From Lingula anatina (taxonomy: Eukaryota; Animalia; Brachiopoda): 64,000 nucleotides of DNA. Positions within the stretch are counted from its first letter, which is position 1; each line of letters begins with the position of its first letter. The stretch covers positions 51,252,788 to 51,316,787 of the forward strand of contig CM120640.1 in assembly GCA_051362555.1 (NCBI GenBank), given 5' to 3'. A program made the translations under genes and the position numbers. This document shows positions 1 through 64,000 of this stretch, in pieces. The notes beneath the pieces were generated by a model. The model saw only the letters and a program-made list of their open reading frames with translations, made no database searches and was not told the DNA's origin.

Positions 1-1059
1 CATAAGATTCTTAGAGGTGAAGTGAAAACTCTTAACATATTTGTAATTTTATTTGTAATATTTTAAGTATAATTTCATGATTTTTACCAAATACATCCAA
101 GAAAGATTCATTCTAATGCAGTTCTTGAAAATGTTTAATATCCAATTTGTCTTTCAAACAATAAACATTTTTAGTATTATAAATGTACCATCCAATTTTT
201 GGTTACAAATAAATATTATTATAAACTTGGTGAGCTAACAGGTGTTCTCATTGAAAGATTTTGTCAAATTATATTATATATATCATGCAATCAATTTACA
301 CTTAGTTTACATTCTAGTAATAAATTGAATTTGAAGCTAAAGAAAAATATTTTAAATGGAAAAAAAAAAAAACATAACTAGTAAGTTAACCACATGAAAG
401 TGTCTAGAAAGCACATTTATTGGATAACGAGACAAATATACTCCAGTTTAAAGATGCATATTAAGTCAATTTTTTGCCACAAAAGCCAACCAAATGCCAG
501 CATGTAGTTTCGAGCAGTATAGCTAAGAGAATTACCAAAAGGCATTGTATAATTTTGCCTGAAAATGATGTTTAAACAGATTTTTCTGCTAGCATTCTAT
601 GCTGTAGGTCAATGGGGCAGAAAAGAAGGTCACGAAAGTAGGTTAAATTTTTGACCAAAAATTTAAAGAAAGGAGCAGTCTAAAGCTCTTTTATAGCTGA
701 TCGAGTGATCTATTCTTTATCCCTTTGCATGTAGAATTTATTTGATTCATATAAAAAACTAGTAGAAGTGGATTATATGTGTTAATGGAAATCCACGCTC
801 CAATGATGCTCGGTTCATATGTACCTTTAATTGAGTTATCATCCTTCTTTAGGAAAAAAGCTTGTGCACAATCAGGCAACAAAGAGTAAACTTTATAACA
901 GTCTTTGAAATATGAAAAAAAATTCAAAAGTAATATCAATATTGTCAAATGTTGGCAAATCAAGCCAAATCCTTGAAATGTACACACGAAAATTGGGTAT
1001 AGCAGATTGGAATGGCATGCTTTTGGCATTGACATTTTCAAAATAATTCTTCATTCTGT

Positions 1060-4000
1060 CTATGGTTTGCATCTTTCAATAAACCTTGGATACAAACACA
1101 CTTCGCGGATATGTGGTCTTTTCAGCATCCAGCACAAGTATCTCTCCAAGCCAAGACCATAGCCACCATGAGGACAGGATCCATATTTCCTCTGAAATAC
1201 AATAGTAACAGTTAGAAAGCATGAAAATTGAAAAATTCCAGACTATAACATGTTCATCAAAGTGACAGACTCTCTTGCTTCAGCAGTGTAATGTATCCAT
1301 TTACTACTTCCCCTTACATCACTTTTTAAAAACTATTAATAAGTTATCTTTCCTTGGTAACCACATGTGTAGCTCAAAATGTGACTCTTAATACATGAAC
1401 TTACTTGGTCTGTATACCAATAGTATGGTGTGGGGTCAATGCCTTCTCTCTTGTAGCCTTCAAGCAACTCATCATTGTCCCAGATACGCATAGAGCCTCC
1501 TATGATCTCCCCCACTCCTGGCATCAACAGATCCACCTTAAACAGGATTCAATTATTAAGGCTTAAAACCTTACTTGTACTCTATTGATAGAACAAAGCC
1601 ACTGCATCAAAATGTGCCCATATCAATTAGAAATTATAATAAGAATTAAAGTTAGAAAGCCTGACAAAGTTTTTCACACAGGTACCACAACCTTTTTACT
1701 CTGATGGCAGTGGGTGTCATATAAGTTGTCTGGCAGGATTTTTTCTCAGCTTTCTCAAACAACAAGACGTTTTCTCAAACAACAAAACGCATCAAATTCA
1801 TCCTGACACCCCTGCTTGCATAAGCATATATCTTAATCCCTTAAAAGGAAAATGTGCTTACAGATTCTGTCAATCTTCTATCTTCTGCACATCTCATCAT
1901 GTAGAATGATTTAATTTCCACTGGAAAACGACACAGGAAGATTGGTTCGTTAATCTGGTCAGTCATTTTTCTCTCAGGAGCTTCTGGTATATCCTACAAA
2001 AAGAAAACTGAAATAAATACTAGGAATCTACCTGATAAAAGTCTTCGCCATCACAAAGGGGAAGGGACTTACTCCACATCCATATAAAATGTTATTGAGA
2101 TAGGTACTTAGACACAAAAAGACGGAATAAGTAGTAATCTACATCAGTTTGAGCATAAGTAAAGGAATATCCAGCAAAACAGAGAAGATCTTAAAACAGA
2201 ACAGTAGAGCAAAATACATGCTATAAATTAATATAAACATGGTTTAGTAAGTTGAAATGTTTAATAAATAAATTGATACACAAGTAGGTTAGAGATACTT
2301 CTATACATACCTCTCCAAACTCATAGTAGGTCCCATCATCCTTCTTGATATCATGTTCTTTTAAATATTTGATGGCCTCTGTATAGTCCATACGTCTAAA
2401 TGGTCTTTTAGGGGGTTTAAAGTCCTTGGAAATGAAATGTCATACATGAACCACAAGCCATGGGGTTAAAATGATAAACTAAGCACCTTATGTATAAAGA
2501 GATTGCCAATCAATAAAAAATTAATTCCATTTTTGTAAAATGTTTAATGCACTTAAAATTGCAGTTTTTTTAAAAAAAAGATTAAGTTATCATAAATGAA
2601 AATACAACTTAAAATTGTGGCACAAAATTGCAATATCCTGAATTTCACAACACAATTCCCACTATAAGCAGGCACTCCACTGGGAACTTTTAAAAATGGC
2701 AGAGGGAATCCAAGTCAAAATTCAAATTGATATGAAGTCCACAATTTAAAATGAGAATTTTCATGGATCATATGGCAAGACTATTTCATAATGAACAACA
2801 AAACTTACAGGAACCAAATCATGCAGCAACTGAGCATGTGGGGATTTCAACACCCTGTCTACCACATCGCATACAAGGTCTTCTAGCCTGTCCAGAAGAT
2901 CATCAAATGTAAGGAAAGCACATTCTGCTTCCACATGGGTGTACCTAAAAGACAATGTATATCTCAGTGACTGAAAACTGAGAAAAGATAACAGATGGTC
3001 CTAAAAAGAAAATTAAAATGACTAAAATGATTTTTTTGTCTAGCAAACACTTAAAAAAGTGAAATCAGAAGTGGGTGCCTACTCTGCAAGATGTCTCCTC
3101 GTACGTGACAGCTCAGCCCTGTAAGATTGTGCTATGCAGAAAACATCTCCCATGGAAGGAAGACAGGTTTCCAAGTACAACTGGGATGATTGTGTCAGGA
3201 AAGCCTGCAAATATATTGTATGTTATATGCTACTGAAATCCACAGTGCACAGTTAACATAAATCTATGTTCACATCTGTAAAAATGCCATCTAACTTTCA
3301 AAATTTCTTTGCTTTCTTTGGTTCGAACTTATGTTTTTCTACATTCTTTCATGATACATCCAACAATTACAAATGAGGAAAAAAATGACAATACCTCTTC
3401 TCCAAAGTAATCAAACTTGAAAAGTGTAGAACCTCCTTCTACTTGAGTTTGAACCAGTGTTGGTGGCGTGACCTGTGACATTTATAACAACATTTTGAGT
3501 CAAAGGAGGGATAATATTAACAATAGTTCCCAGACTTTTTAATCGTCAGACTAAAACTATTACTAGATGTGATCAATACCCACCCATCTCAACACTATTT
3601 TATCCAAAGGAAATGGAAAAAAATGAAAAAGATTTTAGCAATAGGTAATCACATCCATAAAGACCCTGATGCATAACTACATTTTAAAGTCCTTAAGTAA
3701 AGTATCGCAGAAACTGAATGAAGACTGTAGGAGGTGGAGAGAAAACTTGCATGATGGTTAAGTGCCAAGTAGTTCAATTTTCATAAAATGAAAAGAAAAA
3801 TGCATCATGAAGCAAAACTGTAAGAATTTCATAAGTGCAATGTTGTGGTTGAACCTCACTGAGAACTTGAAGATGAGGCTGCTGTAATATTACCTAACAT
3901 TTTGTCAAGGAATAAATGAATAACAGCCATATTTTGGTTCCCCTGCTTTTAGTAAACTTACCTCATAATAACCTCGACTAAAGAAATGTTCCCTAAAGCA

Positions 4001-7000
4001 CTGCATAACCACAGAGCGCATTTTCAAAATTTTTGATGTCTGAAAAATATGCCAAATAGCTGATTATCTAACTCAGTCATAAGTCTCAGGTCATATAAGA
4101 ACACTTTAAGTGAAGCATTAAGTTAATGAGACTTTGACTTATTATATCACAGTGCTGTAATATAAAACTATTCACAAAAAGAGCTTCTGACAAAAAAAAA
4201 ATTGGTATCATTTCTATAACTTACATTTTCACCTCTGATCATCATGTGCCTGTTGTCCAGTTGTACATCCACACTAGATTCCTACAGAGAATAATAAAAA
4301 TATGAGAGCTGGTCATCATTTCTACACCATCTGCACATCGAATTTGAACTAAATTTTTTAAAAATTCAAATTACACATTGGATTTGACATCAGCTATGAT
4401 GCGAGAGGTATAGATTCAGTTTTGAGGCTGAGTCAAAAAAGATTATATTCAATTTAACACTAACCACTGCCTGGTTACTAATTAAGCACTCCATTGGTCA
4501 AAACAGCGGGAGGTAGGGTTAGTGTACTTGATAATGAAGGCATTACTAACTGACAAAGCTGACAATGTTTAATCATGACACTCTTCATGTTTGGCACCTT
4601 GGGATGAAGGTTGCTATGACAAGAATAAATATTCTTAAATATAAAAAACCTCATTCAGCAGGTTATCTGCTCCACCAGGGGGTGCTGCACTGACAAGCTC
4701 CCAGTAGTCCACATGTAGCTCATGTCCATCTGGTGCCTAAATAACAAACACAGAGAAACGGAGCATACACCAACTGTCCATCAGTTCCTATTAATGTGCA
4801 CCAAAATCATTAGATCGGTTTCTTTTTAATTTAAAATTTACTGAATTTACAATCATAATTGATTTTAATATAAACATTGAATGGATATATCAAAGATTAA
4901 ATCAAATGACTTTATTCCTATTACTAATTAACTTGTGACCCACCATTTTGCCTTCTGGCACTTCCTTAATGACGCCATACAGATGAACAGTGGATTCAGT
5001 GGATAAAGTAAGGGCATCATATGTTTGACACTGAAAGGAAAATTTAAAGATATAAGAGAGCATAAACATCGAAATTCTCAAAATTTTCTCAGATTTATGG
5101 CACCTCTTAGACAAAAATAAGAAAATTAGACTGAATTTTCTTGAAGATCATAATTTAATATACTTACCAGTTTATCTGTCAACACACTTTGCAAAAGGCC
5201 AGTACCATCTCTTAAAATGATGAACATCAAAGTTTTACCTGAAATACATATCAATAAAAAATCACAAACAACTTGATGATTAAAAATATCTTTGTGGAAG
5301 GAGGATATACAACTGATGTGAATAGGAAACATGCTCATACTAACTTGAAATTAACTTTTGATGAAGCTGTATACTGTTTTTTCTCTCATCAAAACAAGAC
5401 CTATCAATTATTTTCCCATGGTCCTCGATACAATTCTGTTACTAACTAGTACAAGGCCCAAATAAAACTTTCATAACTTAAACATGTAAGTAATACCTCT
5501 TTCATTTGATTTGAAAATGGCATGTATAATTTAGTTTACCTTGCCTCCTCAATCTATGGACCCAGCCACTTATTTTCACTCTTTGGTCTCGATGAGTAAC
5601 TGCATCACGGATTTTAATCTAAAAGTGAAAGTATCAAAAAATATGTTAAATTAAATTAAATTAAATTTTTGGTATTCTAACTCTAAAAATTTCACCTGAA
5701 CATCCTTTACAAAGAAAGAGCATCATAGGTCAAAGCATTATTAAATTCAAGTATACTACATAAAATTTATATAAATTTACTTTATAAAAAACACCAAATG
5801 CTCAATGCTTACCAGTTTTGCAACTGGCAAAGTTTTGTCTTCTTCTATGGTAACCTGACGTGCTTCCTCCAAATTCTTCTCTCTTCTTTCAGCATCTTCT
5901 GCCTAAATGGACAAAGCATATTCTAAAAGCACAGGAAAATCCCAACACTCATTCTCACAAGACGTAATCAATACTGCTGTGCAGAATTTCTACAGAATAT
6001 TAGTTTTTCAGAAGATCTCTTACTATATTTACTCATAGATTTTGTATGTTTCATCTCTGTTCAAAGTACTGGTTTATAAAAATGAGGTATGCCATAAGTT
6101 CTTCGTATCTTCCTTTTTCCTACTTATATGAAGACTACGGGAAAATTTTGATTTTGACCTCTCTCTCTAATCTATCAGCTGCCTTAAATTGTTCCCTTTG
6201 CCAGATTTTCTGCTGTTTCTTCAACTGAGCCTTGGCTGCAACTTCCCAAACCTAAGGGAGATAATAATAATAATAATAATTTGCAACTAAAAGTTGGACT
6301 GTACACAAGCAATAAGAGTCTACGAGTATGATAGAAGTTATTAAAACAAATTATGAAATTGTTCACTAAAACATAAAAGAATCCATTAGAATGGTTCATT
6401 ACAATTTAGTTTAGATCTAAAAATGAGCTGGTCTATGCAGATCTAGCAGTCTGAATTTTGCCTTAGGGCATAGAAGTGTTCCTGCACTTTTGGCAATAAG
6501 TGGTTCAGAGTACCTCCTTTTGTACCCATGCTATGAATATTTTACAACATAACAGATGGATAAGAGTAATTTCTGCATAAAATATCTTGAACTAATATTT
6601 TTAATTGACCTGACACAACTTCTTCATAACCTTTTATTTTATGGAATTATACCCCATTTCATCACTGCTAATGAAGTTACAATATAATACCTGTCCTTCT
6701 TCTTTGGAATCAACATAAATAGTTGGAAATGGCTCCTTTCCTGCATGACGCATAGCCTGCAATAACAGTTGCAAATTAAAATGCAAAAATTTGTGTTATA
6801 ATTATATTGGAATTTATAAAGGCAGGGATTACTCTGGGCTGCAAAATCACAAAAATGTTTAAACAGCAATCTCGCATGATACTTTGACAAATGGCGTAAT
6901 AAATTTCATGGAAATGAAAGATCTCGCATCTTTTTTAATGAAATGGAAACCCGTATCACAGACAACAGCTTGATATTTACCAGACTCGGCACGGAATGAT

Positions 7001-9890
7001 CCCGAATTCACCAGTAGATCGGACCACACTACCCGTTTTCAAGGTGTGAGTCAGTACGCATTATATAGTATCATACCCTGAACAAATTTTGAGTGGTGAT
7101 GCAATGCTTTTCAACCCCGCTGAGAATTGTCACTATCACATCGCGTACTAGGCAAGATCGGTGTCGCGTCTGATACTGTGAAATGCGTACTGATACACAC
7201 CTTGAAAACGGGTAGTGTGGTCCGATCTACCGGTGAATTCAGGATCATTCGGTGCCGAGTCTGGTAGTTGGGTAGGCCTGAGGATATTGGCTTAAAAATC
7301 AGTCTCAGACTCAAGACTTATCAGTACTTTAATGATTGGAGGCTAAAGATGAACAAGACCGAGACAGTCAGCAGCCTATTCCATCTGGCCAATAAACTTA
7401 GTAAATAGGAACTTGAAGTGAGATGTGGAGACACCGTCATACCTTTTGAAAGGTTCCGAAGAACCTTGGCATCACATTGGATCGGAGCCTCAACTACAAG
7501 GCTCACATCAACAAGGTCGCTGCAAAGGTTGGAGCGAGAAACACCCTCTTGAAGAGGCTGGCAGGAACTACCTGGGGGCAAACTTTTCCACCCTGAGAAC
7601 TACCTCCCTTGCCCTGGCTTACTCTACTGCAGAATATTGCGCCCCTGTGTGGTGCAGGAGTAGCCATACAAAGACAACTAATACAGCCCTAAACAACAGC
7701 ATGAGGCTTATCACAGCATGTCTGAGATCAACACCAAAACCATAGTTCCCGGTGCTAAGCAGCATACTTCCCCCAGATATAAGACGGGATCAACGCTGTC
7801 TCCAACTGGTCAACAGAGCACATGAGCCAGGACATCTATTGTTCCAGCGACTCCGGCAAGATGAAGAATATACCAGGCTTTCCTCAAGGGCTCCACTGAT
7901 ACCATACTTGCAAATGTTAGAGGAGAACAAAAATGAAATGTCAACAGAGACATGGGGAATGTTAAATGGCAGGAGGAATGGGATGTCCTTCAAAATGGCA
8001 GACTGTATGACTTCATTCCTGAAGTGAGCACCCGACCACCTGGACATGAGCTGGATCGCCTATCATGGACTCGACTGAACCGCATCAGAACAGGTCATGG
8101 CCGTTTCTGTGCTAACATGTTTGAATGGGGGCTCTGTCAATCTCCAGCATGCGAGTGTGGTGCCCCCCCTACAAACAGTCAACCACATCGTAGAGACATG
8201 TCAGCTGCATCAGTGCCCAGGGTGGACTCACTTAAGTCCTTAGACGAAAGAGCTAAAGACTGGTTGAAAATGCGAATATAACCCTTTGACTTTTGATTCT
8301 TGAATATACATTACCTGGATGAAAACGGACATACGCATATATACATAGACTTAGACTTGTATGAGTTTTCCTGGGATGAAAGAATTTTTTCTCATCTTTC
8401 TGATATGTGACAAAGCTCTTAATTACTATATTTTTGTTAGTGCTTTCATTAAAAAAAAAAAAAAAAAAACAGTAAATTTCAAATAACCGAGTTCAAACTT
8501 AGTCACAGAATATACTTTGAAAGATTATTACGAGGAAAATTTTTTTAATACATTAAGTATTAAAACTACATTTTAAAATGTTGCAAATAGTTGAACAGAC
8601 TTTTTACTGATCAGATAAAATCTTACAAGGCTGTGTTGTGTTTTCAATTGATTTCAAACTTGCAACAAAACCTGTTACTGTTGGTGACATAGCATATGAT
8701 GAAGAAAATTAAAAAAAAAAAAAAAATGAAGTCCCTCGATAAATCTCATTGCACGAAGAAATAATTCCAGACAAATGGAATTTTCTTTCATCATACTCAA
8801 TTTCCAGAGTAATCCCTGTAAAGGTAGAAAGTTCTTTATTTATTTCTAATTTTCTGTATAATAAATCAAAGAACTCTATCATTTTTTACCTTGACTAGAC
8901 ATGGCTGTTGTCATGTACATCCTGATAAATTCAAGATGACCTTGATAACATAAAGCTGATGCAAGACTTCAAAGTTCAATGGTCCTATACAACTGAGGCT
9001 ATTAAATGCCTTCTATGTGTTATCACACAAAATTAATTCATAATCTTTCTACTTCCGTAATAAATCTCACCTGCAAAATAGTTTTATAAGGTTTGTTCTC
9101 TGACCCATCTCCTGTTTCATCTACTCCCGTCTTTTCAGATGTATATATTGCATCTAAAACAATAATGTTTAGTCATCTTAGAGACCATTCCCACAGATAT
9201 TTAGATCAATCTATCCCCCTGGGGAGTCTCACTACATTGGTGTCAGCTTGAATGTCTGACCTGCCTACTAAAAGTTGTAAGGGGGTAATTAATTTCCGTG
9301 TGCTTTCGGCCCCCCGGAAGCTGACAGCAATTTAGCGTGAACCCCCAGGGATTTAGGTCAATCCAAATCTAAATCTCTTGGAAGCCAGTCTTAAATTTCA
9401 AAGTTAATGAATGCAACGTCTAAGGAATTTTTCTTTTCATCCATAGATTGAATACTAGTAAGCAAATACTTGCTATATGTCTTACATAAACAAAATGACT
9501 TTTCATCTGTGCTGAGTTTAACTATTAATGACTTAATCACACCCCCCCCCCCACACACACACACGCATATACAGTGTAGCCATAAATTTTAAATAGTAAG
9601 CTGTTAAATTAAATGTTATTGTTAACTTGTTATCAACTTGGCATTTGGCACTAGAAGGGAATAACAAACCCACCCGCCAACTATGTATACATTTACAGAC
9701 GGGCATGTATTCCAAATGGCAGTGCACTTGAGTTTCTAAATTCCTGGTCCTTGGGCTTGACTTGTGATCGTAATCATTCAAAAATGAAACAGGGCGTCAA
9801 GATGTTTTTCCACGTGTCGGCATAACGTAACTCTATGCATCATTACTTACCCATACTCATGTTTTTTATTCCGTCTCTAACATCAGCCAT
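1060..9890 (-). CDS. NARS1: Cytoplasmic asparaginyl-tRNA synthetase, about 18 coding exons
   Basis: Exons joined at GT-AG sites. 9851-9890 [13 protein letters not shown]; 9071-9153 [27 protein letters not shown]; 6691-6756 [22 protein letters not shown]; 6159-6251; 5813-5902; 5540-5618 [10 protein letters not shown] (OB-fold); motif-2 region [14 protein letters not shown] near 3085-3125; 1404-1535 [16 protein letters not shown]; last exon 1060-1191 [11 protein letters not shown]...[10 protein letters not shown]. Confidence 0.97.
6980..7264. mobile_element. MITE with ~80-bp terminal inverted repeats, flanked by TA (Tc1/mariner-type target duplication)
   Basis: CCAGACTCGGCAC...GTACGCATT (6980-7062) is the near-perfect reverse complement of AATGCGTAC...GTGCCGAGTCTGG (7182-7264). 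TA lies on both sides. Confidence 0.85.
7300..8345 (+). mobile_element. 5'-truncated, decayed non-LTR retrotransposon (Ingi/Vingi-like RT C-terminus plus CCHC region), antisense in NARS1 intron 2
   Basis: Frameshifted ORF pieces: [21 protein letters not shown]; [36 protein letters not shown]; LPPDIRR; [28 protein letters not shown]. Internal stop at 7743-7745. The clade assignment is from recalled motifs. Confidence 0.85.
8362..8994 (+). repeat. Copy 1 of a ~640-bp local duplicated segment (copy 2 at 11857-12510)
   Basis: Near-identical sequence from TCCTGGGATGAA to GGTCCTATACAACT at both places, in the same orientation. Confidence 0.95.
9180..9385. mobile_element. Short MITE family, copy 1 of 3 (possibly PIF/Harbinger-like)
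   Basis: CCATTCCCACAGATATTTAGATCAATCTATC..GGGGAGTCTCACTA..TTTAGCGTGAACCCCCAGGGA recurs at ~29180-29405 and, inverted, at ~56735-56890. Confidence 0.7.
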
Positions 9891-10494
9891 AAAGCTTATC
9901 TGGACGTCTGCTAACCTTTCAGCATAAATTGTGCGTTACGCTTCTTTTATACTTGTAGACTATCTTCTTATCAGAGCCGGCTTTGCAGGCCCTTGCATCA
10001 GCAGTCAATAGTTCCGTCTGCTTGTTGGCAGATGTCGTCATTCGTTTGGAGTTATCTAAATGTGTTATGGCGTTTTAATGACAAATACCTTTGATTCATA
10101 TCGAATATTTAGTAGCAGGTTAAATAATCATATAAGATTGCAAACATAAATCATAGCGATACACAATTTTCTATTTCTTTAGTACCCACTTATGGTGATA
10201 GAAAAAACAAGAAGTGATGAATTTTTATTAATTTTTCATGAGAACCCCGGACGTGTAAGTTTGTTTGTTTTTTTAAATGCTGTGCATCAATACAACTGTT
10301 GATACAAATAAACATAGTCAAACCATGGTAATGGATGCCATGTATCAAAATAGTTATACTAATAAGAACTATTTCTTTTGTATCCTTGCACACCTGAAAT
10401 TAGGCCAGTATGGCGCTGACCATGTTTGAGGGGGACTTCGCTGTCTGAAAGTTTGCATGATAAACCCCGACAAAGCCCGCTTGATAATCATATT
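9891..10494. promoter_or_regulatory. Probable bidirectional promoter and 5' UTRs of NARS1 and INTS3
   Basis: Divergent start codons are 604 bp apart, and CpG is locally more frequent than in the flanking introns. Confidence 0.65.
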
Positions 10495-12899
10495 ATGGCC
10501 CAGAATAAGAAAGAACCATCTAGACTTTTGACTCAGACGGTCATAGATGCCAGAGATGAGCTTGATGAGGTAAAAAGCAGCATTTATTTTAGTTGTAAAA
10601 TCTGGGTCACCTTTGTTTACAGGCATGATCAGTTGATAAAGCAGAAGACGATTCAGAGAATTACATTAATATGACCAATTTTGTATGGTTATCATTTCAA
10701 GTAAAATAGTTTGTGTACAAAACATTGCATTGCAAATTTTAAAAAGATTTTAATGAATTTGATGTTAAGTTATTGCAAGTTGTACTTGATCTGTTGCCGC
10801 ATTGCTGCTATCCGTTTTTACCATCTGTCCATCCTCTCTACTAATATCTATTTTTTTTTCATTTGCTAAACACGAATCATTTGTTTTGCTTTACAGTTGC
10901 CCTTTGAAGAATGAACATGTCAGATCTCATCATTTCTTATTACTTGAAATAATTTCAATATTTTGTAGTTCTATGGAAAATGTTTTTCTTTTATCACATG
11001 ACTGCCTTTAATATAATGCCAAAAATTTAACAGTATTTGTCACATATCATCTTTTCTATTAAAGCAAGAGACTTGATATTTGGTTACCAATAGCCAAATA
11101 TTAAAGTATGAATAAACCATTTGCATCTTTCAAAAAGATATTGATGTTTTAAAGGCACCACATTTGCCTTTTTTTAAAGATATCTCTCTCAAAAAAGTCA
11201 AAAGTTGCCCTACTTGATTTTTAACACCCAAATATTGTCATATAATTTAACAAACACTTGGAATTTGTTGTACAATAAATATAAGAGCTGTCCATGAACA
11301 CATAGTCATTTTGCTCTAAATTATACACTTCAGAACTTGACAATGCACAAGTGGGAATGACCAAAAAAAAAAAAAAAAAAAAGGAGGGGGGATATTCTCT
11401 TAATCCCCCCCCCATAAAAACCCCGTAATCTTTGTTCTTATACTCTTTTGCTCTTTGATGACTTGTAGAAATCTGATACTCATGAGATACTTTTTCTTAT
11501 GAAAATGAAAGCCATTAGAATATAACTTAAAGTGGTCTGAAATTGCTACAGATAGAAAATATATTTTAAAAAATTTGTTTATATGTAAACTGTATCTGAG
11601 TTGAAGTTATTTCATTTTTTTTTTTCGCTTTTGGATGTATACCATATGTGAGTGTATATGTTTATTTTATTCTATTTACAGAGATTAGAAAAGTGTTACA
11701 GTATAGTAACTTCAATCATCACAGGACTTTCTGAAAGACAGATTAATGATGCACTCAATGCTTATGTAAGTACAGTCACAAAGTAAAAGTAGGTACAGAA
11801 AGAAAATGTGAAATAATAAGTTGCATTAAGGCAATTCTATTTTTAAAAATTGAGTTTCCTGGGATGAAGGAATTTTTTCTCATCTTTCTGATATGTGATA
11901 AAGCTCTTAATTACTATATTTTTGTTAGTACTTTCCTTAAAAAAAATAAATAAAATAAATAAAAATAAATAAATAAATAAATAAATAAAACAGTAAATTT
12001 CAAATAACTGAGTTCAAACTTAGTCACTGAATATACTTTGAAAGATTATTACGAGGAAAATTTTTTTAATACATTAAGTATTAAAACTACATTTTAAAAT
12101 GTTGCAAATAGTTGAACAGACTTTTTACTGATCAGATAAAATCTTACAAGGCTGTGTTGTGTTTTCGATTTATTTCAAACTTGCAACAAAACCTGTTACT
12201 GTTGGTGACATAGCATATGATGAAGAAAAAAAAAAAAAAAATGAAGTCCCTCGATAAATCTCATTGCACAGAGAAATAATTCCAGACGAATGGAATTTTC
12301 TTTCATCATACTCAATTTCCGGAGTAATCCCTGTAAAGGTAGAAAGTTCTTTATTTATTTCTAGTTTTCTGTATAATAAATCAAAGAACTCTATCATTTT
12401 TTGCCTTGACTAGACATGGCTGTTGTCATGTACATCCTGATAAATTCAAGACGACCTTGATAACATAAAGCTGATGCAAGACTTCAAAGTTCAATGGTCC
12501 TATACAACTATACAGAAAGAAAATGTGAAATAATAAGTTGCATTAAGGCAATTCTATTTTTAAAAATTGAGTTGAAAGTTATTGAAATACATGTTTTTGT
12601 ATATAAACAAAATATGAGCTCAAAATTTATATGATGTAGCTAATTTATATTGAAGACGAATATCATTATAAACTTGCAGTATCCAATAATCAAAATTTAT
12701 ATACCAGCACATGATGGCTGTGTATTGATATTTCAGGTGTGTAAAGGTAGCCAGCAACATGAAGAAGTACAGCTTGGGCTACTCTATATGATATTGGTTG
12801 ATCAAAAACAAGCAGCAAGAGTGAATATGAATTTTTTTATATAAAAAAAATTAAGGTTACACTATCTTGGATTAAACATGGATTAGGGAATATGCATTA

Positions 12900-12976
<77 letters not shown>

Positions 12977-15900
12977 GTATGTATGTAATTACTTAGTAAT
13001 TTGGTAAGAGCTTGCTTAATACGAACTTTTGAGAATTTTGTATAAGACAATTACCTATTAGCACATCAGCCCTCTAATTGACCAAGAAAACTTTTTATTG
13101 CAGGCATATCGTGATATGATGTTAATTAGCAGAGATGGACTAACTTTTGTATTAACAAGGACTAATCAGCTGATTTTTGAAAAATGGCTGAAGCTACAGG
13201 ATACTCCAAGAACACAGGTGTGTAGAGATGGATTTATGGATGCATGCAACATGTAAAACTTCATTAGTTAAAAACATGTATATAGGGCCCTAGTAAATTT
13301 GAATTTAAAGGGTTGTCCTTAAAGATGTTGAAATAAAACTGGTGCACAGTCAAAGATTTTCCTACTAAAACCTCTGGATTAATTTTCCTAGTTCAGTTCA
13401 AAAGTGTGTCAAGGTATTTGATAAGAAGTACCAAAAGAAGTGGTTTATGTACTTGACATATATTTAAAACCTTGCGTTTTGTCACTTTAGTTTTGTAAAT
13501 ATTTGTCTGTCCCCATTGAAGAAGGAGAAAGATGATCAGAAGGCATTCTGACCAAGTCAATTTACAGACAAATTTTGTTTCTGTATGTATTAGCATGTGT
13601 TAAGTTCATTTATCAATTTAACTTTGGATACATCTCCTGATTTTAAGTTCACCCTTTTCTGTGTGTTTGTGTATTTCAGATTGTGTGGTTTTGCAAAGAA
13701 CTAGTCAAAAACTCTGTAAATGGAACTGAGAGTGTGTGCAACTCATTATTGAGGCAGATTGCTGGTAAGTGGAACTAATCAAATTATTTTTAAGGCTTCA
13801 GATCTGCATATTTGCATTAGTTTAATTATATTAAATGCATTTCACATTTTGAAGGTCGTGTTTCCTTATACTGTTGCAATGGTTTGTAATCACATTGACA
13901 TTATACTTGACCATTTGATATTTGAATTGTTGTGTACTGATATTATCATTTGATGAACTGATTTTATAAATTCATTCAGGTGGTGATATTTCTCCTAAAA
14001 ATGTCTGGTTGGCTGAGAGTATGTTGGACATGTTTATGGAACATAGGTAGGTACGGAAATTAACATTTTCCATGATAGGAGACAATATCAGGATATTTCT
14101 GAAATGGAATTCTCACATATTGAAAATGAAATTTAGGCACAATAGATAATCTAACCAAATAAATTATCATTCATCAGGTACAATTCCTAGATGTGTTACA
14201 GTTTTAAAATTTGATGCTATAGTCTAATATATACTATTTGCATTTTTTTTTCACTACATCTTTTTTTCTCTCTTTCCTGCATGTAAAGCAATATGATGGA
14301 TGCTTGATTTTGTTCCAGGCCTTGGTTAGACAAAATAGCTGGTCTTCTAGCAACAGTAGTGTACACATATTTAAGGGTTATAGTAGACCATAATGGTGCT
14401 GCCTATGAGAGTTTGAGAAAGAGGGAGGTGGAATTTACAGTCTCTTTATTAAGAGAAAAGGTAAGATGTGTTGAAGTAGGTTCATGGGTTTGGTAATATT
14501 AAGAAGATGGGGAATGTTCTTTAGTCACGAACAGACTGCAGAAGATGTCAGATTTATTTAAAAGTGTATCTGTGAGTATTATAATATATTAAGTTGTGAC
14601 AGAAGAATGCATCCACATTTCAGGTTTCCTTCACTCATTTGTGAAGTGTAGTGAATGTCATTAACATGTTTTTACCCAGTTAAGTCTGTACTCTGCTTGT
14701 CTTCAGTGGATGGAATGTGCTCCTATTGGCCGAGACTTGGTGAGGTTATTACAGAATGTAGCAAGAATACCAGAGTTTTACAAACTTTGGCAAGAGATTC
14801 TCAACAATCCAACTGCCTTGAGTTCACAGTTTACAGGTAAGCATTTTCTTCTATTAGCTTTATCATGATCTGAAAAACAACCTTTTTGTTGCTCAATAGC
14901 CTATATTTTTCTGAAAATTGTACCAAATATGTAAAATTGGTAAACCTTGTATTTAATATAATTTTTCTTGTTATGTACAGACACAGATGTGTCTGTACAT
15001 ATAGCCATCATCTGCGTCTGTCGTCGCCGTCGCCGTCGTCGCTGTCGTCGCCGACGTCGCCGTCGTTGCCGTCGCCGTCGCCGTGCACTTTTACCGATAA
15101 CACGATAAGTGGAAAACCATTTTACCTTTTGACTTGAAACTTGCAGAACTGATGAATATTCATAATACACAGGTCAAGTTCGAAAATCAGCATGATCGGG
15201 TCACTTTTAGGGAATTTATGCTGTTTTTTCACTTTTTTCAGCATATATGCAGCACCGATAACACGATAAGTGGAAAACCATTTTACCTTTTGACTTGAAA
15301 CTTACAGAAATGATGAATATTCATAATACGCAGGTCAAGTTCGAAAATCAGCATGATCGGGTCACTTTTAGGGAATTTATGCTGTTTTTTCACTTTTTTC
15401 AGCATATATGCAGCACCGATAACACGATAAGTGGAAAACCATTTTACCTTTTGACTTGAAACTTACAGAACTGATGAATATTCATAATACGCAGGTCAAG
15501 TTCGAAAATCAGCATGATCGGGTCACTTTTAGGTAATTTATGCTGTTTTTTCACTATTTTCAATATAAATGCAACACTGATAACACAATATAAGAAAAAC
15601 GGATTGGCCAATTGTAATTATACTCACAGGAGTGGTCAATCTTACTAAAACGCAGGTTGAGTTCGAAAATAAGCATAATCGGGCCATTACTTAAGAAGTT
15701 ATACTGTTTTTTCACATTTCCTCAGATTCAATTATTAGGCATGTTAACAGTCTCATTATTTAACTAATAAGATACGTAAAAGTGTTTGTTTGATATTTCC
15801 TGCATCTTTACAACATTGTTAGTTGATTATGTAAAAATGATCGTAAACTTGATATCGTGTATTGTGTAATAAAGTGTCAAAAATGGAAATAAACTCATAT

Positions 15901-18900
15901 CATATCATATTGCAGTTTGTTAGATTCAATCATCAACTATGTTCAGAATCTCAGAATGGAGGAAATTGGACATTTAACACTGTTCTATTGATATTTTTCC
16001 CATCTCATCAATTTTCTTAGTTGGTCATATAAAAATGGAAGTATACTGTTTATTTTGTTTGGTTTAAAAAGTGTTAAAATGGAAATAAACCCATTTCAGA
16101 ACAGTGCTGTCTTTTTTACAGTTTGGCATTTTTATGTACAGACACAGATGTGTCTGTACATATTGCCATCACCTGCGTCTGTCGTCGCCGTCGTCGCCGA
16201 TGCCGATGCCGATGCCGATGGCGATGCCGTCGCCGTGCACTTTCACTGTAAACACGATAAGTGGAACACAGTTTTATTTTTTGGTTTTATATTTACAGAG
16301 CTGATGAATATTCATAAAACGCAGGTCAAGTTCGAAAATCAGCATGATCGGGCCATTATTGTAGAAGTTATGCTGTTTTTTCACTTTTCAGCATATATGC
16401 AACCCTGTAAACACATTTTAAGGAAAACCGTTAGGCCTGTTGTCATGAAACTCAGAGAAGTAATCAATCTTTTTAAAACGCAGGTCAAGTCCGAAAATGG
16501 GCATGATCGGGCCACTATTTTAGTAGTTATGCTGTTTTTTCCTTTTTTCAGCATATGTGCAACACTGTAAACACAATTTAAGAAAAACAGATGGGCCAAT
16601 TGTCATTAAACTCACAGGAGTGGTCAATCTTACTAAAACGCAGGTTGAGTTCGAAAATCAGCATAATCGGGCCATTATTTTAGAAGTTATGCTGTTTTTT
16701 CACATTTCCTCAGATTCAATTCTTAGGCATGTTAACAGTCTTATTATTTTACTAATAAGATACATTAAAGTGTTTGTTTGACATTTCCTGCATCTTTACA
16801 ACATTGTTAGTAGATTATGTAAAAATGATGGTAAACTTGTTATCGTGTATTGTGTAATAAAGTGTCAAAAATGGAAATAAACTCATATCATTGCAGTTTG
16901 TCAGATTCAATCATTCACTATGTTCAGAATCTCAGAATGGAGGAAATTGGACATTTAACACTATTCTATTGATATTTTCCCATCTCATCAATTATCTTAG
17001 TTGATGCTATAAAAATGGCAGTAAACTGTTTATTTTGTTTTATGTTAAAAAAAGTGTTAAAAATGGAAATAAACCCATGTCAGAACAGTGCTGTCTTGTT
17101 TCACATTTCCTCAGATTCAATTCTTAGGCATGTTAACAGTCTTATTATTTAACTAATAAGACATGTAAAAGTGTTTGGTTGACATTTCCTGCATCTTTAC
17201 AACATTATTAGTTGATTATGTAAAAATGATGGTAAACTTGTTATCTTGTATTGTGTAATAAAGTTTCAAAAATGGAAACAAACTCATATCATTGCAGTTT
17301 GTCAGATTTAATCATTCACTATGTTCAGAATCTCAGAATGGAGGAAATTGGACATTTAACACTGTTGTATTGATATTTTTCCCATCTCATCAATTTTCTT
17401 AGTTGATCGTATAAAAATGGCAGTAACCTGTTAATTTTGTTTTATGTTTAAAAAATTGTTAAAAATGGAAAAAAAAAAACATTTCAGAACAGTGCTGTCT
17501 TGTTTACATTTTGGCATTTTCAAGTTGTGACTTTGAAGTTCCATGGGCCTGAAGACCTTTGCTAGTCACATTTTCTGAATATCCATGATACTAATATTTT
17601 ATTATTAGAAATTGATGGTCATTATGCTGTTAAACATTATGTAATATTGCATCAAAATTTGAAAAAAATCTATTTTGGGCACTGCTCCCATGATGAGCAT
17701 TTAAGAAAAACCATGTCACTTACTGTTCTCAAACAGTACAGTAAATATGTACAGATGTGTCTGTACATATTGCCATCACCTGCGTCTGTCGTCGCCGTCG
17801 TCACTGTCGCTGGTGCCGTGCACTTTCATTGTAAACACGATAAGTGGAAGGCAATTTTACTTTTTGACTGTATATTTACAGAGCTGATGAATATTCATAA
17901 AATGCAGATCAAGTTCGAAAATCAGCATGATCGGGCCACTATTTTAGTAGTTATGCTGTTTTTTCATTTTTCAGCATATATGCAACACTGTAAACACAAT
18001 ATAAGAAAAACAGGCCAATTGTCATTAAACTCACAGGAGTGGTCATTCCTGCTAAAACGCAGGTTGAGTTAAAAAAAACAGCATAATCGGGCCATTATTT
18101 TAAAAAAATGCTGTTTTTTCATATTTCCTCAGATTCAATTCTTAGGCATGTTAGCAGTTTCATTATTTAATTAATAAGATACGTAAAAGTGTTTGTTTGG
18201 CATTTCCTGCATCTTTACAACATTATTAGTTGATTATGTAAAAATGATGGTAAACTTGTTATCATGTATTGTGTAATAAAGTTTCAAAAATGGAAATAAA
18301 CTCATATCATTGCAGTTTGTCAGATTCAATCATTCACTATGTTCAGAATCTCAGAATGGAAGAAATTGGACATTTAACACTGCTCTATTGATATTTTCCC
18401 CATCTCATCAATTTTCTTAGTTGATCATATAAAAACGGCAGTAAACTGTTAATTTTGTGTTATGTTAAAAATTATAAAAAATAAAAAAAAAAACATTTCA
18501 GAACAGTGCTGTCTTGTTAACATTTTGGCATTTTCAAGTTGTGACTTGAAGTTCCATGGGCCTGAAGACCTTTGCTAGTCACATTTTCTGAATATCCATA
18601 ATACTAATATTTTATTATTAAAATTGATGGTCATTATGCTGTTAAACATTATGTAATATTGCATCAAAATTTGAAAAAAAGTATTTTGGGCACTGCTGCC
18701 ATGAGGACCATTATGGGAAAATCATGTTACTTATGATTGCCTTACTTTCAATAAAAGAAATACAGGACTTAAATGCAGCCTGAGTTGGAAAAGCAGTCTA
18801 ATTGGCTTCTTTTTCTGGAAGTTATACATATACAAAGTGTGAACTTGTTACACATTTTACTTACATTGGTATTACCTGTTGAGCATAATTAAAATTTGAT

Positions 18901-21900
18901 GTTGAATTTGCAGTTTAACATAATGTACTTTTGCATCAGAATTGACAGTAGCCTATTTTGTGCATAGTTATTTCCTGTTTTTTGTCTGTACATTTGACAG
19001 CTTTGCTGCCTTGTTTTTTTTTTTTAACAGAAGGTGAAAGTAGTGTCATGTTTATTTAAATGATTTCAGATTTATCAGTCAAAATTTGCATGTATAAGAC
19101 AGAAATTTCATTTGCACATGCACACTTAGTAATTCACTTTCTATTACACAGGTATATCTCAGCTGCTAAAAACAAGAACTTCTAGAAAATTTCTTATATC
19201 AAGACTTACCCCTGATATGGAAACAAAGTTGGCTTTTCTGCTTACAAAAGTAAGTGAAGTGTTTAAAGGATGAATTTTTAAGGTATATGATTGCTGGGTA
19301 ATTTTTCCCACTAGTTCCTCCACCTGAGAAACAAGCCTACAAAAAAAAAAAAAAAAAAAATGGGCAGCTGTCTAGTATACCTGCATAAAAATTTGATACT
19401 TTCTTATTGTTGATTTTATCTTCATAGGTAAAATTTGGTAATCAAAAGAGGTACCAGGACTGGTTTCAGAGGCAGTATTTATCTACACCTGAAAGTCAGT
19501 CATTACGTTGTGATCTTATACGTTACATATGTGCTGTGGTTCACCCACCCAATGAGATCCTGCAGTCAGACATCACTCCCAGATGGGCAGTTATAGGCTG
19601 GCTGCTAACTACATGCACAGTAAGTCGTTTTTTATTTGTTGGTTCACCACCAAGAAATGTACATATTCATGTAAATGCTTTTCTTTTTATGACTATTTTG
19701 ATGTAAGAAGTCATATATATATGTAATGAGACTTCAAGTTTCTGCTACTGAATTTTGATATTTTATTTATAAATAAAGGTACTTGCAATAGAATTGCCTG
19801 TTGAAAGTCTGAATCTTATATATATATATTCACTGAAATGTATTCTTTGATTGGGATTTACTTATCAGTGTAAGAATAATAGTTTTGTTGCTGTTTTATT
19901 TTAGTCCAATGTGGCAGCTTCTAATGCAAAATTGTCCCTCTTTTATGACTGGTTGTTTTTTGACCCTGAGAAAGACAGCATAATGAACATAGGTAAGACT
20001 TGAATACTCTTCTGAAAATTTAGAAACAGCAATTGTGATGTACTGAAAAATAACACCCAAGCCAAAGTTTTGAGTAATTTTCTCTAAAACATAAATTAAA
20101 TTTTATCATATAGTTTATGGCAGGAGATGGTTTTTTGTTTCAGAGCCGTGTATTCTTGTGATGTACCACTCCATCAGGCCACACCCTGCAATTACAGCAA
20201 CATTGCTGGACTTCATGTGCAGGGTAAGTTGATATTAGGTTCTCTGGTGTAACATTTAAATGGTACATTTTCTTCGTTATTTAAAATGTTGGCTAAATGT
20301 TTTGTATATATTGTAGTAATATATGCTTTGCTTTAAAAAGTGTATTTGTTGATAGTCATGCTTTTTTTCCAGATCATCCCCAACTTCCACCCTTCACTAG
20401 TAGATCAAGTGAGACAAGGCATTTACAAATCATTGAGGAGCATTTTAGAAAAGCGTGTACTTGCGTATGTATAAGGTGTTCATCATGAAATTGAACAGCA
20501 GAATAGTTGTGCCTTTGTAAATCTTTAATACGGTATGAAGAATTGAGTTTTGGGGTCAGTTCTTTGTTAAAGTTATTTGCCAGTTTAATAAGATGCATCT
20601 TGATGTTAATGCCTATAGACAATTGATTGCCAGAGTATATGACAATACAGCATGGCATTTATCACATTGATCATATTATTTTAGGTCAATATCTCCATTA
20701 TTTGATAATCCAAAGCTAGACAAGGAATTGCGGGCCATGATAAGAGAGCAGTTCACAGAATTTTGTTCTGTGGAAGGTAAACATTTAAATTTTAGTGTGC
20801 AAACATAGAGCAAAAATCTTTCTAGCAAGAGTTTCTATTTTTTCCAAGTGATTTTACAAGTTGTCATACCAGTGAACTCCTTAAGGGCATTGTAAGCCTC
20901 TATTATCATCCAAACACTGAAAATGAAATGTGATTTTTCCTGCATCTAATTATTCAATAATGCGTCTATCTTTGTGCTGATTTAAACAATAAAAATCCCC
21001 TCAAATATATAGAATATCAGTGTTTAAATGTTATGGAGTTATGAGCCCCTAATTAGAGATTTTCATTAAACATTGGCATTATTTTGCTCTATCAAAGATA
21101 AAATCTGAACTAAATATCTTAAGAAAAATTGCAGGCAAGGGTTTGGAGTACTAAAAGGTGTCATTAAATTGGTGTTAAAATAGTGTTCATGGGTGCTCAG
21201 AAATTTGAGAAGCTGATTTTTTCAATTTTTACCCCAAAATCGCAATTATGACATCACCCATAAGATAGCATGTGTAAATTAATACTCTCAACACTGAAGA
21301 TTTATCTGTTATTCGCAAGAATGCATATGTAAGGCAGTAGATAAGGAGTTTTTGGCAAAGGCTAACAATATCCTTAAAGACAACGTCCTAAGTAAATATA
21401 TTAAATGTTATAGTGATGAACTATTTTTTTAGTTCACAAATATATGGTCTTGGTTGGGCCAGATTCATTGATGTTTTATGTGATGACACCACAGTGCAAA
21501 TGATAATTGTATAATTTAACATGTTTTTTGATGTGAATTTCAGTGAAAGAAGAAGTGAACAATGGTAAAGAGGTTGCAGAGAATGATAGCAATCATCATC
21601 CTCGTCTAAACCACTCTGACAGCATTCCTGATGCAGCCTTCAGTGATGAGGAGGATGACATACCATTAGGTAAGCAGCAGTATTTAAAATTCTGATAAAA
21701 TGCTCAAATATCCAAATTGGGTCTTGTTTGTATGGAACACAGTATGTAATTTGAATTTTTAAAAGACTGTAAATATTGTGATGAATGCTTTTAAATTGCA
21801 ACATAATTTGATTGATAGCTTAGTTTTGTTGGTTGATTTAATTTAATATTCATTATTTCCAGGGAAGTTAAGATCTGAAATGAAATTTAGACCAATCAAA

Positions 21901-24900
21901 GAGCCACCCAAATATAAGCCAGTTGATATCACAGACTACATAGATCAGCTGCCAGATGGAGATATGAAAGCTAGTGTATTGGAGTTGCAGAATGAAACGT
22001 AGATATCTATCACTTATTTCACAAATGTTTGGTGGCAAATTCCAGTTAAATGAGGATTGATTTTTAGTGTGTAAATGTCATATTTTTCATTTGTTTTTAG
22101 TTCTGTATCTGTGTTTGAAATTTTTAAGATACTCGCACTTGATTGTACATTTAAAGCAGATTTATCATATCTTAAGATTAAAACTGTAAAAGCAAGAAAA
22201 CACATTTCATTATATGTATTCCTATTTCCAGTGATAATGAAATTCAGTGTGAAGTGATGGAAAAGTTGACGCAGGCTGTCATTCAAGAGGTGAAAAATAA
22301 AACTTGATTGATTGTGAAATGTTGCATTCTTAAATGCTTAGTTTGATAATATGTAAGTCTTATAAGAAATATAATGTTGAAAAAAAAAAACAGTTGGACC
22401 AAATTCCTACCTATGTTTCAGCTATGATATACTTAAAGTTACATATAAAGCAAGATAGGTTCCCTGTAACACATAAAAATCACTAAAAATCCTGCATAAC
22501 ATAAAAAACTACCAGTTTCTAATAGAAATCAAATATGCTAAAGGATAACCCAAATTAATTACTCAGTCAGCCAATAAAAGTTGTTAAAACTGCACCTTTT
22601 TCAAACTTCTGGTCGTAAACTTGACCTATTTATCTGTTCCTCCAGTTCTTAAAAGTCTGCCAAGTAACCTAGTAATGTGTGATGCATTACTGTTGGGCAT
22701 GCAATAGCAAAATTATTCAAATAAAAGTTGGCAGAAATGGCCAAGGGTTATATATAGCACTGAAAAGAAGTAGAAAATATCTGTTCATACATCATATTTT
22801 GGGATGTATTAAGTGATATTCTTTGGCATTTCTTTGTAAGTTATGTAATTTGAAACTATATGGTTGCATTTGATAGGGTTTAGTGGCAATGATTTGACAT
22901 GTCAGCTTGCTACAAATACATTTTTAATATTCTGATTATGATTGCTTAACACTCCTCAGTAGTATTATATAAAACATTTTTTTTTTCTTTCTTTTTGCTA
23001 GGATGACTTTGACCAGGAGGTCGCTATAACTCTGGCCACATGTCTCTGTCAGCTTCTTGTCAATCAACTCAATAACAATCTCTTTCCACAAGTTGTAGAC
23101 GAGGAGTCCGTGGAAGATTCAATAGGATCACCTTTGTTTGTGCTATTTAGGTAAAATACATGATATCATATGATTTTTTAAAAGTTTTACCTGTGGCTAA
23201 GGTTTTCTGTTAGACTTATATTTGCATCACCTTTTATTGTTATGTAGATAAATAGAATCTTGTTCATTATGTCAGTTTTCTTAAATTTACAGAAATTTAT
23301 GTCAAACTCCAGAGGAAGATCCTAGTCGGCAGCCTTTACTTACATTAATTGGTGAAATGTATGCCAAGCAATCTAGAATAGGCTATTATATGCTTTACTA
23401 CTTAAAAGTAGGGTAAGTATCGTATAAGTGTATTTTATTAGTATTACTTTGTCAGAAAATATGCAATAATTCATGAATCATCAGAGCTCTTGCATTGCAT
23501 TTGCTTTGATAAGCACAATGAAAGATTTTATTACTTAAAATCAAATTGTCTTAAGAATACAGTATTATTGTATGTCTGTTTGGCATGTTTCTTGATTATT
23601 TTTCAGGAAAATTGTGGATGACAAGATGTCAACATACAAAGATTTTTGCAAAACTTTAGAAAACAGAGATATTGAGTCCTGTTTAATGACAGACCTAAGA
23701 GTAAGTGCCTTTCATTAAGTTCCCAAATAAATATGAGAACTGTCTCAGTTACAACAACATTTTTTTTCTGTAGGTTAATTAGATTCAATAATTAAAAACA
23801 GGTGTGTGTTTGTCAGCACATGTTCAGTTCCAACATTTTAGCGGGTAGGAGGGGGGTTATCACCTGACAATGAATCACAGTTGTATGTCATTAGTACACT
23901 ACTTTATAACTGTACAAATATTTTAATTATGAGAAGCATTTATATGTTATATTTTGTTAGATGTTCCCTCTAAAATATTATTCTGTTGTTGTAGTTATGT
24001 CAAGAGGATGACGTGCGATTGTTCACCTATCTCATCCCAGACATCTATACTCAGGTAAGACTATTGTTAACAGTCATTATGCATTTGGTCTTTTTAGTTG
24101 ATATACTGTATTATATAACATCATTATAGATATCATGAAAAGGACTAAATGTTACTTTAAAATCTCAAACATTACATATCTATCTTCATTTTAGTTTCCA
24201 AATATTGCAATTGGGAGTGCAGAGCTTCTTCATCTTATTGTGTCTTCCATTGATGGTTCTCAGGTAACTTGATATTACAGAAGATAGCAAAAGATATATA
24301 TTCAGATAACATGCAATGTTTAGTGCTGATGTTGACAGCTAATTCTCTTTAGGGATGTCAGGAAGAAGCCTGGTGTCGTATTTTACAACATTAGAAGAAA
24401 GTTAACTTGTTCTCTCTTAAGATGGAATTGCACTGATTACATTTTGGCCTAAGGCTGAAGTACTAGATGGTATGGAACTGTAAATGTCTGCTTTATATTT
24501 CTGATAAGTAGCTAATATTACCACTTCAACATAACAGGAAACTAACAGGTTTTTGGTTTTACAGCTTCAGGATCTAGTATGTCAAATACTCCAGGGGCAT
24601 CTCATCATGTTCAGGAAAGACTCATTCCTCTCTATTCTAAGTAAGTGAAAAGCAACACAGCAATATATATTTCCATTTCATTTGTGTTCACAGTTTGCCT
24701 TAAGTTTGGCTGCATTTCCAAGTTTTAAGTTTGATATAACAAATTGTCTATTTATAATTATGATGATGATAATTATTGTAACTTTAACTATTATTATTGA
24801 TTTTTGTTAAATAAACACCTGAATATTTTGGTATTTTGGTAATTTAGCAGCAGCAGCTCAATAATTTCTTTCAATTGTACTAAAACCCAATGACTGATTT

Positions 24901-27499
24901 AACACTTTAAAAATCAACATTGCAGATGCCAGTTTAGAATGGGAGACAATAGAGCAATACTTTCTTTGGCAGCTTATTGCAGCACACAACATACCTGTGG
25001 AGCACATCATGCCAATTCTTCCAAAGTTAGAGTTCCAAAGTAAGATTATTTTTGTAAGACACTAACTGCCATTAAGATCCACCTCATCATTTTTAAGAGA
25101 AAGAAATTTATAAATGCTTAAAATATCCTCTTAAAGCACCCTTTCCAGACTCATTAAATTTATCATTTTAGCTCATGCAGAAGCTTTGTCAAGCATCCTT
25201 ATACAGCTGAAGCAGGAATGGTAAGTCCATGAAAAACACTTAGATTTAGATATATGTACCTTAATGTATCGTTTTATTGAGCTCAGTTCATTTACTTTTT
25301 ATGTAAATATACTTAAAATCCAGATGCCCAGACTACAAATATGTTGACAATACTATGGTGTATGACATGTCAGTGGTCCATGCCATCTGCAAAGTGCAGG
25401 TAACGAACTCCTGCATTGGACACAAAATAACAGCATAAAACTGAATGCCACAAATACCAAGAGCATGACCATAAATTTTACACATACACCAGACCTTCCA
25501 CCAATAGTTATTATTGTTATTATTATGTCAGTGGTGATAAAAATATCAGTGAATGCAATGTTAAGTGAAGTGAATGTTTTATGTATTTCAGCCCATCTGC
25601 AGAATTGCTAAGGCCAATATTTTGCCGTGAGTGCAAGAAGCATGACTACTTCTCTGTGTCCATACTTAAATATTGGGCCCAAGAATATGAAGATAAACTG
25701 GCAGATTTGGTGCTTGCTCAAATATCCAAGTCAAATCCATCCACACCAAACAGGAAAAGGCAAAGGTACAGCTTTCAGTCATTTAACGTATAACTTTTTG
25801 TAAAGTTTATACTGCTTTCTTGAGCTATATGAACTGGCTTTTACGTTCAGCATTTGGTTTGGTTTGTTGTATTCTTTTCGGCAAACTGATACATGTATAA
25901 TCTAGTCTGTAAGTGTATTTTCAAGAAAAAATAATTAATTTTTATATTTCCAGAAGTACATCAACAAGTATATCAGCAAACAAAAAGGAGAATCCAACAA
26001 TTGAACAAACTCTGTCTCACTTAGATCACATGAGACAAGTTTGTCGAAATATTTCATGTAAGTGTAAAAATTTTATTAACTACTATAGAGTTCATTAATT
26101 TGATAATTATTCCTTTTCAATAGTGAATTTTAATAGGATTTGTTAAAACTATTACAGATTTAGTGTATTTATATTTATTTTCCAGTCATTACACATGAAT
26201 CAATGCAACAGGCTCTCCAGTATGTTCAGTGTAATTGCACAGATTCAATAAAGATGAAGTAAGTGAATTCCAGTTTCTGTGTATGTGTCATTCAACAGAA
26301 AAAAAGTCTAGGCAAATTTGAATATTTCACCATCTGGCCAAAGGGGCTAAGTACTTAGGATATATGTAATAAACCACCCCACCTCCCACACTTTCTCGAT
26401 GTGTGTCACTTAAAGGGATAATAACTCTGTGTATCAGATCTATATTTCACAATAAAAACATTGTGAATAACTCATGGAAATATAATATGTTTTACCACAA
26501 AAATGGCAGTTATAGCCATTATTCTGATATCTGAGCTTGTCTTTAAACCACGTGACCTCCATTGGTGGCTATACTCTGTTAAAATCTCTTAAGAGATTTT
26601 AAGAAAAAAAACCTTTTTAGAAGAAAAACAGGGACTAACTTTGAATGTAAAAATGGATTCATTAACCATTGGTAAGTATGGGAAAATTGTTGTTTACTCC
26701 AGGAAAATTCATTTTTTGGCCGAAAAGAAGGGTAATTATCCCTTTAACTCCCCAAGTCTATCAGTGGTCATGTTGTGCTGAACAACATCAAGGCATATTG
26801 CATGTCTAATGCCAGATTATTATTCACATTTTCACTGAATTTAGCCTGAAGAAGTATGGCAAATTATTGGCCTTGGCACTCAGGGCCAATCTGGGGGATT
26901 CACCCCTCTCACACCACTTCCCTTCTCTGATTATGTGGATCTGCCAGTGGGTGTTATTTTGCATGTTCAATATGTAAAGTTTAGTGTTTAGTGCCAGATC
27001 ATTTAAATGGCACATGAACTACAGCCAGTCTTTATATTTCAGGTATGGTGATTTATTAGCCTTAGCAGAAGATTTTGAAGATGTAAAAACCACACGTGTT
27101 CTCAGAGGACGAACTAAAGCTAATACTAGTCCCAAACCAACTGCCAGCAAGCAGAAGAAATCACCAGCCCAAGCACCAAGTGATAGCTCTTCAGAGAGTA
27201 GCGAGGTCAGAATTTTCTTTTGAATTATAAATCAGATCAACAATAGAACTAGGATGTTCTTTAATTCTTATTTCAGATTTAAGTTCTAATCTCCCAGATT
27301 AGTTAAACAGTGGTCTAACAACATATAAATACTTTTAAATGCTTGGCCAAAAAATGAAGTGACTTTACTAAATATCATCTAGATAAACCAACATCTTATT
27401 TATAAATTTTTTGCTAATTTACAGGATGAAATTGTCAAACCAAAAACGAAGAAGAGGAAGCGAGGAGCAACGCCACTTGATGAAGATGAAGATGATTGA
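10495..27499 (+). CDS. INTS3: Integrator complex subunit 3 (SOSS-A), about 30 coding exons
   Basis: 10495-10569 [25 protein letters not shown]; 11682-11765 [19 protein letters not shown]; 12737-12820 [17 protein letters not shown]; 14707-14836 [18 protein letters not shown]; 19428-19619 [45 protein letters not shown]; ~24926 [15 protein letters not shown]; last exon 27425-27499 [15 protein letters not shown]. Confidence 0.96.
11794..12573 (+). repeat. Inserted copy of 8362-8994 flanked by a perfect 63-bp direct repeat
   Basis: TACAGAAAGAAAATGTGAAATAATAAG...AAAAATTGAGTT occurs at 11794-11856 and again at 12511-12573. Confidence 0.93.
12903..12986. repeat. (TA)n microsatellite grading into (TATG)n
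   Basis: Seen directly. Confidence 0.95.
14973..19014 (+). mobile_element. Composite Helentron-type non-autonomous element (HINE family 1) with a 161-bp internal tandem repeat, in an INTS3 intron
   Basis: 5' palindrome TGTACAGACACAGATGTGTCTGTACA, then a (GTC/GCC)n tract. CACGATAAGTGGAAA recurs at 15101, 15262 and 15423 (period 161). The 3' end has subterminal inverted repeat TGTCTGTACA, hairpin GACAGCTTTGCTGCC and TTGT, inserted in T-rich DNA. The 5' module restarts at ~16135 and ~17750. Confidence 0.8.
20881..21377. mobile_element. Non-autonomous DNA transposon with TTAA target duplication (Kolobok-like)
   Basis: TTAA-GGGCATTGTAAGCCT ... AGGCTAACAATATCC-TTAA imperfect TIRs. Confidence 0.65.
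26410..26747. mobile_element. Kolobok-like MITE, copy 1 (copy 2 at 32461-32803)
   Basis: TTAA-AGGGATAAT ... ATTATCCCT-TTAA. Internal sequence such as CAGGGACTAACTTTGAATGTA is shared with 32461-32803. Confidence 0.8.
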
Positions 27500-28467
27500 G
27501 GAATTGAACAAAGAAATTTTAATCTTAAAAATACTTTTTTAAATCTTGCTGGAGAGAAAAAAAAATAACAATGATTACATATGGCAATACTTCCACAGTC
27601 ATTTTCAATGGTGCATTGCTTTAATAGTATATACCATACCATGCATCAGTAGATTTATTGAATGCACATAGTGCAGCAGTTGATTTTCTGGTTTGAGAAG
27701 AAGCCAAAACTGTTACAGCAACTTTTAGGTGGTGATCAAGTTTTGAATATAATAAACTTTCCAGGTTGTAACTGTGGATGTCATGTGTATAGCATATTTA
27801 ATTTTTCAACATATACAGTACCTTTGTGTCCACAGAAGACTGGCTTGACCAATATTGCGTTTTACATGTATAAAGCCAGGAAAAATGTACATTTTCAAAG
27901 TTTATATTGGTTTTCTGTCTTTGTAATTTACAAAAACATAAGTGCAATTGAAAAGCACTTTGTTCAGCAATTAAATAAAGATATCTTTTTGCATTTATTT
28001 TTTTTTTCTGGACTTCTTGTAGTTGGTTATTGCAGTGAATCACGGAGGTGAAATTTCTCAAATTGCTTCAAATAAATATAAATATTTATTAAGGTCAAAT
28101 TGAGCCTCAGCAACAAATTAATTACGCAACACTAATATCCTGAAACTTGAGAGATAGGTTAGGGTAGGTTGAAGAAAACTTGTTTTACTTCCTTGTGTTA
28201 AGTTTTTACATGTCAGGTATGCAGGTTTGGCCCAATATCAAGTCAATTTGTTTTATTCAACCAAAACTTCTTTTAAAAAATGAATCTACAATTTCAGTAA
28301 TGATATTTACAAATACAGTATAAGTCCAATATTACAAGGAGTTCATTTTAGCAGTTCAATGTGGAGCACAGTGTATCTGAGTAATTCCCTTTTTACTTGC
28401 TATATTGCACAACGCTACAAAAATTCCTCTGAAAACCCCTTTGTCTTCTGTTACACTTGAATGAATG

Positions 28468-30884
28468 TCACCTTTGGATCTTCTTAAGTTGGTCCATTAT
28501 TTCTGGAAGATTCTCTACGCTGAAAATATAAAAACAAAATTAGTTCAGATTCCATTCTTTACCTTGATATAAATCTTGGAGAAATGACAAGGATCTACAT
28601 CGAAGTGTTAAAAATGTAAAAAAAAATGAAAATGAATCAAGACATAAACATTACTTCCTTACAACAACTTGCAGCCAGAAAAGATAGCAAACACTTATCT
28701 CAATCTCAGAATGCTCACGAGGAGAGGCATATAGACTGTTTTGCACACATACACCACACATTATTACAGTTTTCACAGTAAAAATATAAAGTGTATCAAA
28801 GTGAAAAGCGGTCACATAAGTACAGAATGACCCGAATTTTTTCAATGGAGAAAATGATTAATCTTTCCAATCCAAAATTTTGAAAAGTTAAGACATTATA
28901 TTTCTGTGTAGCATTTGTGGTGTTTTTACTGTTACAAAGTAGCCTGCTTTTCAGTTTTGTTGCTTCCACTCAATGGAAATGCTCTAATTAAAAGAATTTA
29001 TAACTTAAAAACTACAATGTCAGATTCTTTTCATTTCACCATTTTCCTCACTGAAAAGACTGGGTCATTATTGTTTGCTAAAAAAAGATTTTAACAGCTA
29101 CATAACTAATTCCCTAACATGGCAAAAGTTTTTCTTCCATATGCTACTATGGTATAATAAGCCTAAAGAAAGAGAAGCTTAGGCTCTATTCCCATAGATT
29201 TTAGATCGATCTATCCGCGCGGGGAGTCTCACTAGATTACTTTCAGATAATCCGACTTAAATGTCCGTCCCGCCTACTACAAGCTGTAAGGGTGTAATTA
29301 ACTTTCGTGTTCGCCTGGCTGACAGCTACATGTATTTAGCGTGAACCCCCAGGGAATTAGGTCGATCTAAAGTAGGTCGATCTAATCTATGGAAATGGGG
29401 TGTTAGATGCCTATGGCTAACTTGACTGCAATTTTGCAATTCTTTGTGTAATCATTACAAATTTTCTGTAAGGCAGAGGACCTCTAATGAGAATGGTTTC
29501 AGCTCCCCAGAGAATTTTATCATAATCAATATCAGTTAACTAGCCTGATAGCAAATTAATCCCTACATGTACAAAACTAGTTTCTGAGTAGTTACAGCAT
29601 ACTCCCCTCAAGCCAGTATACAAGCTCTGTCAAAATTTATGAAATGGTTTAATAGGATGTGTGCTTGGCAACTGAAAATTGCAGTCAGTACATTGAAATA
29701 CAGCACATTAAATGAAACAGACCTCCAAGTCAGAAAAAATTTGATAAGTTGATTAGCAAGAGGCAACCACTGTTAACAAATCCACAAAAACAAAACATTA
29801 ACAGCAGCATTAAATTTTTTCTGGGTTCACTTTTAAATTTCTCACATTAACCACATTAATACCTACATGTAATGCATTTGTTTTCCTTTAAAAATATGTG
29901 CAAAAAATTATTCTAATTTCCTCCAAATTGTGGTTGGTTGCACTCATTAACCAATTAATCAAACTTAGCAAAATTAATTTTATTGAAACTTGCAGCAGCA
30001 AAACAAAGCTGTGAAGGAGAAAAAAAGTGACAAGTGCACATCTAATCCCCAGACCCTCACTAGTTAGTAGTTTATTGAGGGAAATCTTACCACCTTCTCT
30101 CTATGGCCTCTTGTCTGAAATAATTTGTAAAATCATAAGAGTTACACATATTGAATTCATTGAATTGTTCACTCCAATATGAATGTTTCCTGTAAAATTG
30201 ATGAATTTTTTATCATTTGAATAAGACATGAGAAAAAAGGGAAAAAGTTACATATTTTTATGTTATTTAATTTATTGATATTCATTAATTAATATTATTT
30301 TTCATTTTTTTGTACCTGTATCCAACCACCATTCAGACATGCATACTTACTGGAACTGTAGATGTGATGTTGTCAAACCCATTCTTTGTAATGTCTAAAA
30401 GCAAGCATAAACATTCATTTGATTTGTAAAGAAATAGGGAGTACATTCAATTTATTTTCAAAAGGCTGAAGAGATATATTAAAAGGATTCACCTAAAGGC
30501 ACCAATCTGTTGTAATTGAAGTCAAATACACATCTGCCAATACTCAATTTTAGATGTTATTGAACACTACGAAAGGAATAGGCTGAATAGAGATCAAATG
30601 TATAACATTAGTTGCAAAAAATTAAATACCTGATATGAGTTTTCAACTGCTCCTTCATGGAATGCAAAATTTTTTGCTGCTTGGGTTAGTGCCTAAGAGA
30701 AAATAAAATAAAATATTATAAATTAAAAAAATTATAATATCTTCCTGAAGCAACTAGTCCAACAATAGCAAATATAATGTACTAGTAATATATCTCACTG
30801 AGCTGCTACATGTACAGTACAAAAATTTGCTTCGTTGAAGATACATGTTCCATGTTCTTCATACCCACCTTTCCATTCCCCAAG

Positions 30885-30929
<45 letters not shown>

Positions 30930-31564
30930 GGGGGGAGGGGTGATTTAATTTTAAGGGGGTGGGTTTATTAATCACATTTAATTATTAGCAATTTTAATTC
31001 AATTGTAAACTATTATGAAAACAAAAAGAATCAGTCAAGATGATAAGATACCAGTGGAACTGTATATAGTAAATTTCAATGAAGTTTAGGATGCTTCTGA
31101 CGGTAATAGTTCCAAAGTCATATTTATTTAAAATTACTTAAGTATTTATTTAGTATTAATATTAAAAATATATCTGAATAAGATATTATTAATAAGCTAG
31201 TTTAAGCTAGTAATGCAGCTGCCTTAGACAACACTAAGCTGCCAACGGCTAGTGAATCTAAAAACCACAGGTTTTAGATCCATGCAGGTGAGATAGCAGC
31301 AGACGTACTAGTACATGTTCAAGATAGATTCTACCAATGACTGACATTGCCAATGTCATACTAAAAATGTCTCAAGCCGAAATGAAAAGTTAAAAGATAA
31401 ACAGTGTTAGTTTCCCAGATTTACTTTGCTATGTTCTAATATACCTCGGTTGATTTAGAAACTTTCAAAACTTGTCGTGCCAGAGACCCTGCATCGCAGA
31501 CTGTCGTAGTTATTTTCTCTTGAAGGCGAGCCTTCGTTTCCTGATTCCAGTTACTGGAAGCCAT
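28468..31564 (-). CDS. BORCS7: BLOC-1-related complex (BORC) subunit 7, 5 coding exons, about 100 aa
   Basis: 31445-31564 MASSNWNQETKARLQEKITTTVCDAGSLARQVLKVSKSTE; 30630-30692 ALTQAAKNFAFHEGAVENSYQ; 30351-30394 TLQRMGLTTSHLQFQ; 30091/30094-30114 QEAIER; 28468-28519 VENLPEIMDQLKKIQR*. Matches the recalled BORCS7 pattern (QVLKGSRSSE..THLQYQQEAI). Absent from the ORF track. Confidence 0.9.
29180..29405. mobile_element. Short MITE family, copy 2
   Basis: Similar to 9180-9385. Imperfect TIRs TATTCCCATAGAT / ATCTATGGAAATG. Confidence 0.7.
30884..30928. repeat. (GA)n microsatellite
   Basis: Seen directly. Confidence 0.95.
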
Positions 31565-31881
31565 ATTTGTTTATGTCGTAATCTCGTGTATTGTATACTG
31601 TCACAGCCATTGCTCCTTTAAACCTTTATCGCGAGAGATTTATTTATGTCTGTATAAAGTAACTATATCCAAGATTTTATCAAAAAGGTAGTATCTGATT
31701 ATTAAAAAAGCACATCTTAAATGAGCACAAATGAATATCAAACTGTGTCATGAAGTACTCTCTTTTTAAGTACCCATTTCCGTAAATTTCATTGACCTAG
31801 AAAAATAGCTGGCCGAAGCAATGTTGAAAGATGGAAAGACGTCCCATTCACTATAAACACAGTTCTTTCGCCCAAAACGAG
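31565..31881. promoter_or_regulatory. Probable bidirectional promoter of BORCS7 and UVSSA, with a putative first UVSSA exon ending at 31881
   Basis: CpG-containing segment, TATCGCGAGA at 31627-31636, and a good donor GAG|GTATGT at 31881/31882. The first UVSSA coding exon has an acceptor at 33927 that needs an upstream donor. Confidence 0.55.
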
Positions 31882-32460
31882 GTATGTTGATATGCACGTA
31901 AATAGCATTTGTTCTGTGTGTGTTTCTTAAAGAAAATGCAATCGAAATGCAATCTTAGAAGAGATGGTTTTCGAAGTAACGTTGATGTACGACGGCGCCT
32001 CAAATAACGTTAAGATCACCCTGATCTTCGTTAAAGCCAAGGGTAATCTCTCTCTTTGTAGTGTAGGTTTCACACGTTTCGGCTTATGAATAAAAATGCT
32101 ACAGACTTGAAATTTGGCACAGGGTGGCCATATATTTGGGTATATTTGTTTTTTCTTTTCTTTCTTTCTTTTTTATTTTTTATTTTTATTTTATTTTATT
32201 TTATTTTATTTTATTTTATTATTTTTTTTTGAGCTATCCAATTTAGTTCAAAAGATATACTCAGTACTTAGTACTTACGTACACGTTTTTAATATAAAAA
32301 TCATTTTAATTTTTAGAATTTTTTTTTGATGTCATTTTTTAAAGATGTCATTCTAAAATGTGTCAAAAGTTGCCCAACTTTGTTTTCAAATAATAAATAA
32401 ATAATATTATCATAATCAATGAAACTTAAATTTGTCACAGAACAAGTGTAGGAGATGTCC

Positions 32461-32803
32461 TTAAAGGGATAATAACTCTTTGTATGAGAACTATATTTCA
32501 CAATAAGAACATTGTAAACAACTCATAAAAATATAATATATTCTGTTTTACCACAAAAACCGCAGTTATAGCTATTATTCTGATATCTGAGATTGCCATC
32601 AGACCAGTTGACTCATATATGATGTCTATACTCTGTAATAATCTCTTAAGAGATTATAACATAAAATCAAACTTTTTGCAAAAAAAACAGGGACTAACTT
32701 TGAATGTAGAAATGGATTCGTTAACCATTGATAAGTATGGTAAAATTGTTTACTCCGTGAAAATTCATTTTTTGACCAAAACAAACAGTTAGTATCCATT
32801 TAA
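32461..32803. mobile_element. Kolobok-like MITE, copy 2
   Basis: TTAAAGGGATAATAACTC start and body similar to 26410-26747. Confidence 0.8.
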
Positions 32804-32963
32804 GATTGTCCACATAATATACATGTGGAGTGGGCAAAGTGGAGGACTTAAGGGTCAACAAATAGGTTAGCAACATAAAAAATACAATATGGTGCATTAG
32901 AACTCTAAGGTATACAAGTGGAAAGCAAAACTTGACCTCCTAACATTAGCTGAATGGGAAATG

Positions 32964-32976
32964 GGTGTGTGTGTGT

Positions 32977-33007
<31 letters not shown>

Positions 33008-33013
33008 GGGGGG
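32964..33013. repeat. (TG)n followed by a long G run
   Basis: Seen directly. Confidence 0.9.
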
Positions 33014-33535
33014 ATGAAAAAATGCCCCCAAAATATTTTCCTGAAAATTTCCCAATTTCTCATATGTTCTTATACAAGGCTAATATTTCATCTTGTTGTA
33101 CCTTTTTTTGTGACCTTTTCTAACTGGGATAGTGCTAACCCTCACCAATTTAGCCAAATGCTAAAACTGACTTCAATTGTCTGAACATAATAGGATTGAT
33201 TTGATTTAGTCAAATTTAAACCATTTGGTAAAAAAAGAGTGAACAAGTAGTGATTTGGCTAAAAAAAAAATATAGCATTACTCTAGCCTAAGTTATCAAA
33301 AGTCTTGCGTCAGTCCAGGCCAGTTTCTGAAGCAGTAGTTAAGGAGCATCATGCAATGTAATTTTGACAAGTAGAAACCTGATCAATATTCAAGAAGTTT
33401 GTAAAAATGAACAACTTACACCACCTAGATTGTCTGAAGTCAAAACTCTCTGCAGTTGAGTACCAGAGCAGGGCAAAGATTGCAGATATTTTATATAATT
33501 TGATAAGCCCAAGACAGCAATCTCATGGCTGTAGG

Positions 33536-33703
33536 CAGGGGCAGATCCAGAGATATTTTCTGAGAGTCTTCCAAATTATTTTTGTTAACCCATCCTCCAT
33601 TTTTGACCGTCTTCCGACAGAAAATATTAGATACCCGTCAATGTAAACTTTAAAATCTGACCGTCTTCCGGAAGACCCAGAAGACGGCCTAAATCCGCCC
33701 CTG
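33536..33703. mobile_element. hAT-like MITE (inverted copy at ~45389-45557)
   Basis: TIRs CAGGGGCAGAT / ATCCGCCCCTG flanked by a GTAGG direct repeat. The second copy is flanked by TTATTG. Confidence 0.7.
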
Positions 33704-33931
33704 GTAGGATCAGTTATGGCTGATGTTCTGTCTTTGTACTTTATTCATGCCAGTTACCAAGTGTATGGCATTTTATACCAAGGTAAAAAAAGGGTCTGTT
33801 TTGACATACTATCTTTGTTAATTTTGATTAAAATGTGAATCACAAATTTTAGATTAAACCTTAATCAATCACTTAGATGTAAGCATGTTTTGAATTAACA
33901 TGAGCATGAACTCAATACATTTTCCAGATTT

Positions 33932-36900
33932 ATGATTAGTGTGGCTGATAGTGTGATGCCCAAGATGTCTTCCCGTGACCATAATCTTGTGAATACCATG
34001 TCAAAATATGTTGAAGTTCTGACAACATCAGGAAAACCAGAGTTGGATGAGACATTGATGAAAAATTTAAAAAGAATCTGCAAGTGAGTTTTCTTTTATT
34101 TGGACAACTTTAATCTAATGGCATTTTTATTTTAACAGGAGGTACATATAAAACTGGTTGTATAATTTGTACACAGTTTGCTTGTATTTGCCTTTGTATA
34201 CTATTCACTGTTTTACATAAATGAAATCAATTTTGTTTTTGTCTTTACCAGAAAATCAGATGAATATGTTGAGCATGTTTTCCATATGCTGATGACACAA
34301 CTCAATCAAGGGCATTCTGAGATCAGGTTATCAGCCTTCCTGATCTGTGATGAACTGTTCAACAGGTCTCATCGCTTTAGAGAACTTTTGCTGGCAGATT
34401 TTCAAATATTTTTGGGATTAACTGCTGGTGAGATTCTTCTTTTAATATATAACTGCAATAGATTTTGTTGTATTGAATATATATTTTGTTGTATTGAACA
34501 TATTTTTGAGAATTAATTATGAAACTAGTAAAAATATTTTTCTGACATTATTTTTTATTGTATTTATCTCAGATTTTCATTCAGAAAAAATTAAGGAGCT
34601 GACACTACATCCGAAGTGTTAGGTTTTATGGATTTTATTTTATGGATTTAAATTTTTAGAGATAAATTACAATGAGCCTCTACCTCCTCCAAAGAAAGCA
34701 GCAAAGACTCTAAAAAGCAAAACATATAAAGCCATCCAGAAATGGCATGATAAATATGCAGAGGAATACAGAAAACTAGCATTGGCATATAATTACCTAA
34801 AAAATTGCAAAAAGGTATGAAATTACATTTTATTGATCATTTTGATCTTATACAGTTTGGTATATATTTTTGTAAATTTTAAATTTTGGTGAACAGAAGT
34901 ACAACAGTGATTCATGGAAGTACTAGTAGATTTGTGTAGTCATTGTATCGTGTAAGAATCAAACCAAGACACAGAGGTGATTCAGTGAAATATAGAACAT
35001 ATAGAACTGTTTCAAACTAAATGTAAACTTACATATGTAATGACTATTTAATTTTGTTGCTGGTTCTTGAAAGTATTCTTTATTTTTAATTTTATTTCAC
35101 AGATTAATTTCACTGAAATACGAGTCAGAGCAGAAGCTGAAAGGCAACGCGAAGAGGCAGAACAGCAAAGGAGGGAAATGGTAATGCAGCAAAAGCTTAG
35201 CAGCTGTCTCCATGAAATGACTGGTATGTCACAGAATTAATCACAAATATATTGTAGTGGTTGCATAATATGTATAAGATATTACAGGTTTAAAGCAAAA
35301 TGGAAGTATGAACACTTTGAATTATTTATTTCATAAAAATGATAATAAGGAACATGTTAAGACTTAACGCGTGGCTTTATGATGAAGTTTTATGATGGCC
35401 TCTTTTATTTCAGAGCTTCAGCCAGAGATTAGAAACTGCTTGTCTCAACTGGACAGTTGCATGAAGCTGTTGCTTCCAACTCTAGATGACTTTGAGATAA
35501 ATGCAGATGATTGCATTATACCATATATACCTGAGGGCTCTCAGAAAGGACTGTTAATAGATAATTATGTCAATGAAAACATGAAAGGAGAGATGTCTAA
35601 AGTGACAGATGAAAGAAATTACACTGTAAAGCAAGGTCTCTCAGAGGTGAATATTGATAAACCCCATTGTATTGACAACACTTCTGCAGAATCTGGCACT
35701 TACCACTTTTCCTCAACAGACATAATGCATTGTGATGATGCTGAGAATAGAATTACTGAGAGAATGGAAAGTATGAACGAGGATGTTATAAATCAAAGAG
35801 GAGAAGAAGAAGAAGATGAGGAAGAAGAAGATGAAGAAATGGAGGACGTACCTGAGTCAGATTTGATGAGACAACATGGTTTGGGTTCTATGAAGTACAA
35901 CATCACTATTGACATTGAACCAGGGGTGATTAAAGAGAATGAGGACAATACTGATATTCTGAATGCTGTCAGAGACTCTTCAAAGCTCATTGCTAATAGA
36001 TATTTGCCACTTGTTATTACCTGGTTAAAGGTAAATTTAATTTTGGTATGGTCTAAGCAAATATTTTAGTCATATGTTATCTTTTATTAAACATCTATTG
36101 ATAGTAAAGGCATTAATTTAAAACAAAATTAACATAACAAATAAAAATAAAGGAGTCTATAAATGAAACAGAGAGAAAAATATATTGGACGTCAAAGTAA
36201 TATGTTCAGTGCTAAAATTCATTTTATATACAGATACTAATTGCCCGTAACAAAAAAGTCCTATAGGATCCTATAAGATCCTTTAGGATCCTATAGGAAA
36301 TTGGGCACATTTCCTATAGGATCCTATAAAATTTTATAGGATCCTATGGGACTTTTTCATAAGGGGCATTTGTAAATTTACAGATATTGACCAATAATGG
36401 TGGGCAACAAGAACACATTTCACAACTTGAGAAATTGAAACAGAATCTGGAAGCAGCACTTCAAAAGTATAAAGAAATGAAAATTCCAGAACTGCCTCCA
36501 AAGTTAGTTGTTTCTGTGACAGAAGATGATGCAGGTTAGTATTTAGATTAATATATGATAATAAACCAAATTGATTATTAGTGAATGGTGTAACAACAAA
36601 ATGATTTTGAAGAACAATTAAACTGAAGATGCTTTCTAAAGGTATATTAATTTAATTTATCATTTAAATGTCTCAAACATGTTTAACTGTTAGCTTTTGT
36701 GAAGGCACTATGGATGACAAGTCTCTGTCAAGTGTGTACCATAATGTTAAAATGGTTTGAATTCTCTAATATAGAAGGGGATTTTGAGACTGTCCCTGAA
36801 AAGGAAGGTTATGAAGAAGACATTCCAGAGCATCTTAAGGAGTATTCTAGTGAGTATCATTGGTTGAAGATGCTGGAGCATGTTAATCTGTCAACCAGGT

Positions 36901-39900
36901 TCTATATCAAGATAAAATACCAGCTTATATCCCTTTCCACTCAGATTCTCAGAATGATTAGCAATACAAACTAATTTGTTGACATTTTATAATACCCGTA
37001 ATATTCTTTTGTAAAATGATAAATTTCCAATATGTTTATAATTTTGTGTTATTTCTTTAAGTTAATAAACAAATTGTGTCTCAAGAGAGAGAAATTTTAT
37101 CAAAAAGAAAACTAATATTTCAGGCATTGGCTGTACACCGTCCACTAGCAGCACTACCAGCAGCACTAGTAAGTCAGGAGATATATGTCACACTGAGTGG
37201 CAATCCATGGGAGCTGCTGTTAAAGAAGAATGGGATCTAAAGGTTACAAATAAAAAGTAGGTCTGAAAAACTGCTATAAAATAAAAAAAGTATGTGTAAT
37301 TTTCTTTTTCTCAGAATTAGGTTTCCAAAAGTTTTGACTTATTTTGATTAAGTTGCAAACTTATTAAATAATAAGCTGCAGTTTTTGGTCAGAAAATATG
37401 AACATCATTTCTACTTTCTAATATGAACCTTCTCAAGCCAAAGGTATACAACATCATACATTACCCTTGGCTTAATGGTAATGTTTTACTTATTTTGAAC
37501 ATTCTCTAAGTGAATGTAAGTACTCATTTTATCTGACAAACAATATTTAATATAACAACATAAAAAGTCATATTTGAAGTGCTGTTACTGCATTGGATAC
37601 ATAAAGCAGACTTAAGTAAGCAGACTTGAGTAAAGCATATATGTATATATGACTGATGAGCCCCTGTATACTGAGGAGGATTTCCAGTCAATCTAGGTAT
37701 AGGCATTAAGATGAAATACATATTTACTTGCAGGCCTGAATCAGAGCATGTGGACAGCTGGTCAAACCAGGAATCATCAGTATCAGGAGAAACTGCTAGG
37801 AAACAGAAATTACTTAAGAAGGCACCAGTAGTTCATTACGACATGGACCTCCAACATTGGGGGAACCCAGATGCCAAACCACCAGCTGTTGTTAGGTCAG
37901 TGTATAATATAAATCAAATAATTTCTTGTTATCTTTTTATACAAATCAGTTGGTGAGGGGTACAGTCTTTTGTTTAAAAGTCGAGTGAGTTCTGTAATTA
38001 ATACTAATTGTACCACCAGCGTTAGCGCTGGCGGTACACATGGTTTTGGTCCCGTCCGGATCGTTCCGCCGGCTCCGTTGGCTCCGCCGGCTCCGCCGGC
38101 TCCGCCGGACGGCTACCGTTACCGCTTCTCCTCCTAGACGGTAAGGGTCCCCGTACCCATCTCATGGATTTAGGTCACCTATAATCTCAACTCGTTCCAC
38201 GTAAAATTTGGGCTTTGTCGGTATTGGGGTCTGGGTGTGGCACTCATTGCAATGCACCCTTGTCTAAAAATGGCAAAATTAAATGCTAATTATCTACCCT
38301 ACGGAAGGAGTTATGGGAAAAATTTCTATAGACGGCTTTCCAAAAGTCATATGTGTAGATTTCAAATATACCCTTGGATTTGACCTTTGACCTCTACTTC
38401 AAGGTCAAATGGGCCAAAATTTTCAAAAAAATGAAATTTTTTACGAAAAAAATTTTTTTTGCCCTGTTATTCAGACACCACACAGACTTAACCAATAATA
38501 TTATTGGAAAGTGTTACCCTTCAGGTCATCTTTCATCTCCTTGAATTTGGGGTCAATCGGTGCATTTTCACGGGAGTAGCGGCCATAAGATACCGAAACT
38601 GAAAACTGTCTCTAATTCGGGAACCGTTAATGCTAGAGACCCATTCTTTTTTGCATTTTGTAGAGCATGTAAAGCCCAACACTGGAGGTGGCCTCGTTTT
38701 TTTTGTATTCCATACGGTTTTTGAGTTACGCTGTATCAAAAAGTACATATTGGTGGTAAAAGCAAAATGTGCAGTATGGTAATGGATAATAAATTTTGAA
38801 CTCTGGAAAAATAAAACATAAGGCTTGGCAAAGCAGACAACTTGTGTTCAAAAATGACATTATTTCATCAAATTTGAACTTCTGAAACTTCAGAGCACCT
38901 CCTATTTCAAGAATTTTGACCAAAATGACATTTTCTTTATTTTAATTAATTTTTTCTGTACGAAATTTAAGGCACATTATGGTAACTCCAAAATTATAAC
39001 ATCTAGTCCCTTATATCTCCAAAACTGGCAGAGATAGGTCCATAGTTACTATTGAACTTGAATAGGAAGTCATATACTGGCAATCTAAATGTGACCTTGA
39101 AATTGACCTTTGACCTACTTTTCACCATGAACTGAACTTTGCAAACTTTTCTTCCCTTTTATCTCCAAAACTGGCAGAGATAGGTCCATAGTTACTATTG
39201 AACTTGAATAGGAAGTCATATACTGGCAATCTAAATGTGACCTTAAAATTGACCTTTGACCTACTTTACACCATGAACTGAATTTTGCAAATTTTGCTTT
39301 CCTTTTATCTCCAAAACTGGCTGAGATAGGTCCGTAGTTACTATTGAACTTGAATAGGAAGTCATATACTGGCAATCTAAATGTGACCTTAAAATTGACC
39401 TTTGACCTACTTTTCACCATAAACTGAACTTTGCCAAATTTGCTTCCCTTTTATCTCCAAAACTGGCAGAGATAGGTCCATAGTTACTATTGAAGTTGAA
39501 TAGGAAGTCATATACTGGCAATCTAAATGTGACCTTAAAATTGACCTTTGACCTACTTTTCACCATGAACTGAACTTTGCAAATTTTTCTTCCCTTTTAT
39601 CTCCAAAACTGGCAGAGATAGGTCCATAGTTACTATTGAACTTGAATAGGAAGTCATATACTGGCAATCTAAATGTGACCTTGAAATTGACCTTTGACCT
39701 ACTTTTCACCATGAACTGAGTTTTGCAAACTTTTCTTCCCTTTTATCTCCAAAACTGGCAGAGATAGGTCCATAGTTACTATTGAACTTGAATAGGAAGT
39801 CATATACTGGCAATCTAAATGTGACCTTGAAATTGACCTTTGACCTACTTTTCACCATGAACTGAATTTTGCAAATTTTGCTTTCCTTTTATCTCCAAAA

Positions 39901-41131
39901 CTGGCTGAGATAGGTCCGTAGTTACTATTGATTGAATAGGAAGTCATATATCTCCAAAACTGGCAGAGATAGGTCCATAGTTACTATTGAACTTGAATAG
40001 GAAGTCATATACTGGCAATCTAAATGTGACCTTGAAATTGACATTTGACCTACTTTTCACCATGAACTGAACTTTGCAAATTTTTCTTCCCTTTTATCTC
40101 CAAAACTGGCAGAGATAGGTCCATAGTTACTATTGAACTTGAATAGGAAGTCATATACTGGCAATCTAAATGTGACCTTAAAATTGACCTTTGACCTACT
40201 TTACACCATGAACTGAATTTTGCAAAATTTGCTTTCCTTTTATCTCCAAAACTGGCTGAGATAGGTCCGTAGTTACTATTGAACTTGAATAGGAAGTCAT
40301 ATACTGGCAATCTATATGTGACATTAAAATTGACCTTTGACCTACTTTTCACCATGAACTGAATTTTGCAAATTTTGCTTTCCTTTTATCTCCAAAACTG
40401 GCTGAGATAGGTCCGTAGTTACTATTGAACTTGAATAGGAAGTCATATACTGGCAATCTAAATGTGACCTTAAAATTGACCTTTGACCTACTTTTCACCA
40501 TGAACTGAATTTTGCAAATTTTGCTTTCCTTTTATCTCCAAAACTGGCTGAGATAGGTCCGTAGTTACTATTGAACTTGAATAGGAAGTCATATACTGGC
40601 AATCTAAATGTGACCTTAAAATTGACCTTTGACCTACTTTTCACCATAAACTGAACTTTGCAAATTTTGCTTCCCTTTTATCTCCAAAACTGGCAGAGAA
40701 ATTGACCCTTGACCTACCTTACGAAGAACTAAAATTTGATTGTACCATATATATTTTTTGCAATAGTTTAAAAATTCTTGTTGATTGCATTTTTACAGCT
40801 TGTCAAGCACAAAACTGGTGGCTGTGTCCCTTATTTTGTGTATGTGGGGGTCTACACGAATGCGCTTGCTCCAGCTGGTGGTACAATATTTGGAGGCGGT
40901 ATCGCCTCTCTGATCCTCTAGTTAACACTACAGTCAAGTATGCTATGTTTTTAACATCAACTTTCTTTTAACACTGAAATTTGAGATCATTCATGGAGGC
41001 TTATCAAAGTAAGAGATGACTGAGAATCAAAGTTATCTGGATATATATTTGGATAGGGTATTTTGAATGAATAAGTAAGGTAAAGTTGAGATTTGAAATT
41101 TGCCACATCAGTATCCCTTTTGGGGGATATA

Positions 41132-41176
<45 letters not shown>

Positions 41177-44100
41177 CCATCAGTAACTCTATCATTATGC
41201 CTTTTTATGTACAGACACAGATGTGTCTGTACATATAGCCATCATCTGCGTCTGTCGTCGCCGTCGCCGTTGGCGTGCACTGTAACTGTAAACACGATAA
41301 GTGAAAAACCGTTTTACCTTTTGGCTTGAAAGTTACAGAACTGATGAATATTCATAATACGCCGGTCAAGTTCGAAAATCAGCATGATCGGGCTATTTTT
41401 AGGGAAGTTATGCTGTTTTTTCAATTTTTTCAGCATATATGCAACACCATAAACACGATAAGTGGAAAACCGTTTTACCTTTTGGTTTGAAAGTTACAGA
41501 ACTGATGAACTTTTATAATACGCAGGTCAAGTTCAAAAATCAGCATGATCGGGTCATTTTTAGGGAAGTTATGCTTTTTTTTCACTTTTTTCAGCATATG
41601 TGCAACACCGTAAACACGATAAGTGGAAAACCATTTTACCTTTTGGCTTGAAAGTTACAGAACTGATGAATTTTCATAATATGCCGGTCAAGTTCGAAAA
41701 TCAGCATGATCGGGTCATTTTTAGGGAAGTTATGCTTTTTTTTCACTTTTTTCAGCATATATGCAACACCGTAATCACGATAAGTGGAAAAAGGGTTTTA
41801 CCTTTTGGTTTGAAACTTACAGAACTGATGAATATTCATAATACGCAGGTCAAGTTCAAAAATCAGCATGATAGAGCCACTTTTATGGAAGTTATGCTTT
41901 TTTTTCACTTTTGCCATCACCTGCGTCTGTCGTCGCTGTCGCCGATGCCGATGGCGATGCCGTCGCCGTGCACTTTCCTTGTAAACACGATAAGTGGAGG
42001 GCAGTTTTACTTTGTTCAGAATCTCAGAATAGAGGAAATTGGACATTTAACACTGTTATATTGATATTTTTCCCATCTCATCAATTTTCTTAGTTGGTCA
42101 TATAAAAATGGCAGTAACCTGTTAATTTTGTTTTATGTTAAAAAAATTGTTAAAAATGGGAAAAAAAACATTTCAGAACAGTGCTCTCTTGTGTACATTT
42201 TGGCATTTTCAAGTTGTGACTTTGAAGTTCCATGGGCCTGAAGATTTTTGCTAGTCACATTTTCTGAATATCCATGATACTAATATTTTATTATTAAAAT
42301 TGATGGTCATTATGCTGTTAAACATTATGTAATATTCCATCAAAATAAAAAAAAAAAACTATTTTGGGCACTGCTCCCATGATGACCATTTAAGAAAAAC
42401 AATGTCACATACTGTTCTCAAACAGTACAGTAAATACGTACAAATTTGTCTGTACATATTGCCATTACCTGCATCTGCCGTCGTCACCGTCACTGTCACT
42501 GTTGCCAGCGCCGTGCACTTTCATTGTAAACATGATAAGTGGAAGGCAGTTTTACTTTTTGGTTGTATATTTAAAGAGCTGATGAATATTCATAAAACGC
42601 AGGTCAAGTTTGAAAATCAGCATGATCGGGCCATTTTTGTAGAAGTTATGCTGTTTTTTCACTTTTCAGCATATATGCAGCACTGTAAACACATTTAAAG
42701 GAAAACTGATAGGCCTGTTGTCATGAAACTCACAGGAGTAATTAATCTTATTATAACGCAGGTCAAGTTCGAAAATCGGCATGATCGGGCCACTATTTTA
42801 GTAGTTATGCTTTTTTTTTCACTTTTCAGCATTTATGCAACACTGTAAACACAATATAAGAAAAACAGGCCAATTGTCATTAAACTCACAGGAGTGGTCA
42901 TTCCTGCTAAAATGCAGGTTGAGTTAAAAAAACAGCATAACCATTAAAGAAATGCCGTTTTTTCACATTTCCTCAGATTCAATTCTTAGGCATGTTAACA
43001 GTCTCATTATTTAACTAATAAGACACGTAAAAGTGTTTGTTTGACATTTCCTGCATCTTTACAACATTATTAGTTGATTATGTAAAAATGATGGTAAACT
43101 TGTTATCGTGTATTGTGTAATAAACTTTCAAAAATGGAAATAAACTCATATCATTGCAGTTTGTCAGATTCAATCATTAAAATTTGATGTATAATTTGCA
43201 GTTTAACATAATGTACTTTTGCATCAGAATTGACAGTAGCCTATTTTGTGCATAGTTATTTCCTGTTTTTTGCCTGTACATTTGACAGCTTTGCTGCCTT
43301 GTTTCAGCATATATGCAACACCGTAAACACGATAAGTGGAAAACCGTTTTACCTTTTGGCTTGAAAGTTACAGAACTGATGAATATTCATAATATGTCGG
43401 TCAAGTTCGATATCAGCATGATCGGGTCATTTTTAGGGAAGTTATTCTTTTTTTTCACTTTTTTCAGCATATATACAACACCGTAAACACGATAAGTGGA
43501 AAACGGTTTTACCTTTTGGTTTGAAACTTACAGAACTGATGAGTATTTATAATGCGCAGGTCAAGTTTGAAAATCAGCATGATAGAGCCACTTTTATGGA
43601 AGTTATGCTGTTTTTTTTCATTTTTTTTCAGCATATATGCAACACTGATAACACAATATAAGAACAAGGCAGCAAAGCTGTCAAATGTACAGACAAAAAA
43701 CAGGAAATAACTATGCACAAAATAGGCTACTGTCAATTCTGATGCAAAAGTACATTATGTTAAACTGCATATTCAACATTAAATTTTAATTATGCTCAAC
43801 AGGTAATACCAATGTAAGTAAAATGTGTAACAAGCATAAGGCTTCAGGCCCATGGGAGTTCAAGTTCACACTTTGAAAATGTATAACTTCCAGAAAAAGA
43901 AGCCATTTAGACTGCTTTTCCAACTCAGGCTGCATTTTAGTCCTGTATTTCTTTTTTGAAAGTTTGACAATCATAAGTAACATGGTTTTCCCATAATGGT
44001 CATCATGGCAGCAGCACCCAAAATTGTGTTTTCTTCTATTCTGGTGCAATATTACATAATGGTTAACAGCATAATGACCGTCAATTTTTAATAATAAAAT

Positions 44101-44850
44101 ATACGTATCATGGATTTCCAGAAAATATGACTAGCATGGGTTTTCAAGCCCGTGGAACTTCAAAGTCACACCTTGAAAATGCCAATATGTGAAAAATTAA
44201 ATTTTCACAAAAAAATGTTTAACTGGCAGAAAGAATTACCAAACAGACTGCATTGCCTACTGAAGCTGTATTTTAGTCCCATGTTTCTTTCCTGTAAGTT
44301 TGAGAACAGTAAGTGACATGTTTTTTCTTAAATGGTCATCAAAGGAGCAGTGCCCAAAATAGTTTTTTTTCAAATTTTGATGCAACATTACATAATGTTT
44401 AACAGCAAAATAACCATCAATTTTTAATAATAAAATATTAGTATTATGGAAATTCAGAAAATGTGACTAGCAAAGGTCTTCAGGCCAATGGAACTTCAAG
44501 GTCACAACTTGAAAATGCAAAAATGTGTGTATTGTGTAATGAAGTGTCAAAAATGGAAATAAACACATCATTGCAGTTTGTCAGATTCAATCATCCACTA
44601 TGTTCAGAATCTCAGAATGGAGGAAATTGGACATTTAACACTGTTATATTGATATTTTTCCCATCTCATCAATTTTCTTAGTTGGTCATATAAAAATGGC
44701 AGTAAACTGTTAATTTTGTTTTATGTTTAAAAAGTGTTAAAAATGGAAATAAACCCATTTCAGAAAAGTGCTGTCTTGTTTACATTTTGGCATTTTCAAG
44801 ATGTGACTTTGAAGTTATGCAGGTAAATTTTGTTTAATATTGCAAATAAG

Positions 44851-44893
<43 letters not shown>

Positions 44894-47250
44894 CGAAGAT
44901 TAAAAGTTTGAATAACAGCTTCATTGGAATTATATTTACCTCTGCCAAGGAGGTTATGTTTTCACCCCTGTCTGTCATCAACATAACTCAAAAAGTTACG
45001 GACCGATTTTGATGAAATTTTCAGGAACTGTCGGAAGTGGGCAAGGAGGACAATGATTAGTTTTTGGTGGTGGTCCGGATCAATAATCAATCAATAAGCA
45101 ATAATAATCAACAATTGCTGTCTTGGCAGAGGTCTGCGCTCTCAGAGTGCTTTTCTAGTTTTGTTATGTTTTCCTTTTTAATTTTCAAACACTGGCATTT
45201 GTGACTTTTAACTCTCATCCTCCTGAGGCTCTGCACATTTTCTGTTTATCCACATAAGCAGTTGTATTGTTTTTTATGTCTTTAAACATTATGTAATATT
45301 ATTTTATGCACTGTCATCATTTTTCAAATATTGAGACTTTCATCATGTGAATTTGAACTCTCATGGTCCTGAAACTGTAATCTTATTGAAGGGGTGGATT
45401 GAGACCATCTTCTGGGTCTTCCTGAGGACGATCAGGTTATTAAGTTTATATTGACTGGTATCTATTTTTTTTCTGTTGGAAGACCATAAAAATGGGGGAT
45501 GGATCAACATAGATACTTTGGAATACTGTCAGAAAATATCTCTGGGTTCGCACCTGTTATTGACCATGGTACCTGTTGTGCATGATTAAAATTCAGTGTT
45601 AACTGACACTGCTATTATAAGCATTATTTATTATTGCATCAAAATTGACAAAATGACCTATTTTGCATCTTTATTTTCTGTTTTTTGTCCGTACATTTGA
45701 CAGCTTTGCTGCCTTGTATTAGTTCTGTGACCTGTGTTGCAAATAGCAGATATTAATTTAATATTGTTAATGTGTTTGATGATCATTTACCTAGGATTGA
45801 GTCTGGACACAGATTTTGGACTCCAAGAGAGTTAAATGAAGATTTTGTGAACAATGTAAGTTTTAAGCTTGGCTTGTGCTCATCATTAAAGGGACTGTCC
45901 ATACAGTGTTTGATTAGATATAGAACGCTATCTTCTTTTTAGATACGTAAATAAAACACCCTACCCAAAACTTCTTGAAAATGATTTTCTGGTAAAAAAT
46001 GGATTATGTGAAATATTGTTTTCATTTAAGGAGTCACTGGAAGCTCTCAGAACTAGAACAATAGAATTTTCAGGAACATTTGAACCTGTCAAATGGAAAT
46101 GCAGAGCTCCAATGCCTAGTGGCAAGTTATGTGAAAGAATGGATAGAATTAAGGTAAATCATGGTCATAACATGATAAATAGGTAAATGTGCTGTTTTAG
46201 TATGGTTGTCATTTTATAATGGTAATAACCCAGGTAGCAATGGCAGGATGTGTCAAGACCATGTGTCAGCAGTTTTGCTGAAAAGATTTAAAATACTTGC
46301 AAATACCATTACTTGTAAGCAAAAACTGAAACCCTATTTTACTTGCTTTTAGTGCCCCTTTCATGGCAAGATCATTCCCAGAGATGAGCAAGGTAAACCA
46401 TCAAATCCAGATGATGTGGTGAGAATAAAGGAAGAAGAGGACAAAAAGAAAGCAGGTACATAGTTTGTTTTATTAGACACAAGTGTTTTCATTTTAATTA
46501 ATAGATAGTAATACAGAAGTGAATCACAATCAAATTCACGGGGTATAAATGTTGTATAAATGATAGACTCATGATATACAAGTACATGTGTTAAACATTC
46601 CTCACTGTTTATAACATTGCACCATCAAGTTTGACTGCAGTTGTTTAGAAAACTAGATGTAAAACAATTTATCATCTGCTTACAGAAGCTGTTCCTGACT
46701 GGCAAGACCCTGTCCTCCTCAGAGAACTGGAGGCAGCAACAGGTATTGATTTAACTGTGACAGCAGGCAAAAGAGGGAAAGGAAAAGGCAAGGGGAAAGG
46801 GAAGAAAAAATTTCCAAACCTTACTGATATTAAAGCTGCTGGAAATACATCTAGGAGAAGACTAGAGAAGAAAGTCCTTAACAAGTAAGTAGATTGATTT
46901 GTGAGCTATTATTACGTAACAGTAGTATTTGTGCAAATATTTCCTTGATAATGTCATATACCTTGACTAGTAGCAATAGATTTGACCTTGTATGTGCTTA
47001 GAAAATAAGATTACAGTCATCAGGTTTTTTTTTTTTTTTTTTTTTTTGCTTTTGTGAACTTCATGAGCTACTCTGAAATGAAACTCAAATTTGTTTTCAC
47101 ATCACATAAATGATATGCAGTATCTTGCTAATATTAAAATTACTTTCCCACAGGTCTGCCTTAAGAAGAGTGACCAATGCATTAGACAGTTTGGATTATA
47201 AACTGGCAAAAGACAGATTTGCAAACCAGTTCAATTATGCGTTAAAATGA
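33932..47250 (+). CDS. UVSSA: UV-stimulated scaffold protein A (transcription-coupled NER), about 14 coding exons; start codon could be 33932, 33956 or 33965
   Basis: VHS-like N-terminus [20 protein letters not shown] / [23 protein letters not shown] / [17 protein letters not shown]. Also [32 protein letters not shown], zinc finger [31 protein letters not shown], and C-terminal [10 protein letters not shown]. Confidence 0.95.
36244..36366. repeat. ~120-bp foldback element built from GGATCCTATA units, with CCC...GGG ends
   Basis: Left arm AAAAAGTCCTATAGGATCCTATAA..CCTATAGGAAAT mirrors right arm ATTTCCTATAGG..TTATAGGATCCTATGGGACTTTTT around a short loop. Confidence 0.85.
38007..40922 (+). mobile_element. 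Helentron-type non-autonomous element (HINE family 2), structurally complete
   Basis: 5' ATTGTACCACCAGC-GTTAGC-GCTGGCGGTACA palindrome and (GGCTCCGCC)n tract. 3' subTIR GCTGGTGGTACAAT (40874-40887), hairpin GAGGCGGTATCGCCTC and terminal CTAGT. Confidence 0.85.
39016..40700 (+). repeat. 146-bp tandem array, about 11.5 units, inside HINE family 2
   Basis: TCTCCAAAACTGGC starts at 39016, 39162, 39308 and onward. One unit is truncated (39892-39950). Confidence 0.95.
41134..41174. repeat. (TG)n microsatellite
   Basis: Seen directly. Confidence 0.95.
41207..45717. mobile_element. Rearranged cluster of HINE family 1 sequence, forward and inverted segments, in a UVSSA intron
   Basis: Same 5' palindrome and ~161-bp units as 14973-19014. 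3' ends at ~43302 (+), ~43663 (inverted, AACAAGGCAGCAAAGCTGTC) and ~45717 (+). Confidence 0.8.
44936..45159 (+). mobile_element. Short HINE family 3 element nested in the family 1 cluster
   Basis: TTACCTCTGCCAAG-GAGGT 5' end, subTIR CTTGGCAGAGGT, hairpin GCGCTCTCAGAGTGC and terminal TTTTCTAGT. Confidence 0.8.
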
Positions 47251-47893
47251 TGACAGTTTAAGAACTAAAATGATTTATTATAATTTTTACATTTCAAAAA
47301 CTAACTTGGAAAAGACTTACCTATTATAGCTATTTTATACATGCAGTTCAAAGACTTTTTTTTATTAAGGGTGCAATAAGCTATAAAATGTATAATATAT
47401 TTTAATGAATGAATGTTAGTGTCATTTCTGTATGAATTGTCAACCTGTCATCTGTATCAAAAACATGTTAAAGTAAATTTAATTTGTTTTTTATTGTAGC
47501 ACTAATAAAGAATAAGAAATCCTCATTACTTGTTATTCATTTCTTTGCTTGAAATACACTATTTTTATTGCATGAGTTAGTATTTCGTTTTGGATTTTGT
47601 TGGGCATCAATTTAGTGATTTAGTATTGTGCGTGTTAAAATTGTTTGAAAACAGTGTTTGTTCAAGTAGAAAGAGAATATTTCGAAAAAATTATGACAGC
47701 CATTTATTGTACATAAAGAATATTTTTTCAATTTTTATTTGAATGTTCACGGGAGAAATAAGTCTTAATGTGTTAGAGATTAAAACAGTCTGTACTTGGT
47801 ACGTGACTACGGTCACGTAGGTTTGAAGAGGGCTTTCTTGTGTAATGTTGAAGTTGTAGCATCGGTGTGTACAGAAATCCTTTTTGGGACAAA

Positions 47894-50800
47894 ATGGCAT
47901 GTTGTGTGCACCACGTTGAAATCGGTGTAAAAAACGGATTATGTGCACTGAAAAAATTAACAAATTCATTTCCATTCAAGGTGATTGCAACAAGGCAGGC
48001 AGAGGAGTTCAGACAATGGGTAGTACGCACTGGATCAGCTATGTTTTTACTAACGGAACCACTAGAATCTCGTGTGTCGTCTGAATCTGATGTAAGTTGG
48101 GATAGGTGCTTGCGTAACCACGAGTATATATCAAATTGGTCTGAAAATATCAACCAAAGCACTTGGAGTATTAGCAAAAAGAAGGCAGTTGACTCAGTAT
48201 TCAACATTGCGTTGGAGGTTAAGGAAGTAGAACGTATGGTAGAGCGTGTTGCGCGGTTTGGGGGCAAGATTGTGCGACCACCAAGGCAAGTTGAAAACGA
48301 ACATGGGACCGTTACATATGCAACGGTAAAATCGGTTGTAGGAAACATTAACCACACTCTAATAAACTCCTCAGAATATTCAGGTGTATTTTTACCAGGC
48401 TTTAAATCAGAGAGTGAAAACGTCTCTGTTGACATGCAAAGCAATCACATGTTGTCTCACTTCGATCATGTTACATATGCTTGCCCAATGGGGGTGTCCA
48501 ATCAAGTGTTGAAATGGTATGAAGATTGTTTTGGCATGGAGCGTTTTCTCATAAATAGGTAAGATCTTTACCAATCACTTTAATTCACTTTGCATGTATG
48601 TTTACAGTGATCAGTACTCCTATTTGTTATTTCATAATCACTGTTGTGACTTTTACAAAAGTTAATTAGAATATCTTCAATTGCCAACACTGCTCTGGGC
48701 CTGAACCTCAGTTTTTTCCCCACTATCTTTCATTTTCATCTGCTCAGACATGCTGAAACTGATGGTCCGATCAGTCATGACCTGGAACATTTGTCTGGAC
48801 CAGTAAAAAATTGGACTTGTCCGATCCAAAGGACCGACAAGAGTTTGTAAGAGCCACAATTTTGAATTTACAGTCATCGTTCGCCATACTTTACTATTAA
48901 AATTATATAAAACCCAAAGTGTTTTTTTCCTTCCATTTCAAACTTTCACATTCACAAACAAAGTAAGCTACCTAATCGTACTGGTAGTATATGTCTCAAA
49001 TTAATAGAGTAATTTTCTGTCCAACAAAAATCCATTCGGTCCAACAAATTTTTCATTACTGCCAGTCCAAATGTCCGGCCATTCTTAAAAGTTTTCAGCA
49101 TGTCTGCCTGCTGAAAGTGAAAATTACCACTGGTTGCAATATGTTTTCACAATAACACATGCATGCTTTCTGCTCTAAGTAAAACTATAAAATATGAATA
49201 AGTATGCTAAAGACAAAAAAATGTAATACAATTGTAATAACTCAAGAAAACCACATATAAGTACTAGTAGATATTCAAATGACAATGTACATTTACTTTT
49301 GATGAAGTTGAGTCCATTTATCCTTCTAGTGATGAAGACAGATCTGAAGGGTTTCTTGTGGAAGGAAACGATGTTGGAATGAGGCTTATGGCAATGGAAT
49401 ACTGGAAATGTGCAGAGACTGGCGTCTCCTATCCTTGTGCCAAAGTTAATAGTCTAAAGATAGTTGTTGCCGAGCCACTGCCTGGACAAGGTATTAAGAT
49501 ATAGGCTAATCTTTGGCTTGATAAATCGTATGATGTGGTCCATTTGAAGAATATCTGGATATGTTGATATTTATAGTATAATGTTAACAAAACTTTAATT
49601 TTTACTAAACCAGCTAATGTTTTTTGGAATTTTTTATTTGCCCTGCTTCAACAGTTATTTTGTTTTCAGCATTTGTATTGAGTTATAATAAATTTATGCT
49701 TCACAGATGCTTGAAATGATAAGATTACTTCAATTTATTGCTCTGTAGTAGCTTTAAAAGACATGCAGATAACTTGAAGTAGTGCTAAGGAATTGGCTTT
49801 ACATAGAAAACACCTGTATTAAGACACATTTCATATATATTTATATGTACTAGGATTGCACCATTTTTTTTATTTGGTCCCATTGCATAGTTTTATATGC
49901 AAACATAAAAATGTGAAAATAAACAAATTTATGTGTAAGGGGTATACTGTTCAAAACACATTTAGCATGCTTGGGGGCGGGGGGAATTTTTCAGTCCTGG
50001 CTTATCATCCTTGAAGAAATTAAAAGTCATTGTTTTAGTATAATTATTATTATGGGTTGTTTAATTTTTTATTTGTATGGCCGTATCTGCCTCTTGTAGA
50101 ATATAAGATACTAAAACTACAAAATATTTTCAAAATTTTAGGTCCAAATCAGGTAGAGACTTTCCTTGAGCAGCATGATGGTCCAGGTGTGCAGCATATT
50201 GGTCTTCACACAGGCGATATAATCTCTTCCTCTCAGTTACTCAGAGACAGGGGTGTGGTCTTTCTCAAACCACCACCAGCATATTATTCTAAGGTAAAGC
50301 GAGAAAGGGTGAACTAGCAGTGCTTTAACTAACAAAAATGTTTCAGTTGATCGTTTTCTTCTTCTCTTCTTTTAATCAATATTGGTGAGTTGAAGTAGAG
50401 TATATGTTCATTTTTTAAAATCCCAAGTCCGTTATATAAGATTTCATTTGAAGCAGACTTATTTATAATAGAACTTTCATTTTTTTTTAAGCTTGGAAAA
50501 TTAGCAGAGATAGAAAAGCTTGGCATGGATGCAAAGAGGTTACAGGAGTGTGGGGTGTTGGTAGATGATGAAGCTGATGCTGGGCAGCATGTAGAGAACT
50601 GTAACAGGATGGGTGTCAGGTAAGCATTGATTCAGACAAACACATTTTATAACATGCTGGTGATGTGACAAAGTTGAAAATAAAGTCATGTTGTAAAACA
50701 TTTGAAATGTTTAGTCATAAAACTAGCATTCTTTAATAAGCATTATCCGATGATTTTTCTCATGTGGAATGTAATAAATTGTGAATAATATTATATGAAG

Positions 50801-51027
50801 AATGCATTTATTTGACATTTGTATGCAGGTACTTGTTGCAAATGTTCACAAGACCAATATTCAAGGAAGACACTTTCTTCATAGAAATCATTCAACGTTG
50901 TGGAGCTACTGGGTTTGGTGCAGGCAACATACGAGCTCTTTGGCGATCTGTTCAAGCTTTCTTAGATGAAAAGACTCATGTAACAGCTCAAAAGGAAGAA
51001 ATCTCATCAACCGAACAAAAAAGTTGA
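47894..51027 (+). CDS. HPDL: 4-hydroxyphenylpyruvate dioxygenase-like protein, 5 coding exons
   Basis: Exons 47894-48558, 49330-49490, 50142-50293, 50492-50619, 50829-51027. The Fe-binding triad is seen in [19 protein letters not shown] and [18 protein letters not shown] and [15 protein letters not shown] fit HPDL better than HPD (GNFNSLF). Confidence 0.9.
48745..49106. mobile_element. hAT-like MITE in HPDL intron 1
   Basis: Perfect 14-bp TIR CAGACATGCTGAAA / TTTCAGCATGTCTG. Flanks are TCTGCT / CCTGCT. Confidence 0.75.
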
Positions 51028-51287
51028 TACTTATTAACATATTTGGTAGTTTTCGATAAAATAATAGTATTTAACATGTTTGCTGTACACCTCAACACTG
51101 TATCTAAATGCTGAAGTGTGAAATAAACAACTTACGGGTGCTCCTGGACATCTAGCAGTTTGCTTATATATATGTGATAAGGACAAAGAGATTTTCAAAT
51201 GTTTTAAATTATTTATTGTAGGAATGAAAGCTTTACACTTATTTGTTAATTCTTTAAATGTCAAACGTCAGAGTTGAATTTTTTTTA

Positions 51288-51341
51288 CAATTACACATCA
51301 CAAAGCATTTTCAGCAATTACACATCACAAAGCATTTTCAG
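51288..51341. repeat. 27-bp tandem duplication
   Basis: CAATTACACATCACAAAGCATTTTCAG twice. Confidence 0.9.
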
Positions 51342-52180
51342 CAGACAAAAAAAAGAGCCACTGCGAATAATGTTAACTGAGAATAACACCAATATCTACA
51401 CAGACAGTACATAACACATTTCTGAAATGTACCACAGGAAAAGCTAGAAATTTTTCGTTTTGTGCATTCCTCAGTATTTAAAAAAATTAACTATGAAAAC
51501 ATTTAACACCATGCTGCTGCTTACCTGATGTCATAAGCACCAATTACATACTAGCATTGGGGACCAGCCCATGTTCAGTTATTACTACTATAGTGTGCAT
51601 TTATAAATGAAGAAAATGTTGCTGTGTTGAACTGCGTCTCAGTATAAGTACATCTACTCTATGCTTAAAAATACAATTTATAAAGTGTAAAATAATATCT
51701 AAAATTAATGTAAGATTTGGTTTCAGATCAATTTCTTCAAATTGATAGGTGGTACAGCATAAGTATCTATAGGTTTTGTCTATAATGGGACAACAGTAAA
51801 AAAAAATATTGAATTTAAAAATACAAAATTAATTCTTTCAAAATGCCATCAGTTCCACCTTTGTAAGTATTCTTCTTTCCCCTTTTACTGGAACTTCTAC
51901 TGCAGAAAACTCCCTTCTTTTCATAAAACTAATATCCAGCACCTTTAGACAAATTTTAACACGCTATTAAAATCTCTTTAATCTATCAAATTTGTCAGTG
52001 ACCTATTTGAATTTCGCATGCATTTTTTTTTACTAAACATGAAAATTATTTAACTGTTAAAAACTAACTTTTGCACATCATCATGGTTTTGCTCCATTTA
52101 TTATCAACTTAACATAAAGTGTAGCATTAAACAAAAAACATCACAGGCCCCCACCCCCCATTTTACTTCCCTTAAATAAA

Positions 52181-55100
52181 TCAGCACTGTGCTACTGAAT
52201 CTGGTCTTTTTCTAGGTTTTGGTGGAATGGATGGTTTTGCTACACCTGACTTACTGCGCTGGACTGGCTTTGCAGGCCCACTTCCCTCTGAATTTTCCTG
52301 ACTCAGTTTGGCTATCCTGTCTTTTACACTCACTCCCCGTGATACCTCAGACTCTCTAGCTGAAACAGGCCGGGGTTTGAATTCAGTCAATGTTTGTGGT
52401 TGAGACCTAAATTGTACAGAAGCAGGCCTGGCTCTGGGTTGAAACATGGGTTTAACAGACCTGCTGGGTTTCTCAGGAGCTTTTGAACGGCCATTCAGTG
52501 GAGCCTCCTCATCACCTGGTATTACTTCATAGATATTTTCTCCAGTGGACTGATCTGTCCAAGGTTTGGGTGGTGGCTCATACAAAGGATCGCTGTCTAA
52601 GTCTGTGTTACTATTGTTATTGTTACTATTGTCAAACTTAAATTTCTGCTTCATGGCTGATACTATGCCCACTTGTGGTTCTGAAGGTGACTCTGAAGCA
52701 TCTGTGTCTGCTATGGGTGACAAGGGTGCTGGTGGGGCTGGTCTTAGGGGTACTGGCTTCGACTGAGCTTGAGGGAGACTTGGTGGTTTAAGAGGTTGCT
52801 GTTGTCTTGTTGGTGGTTTCAGTGGTTTGGTGGGGAGCTGGTTAGGTCTGGTTAACTGACTAGGTCTGTTTGGTGGTGGCTGGAACTTGACTGGTGGAAC
52901 ACTAGGGCGTGGTGGAGGTTGATTTTGATTAGCACTGGACTGATCACTGTTTTCTGACCATGGTTTGGGTGGTCTTGCAGGCTTTCCTCCAGTTACATAC
53001 CCACTGTCTTCATCACTGTTTTCAGAATCTGGCAAGTTGGCATAGACAGTTGGTCTCACTATTACTCTTGGCTTCTCAATGAATTTAGCATCTTTAAATG
53101 ATGGTGTTCTGTTAGTTGTGCTCTGAAGTACTGGGTTGGAAATTGGCATCTTTGCAGATCCAGTGCTAGGTTGCCTGTTAACTGGGTCTTTAGGGACAGG
53201 TGCAGGTGGTGGTGGAGGTCTCTCTTGAACACTTTGAGCCGCTACTGCAGCAATACTAGGTGGGGGTCGAGGCTTGCTGGGAGATTTAACAGACGATTCA
53301 GATCTTCTTGAGGATTTAGGTGGGGCTGCATCCCTATTGAGTAAAATAATGATTTCATTGTTAACATAATTTATCAAAGATTTCTTTTAGTAAAAGATGA
53401 TAGTATATAAAAATTAGTGAAAAATAAATATTTACTCATTTGAAAAAGAACCAAACGTTATTGACTTTCTTTTCTAGTTCTCAAACCATCCTAAGCTGTA
53501 TTAAATTCCTGGCATTTAAATCTACCTAGTCTAATTATCTAGAGCTTGAATGTTCTGATACAATTAAATTTCATTTCACTTTCATAGGACAATACAAATG
53601 AGAGAAAATTACACATTTGCAGTAGGATTTTTAAAAACCTCCTTCCTACTAGTTTTAGAAGCATATTGCAAACAATTCTTACTTATATTTGTATGCAGCA
53701 GAAGCCTTCTGTCCCCACCAAACTTTGAGTTGCTCTCTGTATCGATAGGCGAAAAATCCACCAATCACAAGGAGAGGAACAATAAGCAGGAAGAAAATCA
53801 GGAGTCCTATCATTAACAAATTGTCACCTGAAACAAACAGGTAAAAATTCCATAGGGTAAAAATCATAAAAGAAATGGAGTTTTCAAAATCAACAAGAAT
53901 GTATACATCCTTCAGTGCCACTTATCCAATAACAGAGAAAAAAAACCCATACTGATAAACAAAAACATAATATAATTGGAAACCCAGTAGCCTACATTGT
54001 TCATTGCAAAGCAGAAATTAAGGCATTTACATGCAGTGACCAGCAATTCCATATTATAAAGCAAAGCATTTGGTTATAATGTCACATTAGATGACATCCA
54101 AGTTACCTTGAGGTGGGATTTCTGTGGGTCTTATAGCAGTGTCAGAACTTTCAGTTGATTGTGCAACAGTGGAAGTAACAATGCTGTCTGTTTTATAAGT
54201 AACATTAAAAGATGTAACTGATACAGTAGAGGTAACTGACATTGAAGAAGTATCTAAAACAAAACATGCAAAAATAAAGGGTTATCACCTATAAGTATAC
54301 ACTAAAATAAAACAAGCACACATTTAGAAATCAGAATACAAAAGCAATAAGACAGTTAGTATAGCAGATGTGCTAGATCTGAAGACCATGAATCAAAGTG
54401 GAATTTGGCAATGCCATGCCAGCTGCAATTTATATAGATATCATGTAGACAAGTAAGCAGTGTCAACACAAAAAGTATCTAGTAAATGACTAAGCCAGAA
54501 CTACAAAGAATCAATTTTTTATTTACAAGAACTAAAATGGGCAATTTTACTTTCTATAGCTAAACAGAACTAACCTAGTTCTAAAGTCTTAATCTCTAGT
54601 CTAATTGAAGTTAGTTTGATTGTATGCCCTAAACGGCATTTGAATATCTAATGATTTCCCATCACTGCCATTAGAGTACTATTTATGGGCTGCATATTTA
54701 TTAACTACTGCCAAATGCTGCTGGTTCATGTATACCATTACATTTACACACATGTATACATTTACTAACTGTGTACACATGGATATGTAGCAGAGCTTAC
54801 CTTTGTTGCTAGAGGCCGGTCCACTGTCTACACTTCCCCCATACCCCGGTGTGTTACATAACGGGGGAGCCAAGCCAACTTCACAGTGACAATTATTATT
54901 GCTGTTACATATCTAGAACAAAAACATCGAAAATATGATGTGTCTATGTTTAAAAATTATATTGTTCATATAGATTTTTAAAACACTTTGTCTTGTATAA
55001 CATCAATAGAATGAAGAGCTTTGTGTTGTTACTAAGTTGTGTCATATAACTTACCCCGTTCTGATTACAATCCTCTGGACATGGAGCCACTCCAAGTTGG

Positions 55101-58100
55101 TCAAAAGACATACAGGTTTGGTTCACACATAGCTGAAATATCACGTGCAAATATGCAGTTTGATGAAAACAAATACATGATGATGATGATGATGATACAA
55201 CACTCAAACAACAAGACATCTGCATGCAACTAAGATGCAATTTGTAAACTGTGCACATTTCGAGTTCATCAATTTGCAATCATACTATTAAACGTGTTTT
55301 TTTTTCCACAAAGTACCAAGCTTCAAAAACCTTTTAATATGAAATATACTGGAATCTTCTAAACTGTGGAGCAGAAAGTATGTCTTTTCATGACCCTTCT
55401 ACTCACCAAAAAGACTGAGATATAAATTATATGAAACAACATCACATATTTATCACGATAAAACTACTTTGCTTACTTTATCTTCACCACACTTGGCACC
55501 ATCTGGTGTCATGCCAGGATCAAGATCATTTAATCCAACATCCAAAATGGCAGATTTGCATTTTATTCTCACGCCATTCACATCTAGAGTTGTATATGGC
55601 AGCAGTCTGGACAGGGCCTCTCTCCAAAACATAAGTTTTTCATTCTGGTGTTGACAGTGGAGCATCCCACACATAGTATCTCTGAAATAACAAGTGAATG
55701 AAAATGACAAAAGTTAACATAATCATAACACTCCGATTTTCATTTCTAATCCAATTTTTCAAAAACATTTAATAATAATTTGGCATGAGCAACTCTTTCT
55801 TGAAGTCTCAATGTTGTAACAATGAGATCTCACCAGCCTACTTGAATCTAAAATACTATTGAAAATTCCTTAAAAATCCATATTTAGCACAAAAGATGCA
55901 AAACTTACTCCTGTTTGCAAGCAGTGTAATTGTCATGGATCCAGCTGTAGCCACAGTTGCCAAACTCACTTCCTCTCGTGTTCAGCCTAGTATAGCAGAC
56001 TGGTGGCGACACCTGCCCAGTGCTCCCCCACAGCAGCTTACATTGGGCATCATGGGTAGTACACTTGCCCTGGTAGCAGTAGGACTGAAATATGAATGGC
56101 AAGATATTGTGCAAAGTTGAAGAGACTTAACGAAATACTGGCAAAAGACATGACAGTTAATCAACATACCAAGGTTCCACTTTACTAAATTGTTCTTTTA
56201 GCTTATAGAACCACTAGTCTGTAACATCTTAATGTTAATCAACCTTTACATACAATGATGTGTTAGTTGCCACTTTCAAGATGATATGATCATTCAGTTT
56301 GATACTGACTTGTCCACTTTTACAACTACGGCCATTCTGTACAAAAACATCTGCTGGGCAGTCCTCTGAATTCCCAGAACAGAACTCTGGCAGATCACAC
56401 TCTCCAGCCACTGGCCGACACTCTGTGGCCATAGGTTTCATCTGGCAGGTCTGTAGGTTACAGCAGGTACCCGTAGCACAGGTGGCATTGGTCATCAGAG
56501 TACAGCTGCTGGCATTACAACACTTGTTTTTACATTCCTGGAATATTTACAATCATTCTGGTCATGCGCAGAATTAATGGAAGGTAGTTTTCTCTTTCTA
56601 GGAACACAAGGGTATTACAGCGTTGTAAATATCTCTTCACTGTTCTCAAATACAATTTGACTGCTTTTTCTCTTACTTTCTTGGAAAGGTTACAATGTAA
56701 TAAGGTTGGGTACACCTGCAACGGCTACTGTTAGACTGGGTTCCCATGCATAGATCGATCCAAAAGGATAATTACCCCGTAATAGCTTTACTAGGCGTGA
56801 CAGACATTTAAGCCGGTTAAGTTGATAGCAATTTAGTGAGACTCTCCAGGGAGATAGATCAATCCAAATATCTGTGGGAATGGTCCCTTAAACAGCATGC
56901 TATGAATAACAATGCAATACTTTTGCTTACTGGTTCTAAGTAATGGCTTAAATTCAAATGCAAAGGTTGGTAACAAAAACATACAGAGACCATCAATTAG
57001 AATGTTTGGTATACATATCCCAACATTCCTGTGGTTAAGGTATTTTTTGACATAACAGAAACCAAGAAATTTTGCTGACTACATTTCACTGAATGATATT
57101 GTTAATTTCTGAAAAAATTTGAAGGAAAAAAATCCACATAATATTTAGCACTCGCAGTCCTTCTCACCTCAGGTAAGCCACAGTCACACTGTTCGCCATC
57201 CTCTACAAAACCATTGCCACAGGTTGGGCTACCAAACAGCCTGGTAGGCTTGTTCCTCAAGCAGTAGTCCATTCCTATGTCAAATGCTTCCTGCAGCTCT
57301 TTTTTGGAGCAAGATGACCACTTGGTAGGGTTACCACTCCTGTGAAGGAAAAATTAAAATTGTTTCTCAGCTCAAAATCTTTTGTCCCGGTGTTGTAACT
57401 ATAACTGTCCAATTTCAAGAAACCTGTTAAGGCGGCATAATTTCTTTTACATCATGACTCTACTCAGGATGTTTTGGAGCAACTTCATAATTTGAGATTG
57501 AAATTTGATGCAGGGAATTTAGATTAAACTTCTGAGTTGTTTGTGACTGCAAGATTAAGAGCAAATTTATGACAATGACTTCAACTTGTATCTGCTTATT
57601 TCTTAATAAAACTGTAATCCTCTGATATTGAAAATGCTTCAAGTAAAGTTGTGAAAAAGCCTTTTTAACAACAAGACAATTGGACCCAAAATGGCCAAAC
57701 TAAGTTTCCAAATGATCAGTTAACATTCCCCAACAGCCTTAAATTTTTTATATCCAATATGAAGCAACCTGGTGACTCCCAACTAGACCAATATTACCCA
57801 CGTAAAAGATATCTCTGTGAATTATGGCCTGTGATATTCAAGTTGTCAACATTGCCGTAGTGTCACCACCATGTGATTCTGCTTACCCTGTTGTTGCAGC
57901 CATGATGCACCTCTGTTCTGGACATTTACACACACTCAGGTTATCATGTGTCATGCCAAAGTTGTGTCCCATCTCATGGGCTACTGTGGTGCCTACTGGA
58001 CCAGGGAGCTCGCTGTGATCCTAGAAGATATATTAATTTAAAATTATATAAATTTAGAAAATTTACTCCATCTTTTCACACAAAAAAATTTACCAGTTTA

Positions 58101-61100
58101 TAAATTGCTATAAAATGCATGTAATGAAGATATTAAGTTTGCTACATTCTTCTATGTAATTCTATTATGAAGTCTATCTGAGTTTATTCCATAATGCTTT
58201 TAACAAAATTTTTTACAAATTACATGCATAAGAAAACAAACACTAAATGGAACACTAAGAAACCTGAAATCGTTTGATGAAGCAGCTTTTCCATTACAAC
58301 AAATGCTTAACAAAGTTGAAAATTTGTGAGAATAAATGAAAGGTGTGCAGGGATATAGCAATTATATAAAAGCAAGTATGTATCGTGCAGCACAGCATCA
58401 ATTTCTTTTAAAAAACTTTTTTTTAGATAGCTGCATTACAAACTTTGATACATTTATATTATCATAATTTTATCAACCAAGTCATTCTTATCTGAACCAA
58501 GTGTAAGTAAACTACAGACAAGGTCAACAATTGTAACTTCAGTCGGAAGACTGTCCATAGGAAGGCTGTATTTCCTAACATATAGTCTGTAGTATACCTA
58601 AACCATGCTGGGCTGAAAGTGCTACTTCATTAGTAATCACCATTCCGGTTAGTAACTAGGAACCACTGTAAGAAGTCATGCAGCATAACCACTAAACCAC
58701 ACTACAGAACAACATTATTATTTCAATAGAAAAGCACCAGCACTCCCAGTTTCCTTCCAGCATTGTGAACAGATCAAATATGGTATGAAACAAGTACATA
58801 CATCTTATCAAGTTTTACATGCAAATCAACTGACACCAGGAAAGGTTAATATTCCTTTAGTACCAGGGTTTATATTAGAGGAGCTACACTCAAGATGTTG
58901 AGCATATCTTTTATTCATATGTCAAAGAACTCACATTAAATGACAAAATAAAGATTTTCAACTACTGACTCAATTAACATCTCCAAGGTTCTATATTGTT
59001 AAAGAAATAATACATAAAAAGAAATAAGATCATAAGACACTGCTTGACTATTAAATCTTTTTGAAGTTACCACATCAAGCATTTGCCTTAAACAGTAGTT
59101 TTTCTTAGTGCTTTGGGAACCAAAGAAATATAACAGTTTTCATTATTTTCAGTGAAAAATGAAACTTAAAAAGTTTTATAAAACAATATTCTAACTCTTG
59201 ACCTGGTAACAAAGGGGTATCGTTTATGTCAAAAATCCACTTACAGTAACAGATTCTCTCTAAAATGCATGAGTTCACAATGACAATTTATGTCATTTCA
59301 GTAATACTACACTACAGAACACCTGAATTTGTAACAAACAATATAACAAAAGCAAAATGTGTACACAGTGAAATAACAAGGAAAACCAACTAGTGTGAAA
59401 GAAAACTTCCTACCCTAACAACACCCCCTGAATACCGGAAGGAACACATAGGAGTCTGAGATGCTTTCCCCAGAATTCTGTTTGCAAATACACCACCTCT
59501 GAAATAAGGTATAAACAAAAACAGACACAATGAGTGCACACCTAAAAAGCAGCTAGTGCTATGTGCATTGAGCTCTGCACAGATTAAAGTATGGCCAATT
59601 TTGGCAGTTCAGCAATTTATTAACATGTGCAATTGATTCACTATTCCTGAAATCATAATGAAGAGAAATTTTGTAAAATGTGAAGTACATGATATATATA
59701 TATATATGAATCTGCAACCCAACCATAAACCATACACAGAGGCCAACTTCTCTTCATAAGCCTCTGTGAATCAATCTTCCATGATTATTTATATACCCAT
59801 ACTGCCTGCCTATCTATTAGTAACTTTGCATTCTGTGTCTTTCAGCCCAGTTACCATACCAGCAAGTCAATTGCAAGCAGCTAAAGCCATATTTCTCGCT
59901 GAATTATCTCGAGTTGTCCTCGTGCATCCCAAGCAGTTGTGTTCACCAATTCTACTACCTAAAGACCAGGACAACATAAAAGACCTGCTCTTCCTGTACA
60001 AACCTACCGTATTAACACCGCCAGAGTAGCGATATGTGCATATGGGACGCTTGAGAGCTTTACCCACAATGCCATCTTTAAATGATTGACCACTGAAAAT
60101 GGCATAATGAACAAAACAGAGTAAGACAGAGGGCTGGATACATTGCAATAACTTATTAAGAATATTAATCTTGTCTTACATCATTTTTCCATAACTGCTT
60201 GGAATTTAAATCCTGTCAAACCATATTCCTTTGTTTTTGTCAGCTAAACAAATGCTAAAAAGACATTTCTACTAGATTTCAACATTTTACTCTTCAGAAA
60301 ATTCTTCAATTGTTTTATATAAATATACTGGTATTGTGTTTGGTCAGTCTTTTTTTAACTTACGTGATAAGTTGGCCGTTATCATTGGGAAAGTGGGGGT
60401 TGAGAAATGTTTTTCTATAGGAGAGAAAGTTGTTGAGGGTTACATCAGCATCCTGATCTACTATAATCTTATCCCCACTGTCCCACACCTCCACTCCTAC
60501 CAATGCCACATAGATGTCTAGCTCATTGTATAACTGAAAACACATTGCAATACATTAATGAGAAATATTAGCACCATGTGTGAGATGTTTGACAACTACA
60601 TAGTTAGAAAGGCAACAGCATCATCAACTGGTTAGCAAATCTTATGGTAGATGTACCTCAAATGGTATTACATACAATGTGATACAAAAACAAAAATTAT
60701 TTTCCAAATATTATGTTTTTCCACTAATTGTAACTTATAATCTAAATTACTTTAAATATCAAATAGAACAGTTACAGGATTTTTACTTACAGCACTGACA
60801 ATGTTGCCAATTTCTTTACTCCTCTGGATTACTTTTGCAACATTTTTTCCATGCATGTCAAACTAAAATAAATCAATAAATTTAGAAAGGAAAAGGGTAA
60901 TAAGACAAAAAAGTTTTGTGATAACAAAACATTATCTGAACAGAGACATCCAATAGAAATGTGCCGACATGTAATAGCTACTTAATCTCAAAGACAGAGG
61001 GAAAAGATAAAAGAGAAATATAGTAGTTATCTGAGTATGAAGGAGATATTTTCAAATTAGTAAGGTGGGGGGCAGTTGTACCTGTCTTGGACTCAGTGTG

Positions 61101-63290
61101 GATTGAATAATGATCTTTGATTGATTACAGAGACAGAGTAAAGTAGTCCATTATACTTCTGAATACCAATTTACTGACCTGTCTGTGATCACTAACTAAG
61201 AATAATTCCACGTATCTGGTCTTTTTACCACTATTATAGGGACCCCTGATGGCTCTGCGAAGCTGGAGAAAACAGTACAGTATAGAATATCACTTTAAAA
61301 GACATATTCAGATAATTTCTAAAATCTTAAACCTAATCACAATAAAAAATAAAATAAAAAACTTCTGGAAGTTAAGAAAAAGAAGAATGATACAGCATAA
61401 AATAAAAACAAATCTACTGAAAATGTTAATAGGCAAGAATACAAAAGGTAATGCAGACATGGTAATGAAATACATATCCCACATTGTATATAGAAAATAT
61501 ACCCATGTTAGATGACCCCTAGATTACTCAAATAATCTGATCTTATCTCAATCTCTTGTGAATATCAGCTTTCTTAAACAAATTATCATGATCAATTTGC
61601 TCACTGTTTGTAATTTCATGTGGTTATATATAGCATGTAAAACCCCTATGGCATGAAGACATGCAACCAATGGCTTAAAGCTTACCCTGTGTAAGTGTTT
61701 AGAGTTAAGTGAACGGTGGTAAAATGAAGGGAAATCATGGGCATGGTCACCAGTACCTTAAAAAGAGTTAAAAATAGTTTAACAAATACAATATTAAGCA
61801 TTCATTTGAGTGAAAGTGAGCCCTATATTGTCTTCCAAAGTAAAGCACAAAGCCTTAGTCATAGTGCCCTTTAATGACTTTTTAGAAGTTCTCATTCAAG
61901 GTGTCCACTTTTTAAAAATCATTTTATCTTCAAATTTACATATTTTTTTCTGCCCAATATACCCTGAGCCACATCCAGTTTACTTACCACATCTCAGATG
62001 CTGCTCATGTCTATCTGATGCTCTAAATACATGATGATGAAAGCCTGTAGAACCAGCTACTGGCTGAATATAATACTGCTCTGTACCATCTTGAAATAAC
62101 CCACTGGAAAGGGTGAACATATGACACTTTTTCAGTTTTTTGTACTTTTGCCACCATATACAAGCAGAATAAGAGATCTCTTTACCACCAGGTTACAAAA
62201 TGAAATGCGTTTTTTTTTTTTTTTTTTTTTCTTTTTTTTTTTTAACAAGTGTCCTGTGCTTTACCAACTAAAACTTATCACAAAATTCTGGAAGAGTGAA
62301 TCACTGAAAAAAACTTGCTACAAACCACATCATATATTCTAACTACATAATAGTACCAAAACATGAAAGTCACGGAAGCATGAAATTGTTTATATCTAAT
62401 TTTCAGACAAACATGTTAATGGGATGAATAAGGAACAAACATCTAAATAAGACTGCTACAAAGCTATTTTACAATCACTGGCCCTAATACAGTTCACAAA
62501 AAAAATTCATTCTTATCAATAAATAATGATTTTCCCAGTATAGATGTACATATGGATCTGTGTGCAGCATTATGAAATTAACGAAACATGTTTCAAGATA
62601 AGGAGGACATGGCCTGTGAAGGCAGCATTTTCCTGCTGCTTCTTAGCATTATCAACAAATTTTTAAAGTTTCTAGAGACCTTTTGCATGTAATATTACTT
62701 GTGAGGCAGTGGCCATCCTTGCTGGCGACACTGTCAAAAACATTGAGGATTTTTTTACAAATGAATAGACAAATAAGATTTCAAGCTCTATCAATAATCC
62801 ATGGACTAGTAAAACATTTAAAATGCTAGAAAGGATCCTATAGCTAGATGTATAGAACTTTGACATGATCACATCATCATATCATATAAAAAGTCAGAAA
62901 CTATCTTTTTAAGTTTAATTTCATGCTGTTCTAAGGCGAAAGGCCGCTTTTCTCTGGTTATCCATCAACTGGTTACATTCATACACTACACCTTTTTCGC
63001 ATTAGTGTATGAAGAGAAGAATGCTAGGAAATAGTTAAAGTCAATTTAAAAAGATTTATTCAAAATTAAAATCTTAATGAAAATCAATAATATATTACCA
63101 AAACTGACCGGAGTTGTTGATTATATAGTCAACAGCAGAGAAAACACATCACATTATGTTATTTAACCAATAAACCTTTATTTCCTCAACCACAAAATGA
63201 CCCTTACCTTAACCCATCACAGGTACTTAGTGCTATTAGAGATTCCTCTTCATGTCTGATCTTCCCATGATAAAAACAGTGATGGTTTTT
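52181..63290 (-). CDS. ADAM (disintegrin and metalloprotease), ADAM12/meltrin-like, active type; 5' exons lie beyond the window
   Basis: Prodomain [16 protein letters not shown] (63208-63290), Cys-switch HLRCG, furin-type [13 protein letters not shown]. Zinc motif [13 protein letters not shown] plus CIM Met-turn (~57886-58020). Disintegrin [15 protein letters not shown] / ECDLPEFC, Cys-rich and EGF exons ending [10 protein letters not shown] exon 53683-53827, and Pro-rich cytoplasmic exon 52181-53333. Confidence 0.93.
56735..56890. mobile_element. Short MITE family, copy 3 (inverted, internally shortened)
   Basis: TAGTGAGACTCTCCAGGGAGATAGATCAATCCAAATATCTGTGGGAATGGTC approximates the reverse complement of the 9180 copy start. 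Confidence 0.65.
59414..59498 (-). CDS. ADAM alternative exon B (85 nt)
   Basis: tttcag|A GGT GGT GTA TTT..GTT GTT AGG|gtagga, encoding [28 protein letters not shown]. Confidence 0.85.
60008..60092 (-). CDS. ADAM alternative exon A (85 nt)
   Basis: tttcag|T GGT CAA TCA TTT..GTT AAT ACG|gtaggt, encoding [28 protein letters not shown]. Confidence 0.9.
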
Positions 63291-64000
63291 CTGAAAGGAA
63301 ACAAATATGGAACATTTATTGGTTGTTTATTAAATAAATTAAGTATGTTCTCATGTATGTTATTTTTCAATTAGTACAATAGACATCTGATACTTAGTAT
63401 AATTTGTATCAGATAAAATGTGGAATCATTCTTAACAATATGAGAATCAATCTGATATGTTTGTTTTTGAAAGGCACATGATACCACTAAGTCTTTTAAA
63501 ACAAAAGTATCATTGTTTTTTCTTCAGTGCAAACTGCTGTATAACTATTTGTAAAATTAAACTAAACAAAGCCATATGTAACAGGCGTTTCCAAGTATAT
63601 CTCACTGACTGCAGCAAAACACCAATGTTAAGACCAGTTCACACATTGACCAATATGGACTGGAAAAAACTGACCTCACAGATTCTGCTAAACAATCTGG
63701 TTGTCTAATCACATCAATTAGTCTCTATCAAGTCTAAGTTTGTACCAGTGTTAACATGCCTGTAGAGTAATTAATAACTGTGAACAGTAATAGCACCTGC
63801 AGCAAATTTCTAGGGCAAGAACAGAGCATTGTTCAAAGGTGACTAACCCACATATTTCTCACTGTTAACTGACTTTGTTTGAAGTAACCACCCCTCGATT
63901 TCCACCTTTATTCATTAAGCTTTCTGACACTTAACACCCTTGTTCTCAGACCACACGTCTGCTGGAACTGTTCTTACTGCCAGACTGCAAAAACCACAAG

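What the first reader, a model, noticed from the sequence alone, without database searches (positions are those of the whole stretch)
59414..60092. Duplicated mutually exclusive exons swap the active-site edge strand of an ADAM protease
Seen: two exons of exactly 85 nt with the same phases (2 to 0) and intact tttcag/gtagg splice sites, between the GQLIT exon and the [12 protein letters not shown] exon. They encode [28 protein letters not shown] and [28 protein letters not shown]. Structural residues (F, I, GKA, P-x-C, RYSGGV) are kept while codons have diverged, which suggests both are under selection. Including both or neither shifts the frame. Established: in reprolysin-type metzincins this segment contains the bulge-edge and strand IV that line the cleft and pair with the substrate. 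Inference: one gene makes two proteases with different specificity or TIMP sensitivity through a splice switch. Exon B is invisible in the ORF track. I do not know whether this has been described in other invertebrate meltrins.
Basis: partly seen in the sequence, partly recalled or inferred. Interest (0 to 1): 0.8.

Follow-up and report, generated by a model that had tools for sequence, protein, structure and literature searches.

The report
Swappable active-site exon in brachiopod ADAM
A cell-surface protease gene of the lamp shell Lingula has two copies of the exon that builds the rim of its cutting site; RNA reads show either copy spliced in, so one gene makes two enzymes that likely differ in what they cut, and a predicted RNA helix would hold the second copy down.

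Summary
The gene is the meltrin-type ADAM of Lingula anatina. Reads from 8 RNA runs join the upstream exon to A (68) or B (23), and A (65) or B (7) to the HEMGH exon. No A-to-B or skip-both join was listed. B is therefore not a dead duplicate, but it is not hidden either: RefSeq already lists both forms as X1 and X2. A is the ancestral type (119 of 119 homologues are closer to it). B keeps the family-invariant residues and changes those flanking strand IV. No second copy was found in other animals, so the duplication looks lineage-restricted; no other brachiopod could be tested. New here: exon B is predicted to form a 36-pair helix with an intron element 650 nt downstream, looping out its own donor (1 of 3000 shuffles; best of 32 exon-intron pairs). 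Altered specificity and the helix's role are inferred, not shown. The scan earlier noted a parallel pair in arthropod ADAM17 (unchecked AI note). Verdict: a real new member of a known kind, of moderate interest.

The parts
60364..60533 (-). Upstream constitutive exon U (M12B domain, ends ...GQLI + phase 2)
   Evidence: Reprolysin profile positions 38-93, E 7e-13
60008..60092 (-). Exon A, 85 nt, ancestral-type copy (residues 316-343 of P0001 = RefSeq X1); major form
   Evidence: U-A 68 and A-D 65 junction reads; 119 of 119 homologues closer to A
59414..59498 (-). Exon B, 85 nt, derived copy (residues 316-343 of P0004 = RefSeq X2); minor form
   Evidence: U-B 23 and B-D 7 junction reads
57887..58020 (-). 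Downstream constitutive exon D with [11 protein letters not shown] zinc motif and CIMA Met-turn
59431..59470 (-). 5' arm of the predicted long-range helix, inside exon B (codons G325 to first base of S338)
   Evidence: prediction only
58728..58764 (-). Intronic element E, 650 nt into the B-D intron; predicted 3' arm (30 Watson-Crick + 6 G-U pairs, 4 small bulges, no mismatch)
   Evidence: score 54 vs shuffle mean 29.6, sd 3.7, reached by 1 of 3000 intron and 4 of 3000 exon shuffles; most pair probabilities 0.9-1.0 in a 1501-nt fold
60057..60117 (-). Predicted hairpin pairing exon A's polypyrimidine tract (60117-60096) with exon A (60078-60057)
   Evidence: 0 of 300 shuffles; pair probabilities 0.64-0.99; weaker in the energy test, 9 of 30
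52181..63290 (-). Host gene inside the window (its 5' end lies outside): prodomain, M12B, disintegrin, cysteine-rich, EGF, stalk, TM and proline-rich tail; meltrin-type ADAM of Lingula anatina

Best explanation
The Lingula meltrin-type ADAM gene splices in one of two tandem copies of the 85-nt exon that encodes the rim of the active-site cleft, giving a major ancestral-type enzyme (A) and a minor variant (B) that likely stays active and likely differs in substrate or inhibitor preference; B is predicted to be held down by an RNA helix over its own coding sequence. Shown: both forms are spliced on both sides; B is about a quarter of the upstream junction reads; double inclusion or skipping shifts the frame. 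Inferred: (1) the duplication arose in the lineage leading to Lingula, because A and B share I323 and R336, which are rare in other animals. (2) B keeps the fold and catalytic scaffold (F319, G325, A327, C333, S338-G-G-V) but replaces meltrin-conserved rim residues (G322R, V324L, K329Q, I332M, T334S, plus L328S and R330T), so basic charge moves from behind strand IV to the bulge-edge in front of it. (3) Element E pairs with exon B and encloses B's donor in a loop of about 670 nt, so B would be included mainly when it is defined before E is transcribed or when the helix is opened. (4) Nonsense-mediated decay would clear A+B and skip-both messages.
For: Junction reads in 8 runs from 3 studies: U-A 68, U-B 23, A-D 65, B-D 7; no A-B or U-D joint listed. 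RefSeq X1 and X2 differ only at 14 residues within 317-343. Constraint on B: dN/dS about 0.4, simulation P 0.002; B residues S328, Q329, M332, S334 and V342 occur in other ADAM-like proteins. The B model superposes on ADAM8, ADAM33 and BaP1 at target-normalised TM 0.85-0.90. Mapping: 322, 324, 325, 327 and 329 equal SVMP 106, 108, 109, 111 and 113, which are inhibitor-contacting positions; Ile108 lines S1' and residue 106 alters contacts (PMC11684173, passages). TIMP-3 contacts the sIV bulge-edge strand of TACE (PMC5098442, passage). Helix: best of 32 exon/flanking-intron pairs and best of 89 non-self 1.4-kb tiles (54 vs 44); sense -45.3 vs antisense -29.7 kcal/mol; z -3.9, 0 of 20 shuffles. 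Read depth lies just inside the B-D intron in 6 of 8 runs, and RefSeq model P0005 runs on past B's donor.
Against: There are no enzyme data. G325-K326-A327 are unchanged, contacts there are mostly main-chain, and ADAM specificity also rests on the lower subdomain and exosites, which both forms share (PMC4885070, passages). AlphaFold confidence is under 50 at 324-338 for both forms, so the cleft was not modelled. No B-like protein or second copy was found elsewhere, and no brachiopod relative was available, so the helix has no covariation support. The helix was found by screening (corrected for 32 pairs, P about 0.02-0.05); in a whole-exon energy scan of 6394 tiles it led only narrowly (-50.7 vs -49.8 and -49.7). 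The B-D deficit is not significant (17:7 vs 30:28, P 0.14). Exclusivity is tested only down to a 3-read listing threshold, and RefSeq holds an A+B-joined truncated model (P0002).
Confidence: 0.5

Rival explanations
1. B is a tolerated, nearly neutral minor isoform: it must stay in frame and foldable because it is expressed, but it cuts the same substrates as A.
For: dN/dS between the copies is only about 0.4; B departs at 5 positions that are at least 90% conserved and kept by A; the strand IV core is unchanged; no conservation outside Lingula was found.
Against: B has survived about one synonymous change per site with all splice signals intact, reaches 40% of upstream junction reads in study P1 (30:20) against 29:1 in P3, and its changes include charge swaps at cleft-lining positions.
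Confidence: 0.27
2. B is a dampened form: weakly active, differently latent (prodomain or TIMP binding) or mainly adhesive, so the switch tunes the amount of shedding rather than the choice of substrate.
For: B replaces K329 (118 of 119 homologues) and T334 (119 of 119); the same rim binds TIMP-3 in TACE.
Against: The zinc motif and Met-turn lie in the shared exon D; B's residues occur in other ADAM-like proteins, and B's VVRDHS matches the active enzyme BaP1 at that place.
Confidence: 0.18
3. Concerning the RNA step only: element E is a chance match or a neutral inverted copy of part of B, and exon choice is set by splicing factors plus nonsense-mediated decay.
For: No covariation data; narrow lead in the energy scan; found by screening several region pairs; E has no competing partner near A, so it cannot by itself enforce exclusivity.
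Against: All 6 departures from perfect complementarity in the alignment are G-U pairs, although the scoring favours this; the sense strand pairs 15 kcal/mol better than the antisense; the three exons with the strongest pairing to a flanking intron are the three alternatively spliced ones.
Confidence: 0.4
4. B is a dead duplicate that is never productively spliced.
For: B-D joins were not listed in the 4 runs or in 2 of the 4 runs.
Against: B-D reads in X2 (5) and X3 (2), U-B reads in 6 of 8 runs, and a full-length RefSeq X2.
Confidence: 0.02

Closest known systems
RefSeq isoforms X1 (XP_013402377.1) and X2 (XP_013402378.1) of the Lingula anatina ADAM9/12-like gene
   Same: The same two exons; the proteins differ only at 14 residues within 317-343.
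   Different: Automated models with no interpretation; no paper on them turned up in the listings.
Homologous mutually exclusive exons at functional sites (PMC7954323, passages seen)
   Same: Tandem homologous exons that keep the fold and vary surface residues near ligand and protein-binding sites.
   Different: That paper's main text has no occurrence of protease, ADAM, peptidase or Meltrin, and its 6 held supplements none of ADAM, Meltrin, metalloprote-, reprolysin or mmd; image supplements and its web resource were not seen.
ATE1 exons 7a/7b (PMC7797038; abstract, introduction and first results section seen)
   Same: Duplicated enzyme exons whose ratio is set by a long-range helix (R2-R5) sensitive to transcription speed.
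   Different: The ATE1 elements are intronic, conserved and include a competing module. Here one arm is coding sequence, no competing partner was found, and nothing is tested.
Insect serpin-1 alternative reactive-centre-loop exons (PMC10513286, passages; the Manduca papers seen only as titles in its reference list)
   Same: Splicing swaps the specificity-bearing segment in a protease system.
   Different: There the swap is in the inhibitor, in terminal exons with many copies; here it is an internal pair in the protease itself.
Tandem substrate-binding-strand exons in arthropod ADAM17 (earlier scan note e1-9849094, unchecked)
   Same: Reportedly the same structural segment is swapped in another ADAM.
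   Different: A different ADAM subfamily, reportedly old and widespread in insects; the Lingula pair is in a meltrin and looks lineage-restricted, so the two would be convergent.

Membership tests
Tandem-duplicated homologous mutually exclusive exons | Adjacent homologous exons of similar length and the same phases | tested here: met
   85 and 85 nt, phase 2 to 0, 14 of 28 residues identical
Tandem-duplicated homologous mutually exclusive exons | Each exon spliced to both flanking constitutive exons | tested here: met
   All four junctions in raw reads
Tandem-duplicated homologous mutually exclusive exons | Double inclusion and double skipping absent or rare in mature RNA | tested here: met
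   None listed against 163 single-inclusion junction reads, at a 3-read listing threshold; caveat: RefSeq model P0002 joins A to B
Tandem-duplicated homologous mutually exclusive exons | Pair conserved in related species (supporting, not required) | tested here: inconclusive
   No second variant in 20 clusters of other animals (110 of 146 listed members carry the segment); single copy in L027 and L063; no brachiopod or phoronid was identifiable among the hits
Meltrin-type ADAM (M12B) | Pro, M12B, disintegrin, cysteine-rich, EGF, TM and cytoplasmic domains in order | tested here: met
   nearest homologues are named ADAM9/12/19-like and meltrin
Meltrin-type ADAM (M12B) | HExxHxxGxxH zinc motif and Met-turn | tested here: met
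   [11 protein letters not shown] and CIMA in exon D
Meltrin-type ADAM (M12B) | Proteolytic activity of each isoform | not testable with these tools
   needs an enzyme assay
Docking/selector competing RNA structures (Dscam, ATE1 R1/R3/R4) | One docking site complementary to a selector for each exon | tested here: not met
   E pairs with B at -47.0 but with the matching part of A at -19.7; the next partner in the U-D region is -27.3 and lies downstream of E; intron-intron pairs were at shuffle level
Docking/selector competing RNA structures (Dscam, ATE1 R1/R3/R4) | Conservation or covariation of the paired elements | not testable with these tools
   no related genome held (none among the loci)
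Steric-hindrance MXE | Branch point of the second exon too close to the first exon's donor | tested here: not met
   A-B intron is 509 nt; branch-point-like CTCAT at -33 and last upstream AG at -45
U2/U12 incompatibility MXE | Mixed major- and minor-spliceosome sites | tested here: not met
   Donors GTAAGT, GTAGGT and GTAGGA are all major-type (minor-class consensus recalled)
NMD-enforced MXE | Double inclusion or skipping creates a premature stop upstream of later junctions | tested here: met
   actual decay was not tested

The most novel reading that the evidence does not exclude
ADAM proteases have independently evolved a splice switch on the same cleft-lining exon at least twice (brachiopod meltrin here, arthropod ADAM17 in an unchecked scan note). 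In Lingula the very codons that set the variant's specificity residues form one arm of a long-range RNA helix that acts as a transcription-speed-sensitive switch between two sheddases with different substrates.
Probability: 0.2. Interest if true: 0.68.

Novelty: new member of a known kind. Interest (0 to 1): 0.42.

Why it matters
How ADAM sheddases choose substrates is still open (PMC4885070, introduction passage). Here two natural enzymes are identical except for 14 residues around strand IV, which gives a clean test of how much the cleft rim contributes apart from exosites. If the helix is real, it is also a compact case of coding sequence under joint protein and RNA-structure constraint. 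The weight is limited: the organism is not a genetic model, the isoforms are already annotated, and exon swaps near functional sites are a known principle.

Tried and rejected
No genome is held for this window, so no search of paralogous loci or relatives was possible. No indexed RNA holder was listed; the runs came by species label. Searches with exon B plus flanking codons found nothing (5 candidates, none at E <= 10; weak evidence), and a B-centred search of 1.84 billion representatives returned no B-type protein (best identity to B 15 of 28 among the 85 of 134 new hits whose segment could be parsed; clustering at 50% hides isoforms). Three hits with repeated or interrupted matches (P0010, P0215, P0218) were gene-model insertions, not second copies; P0283, with 7 stretches, was not examined. 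Exon A alone found no PDB sequence. Full-length AlphaFold models from 30-sequence alignments were uninformative at the cleft. Steric hindrance, U12 incompatibility and a shared docking site were rejected. Acceptor hairpins: A and B have the two lowest fold energies of 16 acceptors (-21.9, -21.7), but an A-tail/B-head chimera folds as well (-22.9), so co-evolution of each hairpin is not claimed. The difference between studies (P 0.0002 on reads, 0.005 on distinct starts) is not claimed as tissue regulation: tissues are unknown, X9 had 5 further short-overhang reads with a B consensus, and the depth share of B spans only 0.16-0.31. The Drosophila MXE survey was not held. No complex prediction was sent.

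Full report
Observation. A model built from 17 exons in the window is open for 1077 codons with either A or B, and runs into early stops with both or neither. The copies share 50 of 84 nt and 14 of 28 residues; 8 of the 14 shared residues use different codons; dN is 0.46 and dS 1.09; uniform random change gave as good a result in 0.2% of 20,000 trials. Both copies are thus under protein-level constraint, with B under the looser one.

Identity. Exon U matches one database protein at 100%: Lingula anatina ADAM9-like X1 (P0001). Its cluster holds X2 (P0004), which differs only at 14 residues within 317-343 and carries exon B, plus four partial models from a second scaffold. One of these joins A to B with a frameshift (P0002) and one runs from B into the intron (P0005). 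The pair is therefore already in automated annotation. The nearest homologues are protostome meltrins at 53-63% identity over the M12B domain, with one gene model at 44%.

Expression. Eight RNA runs from three studies were laid on 57701-60700, each read only in part (6-30%). Junction reads per run, X1, X4, X7, X9 then X2, X3, X5, X8: U-A 7, 5, 13, 13, 17, 6, 4, 3 (68); U-B 4, 1, 0, 1, 13, 3, 1, 0 (23); A-D 12, 1, 15, 9, 12, 5, 1, 10 (65); B-D not listed in the first four, then 5, 2, 0, 0 (7). No A-B or U-D joint was listed; the listing threshold is 3 reads. B is 40% of upstream junction reads in study P1 and 3% in P3 (P 0.005 on distinct starts), but depth shares are 0.16-0.31 and tissues are unknown, so regulation is suggested, not shown.

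Evolution. All 119 listed homologues are closer to A (mean 18.5 vs 10.9 of 28 identical). A and B share I323 (3 of 119) and R336 (1 of 119), which points to a duplication after the split from molluscs, nemerteans and arthropods (inference). In 20 clusters of other animals, 110 of 146 listed members carry the segment and none shows a second variant; one cluster varies at a single residue among its members. Five unnamed genomic loci (L019, L023, L025, L027, L063) have this exon with the same boundaries, so the 85-nt unit is old. L027 and L063 span the whole U-to-D interval and hold one copy; they may be paralogues. No brachiopod relative could be examined.

Protein. Alignment to BaP1, ADAM8 and ADAM33 puts residues 322-329 on SVMP positions 106-113. 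Inhibitors bind there through the main chain of 106, 108, 109 and 111; Ile108 lines S1', and the nature of residue 106 changes contacts (PMC11684173, passages). TIMP-3 contacts the sIV bulge-edge strand in TACE (PMC5098442, passage). B keeps F319, G325-K326-A327, P331, C333 and S338-G-G-V, and changes five positions that are at least 90% conserved in meltrins and kept by A: G322R, V324L, K329Q, I332M, T334S, plus L328S and R330T. Basic charge moves from after strand IV to the bulge-edge; that these sides face the non-primed and primed subsites is recalled knowledge. Several B residues occur in more distant ADAM-like proteins. The B model superposes on ADAM8, ADAM33 and BaP1, but confidence at 324-338 is under 50 for both forms. 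Against a large effect: contacts are mostly main-chain, and the lower subdomain and exosites are shared (PMC4885070, passages).

How exclusivity and bias could arise. Steric hindrance and U12 incompatibility do not fit. Frameshift-linked decay fits the sequence (mechanism as listed in PMC6071210, passage). A screen of nine region pairs turned up a duplex between exon B and the B-D intron. On follow-up, B 59470-59431 pairs with 58764-58728 in 36 pairs (30 Watson-Crick, 6 G-U, 4 bulges). It was reached by 1 of 3000 intron shuffles and 4 of 3000 exon shuffles, and is the best of 32 exon/flanking-intron pairs and of 89 non-self tiles. Most pair probabilities are 0.9-1.0 in a 1501-nt fold, z is -3.9 for the 821-nt region, and sense is -45.3 against antisense -29.7 kcal/mol. 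The matching part of A pairs at only -19.7 and no competing partner was found, so this is not a docking/selector system. The helix covers codons 325-338, including six B-specific residues, and encloses B's donor, which would repress B. The match led only narrowly in a whole-exon energy scan, corrected P is about 0.02-0.05, the deficit of B-D reads is not significant, and there is no covariation evidence. A second predicted hairpin covers A's polypyrimidine tract.

Comparison with what is known. Homologous MXEs that keep the fold and vary residues near functional sites are a described class (PMC7954323, passages). ATE1 gives a precedent for a long-range helix that sets MXE bias (PMC7797038, abstract and two sections), and serpins for swapping a specificity loop (PMC10513286, passages). 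Searches, judged from listings only, showed no paper on catalytic-domain MXEs in a meltrin or on this gene. PMC8373072 has no ADAM or protease term in its main text; two of eight supplement occurrences were seen, one rejecting an ADAM15 prediction and one noting a conserved prediction in ADAMTS13, and the other six were not read. Subscription journals and bioRxiv supplements were not searchable. An unchecked scan note reports a parallel pair in arthropod ADAM17.

Verdict. The pair is real, expressed and mutually exclusive within the depth tested, already annotated, and apparently lineage-restricted. The functional difference is likely but untested, and the exon-masking helix is a new, testable prediction. 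New member of a known kind; interest 0.42.

Noticed in passing
window 54253-54107 (- strand), inner acceptor at 54187: The Ser/Thr-rich juxtamembrane stalk exon occurs in three forms in RefSeq models: full 49 residues (P0003), 27 residues through an inner acceptor (P0001), and skipped (P0006). It also pairs with its downstream intron better than 299 of 300 shuffles. Stalk length could tune reach or shedding of the ADAM itself.
   Followed up: partly
window 60067 (exon A): In run X8, 4 of 13 reads (2 starts) carry a change that turns V324 of exon A into L, the residue B has there; allele or error, not resolved. Changes at 60032 and 60041 are synonymous.
   Followed up: no
window 52181-63290: The window's protein differs from P0001 at a few residues and matches P0002/P0005 at one prodomain site, so the two RefSeq loci look like haplotypes or a split assembly of one gene.
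   Followed up: partly
window 58100-59400: Scattered intronic read depth in the B-D intron in all 8 runs, including poly(A) libraries, often next to B's donor; possibly slow removal of this intron.
   Followed up: partly
window 47852-51024 (+ strand): Convergent neighbour with a glyoxalase/dioxygenase-fold match (PF00903, E 9e-5); resembles a 4-hydroxyphenylpyruvate dioxygenase-like gene (recalled, untested).
   Followed up: no
window 1339-5350 (-), 19428-27220 (+), 34166-46885 (+): Exon fragments that look like an asparaginyl-tRNA synthetase, an Integrator subunit 3-like gene and a UVSSA-like gene (names recalled from motifs, untested).
   Followed up: no
window 7422-8278 (+); 14874-18069 and 41403-44678: A frameshifted retroelement-like remnant, and a dispersed repeat family seen as recurring similar reading frames.
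   Followed up: no
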